Numbered from the stretch's first letter, positions 1 to 64,000 are shown. The stretch is DNA of 64,000 bases from Acidobacteriota bacterium (GCA_963666055.2 CAXWPH010000001.1:1-64000); one strand, 5' to 3'. The notes: a model not told the origin generated them from the sequence alone. Numbers and translations: made by a program.

Positions 1-15
1 ATTCCAGGCTCTCAA

Positions 16-1320
16 TTGCCGCGGCTGGCCGTACTGAGCGCGGCGTTTTGCATCGTCGCCTGCGCTGCCCCCGCATCGGAGCCGACCCCTCCCTTTCCCG
101 AGCTCGAACCCTTCGAGCCAGGCTCGACAGTCGAAGAGACGTTGCGCTGGCAACGGGCCGTACCCACCGATACCGCCTGGTGGGACGTGGTCGGCGAGCA
201 GCTCGCCTGGAGCCTCAAGAACGTTCATCAGCTGTTCCCTACCGTCAATATCTACCGGGACGGACCGGTTCGTGAGCTCGATTATCGACTCGACGAGAGG
301 ATTGCCAACCACCTCGTGGAGACACCCGACGGCCCGCTGCGCTTCTTGGAGTTCCTGCAGAGCGATCACACAACCACCATGGGAATGGTGATTCTGCACC
401 GCGGCGAGATCGTCTTCGAAACCTATCCCCGGATGCAGTACTACCAGAAGCCTGCCTATTGGTCGGTCACGAAAGTGCTGGTGTCGGCGGTGATCTCGAT
501 ACTCGAGGATCGCAACCTGGTGGACGTGGACCAGCCGATCGAGCGCTATGTTGCCGACTTGAAGGAGTCGCAACTGGCCGGAATCACCGTGCGCAACCTG
601 CTCGACATGGCCTCCGGGATCGATTGCTCCGACAACTACGTCGACTTCGAGTCCTGTTATTACCGCTTCGAGGCGTCGATGGGCGATGCGTACCGTACCG
701 AGAACAGCCCCGACAACCCGTACGACATGATGATCGACTTCGATTACGGGGCCTGGGCCGATCAAGGCACCGGCTACGACTACTCCGGCATCAACACCTT
801 CCTGCTCAGGTGGCTGGTCGAGGAAGTCACCGGCATGCCGTTCCAGGACGCGTTCACCGGCGAGATCTGGCGCCACATCGGCGCCGAGGCCGACGCGTCG
901 ATGTTCGCGGCGCGTAACGGGATTGCTCTCGAGGTAGTGCTCGCCCGGCTACGCGACCTCGGCCGGTTCGGCTTGCTGTTCACTCCGAGCTACGGCGTGG
1001 TATCTGATCGCAAGATCATCTCCGATCGGTTCATCGACGTCATCGTCAACGGTGGTCGGCCGGAGCTGTCGGCCAACGCGCGGTTCGGGCCTCGACCGGC
1101 CGACCTGAAGCACACCGTGTACCAGTGGGATGTTTACGACAACAACGACTTTCATAAGGGCGGGTGGGCTGGGCAGGGCCTCCTGGTCAACGCCGAACGA
1201 GACTATGTGGCAGCCTACGCCAGCTACTTCAAGGATCGCCAGCACAGCGAGATGAGCCTACTGCCGGCACTACGGCAGGTGCTCGAAGGTGTCTACGGAG
1301 GGGCTCCGACGTTGCCCTAG
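16..1320 (+). CDS. Serine hydrolase, beta-lactamase class C / NylB-like, probable lipoprotein
   Basis: SxxK (WSVTK), LLDMASG, YDYSG and HKGGWAGQ motifs; lipobox-like IVAC. The TTG start is near the window edge and uncertain. Confidence 0.8.
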   Translation: MPRLAVLSAAFCIVACAAPASEPTPPFPELEPFEPGSTVEETLRWQRAVPTDTAWWDVVGEQLAWSLKNVHQLFPTVNIYRDGPVRELDYRLDERIANHLVETPDGPLRFLEFLQSDHTTTMGMVILHRGEIVFETYPRMQYYQKPAYWSVTKVLVSAVISILEDRNLVDVDQPIERYVADLKESQLAGITVRNLLDMASGIDCSDNYVDFESCYYRFEASMGDAYRTENSPDNPYDMMIDFDYGAWADQGTGYDYSGINTFLLRWLVEEVTGMPFQDAFTGEIWRHIGAEADASMFAARNGIALEVVLARLRDLGRFGLLFTPSYGVVSDRKIISDRFIDVIVNGGRPELSANARFGPRPADLKHTVYQWDVYDNNDFHKGGWAGQGLLVNAERDYVAAYASYFKDRQHSEMSLLPALRQVLEGVYGGAPTLP

Positions 1321-1410
1321 ATCTTGCAACTGCTTGGCACGGAGAGTTGTCGTACGACGCGGGCGCGATCACCCGCAGTCGGGACGACTGAAAACTCAGG
1401 GAGATCGCAG

Positions 1411-1863
1411 ATGAGATTCCATAGCGCGGCGGCAATCGCTGTAGCGATATTGCTGATATCGCCACCAGAGGCGGCTCGCGCCGCTCAACAGACCAGTGGT
1501 GCTGACGTCGACGCGGTGATCGCGGCGATGGACGCGACCGGCGACGCTCTGCGCGCCGGCGACAACGAAGCCTTCCTGTCGATGTACACCCAAGACGTGT
1601 TCTTCATGCCGCCAGACAGCGCGCCCGCCGAGGGCAAGGATGCGATGGCGGCAACGAACAGCCTGGAAGGCCCCCTCGCCTGGACCGAGGACTACGAGGA
1701 GGTCATGGTGCACGGCGATTGGGCACACGTGGTCGGCGCCTGGACAGTCGGCGATCAGATGGCCGGCAAGGCGATCTACATTCTGGCGCGGCAGGGGGAC
1801 GGATCATGGAAGATCGCGCGTGAGTTTTGGAACACCGACGCAGCTTCGGAGGACGGCCAGTGA
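1411..1863 (+). CDS. Exported NTF2/SnoaL-like (YybH/DUF4440) protein
   Basis: ATG 1411 after GGGAG; signal peptide ending ARA-AQ; YTQDVFFMPPD and RQGDGSWKIAREFWN motifs. Confidence 0.75.
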   Translation: MRFHSAAAIAVAILLISPPEAARAAQQTSGADVDAVIAAMDATGDALRAGDNEAFLSMYTQDVFFMPPDSAPAEGKDAMAATNSLEGPLAWTEDYEEVMVHGDWAHVVGAWTVGDQMAGKAIYILARQGDGSWKIAREFWNTDAASEDGQ

Positions 1864-2309
1864 GGCGTTACACTCATACGATCGCGTTGCTCTTGTCGCT
1901 GGCCATGGCCGCCACCGCTTGCGCCCCCGCAGATTCACCGGCCCCCGATCCGTTGCCAACCGTCGAGGACGACCGCGCCGCGATCGATGCTCTCATGGAC
2001 GGCCTCGAAGCCGCCTACACGAACGGCGATATCGAGCAGCTCATGTCGGTGTATACCGAAGATCTCATATATATGGGAGCGAGCTCACCGGCGGTTCGCG
2101 GCGCAGCGGATTTCCGCCTCGCCAATGATCCGGTCGGCGCCTACAACCTGGTGATGCAGAACGACGAGGTGAAGGTGAGCGGCGACTGGGGCTACGCGCG
2201 AGGTACGTACGATGGCAACGATCAGTACCTGATGCTGGTTCGCCGAGACGCCGACGGCGAGTGGCGAATAGCACGGGAGATCTGGAACGTCGCACCGGAC
2301 GAGGAATAG
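1860..2309 (+). CDS. NTF2/SnoaL-like (DUF4440) lipoprotein
   Basis: GTGA overlap with the upstream stop, GGAGGA RBS; lipobox ATAC; YTEDLIYM and RRDADGEWRIAREIWN motifs. Confidence 0.75.
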   Translation: MRRYTHTIALLLSLAMAATACAPADSPAPDPLPTVEDDRAAIDALMDGLEAAYTNGDIEQLMSVYTEDLIYMGASSPAVRGAADFRLANDPVGAYNLVMQNDEVKVSGDWGYARGTYDGNDQYLMLVRRDADGEWRIAREIWNVAPDEE

Positions 2310-2353
2310 ACGGCGAGCCGAAGAGGTCTCCTTCAGCGCGAGGTTTCCCCGCA

Positions 2354-3226
2354 ATGCTCCGTCTGACCGCCGAGCAGCACGCGCGCTTCGCGGCGGACGG
2401 GTTCGTGATCGTCGAGGAGTTCCTCGATCCTCAAATGGTGGAGGCCGCAGTAGCTCGCTTCGCACCCCTCTTTCGCGGTGAGTTCGAGACCGGCCTCATG
2501 CCAGACGAATGGAACTGGCGCGAGGGCCGGGATTCGGATCTCCTGACACGCCAGATTTGCAACGGCTGGAAGTCAGACCGCATGGTGGCATCGGTCGTTC
2601 TGCGCGCCGACATTGGTCGCGCCTGCGCCGAGCTCATGGGATGGCCCGGCGCACGGCTGAATCAGGACAACGTGCTTTGGAAACCCCCCGGCGCTGCGGC
2701 GCTGGGACACCATCAGGACGACAGCTACGAGAGCTGGATCGTTCCCAGGGAAATGGCCACCTGCTGGATGACCTTGGACGCCACCAGCGTCGACGGCGGT
2801 ACGATCGAATACGTGCGCGGCTCGCATCGGTGGGGTCTGTCGCCACCGATCTCCCAGTTCCACGCGCCGGCGGATCACCAAGTCGAAATGCGCCGGGCGG
2901 CGGCAGCAGCCGGCGTCGAGCCCGACGTCGTGCGCATTGAGTGTGCCGCCGGATCCGGTGTCCTGCACCACGGCAGGACGTGGCATGGGTCGGCCGCCAA
3001 TCGTAGCAATCGACCACGCCGATCGCTCGTGGCCCACTGCATGTCGTCGGACGCGCAGTTCCACCCCACCAACGTCAGCGCCGTCTACGGGCGCTACAAG
3101 CGCCCCGGCGAGCTATCGATGGACGAGAGCTTCTTTCCGATTCTGTGGGCGCAGGAAGGCCGCCGCACCGAGTTCCTCGAGGAATACGTCGCCGGCCTTC
3201 CTCGAGGCCGTGAGCCGGGCTACTGA
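2354..3226 (+). CDS. Phytanoyl-CoA dioxygenase (PhyH) family Fe(II)/2-oxoglutarate oxygenase
   Basis: F..DGF near the N-terminus, KPPG...HQD, WMTLD...G.IEYVRGSH, and distal WHGS.AN.S..PRR. Confidence 0.85.
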   Translation: MLRLTAEQHARFAADGFVIVEEFLDPQMVEAAVARFAPLFRGEFETGLMPDEWNWREGRDSDLLTRQICNGWKSDRMVASVVLRADIGRACAELMGWPGARLNQDNVLWKPPGAAALGHHQDDSYESWIVPREMATCWMTLDATSVDGGTIEYVRGSHRWGLSPPISQFHAPADHQVEMRRAAAAAGVEPDVVRIECAAGSGVLHHGRTWHGSAANRSNRPRRSLVAHCMSSDAQFHPTNVSAVYGRYKRPGELSMDESFFPILWAQEGRRTEFLEEYVAGLPRGREPGY

Positions 3227-5337
3227 TCGTCGCGGAACCCTGAATATAGGGGATCCACGGGCTCACCCTTGACGTACTTGTCGAACCACAAGCCATAACG
3301 TCGTAGACGATCTGCCTCGTACGAAGGCACACCGAACCCGTGGCTCTGCCCCGGGTAGACGATCAGGCCGGTCTCGACATCGAGCACCCGCAGGGCGAGA
3401 TACAGGTGCTCCGATTGGCTCAGCGGATCGCGGTAGTCCTCGCCACCGTGGATGAACAACGTCGGGGTGACGGCGTTCTTGATGTACGTTGCCGGCGACA
3501 CCTTGCGGTATAGGTCGATGTTGTCCCAGGGCGCGCCGAACTCGTGGATCCACAACATGCCCCAATCGTCGCTGCCGAAGGCGCCGTAGTAGTCAGAGTC
3601 GCTGGCAGCGGAGACCGCTCCCTTGAACCGGTCGGTCTTGACGATCACGTAGTTCGTGAGAATGCCGCCGTAGCTGTACCCGCCAACCCCCATGCGGTCG
3701 GGATCGACGTAACCACGAGCGATCAACGCGTCGACGCCCGCCATTACGTCGTCGTAGTCTGGCCCGCCCCAATCGGCAAAGATGGCGCGGCTGAACTCCT
3801 CGCCGTAGCCGGTGCTGCCGCGTGGATTGACCAGCAACACGACGTAGCCGAGCGACGCCAGGTACTGGTGCGTCAGGTTGAAACCATTGGTGAACTGCCC
3901 CACGGGTCCCCCGTGAATCCACAGGATGAGTGGGTATTTCCGGGCTGGCTCGAATCCCGGCGGCTTGATGACCCAGGCGTGGACCGGCAACCCATCGGCG
4001 CTCTCGAACCACATTTCCTCGCTCGAATTGAAGTCCAGCTGAGCGAGGTGATCCGCGTTGGCCCGGCTGAGATCACGCATGGCGCTTTCCGGAACCGGTA
4101 TCTGGTCGAGCGGCGCCACGTAGATCTCCGCCGGCCGATCGTTCCGCGTGTACCGCAGCACCAGCCGATCATCGCCCACCAACGCCGTCCCGACATTGCC
4201 CTCCACAACCCGGGTTACCTCGCCGTCCAGGCTTGCTTGCACGAGCGGCGTGCGCCCTTCATCGGCCAGGCTGACGTAGATCGAGCCCGAGTCCGGTGCC
4301 CAGACGGGCGCGCCTCGCGACCAGCGATCGAGATTGCCCGTGAGGTTGCGGGCGGCGCCACCCGATGAAGGAACAGCCATGACCCTCGGGGTCGGGTACA
4401 TCGACCACTCGGGGTCGGCGCTGACGTAGGCAATCCACGCACCATCCGGTGAGAACACTGGCGATCCGTCACTGCCCGCGTAGTCGGTCACCCGCACCGT
4501 CCGCCCGGAGGCCACCTCCACCTTCCAGATATCGGTGTTCAAGTTGCTGTCTGGCTCAGCGGTACGGTTGGATTCGAAAGCGATCCATCGACCATCGGGC
4601 GCAAACGATGGGTTGCTGCTGTCGTAGGCGACGTCGGTGAGCCGCGTTGCCTCACCACGCTTCATCCCCAGGCTGTCGAGCGCCCGTCCCGTCGGGATGA
4701 CGTGGATCTGGGTCCGGCGGTCGTCCAGATAGCCGAGCCCGTCGTATTTGTGCTTCAAGCGCGTCACCACGATGGGCACCTGCCTACCGGCGGCGTTCTC
4801 CTGCGGGCCGGCCTTCGGCGGCATCGAGACAACGGCCAGCTGCGTGCCGTCGGGGGACCAGCGATAGGAGCGCACACCGCCGTCGATTTCGGTCACCGGA
4901 AAAGCCTCGCCACCGCTCACCGGCATGACGTAGACCTGCCCACGGGCCGCAACTTCTTCGGCCATGCCCCAGGCAGACGCGCTACGGCTCGAGATAAACG
5001 AAACAAGACGCCCATCGGGTGAGAACGCCGGGGACGAAACGCTGTCTTGACCGTGGGTGAGTGGTCGTGGCTCGCCGCCGTCAAGGGCGACGCGCCACAG
5101 CCTGGTGATCTTGCTGTCGGTGGCTCGGTCGGCCTGGGTGACCACATACACCGCGCTGCGCCCGTCGGGCGATACCGCCGGGGTGCCGACCGAGCGCAGA
5201 GCGTAGTAGTCGCCCAACGACACGGTTGCCGCGTCCGGATGATGGGCACCGGCCACCCGCCCCGCTGCGGAGGCGGGTCCGATCAGGGGGATGGCGATCA
5301 GCGCCAGCAGGGCAACCAACCGACTCCCGCAACGCAT
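3220..5337 (-). CDS. S9 family (acylaminoacyl/dipeptidyl) peptidase, exported
   Basis: Repeated xSPDG propeller motifs, IHGGP, NPRGSTGYG, nucleophile GYSYGG, HGGEDYR and YPGQSH; signal peptide. Confidence 0.9.
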   Translation of the reverse strand: MRCGSRLVALLALIAIPLIGPASAAGRVAGAHHPDAATVSLGDYYALRSVGTPAVSPDGRSAVYVVTQADRATDSKITRLWRVALDGGEPRPLTHGQDSVSSPAFSPDGRLVSFISSRSASAWGMAEEVAARGQVYVMPVSGGEAFPVTEIDGGVRSYRWSPDGTQLAVVSMPPKAGPQENAAGRQVPIVVTRLKHKYDGLGYLDDRRTQIHVIPTGRALDSLGMKRGEATRLTDVAYDSSNPSFAPDGRWIAFESNRTAEPDSNLNTDIWKVEVASGRTVRVTDYAGSDGSPVFSPDGAWIAYVSADPEWSMYPTPRVMAVPSSGGAARNLTGNLDRWSRGAPVWAPDSGSIYVSLADEGRTPLVQASLDGEVTRVVEGNVGTALVGDDRLVLRYTRNDRPAEIYVAPLDQIPVPESAMRDLSRANADHLAQLDFNSSEEMWFESADGLPVHAWVIKPPGFEPARKYPLILWIHGGPVGQFTNGFNLTHQYLASLGYVVLLVNPRGSTGYGEEFSRAIFADWGGPDYDDVMAGVDALIARGYVDPDRMGVGGYSYGGILTNYVIVKTDRFKGAVSAASDSDYYGAFGSDDWGMLWIHEFGAPWDNIDLYRKVSPATYIKNAVTPTLFIHGGEDYRDPLSQSEHLYLALRVLDVETGLIVYPGQSHGFGVPSYEADRLRRYGLWFDKYVKGEPVDPLYSGFRDDQ

Positions 5338-5341
5338 TCGC

Positions 5342-5842
5342 TCAGTCCCCCGGAGTGTAGTTCCAGATATCACGCGTCACCCTCCAGCTACCGTCTGCCT
5401 GTCGTCGAAATACGTACACGCCCTTCCCAGTCTGCCGAATCGGCTCGCCGCCGTCGAGCGGCGTAAGTGTCCAGCGGAAAGCGTAGGCCTCGAACGCAAC
5501 ATCGCCGGCTAGGCTCACATCGGAGTCGGTGTATTCCAGATCGGTCTCGTAGGCAGCGAAGAACGCCTCGAGCCAGGCTCGGATGGCGTCGTGGCCGCTC
5601 ACCGCCGGCTCGTCGGGCGGCATGATCACCATGTCCTCGGTGACGCTTGCCAGGAAGCCGTCGGGATCAGCGCCGATAAAGGAGGCCGCGAAACTGTTCA
5701 AGCGCGTGTCGCGGATGGCGGCGATGTCCTCCGCCTCGGACGGCCCCGTGACCACCGCTGCCTGAGGCGCCTCGGCAGGCTGGGCGCATGCGGCACTCGC
5801 CACGAATGATAGGACGATAAAGCATTTCGTGAGCCTGTCCAT
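5342..5842 (-). CDS. NTF2/SnoaL-like (YybH/DUF4440) lipoprotein
   Basis: ATG 5842 after GGAGGA; lipobox-like SAAC; TEDMVIMPPD and RRQADGSWRVTRDIWN motifs. Confidence 0.75.
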   Translation of the reverse strand: MDRLTKCFIVLSFVASAACAQPAEAPQAAVVTGPSEAEDIAAIRDTRLNSFAASFIGADPDGFLASVTEDMVIMPPDEPAVSGHDAIRAWLEAFFAAYETDLEYTDSDVSLAGDVAFEAYAFRWTLTPLDGGEPIRQTGKGVYVFRRQADGSWRVTRDIWNYTPGD

Positions 5843-5891
5843 TCGTTGTCCTCCAGCTGAATCGATGAGCATACGCGTCGGTTAGTATCAC

Positions 5892-8240
5892 GTGTCCGCC
5901 GCGATAGCACGAAGCGACGATGCCACGGAGCGACTCGTGTGTATTGAGAACCCCGGAGAGCGAGTCGTAAGACCGGCACCCTCCAGCAGAGCGGGCTGCT
6001 CCACCGGGCTGCTCTGTATTCTCCTGTGCACGAGCCTGCCGCTGACTGCAGGCGCGGCGACGCCGGGACACCAGGAAGCCACCATCGAGCCCGCAGCGGC
6101 GGGGCCATCGACCCCATCCTCCGCCAAGCTCATGCGGGCGGCGCGAACTGCCTCCGGCCCGGTCCTCGATGGCGTACTCGACGACGAGGTGTGGGACGCC
6201 GCCGAGGTGATCAGCGACTTCGTACAGCGCGAGCCGCAGGAGCGCGGCACCCCCTCGGAGCGTACCGAGGCGCGTATCTTGTACGACGACGAACACCTCT
6301 ATATCGGTTTCGTGCTCTACGACAGCGACCCGGGGGCCATACGCGCAACGCAACTGCGCCGCGACAGCCTGCGAATCCGTCTTCCGGGCGCTCGTCGCAA
6401 CGGCGGCGCCGGGTCCGACGACATCGTGAGCGTCGTGCTAGACACGTTTCACGATCACCGCAACGCCTTTCTCTTCACCGTCAACGCGCTCGGGACACGC
6501 AGCGACGCGACCATCCGAAACGAGCGCGAGATGAACCAGGATTGGGACGAGCGCTGGGAGGCGGCGGCGCAAATCACCGATCGCGGTTGGGAGGCTGAGT
6601 TGGCGATCCCCTGGTCGATCCTGCGTTACTCAGGCGACAACCCTACCTGGGGATTGGATTTCCGGCGCGAGATTCGCCGCACCAACGAGGAGATCATCTG
6701 GAGTAACTCCAGCCGCGACTATTCCTTCATCGCCGTCTCGCAGGCAGGCGAGCTCCAGGGACTTACCGGCCTGACGCTCACCGAGCGATTCCGCCTACGG
6801 CCATACGTAACCGGCGCCGCCAGCTCGTTGGAGCAACGTGACGATCCGATCTCCAAGCGCACCACAGAACTCGGTATCGAGGACCTGAAGATCAAGCTGA
6901 CGTCGAATCTGACATCACAGTTCACCTACAACACCGACTTCGCTCAAGTGGAGGTCGACGAGCAGCGCGTCAACCTCACGCGCTTCTCGCTTTTCTTCCC
7001 CGAGAAGCGGGAGTTCTTTCTCGAGGCGGCCAACAACTTCACCTTCGGCAACACCTCGGGTCGATTCGGTTTACCGCCGCCCACGCGCCTCTACTTTTCG
7101 CGCCGCATCGGGCTGGCCGACGATGGAACACCGCTGCCGATCGACTTCGGAGGGAAGCTGACCGGCAAAATGGGCCGCGGCAATCTGGGACTACAGCACG
7201 TACGGACTGGCGACTCGCCGCTTGGCCCCGGTCGCGCCTACACGGCGCTACGCTGGCGCCAGGATATCCTGGCGCGTTCCAGCGTCGGCGCTTACTTCTC
7301 CAACGTGGAGGGGGCGGCGGGCGACTTCAACCGTATCTTCGGCGTCGATGCCAATCTCATTCTCTACGACCACCTCAATATCTCCGGTTTCGCGGCGCAA
7401 TCGCAGGACGACGAGGTTGACGGCGACGCCTGGATCGGTGAGGTCCGCGCCATCTGGCAGACGGATTTGTGGGAGGCGGAAGCGCAAATCGTCCAGATCG
7501 ACGAGGACTTTCGCACCGAGCTGGGCTTCATACCACGTACGGACATCGTCAAGAGAACGGTTGCTGGCCGTTGGAAGCCGCGTCCCGCCGCGCGCTGGCT
7601 CCGTCAGATCGATATCAACGGCTTCCTCGATCACACCATCAACCACGCCGGTGAGCGCGTAGCCCGACAGAGCGGCGTGTTCATGCGGTTCGCTATGGAG
7701 TCGGGGGATTCGTTCACCGCTGGTGTCCGCACCAACTTCGATCGCCTGGAGGCGCCGTTCGAGGTCAGCCCTGACGTCATCGTTCCGGCCGACGACTACG
7801 AGTTCATCGAATGGTCCGTCGGATACCAGACCTATCCGGGCAGAAAGCTCAGTGGTGGGTTCTCCATACTGTCGGGCGGGTTCTTCGACGGTATGCTGAC
7901 GCGCGTGAGTCCGCGGGCCACGCTGCGCCTCAACGAGAGCGTCAGCCTGCGGCCGAGCTACAGCTTCAATTACGTCAAGCTCCCGGGTGGCACATTCTCG
8001 GTCCACCTGGCGCGCCTGCGCGCGGAGGTGTCATTCTCCGAGCGATGGCTGACCGACGCCCTGGTGCAGTACAGCAGCTCCGACGAGGATTTCTCGGTGT
8101 TCGCGCGCTTGCGCTATCTCTACCGTCCCGGGGACAACTTCTACCTCGTCTACCGACAGAATCGTTCGTTCGTCGGCGAGTTCTCCGGTCTCGACGATCG
8201 CTCCCTTACGGCGAAGATGACTTACACATTCCAGTGGTAA
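5892..8240 (+). CDS. CBM9-like + DUF5916 domain protein, probable outer-membrane barrel
   Basis: LDGVLDDEVW (CBM9-like), NTDFAQVEVD, RFSLFFPEKREFFLE and LYFSRRIG motifs; aromatic C-terminus YTFQW. Start uncertain. Confidence 0.8.
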   Translation: MSAAIARSDDATERLVCIENPGERVVRPAPSSRAGCSTGLLCILLCTSLPLTAGAATPGHQEATIEPAAAGPSTPSSAKLMRAARTASGPVLDGVLDDEVWDAAEVISDFVQREPQERGTPSERTEARILYDDEHLYIGFVLYDSDPGAIRATQLRRDSLRIRLPGARRNGGAGSDDIVSVVLDTFHDHRNAFLFTVNALGTRSDATIRNEREMNQDWDERWEAAAQITDRGWEAELAIPWSILRYSGDNPTWGLDFRREIRRTNEEIIWSNSSRDYSFIAVSQAGELQGLTGLTLTERFRLRPYVTGAASSLEQRDDPISKRTTELGIEDLKIKLTSNLTSQFTYNTDFAQVEVDEQRVNLTRFSLFFPEKREFFLEAANNFTFGNTSGRFGLPPPTRLYFSRRIGLADDGTPLPIDFGGKLTGKMGRGNLGLQHVRTGDSPLGPGRAYTALRWRQDILARSSVGAYFSNVEGAAGDFNRIFGVDANLILYDHLNISGFAAQSQDDEVDGDAWIGEVRAIWQTDLWEAEAQIVQIDEDFRTELGFIPRTDIVKRTVAGRWKPRPAARWLRQIDINGFLDHTINHAGERVARQSGVFMRFAMESGDSFTAGVRTNFDRLEAPFEVSPDVIVPADDYEFIEWSVGYQTYPGRKLSGGFSILSGGFFDGMLTRVSPRATLRLNESVSLRPSYSFNYVKLPGGTFSVHLARLRAEVSFSERWLTDALVQYSSSDEDFSVFARLRYLYRPGDNFYLVYRQNRSFVGEFSGLDDRSLTAKMTYTFQW

Positions 8241-8242
8241 CC

Positions 8243-8280
8243 CCTCGAGGAGCGCCATCGATTCTGTGGCGTCGTCGAGG
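8243..8280. terminator. Imperfect stem-loop after the DUF5916 gene
   Basis: CCTCGA..GCGCCA / TGGCGT..TCGAGG inverted repeat immediately after TAA; no U-tract. Confidence 0.35.
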
Positions 8281-8389
8281 ATGGAATGCGTCCCGGAATC
8301 GGCGCCTGATGACGCTGGCCCATTTCTGTGGTTTGCTGCAACGTAATGATCAATGCCAGCGACCGGGTTGAATGACAGGAGTCAGCCGG

Positions 8390-8689
8390 ATGAGCGACCA
8401 ACTAAGAGAAACCGAAGGGCTGTACCGCACGGTGCCGTTCGTAGCCACTGCGGAGAAGCAGGAGGGCGGCTGGCATCCGACCTACAAGCTAGCTAGCGGT
8501 ATGGGCGGACAACCGGCAGGCGAGCTTCAGGAGAGCGCCGAGGCAGCGCTCGTGGAAGCCACCATCGCCGCGGTTCAGAGGGTTCGATTGATCTTCGACG
8601 ATCGCCCTGAGCCCGACACCGTGAACATCCAGGAGACCAGTATCCACGACGCCGTGCAGGAGCGTCTCGACGCCCTCGAGGAAGCCTGA
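8390..8689 (+). CDS. Hypothetical acidic protein (99 aa)
   Basis: AGGAG RBS before ATG 8390; fills the gap between flanking genes; no family recognised. Confidence 0.6.
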   Translation: MSDQLRETEGLYRTVPFVATAEKQEGGWHPTYKLASGMGGQPAGELQESAEAALVEATIAAVQRVRLIFDDRPEPDTVNIQETSIHDAVQERLDALEEA

Positions 8690-8720
8690 CTGACCGTCGC
8701 CGGAGGTGGCCGGATCCCGG

Positions 8721-9722
8721 CTAGGCGCTATCGGGATCATTATTCTCGGCGCGCTCGCCACCACCAAGCCGGTGCTTCTGGCGGTCGATGAGCACTGCGG
8801 CCACAATGATCGTTCCGATCATGATTTCCTGGACGTAGTGCGGCACTCCCAGCATGTTGCTGCCGTTGCGCAGCACCGCCATGATCAGCGCGCCGGCGAC
8901 CGATCCCATGGCGCTCCCCTCGCCGCCGCCTAACGACCCGCCGCCGATCACCACCGCGGCAATGACGTCGAGCTCCAGCCCGGCGGCGGAAGTAGGATCA
9001 CCCACCGTGAGGTAGGCGCACTGCATTACGGCCGCAACGCCGGTAAAGGCTCCGCACAAGGCGTAGATCTGGATCTTCATGCGCTCCACCCGCACGCCGC
9101 ACAGTCGCGCCGTGCGCTCGCTCGAGCCGATCGCGAAGACATAGCGCCCGAACCCGGAGCGCGTCAGGATGACAGTCGAGATTCCGAGCAGTGCAGCAGC
9201 CACCCAGACGCCGGGTGCGAAGATCAACCAGGCGGGGCGCGGATCGACCAGCATCAAGTCGTTGAGCCAGTTGCCGGGGATCGACAGCGTCCCCTCGCGG
9301 GCGAGCCTTTTGGCCACGCCACGGGCGATCTGCATCATGCCCAGGGTGACGATGAACGGGATCACGTTGAACCGCGTAATGAGCACGCCGCTGACCGTGC
9401 CCACCGCCACGCACGCCGCCACTCCAGCCAGGGCGGCCAGCAACGGCCCGGTGAACCCCGGACCGATGGCGTTGATCACGATCCCGGTCACCACCGTTCC
9501 CAAAGCGATTTGCGAGCCGACGCTGAGGTCGATGCCCTTGGAAACGATGACGAACGTCATGCCGAGCGCCGCGATCCCGACAATGACGCTCTGGGTGAGG
9601 ATCGTCTTGAGGTTGTACAGAGACTGGAATGCCGGAGGAGTGATCAAGGCGAGAAATGTCACCACCGCGGCCAGCCCGATAAACGGTCCGAGCGCCGCCA
9701 GGCGCCGGCGCGAGATCGCCAT
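8721..9722 (-). CDS. Sugar (ribose-type) ABC transporter permease
   Basis: GIDLSVGS, PFIVTLG, FGRYVFAIGS and LDVIAAVVIGG motifs; TGATG coupling with the upstream ATPase. Confidence 0.9.
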   Translation of the reverse strand: MAISRRRLAALGPFIGLAAVVTFLALITPPAFQSLYNLKTILTQSVIVGIAALGMTFVIVSKGIDLSVGSQIALGTVVTGIVINAIGPGFTGPLLAALAGVAACVAVGTVSGVLITRFNVIPFIVTLGMMQIARGVAKRLAREGTLSIPGNWLNDLMLVDPRPAWLIFAPGVWVAAALLGISTVILTRSGFGRYVFAIGSSERTARLCGVRVERMKIQIYALCGAFTGVAAVMQCAYLTVGDPTSAAGLELDVIAAVVIGGGSLGGGEGSAMGSVAGALIMAVLRNGSNMLGVPHYVQEIMIGTIIVAAVLIDRQKHRLGGGERAENNDPDSA

Positions 9723-11257
9723 CACGCCGTGCTCGGCCCGACGCTTCGCAAGGGCGGGCCACCGATTCCGGAGGTGGCGAACTGCATCACCTCCTCCGGC
9801 GTCCATTCTTCGACTGGGCGTGGTTCGCAGATCGCCCCCCGGTGAACGACAGCTAGCGTGTCGCACACGCCGAACAACTCGGGCAGGTACGAGCTGGTCA
9901 TGAGGATCGCCTTCCCAGATTCGGCGAGCCCGTGCATGAGCCGATAGATGTGAGCCTTGGTGGCGATGTCGATGCCGCGAGTAGGCTCGTCCATTAGCAG
10001 CACGTCACCGTTCCGATGTAGTAGGCGGGCCAGGCAAACGCGCTGTTGGTTGCCGCCTGATAACGTCGCGACCGGCGCATCGGGGGTATGCGCCTTGATG
10101 CCCAGCCGCCGAACCCAATCGACGGCGCTGTCGCGCTCGCGCTGCCGGTCCAGCAGTCCCCATCTACTGTAGCGACGTAGCCCGGACAGTGTGATGTTGG
10201 CCGAGATCGACAAGCTGAGAGCCAAGCCTTCACCCTGCCGGTCCTCGCTGAGCATGTCCACACCCTGCTGCAGCGCGCTGGCCGGGGTGAGCTGGCGGAC
10301 CCGTAACTCGGGCTTGCCGGCGATCGTCAGTCGTCCGCTCACCGCAGGGTTCAGCCCGAACAGCGACCGCAACGTCTCGCTACGGCCGGCGCCGACGAGG
10401 CCTGCCAACCCCAGGATCTCACCGCGACGGAGGTTGATATTGACCCCGGTGGGCTTCCCCTCACGCCCATTCAGATCGCGGACTCGAAGGCAGACTTCGC
10501 CAAGCCGGCGGTGCGACTGCGGATACAGCTCCCCGACGTCTCGACCCACCATGTGGCGGATCAGCTCGCCGTCGGTAACGGCGTCAACCGAACCATTGGC
10601 GACCGCGCGACCGTCGCGTAGGACCGCGAACCGATCACAGAGGCGTCGAACCTCCTCGAGGAAATGGCTGACGAATATGAAGGCGACGCCGCGGTCTCGA
10701 AGCCGCCCCACAACCCGGAAGAGGCGGCGCGCATCCTTTGCCGAGAGGGAGCTGGTAGGTTCGTCCATCACCACGATGCGAGCGTCGGCAAATAGTGCTC
10801 GCGCGATCTCGACGATCTGCTGCCGACCGATGCTGAGATCTCCGGCGGCTGCGCCGGGGTCGATGTCGGCGTGTTCCAGCATTCCCAGCACCTCGCGGAC
10901 GCGGCCGTACTGCGAGCGCAGCACCCCAAGACGACGCACCTCCCTTCCGAGGGTGATATTCGCCTCGACGCTCAGGTGTGGAGCGAGGCTCAGCTCCTGG
11001 TAGATCACCGCGATACCGACGCGTAGTCCCTGCAGCGGAGACGATGGCGCGTACGGTTGGTCAGCCAGGTGCATGCTGCCGCGATCGGGTCGATATACAC
11101 CGGCGAGCACGTTCATCAAGGTGCTCTTACCGGCACCGTTCTCGCCTATCAGACCGAGAACTTCCCCCCGATCCAGGCGCAGAGACACTCCGCGCAGGGC
11201 GCGCACCGGCCCGAACGACTTTTCGATTCCTTCGAGCTCGAGGAGTGGCTCAGCCAA
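9722..11257 (-). CDS. Sugar ABC transporter ATP-binding protein (RbsA-type, two NBDs)
   Basis: GENGAGKSTL, MDEPTSSL, LSGGNQQ and DEPTRGID motifs. Confidence 0.92.
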   Translation of the reverse strand: MAEPLLELEGIEKSFGPVRALRGVSLRLDRGEVLGLIGENGAGKSTLMNVLAGVYRPDRGSMHLADQPYAPSSPLQGLRVGIAVIYQELSLAPHLSVEANITLGREVRRLGVLRSQYGRVREVLGMLEHADIDPGAAAGDLSIGRQQIVEIARALFADARIVVMDEPTSSLSAKDARRLFRVVGRLRDRGVAFIFVSHFLEEVRRLCDRFAVLRDGRAVANGSVDAVTDGELIRHMVGRDVGELYPQSHRRLGEVCLRVRDLNGREGKPTGVNINLRRGEILGLAGLVGAGRSETLRSLFGLNPAVSGRLTIAGKPELRVRQLTPASALQQGVDMLSEDRQGEGLALSLSISANITLSGLRRYSRWGLLDRQRERDSAVDWVRRLGIKAHTPDAPVATLSGGNQQRVCLARLLHRNGDVLLMDEPTRGIDIATKAHIYRLMHGLAESGKAILMTSSYLPELFGVCDTLAVVHRGAICEPRPVEEWTPEEVMQFATSGIGGPPLRSVGPSTA

Positions 11258-11296
11258 GACGCGTCCAGATCCCCTGACCGAGCTCCGATTCTGTGA

Positions 11297-12352
11297 TCAC
11301 TCGCCGAGCCAGGTTTCCAAATCGGGTGACAGCAGCTGGCGCGCCACCGGCTCACCCATGTTGTCTGGGGTGATCATCATCAGGCGGGTCTCCACATACG
11401 TATCGTGCTCGATCCCCCGAGCCGCAGCTGCGGCCGCCTTGACGCCCAGATACCCCATCGCAAAGGGATCCTGGACCGCAAGCCCGTGAATCGTTCCGGC
11501 GGCGAGGGCCGCGACCAGGGTCTCGTTCGCATCGAAGCCGACCAGACGCGTGGTGCCGGCACGGCCCGCGGTTTGCAGGGCCCGCAGCATCCCCTGCGTG
11601 GAGGTCTCGTTGACCGCGAAGACTCCGTCCACATCGGGAAACCGATTGAGCAGGTTCTGCGAGGCTTGTAGGGCGGTTTCCAGCGTCGCGCCGGCCCGTT
11701 GATTGTCACTCACTACCTCGATATCGGCGAATTCGCCAATAGCGTCGAGGAACCCGTGTTCCCGAGCCGTAGTGCTCGCATGCCCCTCCATGAAGCGCAG
11801 CATGAGCACCGTGCCACGCCCGCCGATGACCTCGGCCAGCCGGCGGCCACAACTCCGCCCGCCTTCATAGTTGTTGGTGGCAATGAAGGCTGCCTGTACA
11901 GTCGAATCTAGGCCTGAATCGATAATCACCACCGGGATATCGCGACCCGCGGCCGCCTCGATCGGTCCCACCAAGCTGCGGGAATCCAGCGGTGCCAGAA
12001 CGATGGCATCAACCCCGCGGCTGACGAAGTTCTGCACCACCTGGATCTGCATCTGGCGGTCATCCTCGCGCACTGGGCCCTGCCAAAGCACGTCGACGTT
12101 GGCCTCGATCCCGCCCTTGATCGCACCGGCATGAATGCTCTTCCAAAACTGGTGGGTAGAACCCTTGGGAACGACAGCGATCTGCAGTCGCCGGTCGGCC
12201 CCCTCGGTGTCCGGCCTGGCGCACGCGCCACATACCAGCGTGACAGCGCCGAGCCAGGTGAGCAGCGCTGTCGCGGGTGATCGTTTGACGGCGCGGATCG
12301 AGCCTCTGCCAGGGTGGTTCCCCTGACGCCTGCGGGGCGGTGCCAGCACCAT
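11297..12352 (-). CDS. Sugar ABC transporter substrate-binding lipoprotein (RbsB-like)
   Basis: VVPKG..H.FW, VDAIVLAP, IPVVIIDS, LVGFD and QDPFAMGY motifs; lipobox CGAC. Confidence 0.88.
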   Translation of the reverse strand: MVLAPPRRRQGNHPGRGSIRAVKRSPATALLTWLGAVTLVCGACARPDTEGADRRLQIAVVPKGSTHQFWKSIHAGAIKGGIEANVDVLWQGPVREDDRQMQIQVVQNFVSRGVDAIVLAPLDSRSLVGPIEAAAGRDIPVVIIDSGLDSTVQAAFIATNNYEGGRSCGRRLAEVIGGRGTVLMLRFMEGHASTTAREHGFLDAIGEFADIEVVSDNQRAGATLETALQASQNLLNRFPDVDGVFAVNETSTQGMLRALQTAGRAGTTRLVGFDANETLVAALAAGTIHGLAVQDPFAMGYLGVKAAAAAARGIEHDTYVETRLMMITPDNMGEPVARQLLSPDLETWLGE

Positions 12353-13773
12353 TACGGCTCGGTGGGCGGTATCGTGATCACGCCGACGCCATCCTCGAAT
12401 CGAACCTCGGTCCCGAATGGCCTCGACAGGCGCGCCAGATCATCGATGATCTTCTGGCCAAGCTCAGGGTCCGCCAGCATCGGCCGTCCACGACGTGATC
12501 GCGGCGTGTCGTAGCCCAAGGTCACCGGCAGCAGCCGGATCTCCCTCAGAATACCCGCCTCGAATCTCGGCAGAGCTACGACGGTCTCCCAGAACCAGGC
12601 GTCGAGGGTGAAATAGCCTCCTTGCGTACGCTGACGGTAGTCGTAATAGTCGACCGTTCTGCTATCGGTGGACAGGTCGACGCCGCGATATTCGGCCGAC
12701 GGCCGGTAGCGCACGGTCTCGTTCTCGAAGAAGAAATTGCCCAAGCTGTAGAAGATGGGACGCCCCTTGTAGATCTCGATACCCCGCAGCACATGCGGGC
12801 CCGTGCCGACGAAGACGTCGGCACCCGCGTCGATCGCGGCTTGCGCATACTCGACCAGGAAGTCCGCTGGCAGCTCGCGCCGACCGCCGCTCTCGTGCGT
12901 ATGTGTGGCCACGATCACCCAGTCGGACTGTCGATCGGCGGCATCGATGCTGGCGAGGATGCGTTGCAGATCCACCGGGTCGGCGGTCGTCGATACCCCG
13001 GCTTCGTCGCCCAGCACGAAGGACTCACCGGCAAACTCGATACCCACGGCGTCGTCTTCGACCCTCTGTCCCAGGCTTCGGGCGATCTTCTGCAGCGCCG
13101 CGAACTCCACCGGCGGTAATGTGGTCGTACGGTGGTAGCGGATCGGGTTGAGCCCCGGGGTTGCCCGGATGTCGGGACGCTGTGGCCGTGCCGGGTGAAA
13201 TGTGTCGAAGCTCGACGCGGTCGAGATCAACGCCACGCGCCCGTTTCCTGTCTGCACATATACGGCTTCGTCGGCGAGCGCGAGATTCTCCCCCACCCCG
13301 GCATGCGCGACTCCGGCTTCGTCGAGTGCACGGCTGGTGGCACGCATGCCATCCCAGCCATAGTCGAGCGCATGGTTGTTCGCTCTGCTGACGGCATCGA
13401 AGCCCGCCCACGCCAGCTCCTGGGCGATGCCCGGGTCGGCAAACATGTAGCTTTCCCGATCCGACACCATCGGCGTCAGCTTCTCGACTGTCTGTAGCGC
13501 GATCTCGAGGTTGGTGAAGGCGAGGTCGGCTGCACGTATGGCGTCGACCATCGCGATGAACTCAGGCTCGATGTATGCAGACATCGGACGGCTGATGATG
13601 GAGTCGCCGGTAAGCGCGAAGGTGATGTTGCCTTTTGCCGCCTCGTAGGGGGTCTGGCCATGCGCAAGCATGGCGGGGAGCATCAGGGCCACCACGGAAC
13701 CGCGCTTCACCCCAGCTCTCACGGATGACCGGCGGCGCTTCCCGCCGCCCGTAGCCTGGTGTTTCGCGAACAT
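12352..13773 (-). CDS. CapA (PGA_cap) family metallophosphoesterase, exported
   Basis: LTGD, FTNLE, ANNHALDYG, HTHE, GTGPHVLRGIEIYKGRPIFYSLGNF motifs; GGAGGT RBS. Confidence 0.85.
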   Translation of the reverse strand: MFAKHQATGGGKRRRSSVRAGVKRGSVVALMLPAMLAHGQTPYEAAKGNITFALTGDSIISRPMSAYIEPEFIAMVDAIRAADLAFTNLEIALQTVEKLTPMVSDRESYMFADPGIAQELAWAGFDAVSRANNHALDYGWDGMRATSRALDEAGVAHAGVGENLALADEAVYVQTGNGRVALISTASSFDTFHPARPQRPDIRATPGLNPIRYHRTTTLPPVEFAALQKIARSLGQRVEDDAVGIEFAGESFVLGDEAGVSTTADPVDLQRILASIDAADRQSDWVIVATHTHESGGRRELPADFLVEYAQAAIDAGADVFVGTGPHVLRGIEIYKGRPIFYSLGNFFFENETVRYRPSAEYRGVDLSTDSRTVDYYDYRQRTQGGYFTLDAWFWETVVALPRFEAGILREIRLLPVTLGYDTPRSRRGRPMLADPELGQKIIDDLARLSRPFGTEVRFEDGVGVITIPPTEP

Positions 13774-13948
13774 CGGTACCTCCGTTGGCTCTCAGTCGCA
13801 CCGGTTGCCGAGGTTGAAGCTGCTCGTGCGGCGCGCGTTTGCGCAGGATACCATCGCGTCACCCCCTCGAGTCAGGAGCACAAATGCCCGAGAACCGCCT
13901 CCTAGATCGCTCCGCCTATTACCTGGCCCGGGAGCTCGGGGCGTAGCT

Positions 13949-14761
13949 GTGGAGCCGAAGACGCTCGTCGGTGGCCTGGTTCTTGTCGCCTTGTGGCTTG
14001 GCGAGACTTGGGTACCGTTCTATGCGCAGTTTCGTGGCGATCGAACCGAGCGTGTCCGGCACGACGTCCGCAATCTCTTCATCGGTGTTGTCAACTCCGT
14101 CATCGTTGCCGTGGCGTTTTCCGGGCTGGCCGTCATCGCCGAGGTCTGGGGCAGCGCCAACGGCTATGGGCTGCTGCGTATCTACGAGCTCCCGGGGTGG
14201 GCAACCGGCCTGGTGGCCATCACCCTGTTCGATTTCTGGATGTACCTGTGGCACCGCGGCAACCACGCCATCCCGGTCCTCTGGCGGTTCCACCGGATGC
14301 ACCACGCCGACCCGTACATGGACGCCACCACCGGAGTGCGATTCCATACGGTCGAGCTCGTCCTGTCGTTCTTTACGAAGATCGCCATGATGCAGCTCAT
14401 CGGGATGTCGATCTGGCATCTGGCGCTCTATGAAGCGATCGTCCTGCCGGTCGTGCTGGTGCACCATTCCAACGTGGCGCTGCCGAGGTGGATCGATCGC
14501 GGGCTGCTGTTCCTGATCGTCACCCCGGCGATGCACCGAGTTCATCACAGCCGACTGCGGGCCGAGACAGACTCCAACTACGGGTCGCTATTCCCCTACT
14601 GGGACTACGCACTGCGCAGCCTGCGCCTGCGCGAAGACGTCCACGCCGTGCATATCGGCCTGGACGGTTTTGACGCGGACGATTACCAGACCCTCCCGGG
14701 GATGATTCTCCGCACGCCGAAGTCGTCGGTCCGATCGAACGCCGGAAGCAAGCACTCCTAG
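13949..14761 (+). CDS. Sterol desaturase / fatty acid hydroxylase family membrane protein
   Basis: Histidine boxes HRGNH, HRMHH, HHSN and HRVHH, plus DSNYG..F..WD; GTG start inferred. Confidence 0.85.
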   Translation: MEPKTLVGGLVLVALWLGETWVPFYAQFRGDRTERVRHDVRNLFIGVVNSVIVAVAFSGLAVIAEVWGSANGYGLLRIYELPGWATGLVAITLFDFWMYLWHRGNHAIPVLWRFHRMHHADPYMDATTGVRFHTVELVLSFFTKIAMMQLIGMSIWHLALYEAIVLPVVLVHHSNVALPRWIDRGLLFLIVTPAMHRVHHSRLRAETDSNYGSLFPYWDYALRSLRLREDVHAVHIGLDGFDADDYQTLPGMILRTPKSSVRSNAGSKHS

Positions 14762-14804
14762 CAGGCCGATGCGCTTCACCGCAGCGGGGTGGCCGGCGCA
14801 GTCC

Positions 14805-16355
14805 CTAGCCGTAGCTTCGACGCAGCCCCGCGGGGATGACGAATCGGTCGGCCAGCTCGAAGCAAGCATGGATCACCAGCGCCATCACGGCTGCCGGCAC
14901 GGCACCGGCGAGGATTGTCGGGATGTCGTTGAGGGCCAATCCCCGAACGATCAAGGTTCCGTAGCCGCCGCCGCCAATGAAGGCTGCCAGCGTCGCCGTC
15001 CCTACGGTGAGGACTGCCGAAGTCTTGATCCCCGCCATAATGTTCAGCGACGCAAGCGGAAGCTCGATGCGAGTCAATCGCTGCCACTGGCTGAGCCCGA
15101 GTACGCCGGCGATCTCCATTAGCTGACGGTCGAGGCCGATGAGGCCCGTGTAGGTGCTCCTCACGATCGGCAGCAGCGCATACAGAAACAGCGCCACAAG
15201 CGACGGAAGTCGTCCGATGCCGAACAACGGGATCATGAAGCACAGCAGCGCCAGCGAGGGAATCGTTTGCAGGATGCCAACTGATACCAACGTCGTCTGA
15301 CCGAGACGGCGAAACCGGGCGGCCACGATGCCTAGCGGGATGCTTACCAGGGTCGCCAGGCTGAGGGCGAAGACCACGAGGAAGGCGTGGTCGAGCGTCA
15401 GCCCGAGGATCTCGTCTCGAATCGAGACGCCGCCCCGCGTCGCGGGTTGTCCGTTCGACAGGAACGCTGCGGCGACCTCACGCGGCGCCTGTCCCTCGAG
15501 ATCTGCGAGAGCGTTCAAAGCCGACATCTCCGCATCGTCAAATCGGCCTACGAGGAGCTCGTTGAGCCGTTCCCAAGTGCGCGGGTAGCGGTCGATGAAG
15601 TCCTCCCGCACCAGCATCACGGCTTCGTACTTGGCAAAGAACTCCAGATCATCGACCAGAACGCGGAGATCGAATCGATCGATCTTGCCGTCAGTCGAGT
15701 AGATGTCGATAACATCGACGTCGCCGCGCGACACCGCCTCGTAGCTCAGGGAGTGCTCGATCACTCGAACTTCCGCAAAGCGAAGGTCATAGCGCTGCTG
15801 CAGTCCCGGCCATCCGTCGACGCGGTCGATATACCCAGCGCTGAACGCCGCTTCCATCTCCGGGTGGTGCTTCAGGTCGGTGATCGTGCGCAATCCGAGA
15901 CGCTCTCCGACGTCCTCGCGCACAGCCAGGGCGTAGGTATTCTCGAAGCCCAATGGATCGCTCACCGTCAAACCCAAGCGCCGCAGCCGCCGGCGAAGCT
16001 CTACCACGCCGATCGCCGACGAGTCCTTCAGCAGCGCGTAGCTCAGCGTGCCGGTGTACTCCGGGTAAATGTCGATCTCGCCGGTCGAGATGGCTCGGAA
16101 TGCGATCGCCGCAGCACCGAGACCCATCTTGCGCTCGACCTCTGCTTCGCCGGCACCCTCCACGATTGCCGCGATCAGCTCCCCGAGAATGAAGCTCTCG
16201 GTGAACGACTTGGACCCGACACGGATTACCCGTGCATCAGGCGAAGACGCGGTAGCGCATGCAGCGCCCGACAACAGCAGCAAGGCCGCCGTCCCGACGC
16301 CCGCAGAGACCCCCCGGATCACCCTCGAGGCGCGCTTCGAAGCTTGGCGGCACAT
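14805..16355 (-). CDS. Glycine betaine/choline (osmoprotectant) ABC transporter, fused binding protein + permease
   Basis: VGSKSFTES, DIYPEYTGT and GFENTYA (OpuAC-type SBP) followed by QTIPSLALL and LAAFIGGGGYG (permease). Confidence 0.9.
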   Translation of the reverse strand: MCRQASKRASRVIRGVSAGVGTAALLLLSGAACATASSPDARVIRVGSKSFTESFILGELIAAIVEGAGEAEVERKMGLGAAAIAFRAISTGEIDIYPEYTGTLSYALLKDSSAIGVVELRRRLRRLGLTVSDPLGFENTYALAVREDVGERLGLRTITDLKHHPEMEAAFSAGYIDRVDGWPGLQQRYDLRFAEVRVIEHSLSYEAVSRGDVDVIDIYSTDGKIDRFDLRVLVDDLEFFAKYEAVMLVREDFIDRYPRTWERLNELLVGRFDDAEMSALNALADLEGQAPREVAAAFLSNGQPATRGGVSIRDEILGLTLDHAFLVVFALSLATLVSIPLGIVAARFRRLGQTTLVSVGILQTIPSLALLCFMIPLFGIGRLPSLVALFLYALLPIVRSTYTGLIGLDRQLMEIAGVLGLSQWQRLTRIELPLASLNIMAGIKTSAVLTVGTATLAAFIGGGGYGTLIVRGLALNDIPTILAGAVPAAVMALVIHACFELADRFVIPAGLRRSYG

Positions 16356-16358
16356 GGC

Positions 16359-17105
16359 TCAGAAGTAACTCTTCATATCAGGAGGCGGTTTCTGGGCCTG
16401 AAAGAACGCTCTCACGAAGTCACTTGCGGGCTGCGTCACGAGGTCACGAAACGTCCCCTGTTGGACCAATCGGCCTTCGGTCATCAGGCTGACGGTTTGC
16501 CCGAGCATCGCTGCCTCTCGAATGTCATGGGTAACGAGGATCACCGTCTTGCCCAGGGCGCGAAAAATCTCCCGCAGCTGCACTTGCAACCCGTCGCGCA
16601 CCAGCGGATCCAGAGAACCCAGAGGCTCATCCAGAAGCAGAATCGGTGGATCCAGCAGCAGCGCTCGCATCAAGCCGACCCGTTGTCGCTGCCCACCGCT
16701 GAGCTCGTGTGGATACTTCTGCATGATCGGCGCATCAAACCCGACAAGCGCCATCAGCTCGTCAATACGCTGGGCCGTGCGATCGACCGACCACCCCCGC
16801 GCCTCGGCGGCGAGCGACACATTACTTCGCGCGCTGAGGTGCGGGTACAGGCCCCCCTCCTGCACGACGTAACCCATCGTCGCGAGAAGCTCCTTCCTGC
16901 TGGCCGCTTCCATGGCCCTGCCATCGACGCGAACGGAGCCACTGTCGGGTGCTATCGACCCGAGGATGAGCCTGAGAAGGGTTGATTTTCCACATCCGCT
17001 CGAGCCCAAAAGGACGTGCGTCTGTCCGCGGCTGAACTCGCACGAGAGATTCTCGATCGCGACCACCGCGTCGAAGTGCTTGGTGACGCGGTCGAGAATG
17101 ATCAT
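16359..17105 (-). CDS. Osmoprotectant ABC transporter ATP-binding protein
   Basis: GSSGCGKST, LSGGQRQR, LLDEP and VTHD motifs. Confidence 0.9.
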   Translation of the reverse strand: MIILDRVTKHFDAVVAIENLSCEFSRGQTHVLLGSSGCGKSTLLRLILGSIAPDSGSVRVDGRAMEAASRKELLATMGYVVQEGGLYPHLSARSNVSLAAEARGWSVDRTAQRIDELMALVGFDAPIMQKYPHELSGGQRQRVGLMRALLLDPPILLLDEPLGSLDPLVRDGLQVQLREIFRALGKTVILVTHDIREAAMLGQTVSLMTEGRLVQQGTFRDLVTQPASDFVRAFFQAQKPPPDMKSYF

Positions 17106-17109
17106 TCGA

Positions 17110-18120
17110 TCAACAGGACGCGTCGGCTCGTCGATCGAATACGACGCCCGAGCGTCCTTCTTGCACCGCGTCCCAGATCGCCTGATAGAGCCTCATGGTC
17201 TCGACTGCATCTGCGATACTTCCTATCGGCTCGCGGCCCTCGCGGATGGCTCTGACCCACTCGACCAGGCACGGACCATCCCCGGTGAGCTCGCCACTGC
17301 GCTCATCGCTCCAGTTCTCGGTGAAGGTGTTCCGCTCCTGTGCGTAGTGCTTGATCGACCAGAGGTCGTCCAGGACGAGGTACTCGCTCTTTCCGGTGAT
17401 CTCGATGCGATCGTAGTTACGCCACCAGAGCCGCTGGCTGTTCAGCTGCAGAGTGCCCACGGCGCCGCTGACGAACTCCAAGGCGACCGCCAGCGCAACA
17501 CCGCTTCCGTCCTGTTGGTGGAACAACGATAACTGTTGGATCTCACCGCCGAGGAACCGGGCAATATCCAGATAGTGAGGCGCGAAATCGAGGATGTAGG
17601 CATGAACCGAATCGTCGTAGTCACGACCACGGGCCTCATCAAAGATCCCGCTGCAGAAGGAGCCGAAGAACTGGGTCATCGCTCCAAATGACTCCGCGGC
17701 CATGATCTCGCGGGCCTTGGTCACGCCGAAGCAGAAGCGGCGCTGGAAGTTCACCATCAAAATCCTTCCGGCGCGACTTGCCGCCTCCCCCAGCTCTTGC
17801 GTGGCGTCGAGTGAGGCCGCTGGCGGCTTGGGGATGAAGACGTGATAGCCGGCCTCTAGGGCCTCCAGTACGATGCGCTGCCGCGGCCGCGGATGCATTT
17901 GCACGATCACCGCCTCGAGGTCTTCCGTCTCCCACATCTTCCGGTAGTCGGTGTACCAGCGCCCGGGCCCGAACTTCCCGGCGGTATCGCGGGCCAGGTC
18001 TTCATCACGATCACAGACTGCCTGCAGATGGATCGGTGCGAAGTGCAACGACGGATACACCTGCCACGTCGCCATGGCGCCAGCACCGACGAAACCAACC
18101 CGCAGAGGCTCCAGCCCCAA
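17110..18120 (-). CDS. Gfo/Idh/MocA family oxidoreductase
   Basis: VGFVGAG, AVCD, HVFIPKP (EKP-like), NFQRRF and DFAPHYLD motifs; start TTG 18120 or GTG 18159. Confidence 0.8.
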   Translation of the reverse strand: MGLEPLRVGFVGAGAMATWQVYPSLHFAPIHLQAVCDRDEDLARDTAGKFGPGRWYTDYRKMWETEDLEAVIVQMHPRPRQRIVLEALEAGYHVFIPKPPAASLDATQELGEAASRAGRILMVNFQRRFCFGVTKAREIMAAESFGAMTQFFGSFCSGIFDEARGRDYDDSVHAYILDFAPHYLDIARFLGGEIQQLSLFHQQDGSGVALAVALEFVSGAVGTLQLNSQRLWWRNYDRIEITGKSEYLVLDDLWSIKHYAQERNTFTENWSDERSGELTGDGPCLVEWVRAIREGREPIGSIADAVETMRLYQAIWDAVQEGRSGVVFDRRADASC

Positions 18121-18122
18121 CG

Positions 18123-20078
18123 CTACTCGGCCGACTCGGGCAGGGAGAAGGCGATCCACTCGGCCGGATCGTCGTTGCTGCCGACGGCGACGACGATGTA
18201 CTGACGTCCCTGGTGCATATAGGTGATCGGCGCTCCGGTAACGCCCGCTGACAGCTCGGTCTCCCAGAGCTGCGTGCCATCGGCCTTGTCGTAGGCGCGG
18301 AATTTGTTGCCGTTGACTTGGATGCCGAGTATCGCGTCGCTGCTCTCACCGAGAAACAGCAGGGTCTTGGTGAGCATCGGTGCCGGACGACCAAGCATTC
18401 CCAGCGGCGGAAGGTCGAGACCCTCGAGCAGCGGATGGTCGAGCGGGCCGTCACCGTTGGCCGCCATCCAGACCTTCTCGCCGCGGTTCATATCGTAGGC
18501 GGTGATGCGTCCGTACGGTGGCTTGAAGATCGGTAGCCCGTCGAGGGTCGGGACTCCCGGACCCTCGCCCCACTCGTAAGCGAGCGTCGCCTCCGGATCG
18601 GACGGCTCGGAGAGCGGATAGACGTTCGGCATGGTGTGCGAGACGGCGTAGTAGAAGCCGGTCTCCGGGTCGAACGCACCGGTGTTCCAGTTGCCCGACC
18701 CCCAGCCGCCGGGGAAGATCAAGGTGCCCTGTTTACTTCCAGGGTCACCGCCAACGACCGACGGCGGCGTGAACATGGGCCCCAGTATGAGGGGCTCGAT
18801 GAGCTCCAGAGCGCGTGCCCGCAGCTCCGGGGTGAAGTCGATCAGGTCGTCTTCGCTGAACCCCTGCATATCGAACGGCGGTGGCTTGGTGGGGAAGGGC
18901 TGCGTCGGCGACAGCTGCTCGCCGGGCACCTCCGACTGCGGCACGGGGCGCTCCTCGATCGGCCACACCGGCTCCCCTGTCTGGCGATCGAATACATAGA
19001 GAAACCCCGTCTTGCTGGGCTGCATCACCGCCTTGATTCGCTTGCCCTCCACGGTGATCTCGCCAAGCGTCGCCGGGCCTACGGTGTCGTACTCCCAGAC
19101 GTCGTGATGCACCATCTGGAAGTGCCAGACGCGCTTACCGGTCTTGGCATCGAGCGCCACGAGGCTGTTGGAGAACAGGTTGTCGCCCGGTCGATGTCCG
19201 CCGTAGTAGGCCGCCGTCGGCGCCGTCAGAGGCACGTAGACGTAGCCGAGCTCCTCATCCGCCGTGGCGCAGCACCAGGACCCCAAGTCGCCCGAGTACT
19301 TCCAGGAATCGTCTCCCCAGGTGTCGTTGCCGAATTGCCCGGGCTTCGGAACCACATTGAAGGTCCACAGCAACTCGCCGGTGCGCACCGAATATCCGCG
19401 TACATCCTCGGGCACCGCTTCCTTGCGGTTTCCACCGTCGCCGGCGCCGCCCGTGATCCCGGCTATGACGATCACGTCGCCAACGACGATCGGGCCCGCC
19501 GACCAGCGGTAGTTGCCGGCCCGCTGGTGGGCAATGTTGAGGTTGAGCCGGCCCCGATCGCCGAAATCGGCAAACGGCTCGCCGGTCCTTGCGCTGAGCG
19601 CGTAGAGGTAGTCGTTGCGCACCAGGAGCAGCCGTCGATCCGACCCCTCGCCCCAGGTATCGATACCGCGCGGGCTTCTGCCCCTGGCCTCGCTCAAGGT
19701 CGGCGCAAATGGCTGCTGTTCCCAAATCGTCTCGCCGGTTCCGGGGTCGAGGGCACGCAGTAGCCCGACGCCGTTCGGCGCCAGCAACATGCCGTCGACC
19801 ATGATCGGCGTCGACCTGAAATAGCCCGGAATCCGCACCTCGGGGTAGGCGTCCTCGAACGCCGGGTCTACGGCCGGGCGACGCCAGGCAACCCGCAGGT
19901 CGGCAATGTTGTCGCGATTGATCTGCGCCAGCGGCGAGTAGCGTGTAAACGCCTTGTCGCCGCCGAAGTAGGGCCACTCGCCGGGCGCCCGTTCACCCTG
20001 GGCGTGCGAGGCGATCGGCCCGCCCCCGACCATCATCAGGAGCACGCCACCGCTTATCAACCGTTGCAAACTGGACAC
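18123..20078 (-). CDS. PQQ-dependent glucose/quinate dehydrogenase-like protein, periplasmic (no N-terminal TM bundle)
   Basis: WPYFGG...RYSPL.QI, GGHRPGDNLF, WHFQMVHHDVWEYD, PVWPIEERPVP, PTQPFPTKPP and KPPYGRITA motifs; AAGGAG RBS. Confidence 0.88.
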   Translation of the reverse strand: MSSLQRLISGGVLLMMVGGGPIASHAQGERAPGEWPYFGGDKAFTRYSPLAQINRDNIADLRVAWRRPAVDPAFEDAYPEVRIPGYFRSTPIMVDGMLLAPNGVGLLRALDPGTGETIWEQQPFAPTLSEARGRSPRGIDTWGEGSDRRLLLVRNDYLYALSARTGEPFADFGDRGRLNLNIAHQRAGNYRWSAGPIVVGDVIVIAGITGGAGDGGNRKEAVPEDVRGYSVRTGELLWTFNVVPKPGQFGNDTWGDDSWKYSGDLGSWCCATADEELGYVYVPLTAPTAAYYGGHRPGDNLFSNSLVALDAKTGKRVWHFQMVHHDVWEYDTVGPATLGEITVEGKRIKAVMQPSKTGFLYVFDRQTGEPVWPIEERPVPQSEVPGEQLSPTQPFPTKPPPFDMQGFSEDDLIDFTPELRARALELIEPLILGPMFTPPSVVGGDPGSKQGTLIFPGGWGSGNWNTGAFDPETGFYYAVSHTMPNVYPLSEPSDPEATLAYEWGEGPGVPTLDGLPIFKPPYGRITAYDMNRGEKVWMAANGDGPLDHPLLEGLDLPPLGMLGRPAPMLTKTLLFLGESSDAILGIQVNGNKFRAYDKADGTQLWETELSAGVTGAPITYMHQGRQYIVVAVGSNDDPAEWIAFSLPESAE

Positions 20079-20127
20079 CGCAGTCTCCTTGATCGCACGA
20101 GCAAGAAGCCCGCAGCTCAGTTTCGCG

Positions 20128-20610
20128 CTATTCCTCCGGCTCGGGCACTATCTGGAAATGAAGGTGGACGATCGTCCAGCTGCCATCGCGCTTCACCAGC
20201 GTCGGCGACATCTGGTAGGTCACCGTCGGCACTGCCTCGCCCGGATTGGCCCGGCTCACCGACAGTATGTACGAGGCGACTGCCAGATCACCGCCCGGAG
20301 CCACGGCAATCTGCATGTCAGAGTTCTCCGCCGACGACAGACCACCGGTGGATTCGATGTACTCCGTCCAGTAGGCCAGATACTTGGCCTTGTCCCAGCG
20401 GCCCGACGGGCCCCACCAGGTCAAGTCGGGTGCGTAGAGGGCAAAGTAGCCCTCGATGTCATTGGCTCCATACGTTTCGGTCAGTTGCGCGACGGCATCT
20501 GCTACCTCAGCCTCGAGTGCCGCGCCGTCCTGGGCGCTCGCGCCCGCCACGCCGATCGCCGGCAGGGCAACAACCGCCAAGGCCAAAGCAAGCCTCACGA
20601 TCTTTCGCAT
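20128..20610 (-). CDS. Exported NTF2/SnoaL-like protein
   Basis: GAGGAG RBS; signal peptide ASA-Q; C-terminal KRDGSWTIVHLHF. Confidence 0.78.
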   Translation of the reverse strand: MRKIVRLALALAVVALPAIGVAGASAQDGAALEAEVADAVAQLTETYGANDIEGYFALYAPDLTWWGPSGRWDKAKYLAYWTEYIESTGGLSSAENSDMQIAVAPGGDLAVASYILSVSRANPGEAVPTVTYQMSPTLVKRDGSWTIVHLHFQIVPEPEE

Positions 20611-20633
20611 CTCGTCGATCTCCTCGCTGGACG

Positions 20634-21140
20634 TTAGTTGGCGTCGGTGACGGGGTTGTAGTGGAAATGCGCGATGCTCCACTCCCCGTCGCGCTTGAAC
20701 CAAGTCGCCGACATCTGGTAGGTGGCGTCTACCCTTTCGGGATCGTCCGTGATGCGCTTCACCTTGAGCAGATAGGAGGTCACCGCGCCGTCACCGGCGG
20801 GCGATGTGTGGATCTGTAGATCGCTGATGTTGGCCTCGGTGAGACCGCCGCCGCCGTCGACAACGCCGCTCCACAGCTCGTGGTAACCGTCGCGCGTCTG
20901 GCGTCGGCCGGGCCACCACTGGGTCCCATCCGCCGCGAAGGCGCCGATATACCCCTCCACGTCGTTAGAGCCATACGCGCTGACGAACTCCATCACCCGC
21001 TCGCGCACCTCGTCCTCGACGGTCGGCATCGGCTCTTCTGCCACTGGCTCAGGCGCCGGCTCCGAGCCGCCGCAGGCAGCGACGAAAAACGCCGCGACGA
21101 TAAGCCAATGGAGGTTCCTTCCTCTGAGAACCCGTCGCAT
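20634..21140 (-). CDS. NTF2/SnoaL-like lipoprotein, paralog of the downstream gene
   Basis: Lipobox VAAC; YGSNDVEGY and KRDGEWSIAHFHY motifs shared with the neighbour. Confidence 0.78.
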   Translation of the reverse strand: MRRVLRGRNLHWLIVAAFFVAACGGSEPAPEPVAEEPMPTVEDEVRERVMEFVSAYGSNDVEGYIGAFAADGTQWWPGRRQTRDGYHELWSGVVDGGGGLTEANISDLQIHTSPAGDGAVTSYLLKVKRITDDPERVDATYQMSATWFKRDGEWSIAHFHYNPVTDAN

Positions 21141-21324
21141 GCTGCACCTCCTCGAAAGTCTGATGTTGTTGAAAGTCTCGCTGAGTGCCGTACAGGGTTG
21201 TCAATCTGGCCCGAGAAGTCCAGCGCCCAGGGCAAGAAGTTCCCGGTTACATCCACGCTACCCTGTAAAGGGCAGAGCCCATCCGCGAATCTCGCACCGG
21301 AACATCGACTCGAGGAACGACACC

Positions 21325-23289
21325 GTGAATTGGAGGATCAACGCGAACGACAAGCGGCTCGGCATGGACCGGCGGATCACCCGCCGAGACCTCCTCAATG
21401 GCTCCGCGGTGGCCATAGGTGCCTCGCTCGCCGGGCGCGAAGCAGCCGGCCAGCCCGATGGCCGCGTTCGATCTGCGTCGCAGCGACCGGAGGACTACTA
21501 CCCGCCCAAGCTCACCGGAATGCGCGGCAGTCACGAAGGCTCGTTCGAGGTGGCGCACGAGATGCGCTACGGCAAGACCTGGGACAACGCCGAGGAGTCC
21601 GGGGAGCACTACGACCTGGTCGTCGTTGGCGCCGGGCTCAGCGGGCTCGCCGCGGCCCACTACTTCCGCAAGGCGCTCCCCGAAGCCAAGGTCCTGATCC
21701 TCGACAACCACGATGACTTCGGCGGACATGCCAAGCGCATCGAGTTCACCGTTGGCGATCGACAGCTCATCGGCTACGGCGGCACGCAGTTCATCACCGG
21801 CTACTACCCGGACGCGGGTAAGCAGCTGCTCGAGGACATCGGGGTAAGCGCCGAGCGCTTCCCTGGCGGCTCGGCGAACGATCTGTACAGCGAGCTGGGG
21901 CTTCGCGGCGGGGTGTTTTTCGACCGCGAGAGCTTTGGCGTCGACCGCCTGGTCGTAGGCGAGCCACGCCGTGCGCGGGGACCACAAGCGCGGCGGCGGT
22001 GGACGGAATTCCTTGGGCAGACGCCGCTGTCAGAAGCGGCCAAGGCGGGCATTCTGAAGCTCTACACCGAGGAGCGCGACTATCTGCCGGGACTCACCGA
22101 CGACGAGAAGATCGCCCGACTGCGGAGGATGAGCTATCAGAGCTACATCCTCGACGTCGTCGGTGTGCACCAGGATGTCATTCCCTATCTGCTGCGCCGC
22201 GGTGATCCGAACGGCGCCGCCGGCATCGACTCGTACAGCGCCTGGGGCGCCTTACGGAGCGGCTCGTTTCCCGGCTTTGGCGGTCTCGGCCTCGAGCGAC
22301 CCGCTCGTAATGCCGCGCCTGGCGACAACCCTTTCCAGGGTATCCACTTTCCCGATGGGAACGCCGGTATCGCCCGCCTGATCGTCCGCTGGCTCATCCC
22401 GGCGGCGCTGCCGGGAGGGACGATGGAGGACTCCGTGACTACACCGATTCGCTACTCCGAGCTCGACAAAGCCGGCAACCCGGTGCGGATCCGGCTTAGC
22501 AGCACGGTGGTAGGAGCGCGGCACGCCGGCGATCGGCGCAGCGCGAGGGAGGTCTCGGTGACCTATGTACAGAACGGACGCGCCCTTCGCGTACGTGCCG
22601 GCAGCTGCGTCATGGCTTGCTACAACGCCATGATTCCGTATCTGTGCCCGGAGATCCCCGCAGACCAGCAGGCAGCGCTGAAGATGGCGGTGCGCAAGCC
22701 TTACGTCTACACGCAGGTGGCGATCAACAACTGGACCTCGTTCGCGAACCTGGGCGTCGGCGCCATTCACAGCCCAGGAGCGTTCCACAAGACCATCGAT
22801 CTCGACTGGGGAGTCAACGTCGGCGACTACCGTCACTCGGCCTCGCCTGACGAGCCGATTCTGCTGTGGTTGGAACGCATTCCGATCCGACCGGGCCTGT
22901 CGGCAAGGGATCAGTTCCGCGCCGGCCGCGAGGAGCTGCTGGCAACGTCGTTCGAGACCTTCGAGCGCAACATCCGCGATCAGCTAGGCCGCGCCCTCGG
23001 CGAAGGAGGCTTCGATCCGGCTCGCGACATCGCCGGAATCACGGTGAATCGCTGGCCACACGGCTACGCAAGCGGCGGCAACGACCTCTACGACCCCGAC
23101 TGGAGTTACGACGAGGCGCCCTGGGTGGTCGGCCGACAACGCTTCGGACGGATCACCATCGCTAACTCGGACGCGGCAGCGATCTCGTTGACGCAGGCGG
23201 CATTCGAGCAGGCCCACCGAGCCGTTCAGGAGCTTCTAACCGACGTGATTCGACCCGAGTTTCAGTACCCGTGGGCGGAGCGCACCTGA
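21325..23289 (+). CDS. Spermidine dehydrogenase (SpdH)-like FAD flavoprotein, Tat signal (copy 1)
   Basis: TRRDLLNG, YYPP.LTGMRGSH, GAGLSG, DNHDDFGGHAKR, HFPDGNA, NRWPHGY and IANSDA motifs; GTG start inferred. Confidence 0.82.
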   Translation: MNWRINANDKRLGMDRRITRRDLLNGSAVAIGASLAGREAAGQPDGRVRSASQRPEDYYPPKLTGMRGSHEGSFEVAHEMRYGKTWDNAEESGEHYDLVVVGAGLSGLAAAHYFRKALPEAKVLILDNHDDFGGHAKRIEFTVGDRQLIGYGGTQFITGYYPDAGKQLLEDIGVSAERFPGGSANDLYSELGLRGGVFFDRESFGVDRLVVGEPRRARGPQARRRWTEFLGQTPLSEAAKAGILKLYTEERDYLPGLTDDEKIARLRRMSYQSYILDVVGVHQDVIPYLLRRGDPNGAAGIDSYSAWGALRSGSFPGFGGLGLERPARNAAPGDNPFQGIHFPDGNAGIARLIVRWLIPAALPGGTMEDSVTTPIRYSELDKAGNPVRIRLSSTVVGARHAGDRRSAREVSVTYVQNGRALRVRAGSCVMACYNAMIPYLCPEIPADQQAALKMAVRKPYVYTQVAINNWTSFANLGVGAIHSPGAFHKTIDLDWGVNVGDYRHSASPDEPILLWLERIPIRPGLSARDQFRAGREELLATSFETFERNIRDQLGRALGEGGFDPARDIAGITVNRWPHGYASGGNDLYDPDWSYDEAPWVVGRQRFGRITIANSDAAAISLTQAAFEQAHRAVQELLTDVIRPEFQYPWAERT

Positions 23290-23504
23290 GGCGAGGGAGG
23301 TGCACCGATCGCCGAGGGCAAAAAGGGTGAGGAGAGCTCGTCCATTGCTGGTGCCTCCCTGTGCACCTACAATCCGATGGGAAACTGCAGTTTTCTTGAA
23401 CATGAAGTGCGCTTACAACGCGGGGCGGGCGGAAGCGCTGGCGTGCACGTAGATTTTCACGGCCCAGCTCAACACCACGTTCCGATCGGTGAAGGAGTAG
23501 TGAG

Positions 23505-25028
23505 ATGAGCAAGAAGGACGACGAGAACGGCGGCCGGCGCGTAAGCCGCCGGACCTTCGCAAAGGGCTCGGTCGCCGCTGGCACCGCGGCGGTGGCCCTT
23601 CCCAAGTCGCTGTTCGGCGCCACTCCGGCGACGACAGCCGCGACGACTAAGACCCATGGCCGTGCAGCGCGCGTCGAGATGCGCACCGAAACCGCCGCCT
23701 ACGGTGGCAGCGGTGCGACTCCGCTGACGGCGCCGGTCGCCAAGAAGCCCAGCGTCAATGGCTGGACAGAGGGCCTGACCATTCCCCACGAGTACTACAC
23801 GGAGCCGCAGCACTTCGACGCCGACGAGGCGTTCGTGGGCGAGAACTTCTGGCAGTACACCGATCAGGCGAGCCGTATTCCGAATCCCGGCGATTTCTAC
23901 GTGTTCGAGTTCGGGCGCTCCGAATCTATTCTGATCGTCCGCGGACAGGACAACGAGATAAGAGGCTTCTACAACGTCTGCCGCCACCGCGGCTCGCGAC
24001 TGTGCCGCCACGACGCGGATGCCAAACCGAGCGACCCGCGCCTGTCGGTCAAGCAGCTTGGTCAGAGCGGTAGCTCACCGGTGTTCCGCTGCCCATACCA
24101 CGCCTGGACGTACGACACCGAGGGCAGCCTCATCTACGCCTACGGCATGCAGGACGACTTCGACCCGGCCGACAACGGCCTGCTCCCGTGCCACACGCGG
24201 GTCGCCGAGGGTCAGGTCTTCGTCAACCTGTCGAAGTCGGAGACCCCACCGGACTTCGAGTCGGTGGTAGCTCGCTTGCGCGCCCTCGCTCCGAAGTACA
24301 GCCTCAAGGACCTGAAGGTCGTGGCCCGTGAGTACTACCCGATCAACGCCAACTGGAAGCTGGCGCTGGAGAACTTCAAGGAGTGCTACCACTGCGGGGC
24401 GGCGCATCGGCCGCTGGTCACCACCCACAACTGGGATCACGACATCAGCGGCGAACAGAAGGCTCAAAAGGCCGCCGCGGTCGCCGCTTGGGTGCCAGAG
24501 GAATATCGGCGCCGGCGACGCGGCAACCAGCAGCAGGGCGGCCAGGGCATGGGAGGCGGTATGAGCGGTGCCGGCTCCGAGTACGACTCGCTCCAGTTGA
24601 CGGGACAGCTCAATCCGGGCTTCGTTACAGGCACCATAGACGGTAAGGCCGCGTCGATTCTGCTGCCCAACATCGACGACTGGCACCACGAGACCAACGT
24701 TGCCACAACAGCCGAGTCAACCGGCTACTGGCAGTGCTACGACGATCACGTTGCGGTGGCTCGGTTCACGCCGCGGACGGAGAACTTCACCGATTGCGAG
24801 ATCGTCTGGTTGGTGCACCCCGACGCCGTCGAGGGCCGCGACTACGACCCCGACAACGTCAAGGCGCTCTGGCACGTCACCATCCAGGAGGACATCTGGG
24901 TCACCGACAACAACCACGCCGGCATCGAGTCGAGTGCCTATTCCGCCGGTCGATACTCGATCATAGAGGGCAGCCCGGCCCGCTTCGTGGGCTGGTACAT
25001 GAAGGAGGTCGTCAAGGCGGGCAACTGA
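23505..25028 (+). CDS. Rieske non-heme iron oxygenase alpha subunit (GbcA/choline monooxygenase-like) with twin-arginine signal (copy 1)
   Basis: CRH...CPYH Rieske ligands; NWKLALENFKECYHC...H and QED iron ligands; N-terminal SRRTFAK plus hydrophobic stretch; AAGGAG RBS. Confidence 0.88.
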   Translation: MSKKDDENGGRRVSRRTFAKGSVAAGTAAVALPKSLFGATPATTAATTKTHGRAARVEMRTETAAYGGSGATPLTAPVAKKPSVNGWTEGLTIPHEYYTEPQHFDADEAFVGENFWQYTDQASRIPNPGDFYVFEFGRSESILIVRGQDNEIRGFYNVCRHRGSRLCRHDADAKPSDPRLSVKQLGQSGSSPVFRCPYHAWTYDTEGSLIYAYGMQDDFDPADNGLLPCHTRVAEGQVFVNLSKSETPPDFESVVARLRALAPKYSLKDLKVVAREYYPINANWKLALENFKECYHCGAAHRPLVTTHNWDHDISGEQKAQKAAAVAAWVPEEYRRRRRGNQQQGGQGMGGGMSGAGSEYDSLQLTGQLNPGFVTGTIDGKAASILLPNIDDWHHETNVATTAESTGYWQCYDDHVAVARFTPRTENFTDCEIVWLVHPDAVEGRDYDPDNVKALWHVTIQEDIWVTDNNHAGIESSAYSAGRYSIIEGSPARFVGWYMKEVVKAGN

Positions 25029-25051
25029 TCCCTAGCGAGTTACCGCAGCGT

Positions 25052-25083
25052 CGCAGGAGTCGATCTACGGGTCGGCTCCCGCG
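25052..25083 (+). terminator. Stem-loop after Rieske copy 1
   Basis: CGCAGGAGTCGATC-TACG-GGTCGGCTCCCGCG, homologous to the hairpin after copy 2. Confidence 0.5.
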
Positions 25084-25331
25084 TTGCTCATTGGATGCTG
25101 CGCCGCGGGGCGCGCCTGAGCCCGTACCCGCCGACCACAGGGCCGAAGTGGAGGAAACCCGCCGCGCCTATTGTGGTACCGCCTGCCACCGTGGTATTCA
25201 TCCTTCGGGCGACTGTGCCGGGTCTGCGTTGAGAGTGTCGCACGATGCCCCAGCCCGACTGACTCGAACGGTTACCGACGAATTCTTAGCGGCTCGAGAT
25301 CGATCAGATCCAACCGGCGAGGCAAGTACAG

Positions 25332-26843
25332 ATGAGCAAGAAAGACGACCACGACGAGAACGGCGGCCCGCGCGTAAGCCGTCGAACCTTCGCCAAGGGC
25401 TCGGTCGCGGCGGGCACCGCTGCTGTCGCCCTCCCCAAATCGCTCTTTGGCGCTACCCCGGCGACGGCCGCCGCAACGACGGCTACCTACGGTCGCGCCG
25501 CCCGCGTCGAGGCGCGCAACGAGAACATTGGGTACGGCGGCCGCGGTGCGGCTCCGCTCACCGCGCCGGTCGCCAAGAGGGCCAGCGTCAACGGCTGGAA
25601 AGAGGGCCTCACCATTCCCGCCGAGTACTACATCGAGCCGAAGCATTTCGAGGCCGACGAGGCGTTCATCGGTGAAAACTTCTGGCAGTACACCGATCAG
25701 GAGAGTCGCATTCCGAACCCAGGCGACTTCTACGTCTTCGAGTTCGGCCGCTCCGAGAGCATTCTCATCGTGCGCGGCAAGGACAACCAGGTGAGGGGCT
25801 TCTACAACGTCTGCCGCCACCGCGGCTCGCGGCTCTGCCGTCACGACGCCGATGCCAAGCCGAGCGACCCCCGCCTGTCGGTCAAGCAACTCGGACAGTC
25901 CGGTAGCTCACCGGTGTTCCGGTGCCCGTACCACGCTTGGACGTACGACACCGAGGGCAGCCTGATCTACGCCTACGGCATGCAGGACGACTTCGACCCG
26001 GCCGACAACGGCCTGGTTCCGTGCCACACGCGGGTCGCCGAGGGGCAGATCTTCGTCAACCTGTCGAAGTCGGACACGCCGCCGGATTTCGATGAGGCAG
26101 TTAGCTCGCTCACAGCTCTGGCTCCCGAATACCACTTGAAAGACCTAAAGGTCGCGGCCCGCGAGTACTACCCGATCAGCGCCAATTGGAAGCTGGCGCT
26201 GGAGAACTTCAAGGAGTGCTACCACTGCGGCCCGGCTCACCGGCCGCTGGTCACGACGCACAACTGGGATCACGACCTCAGCGATCAGCAGAAGACTGAG
26301 AGGGCCGCGGCGGTTGCCGCGTGGGTCCCGGAGGAGAGCCGGCGGCGACGTGAAAACGAAGATGCAGGCATGGGTGGAGGAGGCATGGACGGCACGCCCG
26401 GCTACGAACGCTTGACCGGGCTGCTCAACCCGGGCTTTGTCACCGGGACGATCGACGGCACGCAGGCGGCACCCTGGCTGCCTGGGAGGAAGGGAGGCGA
26501 CCACCGGACGGTGATCGCCACCACCGCAGAGTCGACCGGGTACTGGCAGTTCTACGACGATCACGTCATGGTGGTGCGGTTCACGCCGCGCACCGAGAAG
26601 CTCACCGATGCCGAGATCGTCTGGCTGGTGCACCCCGACGCAGTCGAGGGTCGCGACTACGATCCCGAAAAGGTCAAGGGTCTTTGGCACGTCACCATCC
26701 AGGAGGACATCTGGATCACCGACAACAACCACGCTGGGGTCGAGTCGAGTGCGTACAGTGGCGGTCGCTACGGCACCCTCGAAGGCGGCCCGTCGAGCTT
26801 CGTCAACTGGTATATGAAGGAGATCGTCCAGGCCGGCGATTGA
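25332..26843 (+). CDS. Rieske oxygenase alpha subunit with twin-arginine signal (copy 2, tandem paralog)
   Basis: Same motifs as copy 1; N-terminal half nearly identical. Confidence 0.88.
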   Translation: MSKKDDHDENGGPRVSRRTFAKGSVAAGTAAVALPKSLFGATPATAAATTATYGRAARVEARNENIGYGGRGAAPLTAPVAKRASVNGWKEGLTIPAEYYIEPKHFEADEAFIGENFWQYTDQESRIPNPGDFYVFEFGRSESILIVRGKDNQVRGFYNVCRHRGSRLCRHDADAKPSDPRLSVKQLGQSGSSPVFRCPYHAWTYDTEGSLIYAYGMQDDFDPADNGLVPCHTRVAEGQIFVNLSKSDTPPDFDEAVSSLTALAPEYHLKDLKVAAREYYPISANWKLALENFKECYHCGPAHRPLVTTHNWDHDLSDQQKTERAAAVAAWVPEESRRRRENEDAGMGGGGMDGTPGYERLTGLLNPGFVTGTIDGTQAAPWLPGRKGGDHRTVIATTAESTGYWQFYDDHVMVVRFTPRTEKLTDAEIVWLVHPDAVEGRDYDPEKVKGLWHVTIQEDIWITDNNHAGVESSAYSGGRYGTLEGGPSSFVNWYMKEIVQAGD

Positions 26844-26867
26844 TCTCCTGACGAGTCGCTACGAATG

Positions 26868-26906
26868 CGCGGGAGCCGATCTGCCGGTCGGTTCCCGCGT
26901 TTTGTT
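26868..26906 (+). terminator. Rho-independent terminator
   Basis: CGCGGGAGCCGATC-TGCC-GGTCGGTTCCCGCG followed by TTTTGTT. Confidence 0.7.
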
Positions 26907-27193
26907 GATAGCTACGTGAAGGCGTCATGCAGCGCGCGGCGACCTAGTCGCACCTCAGACGGCGGAGCGAGCTAATGTCGAAGAAAACTCCGGACGGGAT
27001 CAGCGGCGCCAGGCTCGCTGGCACGGCCTTGAGCGATCGAAAGCGATGACGCGTTGACTACACCGTCCAACCACCTCCGGTGTTGCGTTCTGGCCCAGGT
27101 GCATAGGGCTCGCAAACGCCACCATCTGGAACCGTCCGGAGATCTCTGGCACCCTTGCCGGCGATCTCGCACCGACCGGACCCGAGGGGCACC

Positions 27194-29185
27194 ATGACGA
27201 AGAACGATCGACAGCTCGGAATGGACCGCGACATCACGCGGCGTGACTTCCTGGGTGGCACCAGCGTTGCCATCGGTGGCTCGCTGCTCGCCGCCGGAAC
27301 GGTTAGCGCATCACCGGCCGTGCCTGGAACGGCAGCAAAACAGACAGCGGTGTCCTACCCGACGACCTGGAAGGTCGGCGACTACTACCCACCCAGGCTC
27401 ACGGGCATGCGCGGCAGCCACCCGGGCTCGTTCGAGGCGGCGCATGCGGTGCGTGACGGCAAGCGCTACGACAACGTTACCGACGTCAGCGAGACCTATG
27501 ACCTGATCGTCGTCGGCGGCGGGCTCAGCGGGCTGGCGGCCGCCTACTACTTCAAGAAGGCGCTGCCGGAGTCGAAGATTCTGATTCTCGACAACCACGA
27601 CGACTTCGGCGGACACGCCAAGCGCAACGAGTTCGAGGTCGATGGCCGTACCGTCGTCACCTATGGCGGCACGGTGTATCTGACAGGAGCCTATACGCAC
27701 GAGGGCGAAACACTCCTACGCGACATCGGTCTCGACTGGGATCGCTTCAACAACACCACCGCCTCCAGCCGTGATCTATACGAGGGTATGGGCCTTCAAC
27801 GCGGCGTATTCTTCGATCGGGAGACCTTTGGCGAGGACTACCTCGCTATCGGCGAGCCCCGATCCGGGGCCAGCGCTGCCGACTGGGAGGGGTTCCTCGC
27901 CAGCGCGCCGCTCTCGGCGGCGGCGAAGCGCGACATCACGCGCCTGCACACCGAGAACGCTGATTACCTTCCGGATCTCAGTCGGGAGGACAAGATCGAG
28001 AAGCTGCGCCGCATGAGCTATCAGGACTACATCCTCAACGTCGTCGGCGTGACGGCGGATGTGGTCCCCTATTTCCTCAAGCGTACCCTTGGTGGCCCCA
28101 ACGGCGCTGCCGGCATTGATTCGCTCAACGCGTATGCGGCGTTCCGACACAACTCGCTCCCCGGACTGAACGGCCTCCGACTCGGGGATCGTCCGGATCG
28201 CAGCTGGCTCGGCGACACCCACAACCCGCTCGAGGGTATCCACTTCCCAGATGGCAACGCCGGACTCGCACGCCTGATGGTGCGGTGGCTGAACGCCGAC
28301 GCGCTGCCCGGCAACACGATGGAGGACTCGGTCACCACGCCGGTGCGCTACGAGACGCTGGACCGGCCCGACAACGACGTCCGCATCAGGCTCAACAGCA
28401 CCGTGATCGACGTCACCCACGTGGGCGAGCGGCGCTCCGCGAGTGAGGTAGCGATCACCTACGTAACCGGCGACACGGCCTACCGGGTACACGGCAGCAC
28501 CTGCGTGCTGGCTTGCTACAACGCCGTCATTCCCCACATCGTGCGGGATCTGCCGCAGGAGCAAAAGGAAGCGCTCCACATGGCGGTGCGCACCGCCCGG
28601 GTATACACCAACGTGCTGGTCCGCAACTGGCGGGCATTCCACGAGCTCGGCCTCAACGGCATCCACTGCCCAGGTGGGTTCCACCAGAGCATGAGTCTCG
28701 ACTGGTCGACCAAGATCGGCGATTACGGCTTTCCCACGTCGCCCGACGAACCGATCGTGGTGCGTATGAACCGCGATCCGATCATGCCGGGCCTCAACGC
28801 TCGCGACCAGTTCCGCGCCGGACGCGAAGACATCCTGGCGACCTCGTTCGAGGACTTCGAGCGCAATATCCGCGATCAGCTCGACCGCGCCCTGGGGGCG
28901 AGCGGCTTCGACGCCGCCGAGGATATCCTGGCGATCATCGTCAACCGCTGGCCGCACGGCTACGCCGGTGCCGCCAACGACCTCTACGACCCCGACTGGG
29001 GCTACGACGAGGCACCGTGGGTGCAGGGACGCAAGCGCTTCGGCCGCATCACGATAGCCAACTCCGATGCCGCCGCCATATGCCTGACCCAGGCAGCGTT
29101 CGACCAGGCACACCGGGCGGTGCAGGAACTGATCACCGACGTGCTGCGCCCGGAGTTCCAGTACCCGTGGGCGGAGAGGACCTGA
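27194..29185 (+). CDS. SpdH-like FAD flavoprotein, Tat signal (copy 2)
   Basis: TRRDFLGG, GGGLSG, HAKRNEF, HFPDGNA and NRWPHGY motifs; GAGGGG RBS before ATG 27194. Confidence 0.85.
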   Translation: MTKNDRQLGMDRDITRRDFLGGTSVAIGGSLLAAGTVSASPAVPGTAAKQTAVSYPTTWKVGDYYPPRLTGMRGSHPGSFEAAHAVRDGKRYDNVTDVSETYDLIVVGGGLSGLAAAYYFKKALPESKILILDNHDDFGGHAKRNEFEVDGRTVVTYGGTVYLTGAYTHEGETLLRDIGLDWDRFNNTTASSRDLYEGMGLQRGVFFDRETFGEDYLAIGEPRSGASAADWEGFLASAPLSAAAKRDITRLHTENADYLPDLSREDKIEKLRRMSYQDYILNVVGVTADVVPYFLKRTLGGPNGAAGIDSLNAYAAFRHNSLPGLNGLRLGDRPDRSWLGDTHNPLEGIHFPDGNAGLARLMVRWLNADALPGNTMEDSVTTPVRYETLDRPDNDVRIRLNSTVIDVTHVGERRSASEVAITYVTGDTAYRVHGSTCVLACYNAVIPHIVRDLPQEQKEALHMAVRTARVYTNVLVRNWRAFHELGLNGIHCPGGFHQSMSLDWSTKIGDYGFPTSPDEPIVVRMNRDPIMPGLNARDQFRAGREDILATSFEDFERNIRDQLDRALGASGFDAAEDILAIIVNRWPHGYAGAANDLYDPDWGYDEAPWVQGRKRFGRITIANSDAAAICLTQAAFDQAHRAVQELITDVLRPEFQYPWAERT

Positions 29186-29342
29186 TCGCGTCACGGAGGG
29201 AGGACGGCAACGCATTAGAGGTCCATCCGGCACTCGGATCCCCGGAACACCGAGCTGATCTCGTCCGCAACAGAGGGCTTCAGCCCGAGAACACGCAAAC
29301 CTCGAGGTCCTGTGGCTCGTCCTCTTTTAGGGGAGGTACACC

Positions 29343-31355
29343 GTGAACAAGACTGACGGCCAGCTCGGCATGGATCGTGACATCACACGGCGCGATTTCC
29401 TCAACGGCACCAGCATCGCGATCGGTGGCTCGCTGCTGGGCGCCGGAACTGCCGGCGCATCACCAGCCGCACCCGGAACCGCGGTAAAGCAAGCGGGGCT
29501 GCCCTACCCCACGACCTGGGAAGTGGGTGACAACTACCCACCCAGGCTCTTGGGCATGCGCGGCAGCCACCCGGGCTCCTTCGAGGCGGCGCATGCGGTA
29601 CGCGACGGCAAGCGCTACGACAACGTTACCGACCTCGACGAGACCTATGACCTGATCGTGGTTGGAGGCGGCCTCAGCGGGCTGGCGGCCGCCTACTACT
29701 TCAAGAAGGCGCTCCCGGAGTCGAAGATTCTGATTCTCGACAACCACGACGACTTCGGCGGACACGCCAAGCGCAACGAGTTCGAGGTCGACGGCCACAC
29801 GGTGGTGACCTACGGCGGCTCCGTGTACATGACCGGTGCCTATACGCCCGAGGGCCTGACGATGCTCCAGGACATCGGCCTCGACTGGGACCGATTCAAC
29901 AGCACCACTTCCACTAGCTACGACCTGTATGGAGATGGCTACGGAGGAGTGGGCAAGATGGACCTTCAGGCCGGGGTCCTCTTCGATCGCGAGACCTTCG
30001 GGGAGGATCACCTTGCCGTCGGTGAGCCGCAGGGCCGCGCTAGCGCCGCCGATTGGGAGCGCTTCCTCGCCGGTGCGCCGCTCGCGCCGCAGACCAAGCG
30101 CGACATCGTCCGTCTGTACACGGAGGACGCCGACTATATGCCGGGCCTCAGTCGAGAGGAGAAGATCGCGAGGCTGCGCCGCATGAGCTATCAGGACTAC
30201 ATCCTCGACGTCGTCGGTTTGACGCCGGACGTGGTTCCCTACTTCCTGAAGCAGACGCTGGGGGGCCCGAATGGCGCCGCCGGCATCGATTCGCTCAGCG
30301 CCTACGTGGCGTTCCGGCACAACTCGCTCCCCGGGCTCCGCGGCCTCGGGCTCGGGGATCGTCCGGCTCGCAGCTGGCTCGGCGACACGTACAACCCACT
30401 GAATCGTCTCCACTTCCCCGACGGCAACGCCGGCCTCGCACGCCTGATCGTGCGATGGCTCAACGCCGACGCGCTGCCCGGCCACACGATGGAGGACTCG
30501 GTTACCACGCCGGTTCGTTACGAGAGTCTGGACCGGCCTGACGACGACGTCCGCATCAGGCTCAACAGCACCGTGATCAACGCCACCCACGTGGGCGATC
30601 GACGCACCGCAAGCGAGGTAGCGGTGACCTACGTAACCGGCGACACGGCGTACCGGGTGCGCGGCAGCACCTGCGTGCTGGCCTGCTACAACGCCGTCAT
30701 TCCTCACATCGTGCGGGAGCTGCCGCAGGAGCAAAAGGAAGCGCTCCACATGGCGGTGCGTACGGCCCGTGTCTACACCAACGTCCTCATCCGCAACTGG
30801 CGGGCATTCGTCAAGCTCGGCATCAACGGCGCCCACTGTCCGGGGAGCTTCCACCAGTTCTTCAGCCTCAGCTGGACCACCAGGATCGGCGACTACGACT
30901 TTACCGAGTCCCCTGATCAACCGATCGTGGTGCGGATGAATCGCGATCCGATTGCACCGGGCCTCAGCGCTCGCGACCAGTTCCGTGCCGGCCGCGAGAA
31001 CATCCTGGCGACCTCGTTCGAGGACTTCGAGCGCAATATCCGCGATCAGCTCAACCGCGCGCTGGGGGCGGGTGGCTTCGACGCCGCCGAGGACATCCTG
31101 GCGATCATCGTCAACCGCTGGCCGCACGGTTACGCCGGTGCCGCCAACGAGCTCTACGATCCCGACTGGGGCTACGACGAGCCACCGTGGCTGCAGGGAC
31201 GCAAGCGCTTCGGCCGCATCACGATCGCCAACTCCGACGCCGCCGCCATATGCTTGGCCCAGGCAGCGTTCGACCAGGCGCATCGGGCGGTGGGCGAGCT
31301 GCTCACCGACGTGCTGCGCCCGGAGTTCCAGTACCCGTGGGCGGAGAGGACCTGA
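29343..31355 (+). CDS. SpdH-like FAD flavoprotein, Tat signal (copy 3, close tandem paralog of copy 2)
   Basis: TRRDFLNG and the same motifs; GGAGGT RBS; long DNA tracts identical to copy 2. Confidence 0.85.
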   Translation: MNKTDGQLGMDRDITRRDFLNGTSIAIGGSLLGAGTAGASPAAPGTAVKQAGLPYPTTWEVGDNYPPRLLGMRGSHPGSFEAAHAVRDGKRYDNVTDLDETYDLIVVGGGLSGLAAAYYFKKALPESKILILDNHDDFGGHAKRNEFEVDGHTVVTYGGSVYMTGAYTPEGLTMLQDIGLDWDRFNSTTSTSYDLYGDGYGGVGKMDLQAGVLFDRETFGEDHLAVGEPQGRASAADWERFLAGAPLAPQTKRDIVRLYTEDADYMPGLSREEKIARLRRMSYQDYILDVVGLTPDVVPYFLKQTLGGPNGAAGIDSLSAYVAFRHNSLPGLRGLGLGDRPARSWLGDTYNPLNRLHFPDGNAGLARLIVRWLNADALPGHTMEDSVTTPVRYESLDRPDDDVRIRLNSTVINATHVGDRRTASEVAVTYVTGDTAYRVRGSTCVLACYNAVIPHIVRELPQEQKEALHMAVRTARVYTNVLIRNWRAFVKLGINGAHCPGSFHQFFSLSWTTRIGDYDFTESPDQPIVVRMNRDPIAPGLSARDQFRAGRENILATSFEDFERNIRDQLNRALGAGGFDAAEDILAIIVNRWPHGYAGAANELYDPDWGYDEPPWLQGRKRFGRITIANSDAAAICLAQAAFDQAHRAVGELLTDVLRPEFQYPWAERT

Positions 31356-31497
31356 TCGAGTAACCGAGGGCGGAAGGATGGGAGGACGCGCGCCAGCGCC
31401 GAGGACTTCGGCCCGGGACAGCGCAGTCCCTCAAGCACCGGACCTCGGACGCTCCACCCTGGCCCAGGAGAATGGCCTGCGCCAACGCCAAAGCCTG

Positions 31498-33624
31498 CTA
31501 TTGCCCTGAAGCCTGCTGATGGCGGCGGCGTAGCTGGTCATAGAGCCCCCGGGCCTCATCAACCCGCGTTGTGAGATGCGGAAGCTGCTGTTCCCACTGT
31601 TCGATGAGCAGGTCCCCCGTCTCGAACGCCTCCAGGTCCTCCACCGGGTCAATCGGTGTGGAGAGGAGCTCCTCCAGGTGCTGTAGGCGCTCGTCGATGA
31701 GCTGCGGTACGGATTCTGTGTTCCAGGTCGGCTGGGCGTCGACGATGACGTAGAAGGGAGCACTATGGGCCACGGTCGTGTACCAGCGCTCGGCGTTTAC
31801 ACCGTAGGCGCGCACCGCGAGCCACATGCTGCGGTCGGCAACCAGGGTGGCTTCCAGGTGAACGCGATCCTCGCCGGCAGCGACCGGGACCTCCTCCACG
31901 ACATCGCCTAAAACGACCAGCTCCAGTCGTACCAGCGGCTCGATCTCGGGGTTCATGTTCGCAGTCGCCACGACGCTCAGCGCGGCGCCGGCCTCGAGGT
32001 GAATCTCGGAGCCCATTGGGCGGCCGTTGACGGTGGCTTCCAGGAACGGGCCGTTGGTGACGTAGGTGCGGCCCTGTCGGAAGGCGTCAAACCACGCGTC
32101 GGCGCTGAACGGACCCTCGAGCTGCACGTAGGTGCGCTCCACACCGGGCAGCGTGGGGCCAAAGTAGGGGTAGTCGGCGCCAGCGGCCGGCAAGATGCGA
32201 TATCCGAGGTTGAGAAAGTCGTACCAGAGATCGGTGTGCAGGCGCCCGCCTTGCAGGACCTCGATGAAGTCGATGAGGCCGTGCGGAATGTCGAGGGCGA
32301 GGCCGCGCTCTCCGTTGAACAATGATCCGAGGTGGGCGTAACCGGTGATGCCTCCGTCCGCCCGGGTCTGCTCGAACACACTGTGATAGTCGTAAAAGGC
32401 AGTCGCGTCGGCGTGCGTCGGGCGCTCGATGTTCCAGTGCAGTGTGTGGCCCCGGTGACCGGTTCTCGGGTCTTCCTGGCCCGACACGAGCACCGTTCCA
32501 TCGCGGGCGAAGCGGCCCTCGCTCCCCCACGCCGGCTGGGTGAAGTAGGTCCCACCGATGTTGCCCATCTCGACCAAGTTGGCGACATGCACGTCTTCGG
32601 CGGCGATCTGCGCCCAGACGTTCAGATCATCGACGCGATCGCGCTGCAAATGCACGTGAGCGTCACCCGAGAACCAGCCGCGGCTGGGCAGGTCATCGTA
32701 GCGCCGCAGGGGCGCGATGAGCTCGGTGGTCTCACCTGCCTTAATGTCGAAGCCTCCCTGATAGGCGTGGTACTCGATGCCGTGGGTGGCGGCGAGCTCG
32801 TAGCTCCCGACCGGCAGCCGCGCCTCGTAAGAGCCGTCGATATAGAAGGCCTGGCGGTTCTCGGAGGGCCACATGGTGCGGCGGTTCAACCAGTGGCGAC
32901 GAACCTCGTCGATGAACCTCCACACCGGAATCGCCTTCTCTGAAGGCAGCGGCGCTCGACCGGTGTCGTCGTAGATACCCACCCGCGCCGGTATCGAGAC
33001 CCCGCTGGTGCCGTCCTCCACGGTGAGCCGCACAACACCGAATTGCGACGGCGCTGGGGTGGTGCCGCTGCGCTCGATCGACACGTCACAGAGTGCCACG
33101 GTGGCACCAGACGTGCCGACGGCAAAGTCGGTCTGTTGCGCCCCGAGTCCCGCCAGCCGCGCCCGGTCCAGGGTGACCGTCACTTGCCGGAACATGGCGC
33201 CTGGTTCGACCTCGACCTCCAGCCTGCCATGGCCGTCGCCGCCGTTGCGGTCCCAGATCACCTGAAACGAAGCGGCGCTGGTGAGCTCCGGAGCGTAGGT
33301 CAAGGTCAGGTCGACCGACTCGTCGATGTCATAGGCGTAGTCATCATCGACATCGAAAGAAATCATGTTGCCGACGACGCATTCCCTGCCGTCAATGGTG
33401 CGCATCTCGGCGTGGGCAACATCCATCTCCATGCCAAGCTCGGGGTAACCGAGGCCGATGACCTTGGTGAAGTTCTCCTTGTGCCAGGGAACCGGCTCGA
33501 TGTAACGCGCCTCGCGTCGTTCGGGTGACGCTGGCTGCTGTGGCGGCGCGGGCGCGCCATCGGTGCACGCCACCCCCAGAATCGCCACCGCTGTGGCTGC
33601 GCCCGTAGCAACAGCGTGCCGCAT
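31498..33624 (-). CDS. CehA/McbA family metallohydrolase (PHP-like), lipoprotein
   Basis: GWFSGDAHVH, SGQE, GYAH, WYDFLNLG...AGADY, GRTYVTNGP and AHSAPFY motifs; lipobox GVAC. Confidence 0.75.
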   Translation of the reverse strand: MRHAVATGAATAVAILGVACTDGAPAPPQQPASPERREARYIEPVPWHKENFTKVIGLGYPELGMEMDVAHAEMRTIDGRECVVGNMISFDVDDDYAYDIDESVDLTLTYAPELTSAASFQVIWDRNGGDGHGRLEVEVEPGAMFRQVTVTLDRARLAGLGAQQTDFAVGTSGATVALCDVSIERSGTTPAPSQFGVVRLTVEDGTSGVSIPARVGIYDDTGRAPLPSEKAIPVWRFIDEVRRHWLNRRTMWPSENRQAFYIDGSYEARLPVGSYELAATHGIEYHAYQGGFDIKAGETTELIAPLRRYDDLPSRGWFSGDAHVHLQRDRVDDLNVWAQIAAEDVHVANLVEMGNIGGTYFTQPAWGSEGRFARDGTVLVSGQEDPRTGHRGHTLHWNIERPTHADATAFYDYHSVFEQTRADGGITGYAHLGSLFNGERGLALDIPHGLIDFIEVLQGGRLHTDLWYDFLNLGYRILPAAGADYPYFGPTLPGVERTYVQLEGPFSADAWFDAFRQGRTYVTNGPFLEATVNGRPMGSEIHLEAGAALSVVATANMNPEIEPLVRLELVVLGDVVEEVPVAAGEDRVHLEATLVADRSMWLAVRAYGVNAERWYTTVAHSAPFYVIVDAQPTWNTESVPQLIDERLQHLEELLSTPIDPVEDLEAFETGDLLIEQWEQQLPHLTTRVDEARGLYDQLRRRHQQASGQ

Positions 33625-33634
33625 CTTGCTCTGC

Positions 33635-35536
33635 CTACTTCAACCCGTTCGCCAACATCAGCTCCTGAACGGCTCGATCCGCCTGATCGATGGCGACGTT
33701 GGTATACGCCGCCGCACCAGCGTCGGCGTTGGCGATGGCGATCTTTCCGAAGGGCTTGCGACCGAGCACATGAGGACGCTCGGCATCGGGCACGTCTGGG
33801 TCGGCGAGCGTATCGTAGGTGTAGGCATAGCCGTGCGGCCAACGGTTGGCGGTGATCGCCAGGATGTCCTCGGACGGGTCGAAGCCGCCGCCCTCGAGGG
33901 CGCGCGTCAGCTGATCACGAATCTCCAGCTCGATGGTTTCGAACGAGGTCATCAGCATGTCGAGCATGCCGGCGCGCTGCTGGTCCTTGCGCGGCAAGCC
34001 AGGCTCGTTGGGGTTGCGCACCATGTGCAACACGATGGGCTCGTCGGGAGATTGTGTGCATTCGTAACCCCCCATCGACACGGGATAGTCGAGGCTGCAG
34101 GAGCTGTGGTACATGGCCGGATAGCTGATGCGGGAGACTCCCAGCTCCTTGAATGCCCGCCAGTTCCTGATGAACACGTTGGTGTACATCATCGGTACCT
34201 TCACCGCGTAGCCGAGCGCCTCCTTCTGCTCTTGCGGAAGGTCGGGGACCAGGTATGGAATAGCGTGGTTCCAGCAGGCGAGCAGACAGTTGCGGGCTCG
34301 CACCCGCACCATCTTGCCGTCCCGCACGTAGGCGACGCGCACCCAGTCGGCGTGCTCGGGCGCGCCCTCGTGCTCCACCCGTACGACGGTGCTGTCGAGG
34401 CGCAGCCGCCCTGTGGCCCCTTGCTCGTCGAGGCGATCGTAGCGCAGCGGGGCTTTTAGCACCGATTGCATGTCGTGGTCGCCGGGAAGCGCGGCGGGAA
34501 CCAGCCGGTTGATCAGCAGGCGCGCTATGGTGGCGTTGCCGTCTGGGAAGTGGAAGCGGTAGGCCCGGCTGCCCGGCCAGCGCGGCTCGAGGCCGAGGTC
34601 GAGGCCGTCGAATCCGGGCGCTCCGCCCTGCGCCGCCTCCAGCGCCGGCAACGTATCGATTCGCTTGTTGTTTCGATAGCCGCGGCCGAGGAAGAACTTG
34701 ATCGCCTCCGGGCTGACCTTTGCCACTTCGAGCAGGTAGTCCTGGTAACTCGTTCTGGCGAGGCGGGCGCGCTTCTCGGCCCGGCCTAGGCCGGTCATGT
34801 AATCGCGGTCGCCGGTGTGGAGCCGGATCAGATCCTGGCGCGCCTGCTCCGAGAACGGTGCCTGGCGGAAGAACTCCTCCCAGGACGCGTCTCCAGGCCC
34901 GACTACCAGCCGGTCGGCGCCGAAGGTCTCGCGATCGAAGAAGGTCGCCGAGTCCAACCCCGCGTAGACATCGCTGTCGACAAATTCGCCGGCGCGCTCT
35001 ACCTCGATGCCCAGATCCCGCACCAGAGCCTTGGCAGCATAGCTGTAGGGGAACGGTGAGACGATGCTCTGGGTGCCGCCGTAGCCGATCCAGGTCCGTC
35101 CCTTGTGGGTGAACTCGTTGCGCTTGGCGTGTCCGCCGAAGTCGTCGTGGTTGTCGAGGATCAGAACGGTCTGATCGTTGCCGAGCGCTTGACGGAAGAA
35201 GTGGGCGGCTGATAGTCCCGAGAGCCCGCCGCCAACGACCACCAGGTCATAAATCTCGCCGGAATCCGCCGCGCCAGACAAGCTCTCGTAGGCGCCATCA
35301 CGCAGCCGGTGCCCCACCTCGAACGAGCCCTCATGGCTGCCGCGCAGTCCGGTGAGGCTGGGTGGGTAGCTGGTAGCGACACCCTCCGGCGTGAGGTTCG
35401 ATCCTTTGAGCCCGCGGAGCGCGCTGCGTGTCGCCGCCCACGCGCCAGCGCTGCCCGCCGCGAAGCCGTTGACAAAGTCGCGCCGCGTGATGCCGCGGTC
35501 CATGCCGAGCTGACGTCCCTTGACCCGATCTACCAT
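33635..35536 (-). CDS. SpdH-like FAD flavoprotein, Tat signal (copy 4, divergent)
   Basis: TRRDFVNG, YPPSLTGLRGSH, HAKRNEF, HFPDGNA and NRWPHGY motifs; lacks the RPEFQYPWAERT tail. Confidence 0.85.
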   Translation of the reverse strand: MVDRVKGRQLGMDRGITRRDFVNGFAAGSAGAWAATRSALRGLKGSNLTPEGVATSYPPSLTGLRGSHEGSFEVGHRLRDGAYESLSGAADSGEIYDLVVVGGGLSGLSAAHFFRQALGNDQTVLILDNHDDFGGHAKRNEFTHKGRTWIGYGGTQSIVSPFPYSYAAKALVRDLGIEVERAGEFVDSDVYAGLDSATFFDRETFGADRLVVGPGDASWEEFFRQAPFSEQARQDLIRLHTGDRDYMTGLGRAEKRARLARTSYQDYLLEVAKVSPEAIKFFLGRGYRNNKRIDTLPALEAAQGGAPGFDGLDLGLEPRWPGSRAYRFHFPDGNATIARLLINRLVPAALPGDHDMQSVLKAPLRYDRLDEQGATGRLRLDSTVVRVEHEGAPEHADWVRVAYVRDGKMVRVRARNCLLACWNHAIPYLVPDLPQEQKEALGYAVKVPMMYTNVFIRNWRAFKELGVSRISYPAMYHSSCSLDYPVSMGGYECTQSPDEPIVLHMVRNPNEPGLPRKDQQRAGMLDMLMTSFETIELEIRDQLTRALEGGGFDPSEDILAITANRWPHGYAYTYDTLADPDVPDAERPHVLGRKPFGKIAIANADAGAAAYTNVAIDQADRAVQELMLANGLK

Positions 35537-35764
35537 CGAACCCTCCTGCACAGATCTAAGGGGTCCTGGCGATCACTGTCAACTGGGGCTGCTAGTGGGA
35601 CAGGTTGATCCAGGCTCCCCCGAAACCCTCCGTGAATCGGTTGTCTTTGCCGTTTGTCGTCGGTAGAGTCCGGACCTCGCTGTCAATCTGTCACTGGACG
35701 AACGTAGCGGTATCCGCCTGACGAACCCGGTGGCCTCGGCTTTGGCGAAGGGAGGGACATCAAG

Positions 35765-36145
35765 ATGCAAGGTAAGTGCCTGTGTGGAGGCGTGCAGTAC
35801 GAGGCCAGTGATTCTCAACTGATGGCGCACTGCCATTGCTCGCGATGCCAGCACAGCAGCGGAACAGCGCATGGCACGGTAGTGATGGTGAAGCCCGAGA
35901 ACTTCAAGATCACGCAGGGCGCCGACCTCGTGCACAAGTACGAAGAGGAGCCGTACACGGCTCGCGTCTCATGCTCGAACTGTGGTGGCAACCTCTACCA
36001 CGGCGAGATCTTCATCGAGGCCGGCACGCTCACCGAGGATCCAGGCGTGCGCCCGACGATGCACATCATGGTCGACTACAAGGCGCCATGGTTTGAGATC
36101 ACCGACGGCCTACCGCAGCACGGGGAGTGGCCGCCTAGCGACTGA
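35765..36145 (+). CDS. GFA family (glutathione-dependent formaldehyde-activating) Zn protein
   Basis: G.CLCG.V, CHCSRC, CSNCG and P..HI....KAPW motifs; GGAGGG RBS. Confidence 0.85.
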   Translation: MQGKCLCGGVQYEASDSQLMAHCHCSRCQHSSGTAHGTVVMVKPENFKITQGADLVHKYEEEPYTARVSCSNCGGNLYHGEIFIEAGTLTEDPGVRPTMHIMVDYKAPWFEITDGLPQHGEWPPSD

Positions 36146-36190
36146 GTGCCGCCGGTTGCCGGTCGCAGCGCTGACCAACTCGACGTTTGC

Positions 36191-36229
36191 GCCCCGCCGC
36201 TCGATTCCCGGGTTCGGCGGGGCACTTTT
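36191..36229 (+). terminator. Rho-independent terminator after the GFA gene
   Basis: GCCCCGCCG ... CGGCGGGGC followed by ACTTTT. Confidence 0.6.
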
Positions 36230-36275
36230 CTCATTGGGCGAGGTCTGCGTGCAAGAGAGACTGCGACAGGCGCTT

Positions 36276-36431
36276 CGCAAACGATTCGGCCGCATCACGA
36301 TCGCCAACTCCGATGCCGCCGCCGTCAGCCTCACCAACGCTGCGTTCGACCAGGCGCACCGTGCGGTACAGGAACTTCTGACCGACGTCATCCGACCGGA
36401 GTTCCAGTATCCCTGGGCCGAGCGAACCTGA
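36276..36431 (+). pseudogene. Isolated 3' fragment (last 51 codons) of an SpdH-like gene
   Basis: RKRFGRITIANSDAAA...TDVIRPEFQYPWAERT matches the C-termini of copies 1-3; an in-frame GTG at 36249 could yield a 60-aa peptide. Confidence 0.75.
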
Positions 36432-36514
36432 TCCGCCTATCCAGAACGTCAACTTGAGGCGAACCGCCACGGAGTGCTAGATTCGCGCCGCCTCCAAGAA
36501 GAGAATCGCGGGAC

Positions 36515-37297
36515 ATGACGTGGACAAAGCATCGTTGTTGGCTCTGGCTGTTTGCCTGCGTCTTGCTGATCGCAGCCGCGGGCCCGGCCGAGCCGGGGCA
36601 GAATCCGTACGCCGCCGCGAGCGACGTCGCCGCCGGCCAGCAGCTGTTCTTGAAGAATTGTTCGTCGTGCCACGGTGGGAACGCCACCGGAGGACGAGAG
36701 CCTAACCTCCGACGTCGCCCGTACCGCAACGGCAACGAAGACGCGCAGGTCTTCTCGATCATCCAGAACGGGCTGCCCGGGATGCCCTGGAATGGCCTCA
36801 ACGACAGGAGCGTGTGGCGAATTGTCGCCTATCTCGGCTCCTTGAGCAGCGGTGCGGTGGAGGTTGCGGGCGATCCGACGCGGGGGCGCGACCTGTTTTA
36901 CGGCAGAGCCGACTGCGCCCTGTGTCACATGGTGAACGGCGCCGGCGGTCGCCAGGGGCCGGACCTGAGTTGGGTGGGATGGAGACTCGGCCCCGATGCA
37001 CTGCGCACGGCGCTTTTGGAGCCTGGCGCTAAAGTCGAGCCGCAATGGTGGAGAGCCGCGGTCTCCACCCGGGCCGGTGAGCAGATCGACGGCTACATAA
37101 TCGACGAGGATCAGTTCACCATTCGTCTCCTCGACGGCAACGACGGCTTGCATGCCCTCAGAAAGCGCGACCTGAATCGACTCGACAGGCAACTCGACTC
37201 ACTGATGCCAGCTTTCGGCCGGCTACTGACCGAGGACGAGCTCACCGACGTCATCGCCTACCTAGCCGGCCTCAACGGAGTGGAGAGGGGTCCATGA
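36515..37297 (+). CDS. Di-heme c-type cytochrome with putative heme-binding C-terminal domain
   Basis: CSSCH and CALCH, GPDLS, and SLMP....L...EL.D.IAYL motifs; signal peptide; ATGA overlap with the next gene. Confidence 0.85.
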   Translation: MTWTKHRCWLWLFACVLLIAAAGPAEPGQNPYAAASDVAAGQQLFLKNCSSCHGGNATGGREPNLRRRPYRNGNEDAQVFSIIQNGLPGMPWNGLNDRSVWRIVAYLGSLSSGAVEVAGDPTRGRDLFYGRADCALCHMVNGAGGRQGPDLSWVGWRLGPDALRTALLEPGAKVEPQWWRAAVSTRAGEQIDGYIIDEDQFTIRLLDGNDGLHALRKRDLNRLDRQLDSLMPAFGRLLTEDELTDVIAYLAGLNGVERGP

Positions 37298-38967
37298 GAT
37301 ACCGCGGCACGGCTCGGTTGCCAGGATTGGGGTTGCTGGGGTTGGTTGTGTCCGTGGTGGTTGCTGCGTTCTCGTTACACGAAGGGGCTACCGCTGCTGC
37401 TGCACAGGCACCGGGCGTAGCGCCTCCGGTGACCGCCGAGCGCCTCGAGCAGGCAGCCGATGAGCCGCACAACTGGCTGATGTATACGGGCTCGTACGCC
37501 AGCAATCAGTACAGCGCGCTAGCACAGATCGACCGCCACAACATCGCCGACATGCGCGTCGAGTGGGTTCATCAGTTCCGCACGCTGTCGACCGTCGAGA
37601 CCTCCCCGGTCGTCGCGGATGGGCTGATGATCATCACCGAGTCGCCCAGCAACGTGATCGCCCTCGACGCGGCCACGGGCCGACCCTACTGGAAGTACAC
37701 GCACCCCGTGCCCAGGAAGCTCACGATGTGCTGCGGCCTGAACAACAGGGGCGTCGCCATACTCGGCGATTCAGTCTACGTCGGCACCGTCGACGGACGG
37801 CTGCTGGCGCTCGATCTCAAGACCGGGAGCGTGATCTGGAACGCTGAGGTCGCCCGTCCCGACGCCGGCTACAGCATCACTGCGGCACCATTGATCGTGA
37901 AGAACAAGGTCATCACTGGCGTGGCTGGCGGCGAGTATGGCATTCGAGGCTTCCTGGATGCCTACGACGCCAAAACCGGTGAACGCCTGTGGCGTTTCTA
38001 CACGATCCCGGGTGAAGGCGAAGTCGGCAACGACTCGTGGGGCGGCGACTCCTGGCAGCGCGGCGGCGCCCCGACCTGGTTGACGGGATCGTACGACCCC
38101 GAGCTCGACCTGCTCTATTGGGGAACCGGCAACCCGAGCCCGGATTGGAATGGCGACGTCCGACCGGGCGACAACCTCTACGCCAACAGCGTCGTCGCTC
38201 TCGATCCCGAAAGCGGACAGCTTCGCTGGTACCACCAGTTCACGCCACACGACACCCACGATTGGGATGCCAACCAGACCATGGTGTTGATGGATGCCAC
38301 CGTCGACGGGACACCGCGCAAGCTGCTGCTGACCGCCAACCGAAACGGCTTCTACTACGTCATCGATCGCGAGAGCGGCGAGTTCCTTCGGGCCAAAGCC
38401 TACGCCAAGCAGACTTGGGCGTCAGGCATGGATGAGCAGGGGCGGCCGATCCTCATTCCCGGCCTCGAACCCAACGAAGAGGGTGTGCTTGTCTACCCGG
38501 GCTGGACGGGCGGCACCAACTGGTGGTCGCCCAGCTACAGTCGCAGCTCGGGTCTGTTCTACGTGCGGTCCATCGACGCCGCCGACGTGTACTACAAGCG
38601 CGAGGAAGAATACGTCGAGGGCGATCTGTACTACGGTGGCACCACCGAGGCGGCCGACCATATGGCTAACGTCACGGCGGCGATTCGCGCCCTGGACCCG
38701 TTGACCGGTGACCTGCGATGGGAGTATCCGATCACTCCTTCAGTCTCCTTCGGCGCTGGAATTCTGACGACGGCGGGCGGTCTGCTGTTCTCCGGCACTG
38801 TCGACGGGTATCTATTCGCCCTCGACGATCGCACCGGTGACGTCCTCTGGCACCTCAGCGTCGGCGGAACCGCGCACGCCGGCCCCATGACCTATAGCGT
38901 CGAGGGCCGCCAGTTCATCAGCGTGGCGGTGCAGAACTCGCTACTTACCTTCGCACTCCCAGAATAG
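37294..38967 (+). CDS. PQQ-dependent dehydrogenase, alcohol/methanol family
   Basis: NWLMY...YSAL.QI, vicinal CC (MCCGLNNRG), GGEYGIRG, WGTGNP, RPGDNLY, TPHDTHDWD, ANRNG and GGTNW motifs. Confidence 0.88.
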   Translation: MRYRGTARLPGLGLLGLVVSVVVAAFSLHEGATAAAAQAPGVAPPVTAERLEQAADEPHNWLMYTGSYASNQYSALAQIDRHNIADMRVEWVHQFRTLSTVETSPVVADGLMIITESPSNVIALDAATGRPYWKYTHPVPRKLTMCCGLNNRGVAILGDSVYVGTVDGRLLALDLKTGSVIWNAEVARPDAGYSITAAPLIVKNKVITGVAGGEYGIRGFLDAYDAKTGERLWRFYTIPGEGEVGNDSWGGDSWQRGGAPTWLTGSYDPELDLLYWGTGNPSPDWNGDVRPGDNLYANSVVALDPESGQLRWYHQFTPHDTHDWDANQTMVLMDATVDGTPRKLLLTANRNGFYYVIDRESGEFLRAKAYAKQTWASGMDEQGRPILIPGLEPNEEGVLVYPGWTGGTNWWSPSYSRSSGLFYVRSIDAADVYYKREEEYVEGDLYYGGTTEAADHMANVTAAIRALDPLTGDLRWEYPITPSVSFGAGILTTAGGLLFSGTVDGYLFALDDRTGDVLWHLSVGGTAHAGPMTYSVEGRQFISVAVQNSLLTFALPE

Positions 38968-38990
38968 ACAGGAAGCTGCTCGAGGCCGAC

Positions 38991-41243
38991 ATGCCCACGA
39001 ATCAACCCCGCGGCTCGAGCAACCCCAAGCTCGAGCTTCGGCGAGAGAACCTAGACTCCCCAGCGGTGCAGAAGCTCTTCGCCGCCGCATCGCACACGGC
39101 GCTGCTGCGGCGGGTCCTCAGCAGCGTCCTTTCCGTCGCCGCGCTGGCCGTCCTGGCATCGGGCTGTGTCGCGAGAACGGCGAGCACAGATGCGGATGCC
39201 AACCTCTCGGCCCGCGTCGACGAGTTGTTCACCGATTTCACCGATGGGGGTGCAGCCTGGCGTGGCGGTCATGGTGGTCCGGGACGGTGAGATCGTCCAC
39301 CAGGTAGGCTACGGCTATGCCGACGTCGAGAATCAGGTTCCGCTGGCGCCTGACACGGGAGTGCGCCTGGGGTCGGTCACCAAGCAGTTCGTCTGCATGA
39401 CAGTGATGCTGCTGGCCGAGCGCGGACTGCTCGACTACGACGACCCGGTCAGCAAGTACATCCCAGAGATCTCCGAGCGCTACGGCGACGAGATCACCGT
39501 GCGGAAACCTGATGAACCACACCGGCGGCCTGCCCGACTACTACCCGGCGCTTGATGAATACGTGACCGATCGTGTGCCGAACAACGAGGACGGAGCGGC
39601 CGCCTACGCTCGTTGGGGTGAAGCGGTATTCCCTCCCGGAGATCGCTACGAGTACAGCAACTCCGGATACGAGATTCTGAGCCTCATCGTGCAACGCGTG
39701 GCCGAGGAGCCGTTCTCGAGCTTCATCGCGGCGAACATCTTCGAGCCGCTGGGCATGACCGGTGCGATCGCCTGGGACGACCCGGCCCAAGGTGATTCAC
39801 AACCGCGCCTTCGGCTACTCGCCCACCGACGTGGGCTTCGAGCTCAACGACGATCACCGCATGAACTACATGATGGGGGCAGGCGGAATCTACGCCAGCT
39901 TGCAAGACATGCACCGCTGGGACCAGGCGCTCTACACACAGCAGCTGGTGAGCGCAAAGACGCTACGCCAGGCATTCACCCCGGCGCGCATCAACAGCTT
40001 CGAAGACATCGGGTACGGCTTCGGCTGGCGCATCGGTGCGTATCAGGGCCACCGACGCATCTCCCACGGCGGCAGTTGGGTCGGCTTTCGCACCGCCATC
40101 GCGCGCCATCCCGATGCCAGCTTCAGCATCGTCCTGCTGTCTAACCGCGCCGATTTCGACAGCAGCGAGTTCATCGATCCGATCACCGACATCTACCTCG
40201 ATCCGCTCAGCGCCGAGGCGCGCGTCGACAACGTTTTGGGTTTCATGGACCGGGGCGCCCAGCCTGGAGCCGCGGTGCTTGTCGCACGAGACGGCGAGAT
40301 CCTCTACAGCGGCGGGTACGGCCTTGCCGAGGTGGCCGAGGGTATTCCGATCGACGCCGATACGAACTTCCGGCTGGGCTCGGTGTCGAAGCAATTCGTG
40401 GCGATGGCGGTCATGATCCTGGCAAAGGACGGCAGGCTGGGTCTCGACGACCCGATCGCCAAGCATCTCCCCGAGCTGCGGCGGTTCTCCGACATCACCA
40501 TCCGCCACTTGCTGGTACATACCGGCGGACTGCCGGAGTACTACGACGAGATCGAGCGGCGCTTCGCCGGGCAGCGGCCCGGCAACGAGGAGGCTGTTTC
40601 GGTGCTCGCCGATTGGGGCGAGCCGCTCTTTGACCCAGGTGAGCGGCACCAGTACAGCAACCCGGGCTATGACACGCTCGCGGGCCTCGTAGCACGCGTG
40701 TCGGGGCAGCCGTTCAGTGAGTTCGTCGACGAACGCATCTTCACGCCGCTCGGCATGACCCGATCATTCGTTCCCGACTACGCCGGCAGCTGGCCGTCGG
40801 GGCCCGACGATACGCTGCCGCAGATCGACAACCGCGCCATCGGTCACTCGCGGGCCGGCGACGGCTTCGAGGTCGATGACGACCACATGCTGAACTCGAT
40901 CGTCGGCGCCGGCGGTGTCTTCTCCACGGTGACGGATCTACTCCGCTGGGACCAGGCCCTCTACACGGACCGGCTGGTTAGCCACGCCACCCTCGACGAA
41001 GCGTTCACCTCCGGCGTCCTCAACGACGGCAGCGAGTTCGGCTACGGCTTCGGCTGGGGCGTCGACTCGCACCGCGGCCATCGACGGATCTCGCACGGCG
41101 GGGCCTGGGTCGGCTTCCGGACAGTGATCGTTCGCTACCCGGAGATCCGCCTGACCGTGATTGTCCTGACCAATCTGTCCATGCGCAATCCGAACGCCCT
41201 GGCCGACGAGCTCGCTGTATCGTTCTTCGAGCCAACCGATTGA
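38991..41243 (+). pseudogene. Tandem two-domain serine hydrolase (beta-lactamase family) lipoprotein, interrupted by three +1 frameshifts (possibly sequencing errors)
   Basis: Two sets of SxxK (SVTK, SVSK), YSN and HGG motifs spread over four consecutive ORF segments; extra bases in G5 (~39246), A3 (~39505) and C3 (~39786). Confidence 0.75.
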
Positions 41244-41265
41244 CGGCGCGAAAGGAGCGCATTCG

Positions 41266-42030
41266 ATGCGAGGTTTGAGGGGGAAGAACGTCGTTGTCAC
41301 CGGCGGCGCCAGCGGCATTGGGCAGGCCACCGCGACCCGCTTCCTGGAGGAGGGCTGCGCGGTTTGTGTGCTCGATCGCAGCGCCGAGGCACGCGAACGG
41401 GTGGCGGCGGAGCTACCTACTTTGGCAGGTGTGATCGACGCCGATGTCTCGCAGCTCGAGCAGGTGCAGGCAGCGTTCAAGGAGGCTATCGAGCGCATGG
41501 GGTCGGTGGATGTGCTGATCAACAACGCCGGGATCAGCATCCGGCACGACTTCCTCGAGATCACTCCCGAAGAGTGGGACGAGGTGTTGGGGGTCAACCT
41601 GAAGGGCGTTTTCTTGGTGGCACAAACGGCGGCACGCCACATGATGGAACGGGGCGCAGGGGTGATTCTGAACACCGCTTCTACCGGCGGAAGCACCGGC
41701 TACCCGCACTATGCCGACTACAACGCCAGCAAGGGCGGGGTTATGGCGCTGACCCAGTCGATGGCGCTCGAGCTCGCCCCGACGGTTCGCGTCAACGCCA
41801 TTTCCCCGGGCTATGTGCTGACGCCCATGCAACGCGCCGAGTACAGCGACGCCATGCTCGACGCCGTGAACCGCAAGATCCCGCTCGGCCGCCACGCCAA
41901 GCCCGAAGAAATCGCCGCTCTGTTCGCCTTTCTCGCCTCCGAGGACGCGGCCTTCACTACGGGCCACGTGTACGTGATGGACGGGGCCGAAACTACAGGC
42001 GGCCTCTGCAGCCAGTGGAGCCACGAGTAA
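41266..42030 (+). CDS. Short-chain dehydrogenase/reductase (SDR)
   Basis: TGGASGIG, NNAG, YNASK and VNAISPG motifs; AAGGAG RBS. Confidence 0.92.
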   Translation: MRGLRGKNVVVTGGASGIGQATATRFLEEGCAVCVLDRSAEARERVAAELPTLAGVIDADVSQLEQVQAAFKEAIERMGSVDVLINNAGISIRHDFLEITPEEWDEVLGVNLKGVFLVAQTAARHMMERGAGVILNTASTGGSTGYPHYADYNASKGGVMALTQSMALELAPTVRVNAISPGYVLTPMQRAEYSDAMLDAVNRKIPLGRHAKPEEIAALFAFLASEDAAFTTGHVYVMDGAETTGGLCSQWSHE

Positions 42031-42091
42031 AGTACTTGCGGCAGGCGTCCAGCGCCTCGCTGGACACAAAGCGGACAGGAGGATCATCTCA

Positions 42092-42283
42092 ATGAAACTC
42101 GAGGGGAAGGTTGCCCTGATCACCGGCGGGCACTCGACATCCTGTTCAACAACGCACGGTCCCGACGGGATCCGCGTCAACTGTGTCTGCCCCGGTGATA
42201 TCGAAACGCCGATGCTGTCCGACGACTCCTCCTTCGTTACCGGCGAGGCGCTGGTGGTCGACGGCGGGGGTGTTGCCGGCTAG
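42092..42283 (+). pseudogene. Multiply internally deleted SDR remnant (63 aa)
   Basis: KVALITGG, out-of-frame LDILFNNA, GIRVNCVCPG and SFVTGEALVVDGG joined directly; intact GGAGGA RBS and stop. Confidence 0.75.
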
Positions 42284-42351
42284 AAACGCCAACCAGTGCG
42301 TCCCACACCAGCTTTGACAGGTCCGGGCGATCGGTGCGAACGTTGCCCGCC

Positions 42352-43509
42352 ATGCACGAGGATCTAGTGAGCCAGGAACCATCCATCGAGGACCCGTCGG
42401 GCGGCCCGGATTGGACTCGCCGAAAGCTGCTGATGTCGGTCGGCGGCGTGGCGATCGTCGCTCCGTTCCTTCGCGGACGGCGAGCCAGTACCGAAGCCCC
42501 CTACATCATCCGCTACACCTCGCACGTGCCGCGCTCGCACGGCCTCTACACCGAGGGCTTCGTCCCTTTCCAGAAGTTGGTCGAGGAGGAGATGGGAGAT
42601 CGCCTTCGCCTCGAAGGCTATATGGACAGGTTGCTGCATGGCCCGCTAGACGGGTTCAAGGCCTCGATCACCGGCATCTCCGACTACACCCACGGTTACG
42701 CCGGGTACCAGCCCGGTAGCTTCCATCTACTGCACGCGCTGCAGCTACCGTTCCTGTTTGCCAGTCCGCCCGTCGCTTCGCTGGTGGCCGAGGAGCTCTA
42801 CCCGAAGCATTTCAAAGCCGAGTACGAGCGCATGGGCGTGTATCTGGCCCACTACGACACCACCAGTCCCTACAACATCATCTCCAAACGGCCGATCCGC
42901 ACGCTCGAGGACATGCAGGGCATCAAAATGCGCGTCACTGGGGGGCTGACTGCACAGGTCTTCGCGGAGCTCGGGGTGGTGCCGGTGGTGATGGCGGCAG
43001 GCGAGACCTACACGGCGTTTCAGCGCGGCATCCTGGATGCGGTGGCGCTCGGGGCGCCCGACATGGCGACCTACCGTCTCTACGAGATCGGGCGTGCCTT
43101 CACGCGCGTGGACGTCAACATGCTAGCGCTGCAATACTGCCTGAATCGACAGACCTTCGATGCCCTGCCCCCCGATATCAAGCACGACTTCTACCGGCTA
43201 CTGCGAATCCGCAGCCAGATGGCCTCTCAGAACTACTACTCGGGCCCCCGCGCCGATCGCGCCATGACAACCATCCTGGATGCGGGGGTGGAGCTGATCG
43301 AGTTATCGGAAGAGGAGACGCAGCGCTGGCGACAGCGACTGGTACCGCTCAAGGAGCGCTTCATCGCCGAGAACGAGGCACTAGGCCTGCCGGCGAGAGA
43401 GGTCGTGGACGATCTCGAGCAGGCGGCCGCGCAGTATGCCCACCTGACCAACGCCGAGATCCTCCAACGTGTCATCGAGCATCCGGTGGAAGGGATCATT
43501 GATTTCTGA
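42352..43509 (+). CDS. TRAP transporter substrate-binding protein (DctP), Tat-like signal
   Basis: LPFLF, SKRPIRTLEDMQGIKMR, GETYTAFQRGILD and FDALP motifs; N-terminal TRRKLL. Confidence 0.85.
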   Translation: MHEDLVSQEPSIEDPSGGPDWTRRKLLMSVGGVAIVAPFLRGRRASTEAPYIIRYTSHVPRSHGLYTEGFVPFQKLVEEEMGDRLRLEGYMDRLLHGPLDGFKASITGISDYTHGYAGYQPGSFHLLHALQLPFLFASPPVASLVAEELYPKHFKAEYERMGVYLAHYDTTSPYNIISKRPIRTLEDMQGIKMRVTGGLTAQVFAELGVVPVVMAAGETYTAFQRGILDAVALGAPDMATYRLYEIGRAFTRVDVNMLALQYCLNRQTFDALPPDIKHDFYRLLRIRSQMASQNYYSGPRADRAMTTILDAGVELIELSEEETQRWRQRLVPLKERFIAENEALGLPAREVVDDLEQAAAQYAHLTNAEILQRVIEHPVEGIIDF

Positions 43510-43529
43510 GCGCCTCAGGGAGCGGCCCG

Positions 43530-44036
43530 ATGCTTGAACTGACCGACCGCTGGTCGGCCCGCGCCGCACTGTGGCTCTATCGCCTCGGCGTGTACGGTGG
43601 GCTACCGGCGCTCGTGGTTCTGGTTACCGTCGACGTGTTGTTGCGCTACTTGTTCAACGCTCCGCTGCGCTGGAGCCGCGACGCCAATGGGCTGCTGCTG
43701 TTGATCTCACTGTTCGCCGCGTTGCCCTACGCCTGGGATCGGGGCTATCACATTCGCATGGAGCTGCTTTACTCGCGGCTGCGAGGGCGCCGTCGCCAGC
43801 TCGCCGATCTGCTCTCGGCACTTTCCGGGATCGTCGTGTTCGGTGCGCTGGCGGTGCAAAGTGCTCGGTTCGTCCCCTACATGGCCGCCACCTGGGAAAC
43901 CGGCGAAGACCTGATGTTGCCACTGTGGCCCTTCATGGCGTTCATGGGCGTCTGTAGCGTGGTGTTCGTGGCACGGCTGCTTTCCAACCCCGAGGGTAGA
44001 TCGGCAAGCGGGGAGGGGGAAAGCGATTGGATGTAA
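43530..44036 (+). CDS. TRAP transporter small permease (DctQ)
   Basis: Four TM segments; DV..RY.FN.P..W and HIRMEL motifs. Confidence 0.85.
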   Translation: MLELTDRWSARAALWLYRLGVYGGLPALVVLVTVDVLLRYLFNAPLRWSRDANGLLLLISLFAALPYAWDRGYHIRMELLYSRLRGRRRQLADLLSALSGIVVFGALAVQSARFVPYMAATWETGEDLMLPLWPFMAFMGVCSVVFVARLLSNPEGRSASGEGESDWM

Positions 44037-45328
44037 CGATCGTCGGCCTGCTCGGGATCGCGCTCCTGCTGGCGCTGCTGATCGTCGGGGTGCCGATCGC
44101 CTTGGCCATGGCGGTCACCGGCGTCGTGGGGCTGTGGGTTCTCGAAGGCGCATCGGCAACCATCGCCCAGGTCGTGTTGATTCCGTGGGACGAAGGGCGC
44201 AGCTTCGTGATCGTAACGATTCCGCTCTTTGTGCTCATGGGACAATTCGTATTCCACACCGGCCTCGCTGCGGATCTCTATGACGGCGTACAGAAGTGGA
44301 TCGGGCGAGTCCCGGGAGGCTTGGCGATTACCTCCGTGCTGGCGTGCGCCGGCTTCGGCGCCGTGACCGGATCGAGCATCGCCACGGTCGCCACCATGGG
44401 CTCGATCGTCATGCCCGAGATGCGACGCCACGGCTACGACGCTCGGCTTGCCACCGGGGCGCTGGCAGCATCAGGGACCCTCGGTATCCTGATTCCGCCG
44501 AGCGTCATCTTCATCTTCTATGGCGTGATGACGGAGACTTCGATCGGCGCGCTGTTCATCGCCGGCATTATCCCCGGCATCCTCACCGCCCTGACGTTCT
44601 CGGCGATCATCCTGGTGCGCTGCCTGTGGCGGCCCGAGCTGGGGCCCAAGGGGCCACCCTCGACCTGGCAGGAACGGTTGCGGGCGGTCAAACGAGTGGC
44701 GCCGATTGGCAGCCTGTTTGTTCTGGTGATCGGCGGAATCTACGCCGGGATCTTCACACCTACCGAGGCCGCCGGCATCGGATGCATGGGCGTAATTGTC
44801 GCGGCCGCGTTGCTCCGCAAGCTGACCCTGAAAGCACTTTCCCGCGGTCTCTGCAGCACCGCGCTCATCGCCTCGATGATCTTCGCCATCATCATGGGCG
44901 GCTACCTCATGGCTCGCTTTCTGGCAGTCACCGGGCTGACCCAGGGCATCGTCAGCTTCCTCGTCGACATGCAGCTCGGGCGGGTGTCGTTTCTGCTTCT
45001 GCTGGTCGTGCTGTTCCTGATCCTGGGGGCGATGCTCGACGTCTTCGGCATGCTCGTGCTCACCATCCCGTTCGTTGTGCCTGTGATTGAGGAGCTCGGC
45101 ATCGACCTCATCTGGTTCGGGGTCTTCGCCGTCATCATGGCCGAGCTTGCGCTGGTAACTCCGCCGATCGGGGCAAACGTCTTTGTCATGCGCCGCGTAG
45201 CGCCCGAGGTGCCGATGGGCGACATCTTTCTCGGTGTCGCGCCGTTCGTTGCTGGCGTCCTGGGGGTGCTCGCGTTGTTGATCGCTTTCCCGGAGTTGGC
45301 GCTGTGGCTACCGCGGCAGATGGGGTGA
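44027..45328 (+). CDS. TRAP transporter large permease (DctM)
   Basis: IPLFVLMG, GSSIAT, GTLGILIPPS, FTPTEAA and TPPIG motifs. Confidence 0.92.
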   Translation: MDVTIVGLLGIALLLALLIVGVPIALAMAVTGVVGLWVLEGASATIAQVVLIPWDEGRSFVIVTIPLFVLMGQFVFHTGLAADLYDGVQKWIGRVPGGLAITSVLACAGFGAVTGSSIATVATMGSIVMPEMRRHGYDARLATGALAASGTLGILIPPSVIFIFYGVMTETSIGALFIAGIIPGILTALTFSAIILVRCLWRPELGPKGPPSTWQERLRAVKRVAPIGSLFVLVIGGIYAGIFTPTEAAGIGCMGVIVAAALLRKLTLKALSRGLCSTALIASMIFAIIMGGYLMARFLAVTGLTQGIVSFLVDMQLGRVSFLLLLVVLFLILGAMLDVFGMLVLTIPFVVPVIEELGIDLIWFGVFAVIMAELALVTPPIGANVFVMRRVAPEVPMGDIFLGVAPFVAGVLGVLALLIAFPELALWLPRQMG

Positions 45329-45342
45329 TGGCGCGGCGCGAC

Positions 45343-45390
45343 GCCGGGGCCGTAAGAAGGACCCCTCAGGCAACCCCACGGCCCTCCGGC
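45343..45390. terminator. Imperfect inverted repeat between convergent genes
   Basis: GCCGGGGCCGT ... ACGGCCCTCCGGC with a long loop. Confidence 0.3.
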
Positions 45391-45393
45391 AAG

Positions 45394-47274
45394 CTATTCA
45401 ACGACCGGCAGGATGACGTGCGACGGATACTCGGCGGAATGGTGAACGCCGTTGTGCGCCAGTAGCCATTCGGTCTCGTCGTAGTTGTTGCCGCCGGTGT
45501 TCATGTTGCGGCTGAAGCGCGGGAAGTTGCTGCTCGACACCTCGAGTCTGACACGGTGTCCGGAACCGAAATAGTTGCTGGTGGCGTGCAGGTCGAGGCG
45601 GGCCTCGTAGACCTCGCCGGCCTGCATCCACACCTTCTTGTCGAACCCTTCCCTGTAGCGCATACGTAGCGCGCCCTCCTGCACGTTGAAGGCTCTGCCA
45701 TCGGGGTAGACGTCGATCAGCTTGGCAGTGAAGTCGGTGTCCTTGGCGGACGAGTCCACATAGAGCACGACCTCCAACGGTCCGGACACCTCTACGCCTT
45801 CGTCAAGCGCCTCCGATGTATAGACGAGCACGTCGTGTCGCATCTCGTTCACCGATTGATCGTATCCGCCCTGCCCGGTGCTCATGCCCGTGCAGCACGC
45901 CTGGCCGCCTAGCGACATCACCGGGGTGGCGGGATCGTAGGTGAATCGATCAGCTGGCTCATCGCCCGGCGGCGCGGCACTCAGCAACCCGTCGCCGAGT
46001 CGACTGTTGGCGCGGCCGCCGCTATGCAAGTAGAGCTTCCTGTAGCTCGTACCGGCAGGCGGCCATGTATCGGCGGAACGCCACTCGTTCATTCCCATGA
46101 GGTAGTAGCTCACGTGCGGCATCTCGGTGACGCTGTTGTCGATTCCCTTCAGCCAGTAATCGAACCAGTCGAGATAGAGATCGACGAAGCCCCTGCGCGC
46201 ATCGCCGAGATCGCGCTCGCCGACGATGGTGCGCTCGGTAGCAGCACTGTGGCCACAGTGGGTCGTCGGGGCGACGATGAGGAACTGGTTGTCGCGCGCC
46301 CGTTGGCTCACCGAGCTCTCACGCATCTGGTTGAACAGCATGAGCGTCTCGCCGACGGCAAAGTCGTACCAGCTGTCAACGTACAGTGCCGCTGTATCGA
46401 AGCTGTCGTCGGCGCGAACGAAGTCCAGCTCCTGGAAATACTCTGCTTCCGGAGCATTGGAGGCGTAGTCCTCGTAGTCGGTCTCCGCGGCACCGGACTT
46501 TTTCACTACATCGATGATCGGCAACGTCCAGTAAAGCCCCAGCCGATCTACCCGCTGACGCTCAGGACCGGTGCGGAAGAGCTTGGCCTGTTCGGAGCCG
46601 AACCACTCTTCGCGGTCGACCCAGTCGGGAGGGCCGTAAAAGAGCTTCGTCGGGTTGCTGATAAACCAGCCCGCGGTTTGTGCCAGCTCGAAGGCACCAC
46701 CATCGAACGACGCCCATGGCCGACCGGGTGCGTAGTACGTCCCTGACGGAGCCATCGGTACGGCCGCCACGTGATTCGGATGCCGCGCCGCCATTAGCTC
46801 CAGCTGTACCCCACCGCGATACGAGCAGCCAAAGGTCGCCACCTTGCCGCTGGACCAGGGCCGCGTGCTCAACCACTCCACGGTGTCGTATCCGTCGTTA
46901 CGGTCGGTGGCGTGTACCACGTATCGACCCTCCGACTCGTAGCGGCCGCGGATGTCTTGCATGGCGACTACGTAGCCCTGGCCAACAAACGTCTCGACGT
47001 CGACCCGGTTTCCACCCTCCTTGCCGTACGGCGTGCGCACCAAGATCGTCGGCAGCGGCTCCGTCGCCCCCGCGGGGAAGTACAGGTCGGTCGACAGTGC
47101 GGCCCCGTCGCGCATCGGCACCATGACGCCGACATCGGGCCGAACGGAGTACGTGGCCTCGCGGCTATGGCCTCCGTCCATCTGCGCCCAACCTGTACCG
47201 ATGGAGATCACGGTGGCCAGACTCATACAGACGGCGAAGAGAGTGCTGCGGAGCTCTGCACGCCGTATGGTCAT
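45394..47274 (-). CDS. CocE/NonD family hydrolase, exported
   Basis: PMRDG..L..D.Y.P, RTPY, QDIRGRYESEG, GCSY, SWYD, DTDFTAKLIDVYPDG and SSSNFPR motifs; CAGGAG RBS. Confidence 0.9.
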   Translation of the reverse strand: MTIRRAELRSTLFAVCMSLATVISIGTGWAQMDGGHSREATYSVRPDVGVMVPMRDGAALSTDLYFPAGATEPLPTILVRTPYGKEGGNRVDVETFVGQGYVVAMQDIRGRYESEGRYVVHATDRNDGYDTVEWLSTRPWSSGKVATFGCSYRGGVQLELMAARHPNHVAAVPMAPSGTYYAPGRPWASFDGGAFELAQTAGWFISNPTKLFYGPPDWVDREEWFGSEQAKLFRTGPERQRVDRLGLYWTLPIIDVVKKSGAAETDYEDYASNAPEAEYFQELDFVRADDSFDTAALYVDSWYDFAVGETLMLFNQMRESSVSQRARDNQFLIVAPTTHCGHSAATERTIVGERDLGDARRGFVDLYLDWFDYWLKGIDNSVTEMPHVSYYLMGMNEWRSADTWPPAGTSYRKLYLHSGGRANSRLGDGLLSAAPPGDEPADRFTYDPATPVMSLGGQACCTGMSTGQGGYDQSVNEMRHDVLVYTSEALDEGVEVSGPLEVVLYVDSSAKDTDFTAKLIDVYPDGRAFNVQEGALRMRYREGFDKKVWMQAGEVYEARLDLHATSNYFGSGHRVRLEVSSSNFPRFSRNMNTGGNNYDETEWLLAHNGVHHSAEYPSHVILPVVE

Positions 47275-47330
47275 CTGGATCTCCTGCATCTGCATTCGCA
47301 CTCGATAGCCTGGCTGGACAGCCACGCCTG

Positions 47331-49295
47331 CTAGACAGCCACCCCTGCCTTGAGCCCTTCGAAGACCGCTTCCTCGGCGGTACGTGGGCAGAGACAATCG
47401 CCAATGGCGACAACCTCACCGTCGAAGTCCACGAGCTCGGCCTCGAGCTCGTTGACGGCAGCGTGCCCCATGGCCAGCACCAGCGTATCGCAGCCCTCGT
47501 ACGTAACCTGCTCGCCGCTCGTGGTGTGCACGAAACGGATCGTGCCGTCAGCTGCGGCTCGTGCCAGCCGCAGGAGCGGCGCGACCTCGACTCCGAGGCG
47601 ATGCACCGCGCCCACCATGAGGTCGCGCACGTACTGCTGGATGGTCTCTCCGGGCATGGTGCCGTTGACACACAGCCGCACCGGATGCCCGGCGAGGGCG
47701 AGCTTCTGGGCGGTCCCGAGGCCAACCCAGTCGCAACGCCAGTCGGCGACGACAACGGAGCCATTGACTTCGACCTCGTCCCGCAAGATCTGCCAGGCAG
47801 TAACTGTGTGCACCTCGTCAATCCCCGCAATCTCCGGTATGTACGGCTTGGCTCCGGTGGCAAGAACGACTACATCCGGCGAGCGCTGAGCGATCAGCTC
47901 GCGAGTAACGTCGATGCCGGTGATGAGCTCCACGCCTGCGGCCTCGACCTCGCGCACCAAGTTCCGGGTCATGCCGCCGATCTCGGCGCGGTCTGGCAGC
48001 GCCGCGGCCAGCAGAAGCTGCCCTCCGAGCTCCGGCGAACGCTCGCAGAGAACCACCTCGTGGCCCCGCTGGGCCGCCACCGCTGCCGCTTTCATGCCCG
48101 CCGGCCCCCCGCCGACAACGAGGATCTTGCGCTGCACCTCGGCCGGGCGCAGCTCGCCGTAGACCAGCTCGCGCCCGCTCTCCGGATACTGGATACACGA
48201 GATCGGCACACCCATGTGCATGTGTCCGATACAGGCCTGGTTGCAACCGATACAGGTTCGGATCTCGTCCAGGCGGCCCTCGGCGGCCTTGTTGGGCATC
48301 TCCGGATCGCTGATCAGCGCCCGCGTCATGCCGCACAGATCAGCCTGGCCTGCCACCAGGATGCGCTCGGCATCGACGGGATCGACCGTCCGCCCGGTTA
48401 CGATCACCGGCTTGCCCACGACAGCACGCACTGCCGCGGCGTGGGGTGCCACAGAGGATCTCTCGATCTCCATGGGCGGCACGATGTGAGCGGAGCTTCC
48501 CAGCGTCGTGGAGGCCCCTGTCACGACGCTGAAATAGTCGAGCTCGCCATCGGCGTCGAGCGTCTGGCAGATATCGATCACCTCGTCAGTGCTCAGGCCG
48601 TCCGGGTTGAGCTCGTCGGCCGAGATACGCAGTCCGATGACCATGTCGCCGACCCGAGCCCGTACTGCCGATACCACTTGGCGAACGAGCCTGAGGCGGT
48701 TATCGAAGCTGCCGCCGTAGTCGTCGTCGCGCCGGTTCACCCGCGCGTTGAGGAATTGGGCGATCAGGTAGCCGTGACTGCCGACGATCTCGACTCCGTC
48801 GAACCCGGCTCGCTGCAAGCGCTCGGCGCCATCGGCAAAGCCGCTGATGATCTCGTCGATAAGATCCTTCGACATCGCCCTGGGCATGACGTGAAAGCGC
48901 TCGTTCGGAACCGCCGACGCCGAGTACGCCACCATGGCGCTACCGTCCTCGGTCTTGGGAAAGATCTCTCGACCGGGATGGAACAGCTGACCGAATACGA
49001 TGCAGCCGTGCTCGTGGCACGCTTCAGCGATCTTGCGAAACCCCGGCACGCAGTGATCGCTGGTCGCCATGATGATGCGCGGGGTATACCGCGAGCTGTC
49101 GTGGATCCCTGCGATCTCGGTGATGATCAGCCCGACCCCGCCTGCCGCTCGAGCGGCGTGATACGCAGCGGTGGTGGCGCTGGGCACACCGTTCTCGGCC
49201 ATCATCGTGTCGTGTCCGGTCGACACGATGCGGTTCTTGACGGTGACGTTGCGAATCGTCAGCGGCGAGAACAGCTCCGCAAGGGCGGCTCTCAA
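47331..49295 (-). CDS. Old-yellow-enzyme family NADH:flavin oxidoreductase with 4Fe-4S and FAD domains (DgcA/StcD/FadH-like)
   Basis: QLFHPGR, SHGYLIAQF, N.R.D.YGGS..NR, CIGCNQAC and GGGPAG motifs. Confidence 0.85.
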   Translation of the reverse strand: MRAALAELFSPLTIRNVTVKNRIVSTGHDTMMAENGVPSATTAAYHAARAAGGVGLIITEIAGIHDSSRYTPRIIMATSDHCVPGFRKIAEACHEHGCIVFGQLFHPGREIFPKTEDGSAMVAYSASAVPNERFHVMPRAMSKDLIDEIISGFADGAERLQRAGFDGVEIVGSHGYLIAQFLNARVNRRDDDYGGSFDNRLRLVRQVVSAVRARVGDMVIGLRISADELNPDGLSTDEVIDICQTLDADGELDYFSVVTGASTTLGSSAHIVPPMEIERSSVAPHAAAVRAVVGKPVIVTGRTVDPVDAERILVAGQADLCGMTRALISDPEMPNKAAEGRLDEIRTCIGCNQACIGHMHMGVPISCIQYPESGRELVYGELRPAEVQRKILVVGGGPAGMKAAAVAAQRGHEVVLCERSPELGGQLLLAAALPDRAEIGGMTRNLVREVEAAGVELITGIDVTRELIAQRSPDVVVLATGAKPYIPEIAGIDEVHTVTAWQILRDEVEVNGSVVVADWRCDWVGLGTAQKLALAGHPVRLCVNGTMPGETIQQYVRDLMVGAVHRLGVEVAPLLRLARAAADGTIRFVHTTSGEQVTYEGCDTLVLAMGHAAVNELEAELVDFDGEVVAIGDCLCPRTAEEAVFEGLKAGVAV

Positions 49296-49322
49296 TTCAG
49301 TCGACCAGCGGCTGGTGCATCA

Positions 49323-50783
49323 TCAGTACGGTGCCTCGACGTCGCCCATCTCCACGTACACGCTCTTGAGCTGCGTATAGTGATTCAAGGTGGTGAGGCT
49401 GTTCTCCCGACCGATGCCGGATTGCTTCGTGCCGCCGAACGGCATTTCGATCGGTGTGATGTTGTAGTTGTTGATCCAACAGGTGCCGGCCTCCAACTGC
49501 GCCACCACTCGGTGGGCGCGCTGAATGTCGCTGGTGAACACACCGGCAGCCAGCCCGTACATGGTGTCGTTGGCTCGTTTCACCACCTCTTCCTCGGTCT
49601 CGAAGGCGAGTACCGCCATGACCGGGCCGAAAATCTCCTCCTGAACGATCAGCATGTCGTCGCTGCAACCGTCGAAAACGGTCGGTTCAACGAAGAAGCC
49701 CTTGGCCAGCGCCGGGTCATCGGGCGGTCCGCCGCCGCACAACAACTTGGCGCCGTTCGCCTTGCCGGCCTCGATGTAGCTGATTACCCGGTCTCTGTGC
49801 TGCGCCGAGATCAACGCACCGACGTGCGTTTCGGGGTCGAGTGGGTCACCGATCCGCATCTGTCCGACGCGCTCCAGCAGACGATCGAGGAACTGATCGT
49901 GGATGCTGCTCTCGACAAAGACACGTGTGCCGTTGGAGCAGATCTCCCCCTGGGTATAGAAGTTGGCCATGATCGCCGCCGAGACGGCGTTTTCGAGGTT
50001 GCTGTCGGCGAAGATCAACAGCGGTGACTTGCCACCGAGCTCCATCGTTACGTGCTTGAGCGTACTGGCGGCATCGGCCATGACGAGCTTCCCGGTCGCG
50101 ACCTCTCCGGTGAGCGACACCTTGTCGATCCCTGCATGGCGGGTGAGGAGCTGGCCCGTCCGCGCGTCACCTTGCACGACGTTGAACACACCATCCGGCA
50201 CCCCGGCCTCGGTGAATATCTCCGCCAGTTTCGGGGCAGTGAGCGGGGTGAGCTCGGCGGGCTTGAAGATCATCGCGTTGCCACATGCCAACGCCGGCCC
50301 CGACTTCCAGCAGGCGATCTGCAGCGGGTAGTTCCAGGCGCCAATCCCGGCACACACCCCGAGGGGCTCGCGGCGCGTGTAGGCGAACGAGGTGCCCAGA
50401 TCGAAGTGCTCGCCGTGCAGGCTGGCCGCAAGGCCGGCGTAGTACTCGATGCAATCGGCGCCCGATAGCACGTCGACGACCGAGGCCTCCTGGATCGGCT
50501 TGCCGGTGTCCAGAACCTCCAGATGCGCCAGCTCGTCGTTGCGCTGCCGCAACAGCGCCACGGCACGGTTGAGGATTCGTCCGCGTGCCGCACCAGTCAT
50601 CGCCGACCACTCCTCGAAACCCGCTCGCGCCGCGGCTACGGCGTGATCCACGTCCTCGGCGCCGGCCTGCTGGATGCTGCAGAGCACCTCGGCGGTGGCG
50701 GGATTGACGGTCTGGAACGACTCGCCACTGGTGGCCGCCACGTACTTTCCGCCTATGTACAGCTGCTGATCAGGAATCGTCAT
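49323..50783 (-). CDS. betB: Betaine aldehyde dehydrogenase
   Basis: [55 protein letters not shown] and GIGREN...[10 protein letters not shown], typical of BetB. Confidence 0.88.
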
Positions 50784-50868
50784 CAATGCGCCCCTCGCGC
50801 TAGCCGCATTTCCAAATACTCGATCGCCGGATCGATCAACCGCCGGCTACCTTCCGCACCGGTGTACG

Positions 50869-51555
50869 TTACCCCGCCCCGGTGAACTCATCGGTCGCGT
50901 CATCAATCGTCACCCCGCCGTCGCTCGAGAGGATCTGCGCCGGATAGTGCTCCGCCCAAACGGCGATGATCTCGTCCAGCGGCACATCCGTATAGTGACC
51001 GCGGTCGCGCACGTATTCCATATAACGATTGCCGTCGCGGTCGGACTGCTGGAACAACGAGTCGTTGCGACCATCGAACGACATCGGGTCGACGTTGAAG
51101 CGCTCACAGAGCGAGGCGTTGAACGCCGGCGTAGCCTTGACCCACCTGCCGTCCAGGTACAGCTCCGTGTAGCCGTGGAACACGAACAGGTCGGTTTGCA
51201 TCTCGCGTTTCAATCGCTCACTGGCGAGATGGTTCACGACATCGCCGAACCCCAACCGACTGGGAATTCCGTGCACCCGCGCCGCTGCTGCAAGCAGCGT
51301 CGCTTTGCTGATGCAGAACCCGAACCCGTTCTCGAGCACGGCGCTGGCGCGCATACCCTCGACGGTCAGGTCGATCGTGTAGGGGTCGTAGCGGAAATCG
51401 TCCCGTACACGGTCGTGCAGAGCAACCGCCTTATCAACGTTGGAGTCCTCCCGGTCGGCGCTCTGGAGAGCGAACTCGATGACCGCCGGGTGATCGCTGT
51501 CGATGAAAGGCGTCGCCGTCGAGTATTGGTCGAATTGGCTGTGCTGCTCGCTCAT
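50869..51555 (-). CDS. Transglutaminase-like domain protein
   Basis: VRD...YDPY, GFCISKA, GIPSRLG, HGYTELYLDGRW and TPAF motifs; ATGA coupling with the upstream gene. Confidence 0.8.
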   Translation of the reverse strand: MSEQHSQFDQYSTATPFIDSDHPAVIEFALQSADREDSNVDKAVALHDRVRDDFRYDPYTIDLTVEGMRASAVLENGFGFCISKATLLAAAARVHGIPSRLGFGDVVNHLASERLKREMQTDLFVFHGYTELYLDGRWVKATPAFNASLCERFNVDPMSFDGRNDSLFQQSDRDGNRYMEYVRDRGHYTDVPLDEIIAVWAEHYPAQILSSDGGVTIDDATDEFTGAG

Positions 51556-52364
51556 GCGATCACTCCCAGGCCAAGACCGCGGATCTGGTCGATATATTCC
51601 TGTGGAAAGACCATGTTCGGTGCGCAATCGTAGCTGAACACGGCGATCATGCGTGGCTTCGATCCGGCGCCGATCTCGGTCACTCGATGTATCGACTCAT
51701 CGCCCCTGAACAGGGTAAACGTGCCCGCCCCTATTTCCGGGCGCTTGGCGATCTGCTCAGGCCTAGCAAAGATGTCGGCTAGCGCCTCGTAGTTCTCGTT
51801 GCGCTCGTCGCGAACGTAGGGAACGTACTCGAACTGGCCGCCAGAGTCAGCCTGGCTCAGCAGCAGGGAGAATACCGCAGCATTGCCGTCGAAGTGCCAG
51901 CCGTTGCAATCGCCCGGGCCGCCGACGTGCACGGTGAGCGCCAGATGCGGGCAGGCGCTTCGAAATAGCGTCTCGTACCCGAGCACCTGGCGTACGAACT
52001 CGGTCAGATGTTCAGAAAGGTACAGCTGCCGGAGAAGGCTAGCGTTGGGAATCTGGTAGTTGAGGATCTGATGATAGCGGCAGTCATGCGTTGTAATTCG
52101 CGGATGACCCGGCGGCCATGCCTTGTCGTCAACATCGTAGGCAGGGCGTGCGTGGTCGAATCGGTAGGCCTCACCGAGGAGCAGCTCCACCTCCGCGGCC
52201 ATCCGCTGCACAACGTCGGGTCGTACGAATCCCGGCAACAGGCAGAGCGCGCCCTCCTCCAAGTCGGCGCCGCACTCGGCGATCAGGGTTCGCATCCGAT
52301 CGCTGTCGGGCTCGTCGAGCGGGTAGCGGGCGACATCCAGTAGTTGTCGCAGCGTACTGTCCAT
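51552..52364 (-). CDS. Fe(II)/2-oxoglutarate oxygenase, BesD/HalD-like family (HxD hydroxylase type)
   Basis: RYPLD, GWHFD, GGQFEYVP, LFRG..SIHRVT and R.IAVFSY motifs. Confidence 0.7.
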   Translation of the reverse strand: MDSTLRQLLDVARYPLDEPDSDRMRTLIAECGADLEEGALCLLPGFVRPDVVQRMAAEVELLLGEAYRFDHARPAYDVDDKAWPPGHPRITTHDCRYHQILNYQIPNASLLRQLYLSEHLTEFVRQVLGYETLFRSACPHLALTVHVGGPGDCNGWHFDGNAAVFSLLLSQADSGGQFEYVPYVRDERNENYEALADIFARPEQIAKRPEIGAGTFTLFRGDESIHRVTEIGAGSKPRMIAVFSYDCAPNMVFPQEYIDQIRGLGLGVIA

Positions 52365-52482
52365 CGCGCCTGTCCCCCATGGTAAGTTTGTTCTCGGCCG
52401 ACCCAGATATTGGACGTTATGAAAAACGCGAGCAAGCGCCGCGTCGTCGATACCGGCGCCCAAGCACGCGACAGGAGACAGA

Positions 52483-53922
52483 ATGGGCCACCGAACGGGT
52501 TGTTCTGACGATCAAAGCAAAGTCACCAAGGTGAGCCGGCGCGACTTCGCACGCTCGTCGGTGGTTGCCGGCGCCGTGGCAGCAACACTCTCCACCCCGC
52601 TGCGCGCCAACACCGCCGAAGCGGCAGGCGGGGGTCTCGGGCAAAGGCGCGGCAGATTCCCGGACGGCTGGCGCCCGGGCACGACGATCCCCGCCAAGTA
52701 CTACCTGGACGAGGAGATCTACCTGAAGGACGAGGCCATTATCAAAGATAACCTGTGGTTGCTAGCCGATCACGAGAGCCGCATTCCCAACGCCGGGGAC
52801 TACTTCGTTTTCGCGTATGGGCGTAGCGACAGCATCATCGTGGTACGGAACAACGAGGGAACGGTCAACGCGTTTCACAATGTCTGTCGCCATCGCGGAT
52901 CACGTCTTTGTCGTCACGATGCGGACTCGGTTCCGGCCGATCCGCGTCTCTCCGTCAAGCAGCTCGGCCAGGAAGGCAGCTCCCCGGTGTTTCGCTGCCC
53001 GTACCACGCCTGGACCTACGACATCGACGGCAACCTGATCTACGCCTACGGCATGCAGGATGACTTCGATCCGGCGGCGAACGGCCTACAGCCCTGCAAT
53101 GTCAGGACTTACGAGGGTCACATCTTCTTGCACCTCGGTGAGGGTGCGGCTCCAGACTTCGAACCGACGGTTCGGGCTATCCGAGGGCTCAGTCGGCGCC
53201 ACGGCACGGCGCAGCTCAAGATCGCCGCCCGACGGCAGTACACGGTGCGCGGCAACTGGAAGCTCGCTGTAGAGAACTTCCTCGAGTGCTATCACTGCGG
53301 ACCGGCCCATCAGTCGCTGGTGACAGCCCATGACTGGGACTATGCGCTCTCCAAGGAGCAACGGGCCGAGTTCGAGAAGAACCTGGATACCTGGGTCACC
53401 GGCGAGGCCCGCCCCGGAGCCGGTGGTGGAGGCATGGGCGGAGGCAGCATCGCCGACGGCTTGCAGACCGATGCCGGCGTCGGACGTGGTTTCCTCAATC
53501 CGGGAGTCGAGACCGGATCACTGGATGGCAACCGGGTGGCGCCGCTGCTGCCGACGTTCGACAAGCCGACGCACGGGTTCCGGGAAGCCGAGACAGGATG
53601 GGATACCGCGTACTGGGCTGCTTACGACGATTACGTGGCGATCGCGCGGTTCACACCTCGGGACGTGGAGCTCAGCGACTGCGAGATCCTGTGGCTGGTA
53701 CATCCGGACGCGCAGGAAGGTCGCGACTACGACGTCGAGGCGTTGATCGGCCTGTGGCACGTCACGATCCTGGAAGACATCTGGATCGTCGAGAACAACC
53801 ATGCCGGTGTGCGGTCCGGCGCGTATCGATCCGGACGCTACGCCATCCACGAAGGTCCTCCCGTACGGTTCGCCCGCTGGTACATGGGAGTCCACCGTGG
53901 TGACGACCCTGGCTCGGTCTGA
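52483..53922 (+). CDS. Rieske oxygenase alpha subunit with twin-arginine signal (copy 3)
   Basis: SRRDFAR signal; CRH...CPYH; NWKLAVENFLECYHCGPAH; LED; AGGAGA RBS. Confidence 0.88.
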   Translation: MGHRTGCSDDQSKVTKVSRRDFARSSVVAGAVAATLSTPLRANTAEAAGGGLGQRRGRFPDGWRPGTTIPAKYYLDEEIYLKDEAIIKDNLWLLADHESRIPNAGDYFVFAYGRSDSIIVVRNNEGTVNAFHNVCRHRGSRLCRHDADSVPADPRLSVKQLGQEGSSPVFRCPYHAWTYDIDGNLIYAYGMQDDFDPAANGLQPCNVRTYEGHIFLHLGEGAAPDFEPTVRAIRGLSRRHGTAQLKIAARRQYTVRGNWKLAVENFLECYHCGPAHQSLVTAHDWDYALSKEQRAEFEKNLDTWVTGEARPGAGGGGMGGGSIADGLQTDAGVGRGFLNPGVETGSLDGNRVAPLLPTFDKPTHGFREAETGWDTAYWAAYDDYVAIARFTPRDVELSDCEILWLVHPDAQEGRDYDVEALIGLWHVTILEDIWIVENNHAGVRSGAYRSGRYAIHEGPPVRFARWYMGVHRGDDPGSV

Positions 53923-54117
53923 AGGGGACCGCTGCAGCATCCCCGACTGATAGCTTCTACGCGGCGAACGAGGCGTCCGCCTGTCGCGACGCGTTAAGTC
54001 GTAGCGACGTGTAGCCGTGCTGACAGGAGCACCGGCGAGCACGCTTGGGCCCGCTTGGCGTTCGCACTAGCCTGGTAGTGAAGCCCCCCGCACTCGACGC
54101 ACCAATGGAGAGTCGGA

Positions 54118-55212
54118 TTGACCCTCGACGCCTCGCTACGTATCGCCGCTTTGGTGACGGTCACGCTGCTACCGGCCAACGCTGCAGCCCAGTGCCTCGT
54201 CCCGGAAGCCGGCATCGTGAGCGGCGCGGCGCGCGACGCCATCCCGGCACTGACCAACCCGGAGACGCTTTCCGCCGCCGAAGCCGACCTCCTTCTGGCA
54301 CCTACTGATATGGTGCTCGGCGTAGTCCAAAACGGCGAGGCGCGAGCCTATCCGATGCGCCTCCTGTGGTGGCACGAGATCGTCAACGACGTGCTCGGCG
54401 GTGTCCCGATCGCTGTGAGCTATTGCCCGCTCACCGGCAGCGGCTTGGTATACGACCCCGTCCTCGACGGCCAGCATGTGATCTTCGGTACGTCCGGTCT
54501 ACTGTTCGACAACAACCTCATCATGTACGACCGAACGTCGCTGAGCCTATGGTCGCAGATGATGGTGAGCGGCATCTGCGGGTCGTATATCTCGCACCGG
54601 CCAAGCCTCTACCCTGTCACGGAGACCACATGGGCTGGCTGGAGGGCAATGCATCCCGACACCACGGCGATCAGCTTCGACACCGGCTACTCGCGCGACT
54701 ACAACCGCTATCCATACGGCGACTACGATACCGTTAGCAGTACACGGCTCCTTTTCCCTCACAGCTTCATCGACGACCGCCTGCCGCTCAAGGCGCTGGT
54801 ACACGGGATCGCGCACGACGGCACGGCGCGGGCCTATCCGCTCGACGATCTGACCGCCTCGGAGAGTCGCCTGGCGTTGAACGATCAGATCAACGGGCGG
54901 GCCTTGCTGGTGGTAGTCGACCGCGTCCGCCGCATGGTCGTCTCCTTCGATCGCCGGGTTCGCTTCCGCAACAGCAGGGGAAAGTGGAGGACGAAGAAGT
55001 TCATCTTCGATATCGTCGACGGCGGCGGCTTTCCGCTTCTCCTCAAAGACCGCCAAACGGGATCTACCTGGAATCTGCAGGGCGTGCCCGTCGGCGGTGA
55101 GCTCGTCGGCAACGTGGAGGGCGGAGGCCTGGCGCGAATCGCCGATGCACACAACGCGTTCTGGTTCGCCTGGGCGTCGTTCCATCGCGACACTCAGATC
55201 TACGGGCAGTAG
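54118..55212 (+). CDS. DUF3179 domain protein, exported
   Basis: DAIPAL..P, ARAYP...L.WHEIVND, YCPLTGSG, FGTSGLL, MYDR...SLWSQ and FWFAW..FH motifs. Confidence 0.82.
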   Translation: MTLDASLRIAALVTVTLLPANAAAQCLVPEAGIVSGAARDAIPALTNPETLSAAEADLLLAPTDMVLGVVQNGEARAYPMRLLWWHEIVNDVLGGVPIAVSYCPLTGSGLVYDPVLDGQHVIFGTSGLLFDNNLIMYDRTSLSLWSQMMVSGICGSYISHRPSLYPVTETTWAGWRAMHPDTTAISFDTGYSRDYNRYPYGDYDTVSSTRLLFPHSFIDDRLPLKALVHGIAHDGTARAYPLDDLTASESRLALNDQINGRALLVVVDRVRRMVVSFDRRVRFRNSRGKWRTKKFIFDIVDGGGFPLLLKDRQTGSTWNLQGVPVGGELVGNVEGGGLARIADAHNAFWFAWASFHRDTQIYGQ

Positions 55213-55218
55213 GGTGTG

Positions 55219-55647
55219 TCAAGGTTCATCGGCGTTCCGAACGTCAGCGTTGGCTATGGCCAATTGCTGGCCGCTCCGTAGGCGGCGATAGTCGTCGCCA
55301 TCGACGACCAACACCGGCAACTCGGTGTCGTAGAGCTCTCCGGCGATCATTGCCGCCACCAGGATGGTGACGTCGGGCTGCGGCAGAATCACGGCGGCGG
55401 GACCGTTACCGAGTTGAAGAGCGTCGACCAGCGCCCCTGGGGAGCTGGTGCTGCCACGCGTGCCCGGCATGACCAGTATTCTCCCGGCGACACATTCGCC
55501 ACACTGTGGATGATGCTCATCGACGATGCGGCCGGATTTGGGATCGAGGCCGCCCCAGAAGCTCAACGGCTCCTCCAGGACAAGCGTCTCAGCGCGGCAC
55601 TCGCCGCCGAGCAGAACGTCGGTGACGCGCATGACCTCAGCCGCCAT
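55219..55647 (-). CDS. Aconitase X small (swiveling, DUF126) subunit
   Basis: PLSFWGGLDP.SG, HPQ.G and GRILVMP..RGSTS motifs. Confidence 0.85.
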   Translation of the reverse strand: MAAEVMRVTDVLLGGECRAETLVLEEPLSFWGGLDPKSGRIVDEHHPQCGECVAGRILVMPGTRGSTSSPGALVDALQLGNGPAAVILPQPDVTILVAAMIAGELYDTELPVLVVDGDDYRRLRSGQQLAIANADVRNADEP

Positions 55648-56896
55648 CGGCCCAGAACTCCGTATCGGAGGCAATGCGGCCGCTCACAGCAGCTCGCACA
55701 CAGTCTTCCAGGCTCGCAAACGTCGGCCGAGATCCCAGACCGCCGGCCGCGTAGTAAGCCCACTTGGCGGAGTTGGTTACCACGCGCCCGTCGCAACCGG
55801 CGACCAAAGGCGCGTAGTAGGTACAGCGCCCAGTCACCGGGGCAACCCCGGCGGCGCGCAGCAGGTCGAGCCAGCCGTGATCCTCGACCTGCCCGAGCAC
55901 GTGGTCGCTGGTCGATACGTAGAAGCGCACTCCTTTGCGGACATGCACCCCTTCCAGCAACGGCATCAGCTGCTCGAACTCGGCCAGCGAGAAGTGTGGC
56001 GTTCCGAGGCACACTGCGCCCACCTCGCCGCCATCGCTGGCGCCGAGTTGCTCTGCGGCGGCGCGAAGCTCGCCCGAGCCGGGGCACATCCGCGTCCTCG
56101 GAACTCGTCCCTGGCTCGCTTCCTCGAGCGTTGGCGCCTCCGGCGTGATACCGACAGCGTGGAAGAGCTTCAGCGAACCCGATGCGGCGCCAGCGGAGCC
56201 GATGGCGCGGAGCTGCTCGGTGCGAGTCGTCAACGGCAGGCCGACAATCGCCGGAACTTCGTTGCCCACGGTCCGTCCGATGAGGAACCCGAGCACTTGA
56301 AAGAAACGGTCATCGGCGAGCCAGGTCGCGGGGAGGCGCTCGAGCTCCACCACAACGGTCGCGCGCCGATTCTCCGTCCGATGCAGCCCGGTGTCTGGAA
56401 CACGCCCGGTGATCGCCGCGCACATATCCAAGAACTCGACGTAGGCGTTCGTCCGCGCGCCCAGAATCGAGTTGGCATAGACCACCGCGCTCGACTCGGT
56501 CCACGCGACGTGCTCGCCAGGCTTGGGTTCGGCACGCACGTGGTACGGAGCACAGGTCATCGTGGGGCGACAGCCCATCTGCTCGTAGAGCTCGATCAGA
56601 CGGAGGCTCGCCTTCCGGTCAGCCGGCTCGGAGTCCGCGAGTCGCTGCAGGTTCAAGGAGCAGCTGGTCAGCGTGGTCGGGACCGTAACCCGCGTACTGA
56701 GCTCGATGAGCTTTTCCGCAAAGTCGATATTCGCCTGGCCGTTGTTGTAGGAGCTGCCGACGTGCGCCCAAGTAATGTCGATCAATCGTGGCGCACGCGT
56801 CGCTTCCGCCACCCGGACGATAAGCCGCATGGCAAGCTGAGCACCGGCTCCGCGGCCACCTGTCAGGGTTGCCTGGTCGGCAGCCGTGAGCTCCAT
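55637..56896 (-). CDS. Aconitase X catalytic (DUF521) subunit
   Basis: TCAPY, WTESSAVVYANSILGARTN, FHAVGITPEA, LGTPH and TNSAKWAYY motifs. Confidence 0.88.
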   Translation of the reverse strand: MELTAADQATLTGGRGAGAQLAMRLIVRVAEATRAPRLIDITWAHVGSSYNNGQANIDFAEKLIELSTRVTVPTTLTSCSLNLQRLADSEPADRKASLRLIELYEQMGCRPTMTCAPYHVRAEPKPGEHVAWTESSAVVYANSILGARTNAYVEFLDMCAAITGRVPDTGLHRTENRRATVVVELERLPATWLADDRFFQVLGFLIGRTVGNEVPAIVGLPLTTRTEQLRAIGSAGAASGSLKLFHAVGITPEAPTLEEASQGRVPRTRMCPGSGELRAAAEQLGASDGGEVGAVCLGTPHFSLAEFEQLMPLLEGVHVRKGVRFYVSTSDHVLGQVEDHGWLDLLRAAGVAPVTGRCTYYAPLVAGCDGRVVTNSAKWAYYAAGGLGSRPTFASLEDCVRAAVSGRIASDTEFWADGG

Positions 56897-56941
56897 TTTG
56901 CTAGTGCTGCTGATCATCGGCACGGTGACGTTTACAGGCCC

Positions 56942-58275
56942 CTAGTAGTACTCGAGATAGCGATCAACCTCCCATTCAGAGACCTGGCGCTGGTACTCGC
57001 CCCACTCCATGTCCTTGACCTTGAGGAACTCGTCGATGAACGCGCCGCCGAGCTGCTCGCGAAACAGCGAGTCGGCCTCGAGGGCGTCGAGTGCGGCGCG
57101 CAGGCTCTGCGGCAGAATGCCGACGCCGAGCTTCACGAGCTCGTCGATCGGTGTCGTGTAATGGTTGAAGTTCTGCGGCTCACCTGGATCGAGCTCACCA
57201 TCGATTCCGTCGAGACCCGCGGCAACGATCGCGGCCGTGGCAACGTACGGATTACAGCTGCCGTCCGGCAAGCGCAGCTCGAGCCGACCATGCGGTACGC
57301 GCACCATGCTCGAGCGGTTGTTGTCGCCATATGAGATGTAGGCTGGCGCCCATGTGGCCCCCGAAAGCGTGTTGCCAACGACGAGGCGCTTGTAGGAATT
57401 GACCGACGGTGCACAGAGCGCCGCCAGAGCCGGGGCGTGCTCTAGCAGACCGCCCAGGAAGCTGTAGGCGAGCCTCGACAGACCGAGGCTACGCTCGTCT
57501 GACTCGTCGCTGAACAGCGGCGTGCCATCGCGGTCGTCAATCGACAGGTGGAAATGCGTGCCGCTCCCGGTACGCCGCGTCACCGGTTTGGGCATGAACG
57601 AGCAAATAATGCCGAGCTCTCTGGCGATCTCCCCAGCCGCCATGCGGAAGAAGACGTAGCGATCGGCGGAGGTCATCGCGTCTGTGTAGGTGTAGTTGAT
57701 CTCGAACTGGCCGTTGCCGTCCTCGTGATCGATCTGGTACACGTCGAAGCCCACCGGTACCAGCGCGTCGACGAGCTTTTCGATGAAGGTTGTGCTCCTC
57801 GACAGACCTTTGTAGTCGTAGCATGGCTTGTCGAGCCGATCCGTGGGATCCGCTGGGCCGAGCGAGCCGTCCTCTGCGCGCCGCAGCAGCATGAACTCGG
57901 GCTCAATACCGGTGTTGAGTGTCCAGCCGCGATCTGCGAGGCGAGCCAGTTGCTGACCGGCAATGTGACGCGTGTCCAGCGGCCAGGGTTGACCGTTCAC
58001 ATGGCCGACGCAGACGACACGCGCGAAACCCGCCTGCCAGGGCACCAGGCTCAGCGTCGACGGGTCCCCACTGCCATGAAGTCGGGGTCGTGCGGCTCCT
58101 GACCGAGGCCCCAGACGGCAAAACCCGCGAAGCCTGCGCCGTCGGTGAGAACATCCTCGTAGTGACTCGCCGGAACCGCCTTTGTCTTCGCCACCCCATG
58201 AATGTCGACGAACTGAGCCAGAACGAACTTCACTCCGTTCTTCTCGAAGAAGGATGCCGCGTCTTTGCCTGTCAT
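56942..58275 (-). pseudogene. gmaS: Gamma-glutamylmethylamide synthetase (GlnT-type glutamine synthetase family), split by one -1 frameshift at ~58067 (likely sequencing error)
   Basis: [14 protein letters not shown] and [12 protein letters not shown] in ORF1; [26 protein letters not shown] and [15 protein letters not shown] in ORF2; adding one G to GTGGGG joins them. Confidence 0.78.
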
Positions 58276-58476
58276 GGTCTCCACCGATTTAGCAGGGTGC
58301 TCAAGAAAACTCTGGCGGGCCGGCAACCCCAACGCCCTGAAGAGTTACGGGGTCTTGCGGCCATCTGCCTCGTTGAGCCCCCTGGACGATACAACAAGCA
58401 TCGCCTGCGTCGTGCGGCCAACGGGCGAGAACCTTGCTCGGTCTCATCCGCTGCCGCGTTCGCCGTTGCCAGCCCG

Positions 58477-59118
58477 CTAGAAGGGCACGATGGCGCGCAG
58501 ATTGGCCGCCATATTGCGGCTGGCAACGAGCGGCGTTCCATCTCCGAGCATGACGCGGTAACGGCCCCCGAACCAGCGCTGGATCTCGCGCACGTGGTCG
58601 ATGTTGACCAGCGTGGCCCGATGGATGCGGATGAACTGCTGTGGGTCGAGCCGACGGGCCAGTTGCACCAGGGTGAAGTCGACGATGTGGCTCTTGGCCG
58701 CCGTGGTTGCCGCATAGACTAGCTTGTCCTGAGCGTAGAAGTGGGTCACCTCTTCGACCGGTAGCACCAACGTACGGTCGCCGATGCGGATGCCCAGCCG
58801 GCGCAAGAATCCCTCTGCAGCGGCAGCCGTCGATCTCTCCACCAGACGTTGTACTCGCTCGAGGAGGTCCGCCTGGCGCTGTCCGGAGTGGTATCGACGG
58901 ACCTTTTCGAGCGCCCGTCCGAGCCCCTCGGAATCGACCGGCTTGAGCAGATAATCGACGCTTGCTACTTGGAACGCCTCGAATGCGAACTCGTCGTAAG
59001 CGGTGGTGAATATCACCAGCGGGCTTTCTTCGAGCTCGCGCAGTAAGTCGAAGGCGGTGGCACCGCGGAGCCGAATATCGAGCAGCAGCAGGTCGGGATG
59101 GGAAGCGGCAATGACCGA
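58477..59118 (-). pseudogene. LytTR family response regulator lacking the N-terminal receiver strand and helix
   Basis: PDLLLLDI, IFTTAYD, DYLLKP and FIRIHR..LVN present; no upstream VDDE motif or proper start. Confidence 0.72.
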
Positions 59119-59509
59119 GGTAGCGGCGGACGAGTCGCATTCCGCTGCCGCCCTCTGAGCCAACCGGTTCGTCTGCTCGGCCGGCGCAGGCGAACCCCGG
59201 CCCATTGTCGCGGATCTCGATCCGTATCGTGTCGCCCTCGGCCCGCACCAGGATCTCGACCTCACCGCGACCCTCCGATCGTGAAGCGCCATGCTTGACC
59301 GCGTTTTCGACCAGCGGCAGCAGCAGCATGCCCGGCACCGCGATGCCGGCCAACTCGTCGGGACAGTCGATACGAGACCAGAGCTGGTCACCGAACCGGT
59401 GTTGCTCGATGCTCAGATAGTCGGCGGCAGCATCGAGCTCGCTGCGTAGGGCAACGGTCTCCGCCTCGCCGATCTGAAGCGCCTGCCGGAAGTGGCGTGA
59501 CAGCGCCAG
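59119..59509 (-). pseudogene. LytS-type histidine kinase internal fragment
   Basis: LSRHFRQAL...L.SEL....DYL.IEQ.RFGD, PLVENAVKHG, RDNGPG and GSGM motifs; H-box (HFLFN) and sensor domain absent. Confidence 0.72.
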
Positions 59510-59724
59510 CTTGCCCTCTTGCCGTTGCTGTGCACCGACTGATGCGATCGGGGAGATCGGACACCCTCACGGTACGAGAGAGCGGGCGGTTACCATCAGC
59601 CTTTGCGGACGAAGTGCAAGGAGACGCTGACCAACGGGGGTAAGGCCCTGCTGAGAGGGAGCACGTGATCTACTCTTTGACCCGTCACACTTCCACCACG
59701 GGCTGCTAGGACGCGTCGCCTGCC

Positions 59725-60270
59725 ATGGCAACCTTGCTGCAAGAAGAGTTCATCGCCTGGCAATGCAGGGTGCGGAAAGAAGCGGTTCGCATGTATGGCG
59801 GACGGCCGCGTGCCGGTATGCGCCCCGGCGTGGCGCGAACGGACGGCAGCCTGATATCCGAGATCACCGTTCTGTTAGCCGAAGAGGATCCCGAGGTGCA
59901 CACCGGCTTCTTCCGCCACATCGTCCGCCAAACGCCGGATCCGAAGAAACGCTACGAAAGCGCCATCAAGCTGCTAGCTGCGGAGTACTACAACCGGCCC
60001 GAGAGGTTCTCGGGCATGCTCACGGCGCAGTTTGCCCACGATTCGGCAATAGCCTCCGAGCTGGTCGAAGCCGGTCGTTGCGTGCTGGCGTTCGCGCAAG
60101 GGGCGCGTGCGTATGGGCTACCTAGCGCTGTCGAAGAGTTTGTCTCTTCCGACGCCAACCACCAGGCGACCTGTTGGCACAACCACCTGTTCAATCCGTG
60201 CCCGCCCGACAAGATCCGGGTGCTCGGGTTCAGGCCCATCTGGGCAAAGGGTTGGAGGCTGAACCGCTAG
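59725..60270 (+). CDS. Hypothetical protein (181 aa)
   Basis: Plausible globular composition; fills the gap next to the methylamine cluster. Confidence 0.6.
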   Translation: MATLLQEEFIAWQCRVRKEAVRMYGGRPRAGMRPGVARTDGSLISEITVLLAEEDPEVHTGFFRHIVRQTPDPKKRYESAIKLLAAEYYNRPERFSGMLTAQFAHDSAIASELVEAGRCVLAFAQGARAYGLPSAVEEFVSSDANHQATCWHNHLFNPCPPDKIRVLGFRPIWAKGWRLNR

Positions 60271-60311
60271 CTTGGCTGCCAGTGAAGGGCTTCCTGCCCG
60301 TGCCTCGATCG

Positions 60312-60596
60312 CTAGCCGGCGCTGTCGTCGCCTGTCGTGCCGACAGGCAGTGACTCGGCGTGCTCGTAGCACTGAGGCGCCCCGGCGATGATCGTCGACC
60401 GCAGGTCGGCCTGCGATGCCAGCGCTCGGGCTTCCTTCTCGTAAGTACGTGCCTCGAGCCTCAGCTGCCAGATCATGTAGACGATGGTCAGTGCGAACGA
60501 CACGACAAAGAGCGCTATCTCGAGACCGACGAACGGGTACATCGGTCCGATCTCCAGCGGGTTGCCAAGCCAGTTCTCGATCAGTCCTGTTTGCAT
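60312..60596 (-). CDS. Small single-pass membrane protein downstream of Amt
   Basis: ATG 4 nt after the Amt stop; W.G.P..IGP.YPF followed by one TM helix. Confidence 0.65.
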   Translation of the reverse strand: MQTGLIENWLGNPLEIGPMYPFVGLEIALFVVSFALTIVYMIWQLRLEARTYEKEARALASQADLRSTIIAGAPQCYEHAESLPVGTTGDDSAG

Positions 60597-60600
60597 TCTC

Positions 60601-61992
60601 CTAGCCCCCGGCGACGCGCAGCTCTTCGCCGACGAGTTCGCCGAACGCCGCGGTCTCATCAGCCAGCACTTGATGATCCAGACCCGCCAGCTCGATGGCG
60701 CGTGGGATACGCAGCATATCGAACTTCTTCAAGACCGCGCCGAGGACGAAACACGGCGCAAATCCCAGCACGAAGAACATGATGAAGGCCCCCGCAAGCT
60801 GACCCCACGGTGTGATGTTGGCGAACTCGGGGTTCGGTGAGCTCGGGTACCCCCAGAGCATGAATCCGGCGATCACCACACCGAGCACGCCGGCGTAGCC
60901 ATGCACCGCGACCGCGCCTACCGCGTCGTCGATCTTGAACCTCCTCTCCACCCAGTGGTGCAGCTTATACAAGCACAGCACTCCGAACGCGCCGATGAGC
61001 AGCGCTTGCAGCGGATGGTAGAGGTCGTTGCCCGCGGAAGCGGTGATGATGCCCGCGAGGCCGCCCGAGAACGTCCAGTAGGGATCGCCCTTGGAGACGA
61101 AGTAGCCGGCGAACAGCCCGCCTGACAGCGACATTAGGAAGTTGAAGGTGATCGCGCTCAGCGTCGTCGGCGTGAGGTAGATCGTCGTCGCCGCGAAGAA
61201 GGTACGGGCAGAGTCCGGATCGATGTCGATGATCGGGATGTTGCACGCCGCGTAGAAGCCCCAGAAGCCGGTGTAAATCATGAACAGGCCGATAATCACC
61301 AGCCAGCTGTTTTGCGGCGGAAACGCTCGCGCTGTGCCATCGGAACGGAACCGTCCGATACGCGGCCCGAGGTGGTAGAGAACGGCCAACGCCGAGCCGC
61401 CGCTGATGGCATGGATCACGCCTGACGCGTAGGCGTCGTGATACCCGAGCAGTCGCACCATCCAGCCCTCACCGGACCAGCCCCAGGCAGCGTCGACGAC
61501 CCAGGTGATCGAGCCCAGCATGATGGCGAAGAGCCAGAAAGCGCTCGATCGAATGCGCTCGATGACAGCGCCGGAAAGGATCGAAGCGCAGGTCCAGGAG
61601 AACAGCAGGAACGCTCCGAAGAACACGCCGTTGAGGCGCGCCCAGGTCGCCGCGTCGCCCGGAGTCACCCCCGCCTGAACCGGTTGGCCACCCATGTGGG
61701 TGCCCATGAGCTCGCTCCATGGGAGCGCGAACGGAGCGGAGATCAAGCCGCCGGTAATGCCCGGTCCATTCTGCAGCGCGAAATAGATCCACCATCCGAA
61801 GAAGAAGAACGTCACGGTGATCAACGGAATCACCATCGCATTCTTCATCAAGGTGTGCATCATGTTCTTCTGGCGCGACACCCCGACCTCGTACAGGCAG
61901 AACCCGACATGGATCAGGAACATCAGGACGATGCAGACCCAGTAGTAGAACTCCGTGAAGATGACGGTAAGGGCGGTGAGCTCGTTTTCCAT
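60601..61992 (-). CDS. Ammonium/methylammonium transporter (Amt family), divergent
   Basis: GF...E.G..R.KN, SGAVIER, HDAYASGVIH and IDDAVGAVAVHG motifs; GAGGAG RBS. Confidence 0.88.
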   Translation of the reverse strand: MENELTALTVIFTEFYYWVCIVLMFLIHVGFCLYEVGVSRQKNMMHTLMKNAMVIPLITVTFFFFGWWIYFALQNGPGITGGLISAPFALPWSELMGTHMGGQPVQAGVTPGDAATWARLNGVFFGAFLLFSWTCASILSGAVIERIRSSAFWLFAIMLGSITWVVDAAWGWSGEGWMVRLLGYHDAYASGVIHAISGGSALAVLYHLGPRIGRFRSDGTARAFPPQNSWLVIIGLFMIYTGFWGFYAACNIPIIDIDPDSARTFFAATTIYLTPTTLSAITFNFLMSLSGGLFAGYFVSKGDPYWTFSGGLAGIITASAGNDLYHPLQALLIGAFGVLCLYKLHHWVERRFKIDDAVGAVAVHGYAGVLGVVIAGFMLWGYPSSPNPEFANITPWGQLAGAFIMFFVLGFAPCFVLGAVLKKFDMLRIPRAIELAGLDHQVLADETAAFGELVGEELRVAGG

Positions 61993-62062
61993 GGCTCCTC
62001 GGTGTCCTGCGTCAGACGGTCGTGGTGTTCAGCGGGTCGTCAGGCCCCGATCAACCTAGTGA

Positions 62063-63403
62063 CTAGCTCCAGGGGTAGGGGCTGTTGGACACCGGGTGCA
62101 ATTTCCCCGCGGCATAACGCGAGAAGCGAAACGGCTCGAGCAACACGCTTCGATTGCCAACGATCTCCTCCGCCACGAGCTTGCCGACACCGAGCATCTT
62201 GTAGCCGTGGTTGGAGTCGGCGATGAAGTAGCAGTTGCCGCGGAAGACATCGAATACCGGGAAGCTGTCTGCCGTGAACGAGCCGATACCGCCTGACGGC
62301 TCCTCGCCGCGGAACAGAGCGGACTTGCCAGCGAAGCGCTCCTGGCAAAACGCCAGCGCCGAGCACCACATGTTGGCGAAATCCTCGCCGACGATGAAGT
62401 CGGGCGATTTGGGCCCGTATGGATCGACTGCCACATCATCGGCATCCTTGTCGACCTTGTAGGGCATGGCGCCACCTTGAACGCCCCCGAAGTTGAAGTC
62501 CGGTTTGTAGTAGATGCCCCATATCTGGTCGGTGATCAGCGAGCCATCGAGGTCGGAGTAGAGCGGCGCGTCGGTGTCGATGTGCACCACCGGGGGCAAC
62601 TCGCCGTCGTTTGTCCGCTGGAGATCAGGCTCGACGCCGAGCGTGCCCTCTTGCAGGCACCAGTAACGCCACATTGGGATGTTCTCGTGCACGGTGCCGT
62701 TGTCGTTGACGGTGATGGTCTTGGGCAGCTCGAGCATGTCCCAGATGTGCTTCACCCACGGGCCCACACCCACGACGACGTAATCGGTGCGGATCGTCCC
62801 CTGGTCGGTCTCCACGGCGGTGATTCCGGCATCGGTGTACTGGAAGCCGGCAACTTTCACCCCGGAGTGGATCGTCACCCCGACGCCTTCCGCCTTGCCG
62901 GCAAGCCCGAGCATCGACGCCATGTTGTTGGCGTAACCACCCTTCTTCTCGTGCAAGACGGAGGTGATTCCACGAGCCCTCCAGTCGTGGAACAGACCCT
63001 TCATGTATTTCTCGGACTCGGCCGCTCCGACAATGAGCTCGGATTCGTAACCGATCGCCTTCTGTTGCTCGTAGATCTGCGCGACATCGGCCTCCATCAC
63101 GGCCGGACTGATCTGCATGTAGCCGACCGGATGATAGCTATACGCTTCCGGGTCGCTGTCCCATACCTCGACGCTATGCGCCATTAGCTCGCGCATTGCC
63201 GGCTGAAAATAGTTGTTGCGGATTACGCCGCAGGCAATCCCCGACGCTCCGGCGCCGACGCCTTCCTTGTCGAGCACGATAATGTCGGCCCCACTTCCCT
63301 GCCCCCGTGCTTTCAGCTCAAGCGCCAGATGATAGGCGGTGCTCAGGCCGTGAATGCCGGCACCGATGACGACGTACTTGCTTGCTTCCGGTAAAGAGCT
63401 CAT
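62063..63403 (-). CDS. FAD-dependent oxidoreductase (DAO / sarcosine oxidase beta / N-methylglutamate dehydrogenase-like)
   Basis: GAGIHGLSTAYHLA, GASGIACGVIR, FTADSFP and NHGYK motifs. Confidence 0.8.
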   Translation of the reverse strand: MSSLPEASKYVVIGAGIHGLSTAYHLALELKARGQGSGADIIVLDKEGVGAGASGIACGVIRNNYFQPAMRELMAHSVEVWDSDPEAYSYHPVGYMQISPAVMEADVAQIYEQQKAIGYESELIVGAAESEKYMKGLFHDWRARGITSVLHEKKGGYANNMASMLGLAGKAEGVGVTIHSGVKVAGFQYTDAGITAVETDQGTIRTDYVVVGVGPWVKHIWDMLELPKTITVNDNGTVHENIPMWRYWCLQEGTLGVEPDLQRTNDGELPPVVHIDTDAPLYSDLDGSLITDQIWGIYYKPDFNFGGVQGGAMPYKVDKDADDVAVDPYGPKSPDFIVGEDFANMWCSALAFCQERFAGKSALFRGEEPSGGIGSFTADSFPVFDVFRGNCYFIADSNHGYKMLGVGKLVAEEIVGNRSVLLEPFRFSRYAAGKLHPVSNSPYPWS

Positions 63404-63411
63404 CGAAAACC

Positions 63412-64000
63412 TCAGCTACGAGGACGTTTCTTGCCGGGGTCATAGAACGGGAACTGCACCACGGTCGCCGCGATGCGCTTCTGATGCCCGTCGAGCTTAC
63501 CGACTTCCAGCTCGGCGCCAGGGTCAGCGTGCTCCTTGGCCAACCGGCACAGGGCGATGTTCTTTCGCAGGATGGGAGAGCGCGTGCCGCTGGTGATCAC
63601 TCCCACCTGACTGCGACCGGCGTACACGCCGTCGCCGTGGCCACCGGTCTCGCTGCCTTCGAGCTCCAGGCCGACCAGCAGTCGCTGCGGGTGCGCTTTG
63701 CGCTCGACGAGGGCTGCCCGACCAACGAAATCGTCATCCGTGCTCTCGAGGTCAACGGTGAACCCGATGCCTGCTTCGAACGGATCCACCTGGTCGTCGT
63801 ACTCGTATCCTGGGAAGATCAGCCCCGACTCGATGCGCAAGATGTCGAGAGCATCCAGGCCTAGCGGCGCCAGATCGTGCGGCTCGCCCGCCTCCCAGAT
63901 CGCATCCCAAACGGCAACGGCATCGTTGGGGTGGCACCAGACCTCATAGCCGAGCTCACCCGTGTAGCCGGTTCGGGATACCAGCAGCGGCGTGCCGTCT
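63412..64000 (-). CDS. GcvT-type aminomethyltransferase C-terminal part (TMAO demethylase Tdm-like), truncated by the window edge
   Basis: SRTGYTGELGYE, LRIESGL, DPFEAGIGF, GVITSG and GKLDGHQKR...FYDP motifs. Confidence 0.72.
   Translation of the reverse strand, partial: DGTPLLVSRTGYTGELGYEVWCHPNDAVAVWDAIWEAGEPHDLAPLGLDALDILRIESGLIFPGYEYDDQVDPFEAGIGFTVDLESTDDDFVGRAALVERKAHPQRLLVGLELEGSETGGHGDGVYAGRSQVGVITSGTRSPILRKNIALCRLAKEHADPGAELEVGKLDGHQKRIAATVVQFPFYDPGKKRPRS

Follow-up and report, generated by a model that had tools for sequence, protein, structure and literature searches.

A putatively exported clade of Rieske oxygenases linked to a lipoprotein cytochrome c and SpdH-like dehydrogenases

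We analysed a 64,000-nucleotide stretch of DNA (the window) from an acidobacterial genome (G000) whose genus belongs to the marine-type Acidobacteriota. Five co-oriented genes lie on its plus strand between positions 21325 and 31355. The first (21325-23289) has a GTG start and encodes an SpdH-like FAD/haem b amine dehydrogenase with both haem-ligand motifs and the leader TRRDLLN. Two Rieske oxygenase alpha subunits follow, one of group V (23505-25028) and P0003 (25332-26843), which share the Tat-type leader SRRTFAK and an insert in the Rieske loop (around residues 170-195 in P0003), and then come two more SpdH-like dehydrogenases (27194-29185, leader TRRDFLG, TIGR01409 above its cut-off; and 29343-31355, leader TRRDFLN), the latter matching P. 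aeruginosa SpdH (7d9i) with an E value of 2e-126. Further downstream, a fourth SpdH-like dehydrogenase (33635-35551, leader TRRDFVN) is encoded on the minus strand, and a third Rieske alpha subunit (P0001; 52483-53922, plus strand) carries the leader SRRDFAR and an LRA cleavage-like site. ORF calls and Pfam bear out the gene order and the third Rieske gene at 52483, both of which had been read from the sequence in an initial annotation; the twin-arginine leaders that it described are present throughout, although that of the first SpdH-like protein has LL rather than FL. All three Rieske genes match PF00355 and PF00848, with best PDB matches to 3n0q, 4qup and 3vca (E ~1e-51 to 1e-55), and Pfam found no FNR, ferredoxin or beta subunit among the 49 window ORFs, in agreement with the annotation. 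The clustered genes are separated by 158-351 bp, and a terminator-like hairpin (26867-26900, plus strand; a consensus match only, such sites occurring at the chance rate) lies 3' of the second oxygenase gene, so that the genes need not form a single operon; a promoter scan of the window found no promoter.

The leaders of the window's Rieske and SpdH-like proteins are not chance matches, because among 4677 called genes 52 have the strict twin-arginine motif in their first 40 amino acids, whereas none of 3816 internal 40-amino-acid windows contains it. Using our own regular expression and hydropathy, we found a leader in 112 of 122 close oxygenase homologues (111 by regular expression plus one that it missed), the other 10 starting downstream of the motif position, compared with 0 of 114 parsable outgroup representatives and none of the 67 control loci of the leaderless type that have a called oxygenase. 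The expectation that the leader would be conserved in the homologue clade was thus confirmed. Conservation is 0.87 in the RR motif, 0.82 in the h-region, 0.64 in the catalytic domain and 0.25 in the linker after the leader. Clade leaders have the full n/h/c architecture of Tat substrates (an S/T-R-R-x-F-L/A-K motif, an h-region and a cleavage-like c-region), with LRA/LRG-E ends kept across phyla; the c-region of the first two window oxygenases is less classical (PKSLFGA). G000 encodes TatC, and a published list of validated Tat substrates includes the leader of SpdH (PA3713; PMC6085387). Export is well supported at the sequence level by the clade-wide leader, its h-region and cleavage-like site, the presence of TatC and the validated SpdH leader type, and the clade oxygenases are very likely exported through Tat with the Fe-S cluster in place. 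Given these conserved signal peptides and the similarly tagged SpdH-like neighbours, the oxygenases are likely to be periplasmic.

In quick trees, whose sequences did not include the named enzymes, the clade is monophyletic (SH-aLRT 100 with the leader trimmed, 99 for the catalytic domain alone) and nested, with good support, among GbcA/Stc2 (group V) oxygenases that lack the leader. The metal ligands reported in the annotation are indeed intact: in a hand-picked alignment of 52 mostly full-length matches, the Rieske ligands C161/H163/C198/H201 are invariant, as are the Fe ligands H298/H303/D459 and the bridging E295, which align to those of CntA and Stc2. An AF2 model (pTM 0.80) has the overall fold of a Rieske oxygenase alpha subunit (Foldseek 3n0q, E 3e-29), with low confidence across an insert of 17-27 residues that gives a Rieske loop of 32-44 residues versus mostly 15 outside the clade. 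The best sequence matches, the group Vb proteins Stc2 (3vca/4qup), TM1040_3219 (3n0q) and GbcA/BmoA, share the Rieske and catalytic alpha fold (Foldseek TM 0.75-0.81 to the target), the ligands, the bridging Glu and the CxxC pair, and no beta subunit was seen for either set. Unlike them, the clade has a Tat-type leader with linker, the loop insert and a genomic link to cytochrome c and SpdH instead of a GbcB-type reductase, and the GbcA equivalog model NF058607 gives 208-236 bits against a curated cut-off of 670.

At the cation-pi position of CntA Tyr203 the clade has Phe (F293; 50 of 52 sequences) instead of the Asn that marks group Vb (PMC7948474), although the same Phe occurs in one leaderless G000 oxygenase and is therefore not clade-specific. 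An aromatic residue there (Tyr or Phe), the bridging Glu and the Cys pair are shared with group Va (CntA (6y8j), choline monooxygenases and OxyBAC), but by sequence and structure the clade is nearer Stc2/3n0q than CntA (E 6e-30, the C-terminal half barely aligning), which is cytoplasmic and works with CntB and NADH. From the group V kinship, the aromatic residue and the amine-catabolic neighbours, the substrates are probably N-alkyl or quaternary amines. Two long matches considered as gene fusions (P0123 and P0124) are distant oxygenases that have no leader, and their attachment to unrelated genes looks like read-through; this fusion search, a weak one, gave no Rosetta-stone support.

Oxygenases of this class ordinarily receive their electrons from intracellular NAD(P)H. 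A search of G000 (95.7% complete), as the annotation had proposed, found no FNR-ferredoxin fusion or GR-type reductase: PF00970 and PF14759 had no match, and the two matches to PF00175 are an FPR-like protein and PyrK. This general FPR-like protein and free ferredoxins are present in G000; in the near-closed genome G004, which has 21 oxygenase matches, PF00175 finds only PyrK. A NapC/NirT-type low-potential quinol oxidase was absent from four of the five genomes searched, with one weak match. The lack of a reductase gene nearby, which had been offered as evidence, is not diagnostic, because leaderless oxygenases almost never have one either: a single FNR-ferredoxin gene was found among 70 control loci, and none of G000's own leaderless oxygenases has a neighbouring reductase. 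Pfam on 106 of 132 called control neighbours gave that FNR-ferredoxin and one Pyr_redox_2 fragment, and phmmer with the control reductase as query found no second one among the controls; we therefore dropped this argument.

Of the partners, a monohaem lipoprotein cytochrome c is the most constant, encoded directly 3' of the oxygenase at 10 of 13 loci outside the genus and at 0 of 70 controls; the annotation had named cytochrome c as one option without singling it out. The two genes overlap by 4 bp in G340, whereas the cytochrome is missing at L036, L028 and L146 and convergent at L041. These proteins have the features of class I His/Met lipoprotein cytochromes (CxxCH invariant, Met100 in at least 90%, a lipobox in 40 of 46); a fold search found nothing at E <= 0.001, there is no close solved structure, and X183 (CjX183) matches weakly (E 0.001). 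The seven top cytochrome scores among 401 genomes belong to the seven other oxygenase-bearing genomes, a partly circular result in that the model includes sequences from five of the seven and the cut-off was read after the fact. In the window's genus the cytochrome gene follows an SpdH-like gene, not the oxygenase, and no small cytochrome lies within three genes of any of 14 distinct oxygenases in G000, whose copies number 16. The oxygenase-linked cytochromes and the SpdH-linked ones of this genus group together in a single subfamily, separate from those linked to PQQ (SH-aLRT 92). Synteny with G002 and G004 places the cytochrome gene just upstream of the window, in the assembly gap that separates contigs C12 and C1 of G000. 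Two public runs, X2 and X3 (small-share runs were left out), each have a single contig of 9,209 nt that bridges this gene to the window start. We infer that the cognate cytochrome and a further SpdH-like gene lie in this gap, about 1.5-4 kb upstream of the contig start (1-15, plus strand). The cytochrome is, on balance, likely to be the direct redox partner of the oxygenase, to which it would bind at a surface that the insert has reshaped.

The SpdH-like proteins, about 30 copies in G000 (34 genes in the adjacency count), resemble P. aeruginosa SpdH (PA3713; 7d9i) in full-length homology, Tat leader type and the His54/His562 haem-ligand motifs, both of which are present in 25 of 30 long copies; they differ from it in their paralogue number and in that SpdH has no described link to an oxygenase. 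The proposed association of the two families is enriched in G000, where 5 of 14 distinct oxygenases adjoin an SpdH-like gene versus 0.17 expected, and 8 of 14 have one within three genes (null 0.47; none for the other 6). Among other candidate neighbours of SpdH-like genes, adjacency was found for 1 of 21 PQQ genes and 0 of 69 other Tat genes. Oxygenase-SpdH gaps are 11-85 bp at several loci, both families are expanded together in the genus, and SpdH-RO-RO-cytochrome and SpdH-RO-cytochrome runs occur (L143, L032). The pairing is not obligatory, however: SpdH adjoins the oxygenase at 2 of 13 loci outside the genus, and no SpdH-like match was found in G340 or in the 100% complete G061, both of which have the oxygenase, so that SpdH cannot be a universal donor.

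As the best explanation, we tentatively propose that exported group V-type oxygenases use O2 to cleave the C-N bonds of N-alkyl or quaternary amines in the periplasm, fed by dehydrogenases and cytochrome c rather than by NAD(P)H. SpdH is reported to release electrons through a haem b at its surface (PMC12564564). Electrons might pass, by a route proposed with similar reserve, from the amine to the FAD of SpdH, its haem b, cytochrome c, the Rieske cluster and, through Glu295, to Fe/O2; other dehydrogenases or a bc complex would charge the cytochrome where SpdH is absent. One amine oxidation would then fund one oxygenation, and the 16 oxygenases and about 30 SpdH-like copies could make up a broad periplasmic amine-stripping toolkit with one common carrier. 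LPMOs supplied by cellobiose dehydrogenase or CjX183 (PMC8981238) share only the principle of an extracytoplasmic oxygenase served by haem without NAD(P)H; they are copper enzymes with a high-potential site and an unrelated fold and substrate.

The thermodynamics of transfer from SpdH or cytochrome to the Rieske cluster look uphill. His/Met cytochromes c usually have positive potentials. Catalysis by SpdH is reported to set in at -0.14 V vs Ag/AgCl (PMC12564564), which we convert to roughly +0.06 V vs SHE, and the Rieske cluster of cumene dioxygenase is reported at -159 mV (bioRxiv 10.64898/2026.04.03.713453). In 51 of 52 clade sequences Trp203 stands where high-potential Rieske proteins have their serine marker (PMC12445004). 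How haem proteins would reduce a cluster normally near -150 mV is a sharp question for our proposal.

An exported peroxygenase would avoid this problem, as it has no need of two low-potential electrons in each turnover: periplasmic H2O2 would be the oxidant, and the haem partners would do no more than prime the iron or return it to the reduced state, as in LPMOs. CntA has been described to oxidise carnitine with H2O2 and no reductase (PMC7948474, PMC10952381), and a c-type cytochrome to prime a bacterial LPMO (PMC8981238). We consider this unlikely, as SpdH is described as a dehydrogenase that hands its electrons to haem (PMC12564564) and no dedicated periplasmic oxidase is conserved beside the oxygenases. 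Peroxide shunts of Rieske oxygenases, moreover, usually give poor turnover.

The main idea of the initial annotation, direct reduction of the oxygenase by the surface haem b of the SpdH-like protein, would resemble the feeding of LPMO by cellobiose dehydrogenase and leave the cytochrome as the respiratory acceptor of SpdH only. It draws on the adjacency, its specificity relative to PQQ and other Tat genes, the short gaps, the joint expansion and the position of the genus cytochrome after SpdH rather than the oxygenase. Even so we regard it as slightly less probable than the peroxygenase: G061 and G340 have oxygenase and cytochrome without SpdH, the cytochrome outnumbers SpdH 10 to 2 at the 13 loci outside the genus, only 7 of 34 SpdH-like genes adjoin an oxygenase, the paralogues are not independent, and adjacency also fits sequential pathway steps.

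Electrons could instead run in reverse, from an exported Rieske/Fe protein acting as a dehydrogenase or water-dependent hydroxylase to the cytochrome as acceptor for the respiratory chain. Transfer from a low-potential Rieske cluster to a His/Met cytochrome is downhill, PQQ dehydrogenases are frequent neighbours of the family from which the cytochrome subfamily arose, and periplasmic flavocytochrome hydroxylases operate in the same manner. Yet group V enzymes that activate O2 have exactly this His-His-Asp site, bridging Glu and Cys pair, and we know of no O2-independent C-H oxidation by such a Rieske oxygenase site, which makes this reading improbable. Equally improbable is a cytoplasmic location, in which the leader would be a vestige that directs no export or a tag for a chaperone, and general ferredoxins with FPR, or a reductase that escaped recognition, would feed the enzymes. 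In favour of it, hidden donors must exist for the group because leaderless relatives also lack neighbouring reductases, FPR-like and ferredoxin genes are present in G000, P0026 and P0077 start only at the core, which may make them clade members without a leader, and the PKSLFGA c-region is less classical. Against it, the leader architecture is kept across phyla, the partner lipoprotein is extracytoplasmic, G004 lacks even FPR and the oxygenases' neighbours are mostly exported enzymes.

Rieske oxygenase systems in the surveyed literature are all classed by their NAD(P)H-reductase/ferredoxin chain, and a search of largely open-access literature found no description of exported Rieske oxygenases or of a cytochrome power supply for them. 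Periplasmic N-dealkylation fed by cytochrome c may, with about the same reserve as the mechanism itself, represent a new class of electron chain, NAD(P)H-free and self-fuelling, with a remodelled and possibly up-shifted Rieske site, which the genus has expanded to some 16 oxygenases and 30 dehydrogenases. If so, the clade would add both a compartment and an electron supply to this enzyme family, suggest a physiological acceptor for the SpdH-type haem, offer cofactor-free or electrode-driven Rieske biocatalysts, and point to an unrecognised periplasmic route by which bacteria of waters and soils degrade alkylated amines. One RNA run (X20), not counted as evidence because it was found via this stretch and its contigs are strandless, carry no level and may reflect DNA carry-over, contains, among 8 listed pieces, five short contigs that lie on two oxygenase genes with zero mismatches.

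The co-oriented run of SpdH-like and Rieske oxygenase genes described in the initial annotation was recovered on the forward strand: an SpdH-like gene (21325-23289), two Rieske alpha genes (23505-25028 and 25332-26843) and two further SpdH-like genes (27194-29185 and 29343-31355), the last aligning over its full length to the P. aeruginosa FAD/haem b spermidine dehydrogenase SpdH. A third Rieske alpha gene lies at 52483-53922 (forward strand) and a fourth SpdH-like gene at 33635-35551 (reverse strand). All three Rieske proteins carry PF00355 and PF00848, score far under the GbcA cut-off and have 3n0q, 4qup and 3vca as best PDB matches, a kinship with which Foldseek agrees (AF2 model, pTM 0.80); homologues from Acidobacteriota reach 78% identity. 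Neighbouring genes in the window, including an OpuAC-type ABC transporter, a glutamine-synthetase-like ligase, an aldehyde dehydrogenase, an NADH:flavin oxidoreductase and an ammonium transporter, fit amine catabolism. A C-terminal SpdH-like remnant occupies 35982-36431 (forward strand), and similar remnants adjoin oxygenases in G002, a genome of the same genus, and at locus L145, suggesting active duplication and decay.

Conservation of the twin-arginine leader across the homologue clade, which had been left as a check, was borne out. A regular expression for S/T/N/D-R-R-x-F matched 111 of the nearest 122 proteins, and with P0029, which the expression missed, the motif is present in 112; the remaining 10 start beyond the point where the motif would lie, two of them at the beginning of the protein core. 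Among 149 further 50%-identity representatives (125 parsable for the leader), 5 of 11 clade members had the motif, the others being cut or having aberrant N-termini, versus 0 of 114 outside the clade. In the fetched loci every full-length clade gene carries it, against 0 of the 67 oxygenases of leaderless type called there. Mean column identity in a 52-sequence clade alignment, chosen mostly from full-length matches, was highest in the motif (0.87) and h-region (0.82), against 0.64 in the catalytic domain and 0.25 in the linker; the c-region most often ends in L-R-A/G-E. Of 4,677 called genes, 52 have the strict motif within their first 40 residues; it is absent from all 3,816 internal windows. 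The leader is a character of the oxygenase clade. The present genome (G000) encodes TatC, and the SpdH leader (MTISRRDFL...ILRA) is tabulated among validated Tat substrates of P. aeruginosa (PMC6085387); from the leader sequences we infer Tat export of the oxygenases.

The catalytic unit belongs to group V of the Rieske oxygenase family, and the clade oxygenases are distinct from each of GbcA, Stc2 and CntA. In a quick tree with leaders trimmed, the clade was monophyletic inside the leaderless group V oxygenases (SH-aLRT 100, branch 0.92, 37 of 87 rows), and the catalytic domain alone gave SH-aLRT 99 (13 rows in, 18 out). Its second mark is a Rieske loop of 32-44 residues, versus mostly 15 elsewhere. 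All metal ligands are invariant in the 52-sequence alignment, and position 293 (numbered on P0003, the 25332-26843 product), which corresponds to Tyr203 of CntA, is occupied by Phe in 50 of 52; an aromatic residue there is a cation-pi marker of quaternary-amine binding (PMC7948474). Residue 231 of P0003 is a second Cys that is almost invariant in the Rieske domain (51 of 52) and that the aligned PDB relatives lack; a periplasmic Cys231-Cys169 disulfide is possible. G000 holds 16 clade oxygenases (14 distinct, three identical), three leaderless ones (one split) and 34 SpdH-like genes or pieces. A survey of 401 genomes of the phylum located the clade in 8, including five from the same genus. In the family that includes a Woeseia genome it was found in 2 of 201 genomes; among 401 of that genome's phylum, only the Woeseia genome itself has it. 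The sources are named, among others, as Acidobacteriota, Woeseiaceae and Ca. Binatia, and annotations are all generic.

Described Rieske oxygenase systems are defined by an NAD(P)H reductase, a feature not found here. As initially proposed, none of 49 window ORFs scanned with Pfam was an FNR, ferredoxin or beta subunit. A genome-wide profile search of G000 (95.7% complete) gave no PF00970 or PF14759 match; its two PF00175 matches are an FPR-like protein and PyrK, and none of 12 Fer2 matches is fused to either. G004, another genome of the genus (2 contigs, 96%), yielded 21 matches to the oxygenase, and its only PF00175 match is PyrK. These negative results are compatible with NAD(P)H independence, but absence beside the gene is not diagnostic because an FNR-ferredoxin gene was found at 1 of 70 leaderless control loci (106 of 132 called neighbours scanned) and near none of the leaderless oxygenases of G000. 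The leaderless GbcA-like oxygenases at these loci (L042-L111) almost never have an adjacent reductase; their frequent neighbours are aminomethyltransferases, class III aminotransferases, NADH:flavin oxidoreductases and corrinoid/methyltransferase genes.

Adjacency to SpdH-like genes is enriched in G000 but is not a property of the whole clade. Such a gene lies immediately beside 5 of 14 distinct G000 oxygenases (null mean 0.17; 0 of 2,000 draws as high) rising to 8 of 14 when the distance is widened to three genes (null 0.47), the paralogues not being independent. Comparison sets lack this placement: 1 of 21 PQQ genes and none of 69 other Tat genes adjoin an SpdH-like gene. Both haem-ligand motifs, taken from PMC12564564, are present in 25 of 30 long G000 copies, including all four in the window. 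The oxygenase-bearing genomes G061 (100% complete) and G340 gave no SpdH-like match at E <= 1e-30, and SpdH adjoins the oxygenase at 2 of 13 loci outside the genus. Three identical oxygenase-SpdH cassettes occur in G000 (C2:337291, C2:405578 and C6:305099; L010-L012), one of which adjoins a transposase-like gene and TatA/TatC-like fragments and has a sarcosine-oxidase-like operon in its vicinity. At L001:9474-10715, an arginase/agmatinase-family protein with an apparent signal peptide is encoded directly downstream of a clade oxygenase, a hint of guanidino or polyamine substrates.

Outside the genus, a monohaem cytochrome c gene directly follows the oxygenase at 10 of the 13 loci (one convergent), a count that excludes three own-genus-like and two very short loci. 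Such a cytochrome or an adjacent SpdH occurs at 0 of the 70 control loci, 52 of which have at least 700 bp downstream. Gene order is SpdH-RO-RO-cytochrome (RO, Rieske oxygenase) in genome G255 and SpdH-RO-cytochrome at locus L032, and the oxygenase and cytochrome genes overlap by 4 bp in G340. The cytochromes feature CxxCH and a conserved Met, and 40 of 46 carry a lipobox; structure searches returned no close solved structure. A 40-row tree grouped 10 oxygenase-linked with 4 same-genus cytochromes (SH-aLRT 92) and left 26 generic ones outside. In a partly circular comparison across 401 genomes, the top seven cytochrome scores (at least 182 bits; next, 157) belong to the other seven genomes that carry the oxygenase.

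In G000 itself, none of the oxygenases has a small cytochrome within three genes, and the subfamily was not found in the 5.73-Mb assembly, where the window opens contig C1. In G002 and G004, the cytochrome gene comes after an SpdH-like gene, between matches to where G000 contig C12 ends and where C1 begins. Sequencing runs X2 and X3 contain 92-93% of the window's words, and each has one 9,209-nt contig, which includes G000's extra 1 kb and connects this cytochrome gene with the start of the window; among the pieces listed for runs X1 and X20 there was no such bridge. The gene order and the X2 and X3 contigs therefore make it very likely that the G000 cytochrome gene lies just upstream of the window.

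The oxygenases most likely are exported with their clusters and act on alkylated amines, fed via a lipoprotein cytochrome charged by SpdH-like enzymes. With clusters already in place, the exported oxygenase would bind an alkylated amine and hydroxylate the carbon next to nitrogen, and the product would yield an aldehyde and the dealkylated amine. The lipoprotein cytochrome is the putative electron route into the oxygenase; in G000, SpdH-like enzymes would charge it by oxidising amines. Energetics is the main weakness of this chain because the SpdH current onset of -0.14 V versus Ag/AgCl (PMC12564564), which we convert to about +0.06 V versus SHE, compares with -159 mV measured for one oxygenase Rieske cluster (bioRxiv 10.64898/2026.04.03.713453; about -150 mV expected, PMC1847435), and because the clade retains Trp at the site where Ser marks high-potential Rieske proteins (PMC12445004). 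Either the Rieske-loop insert would retune the cluster or O2 activation would pull the uphill step. Alternatively, the exported oxygenases may be driven by peroxide, as was shown possible for CntA (PMC7948474, PMC10952381). The SpdH-like enzymes may also donate electrons directly to the oxygenase, or electron flow may be reversed. Finally, the oxygenases may not be exported.

An exported, cytochrome-fed Rieske oxygenase would resemble the arrangement of an LPMO with a haem donor (PMC8981238), if the proposed mechanism is right. We found no paper describing exported Rieske oxygenases in the literature covered, which excludes most subscription journals, and the words 'periplasm' and 'membrane' are absent from a 2025 review of the family (PMC12445004). 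Other haem proteins were also observed. The window encodes a dihaem cytochrome c followed by a PQQ dehydrogenase (36515-38967) and a further PQQ dehydrogenase (18123-20078). At L187:4352-9860 (G000 contig C6), a bc-type complex operon comprises a Tat Rieske protein, cytochrome b and a 967-aa cytochrome with 8 CxxCH motifs. A secreted protein at L030:13556-16772, near PQQ dehydrogenases, combines a CxxCH haem motif with a weakly matched copper type II monooxygenase C-terminal domain (PF03712); proteins resembling it in L001, L148 and L150 also carry CxxCH, and this type is possibly another haem-fed periplasmic oxygenase.
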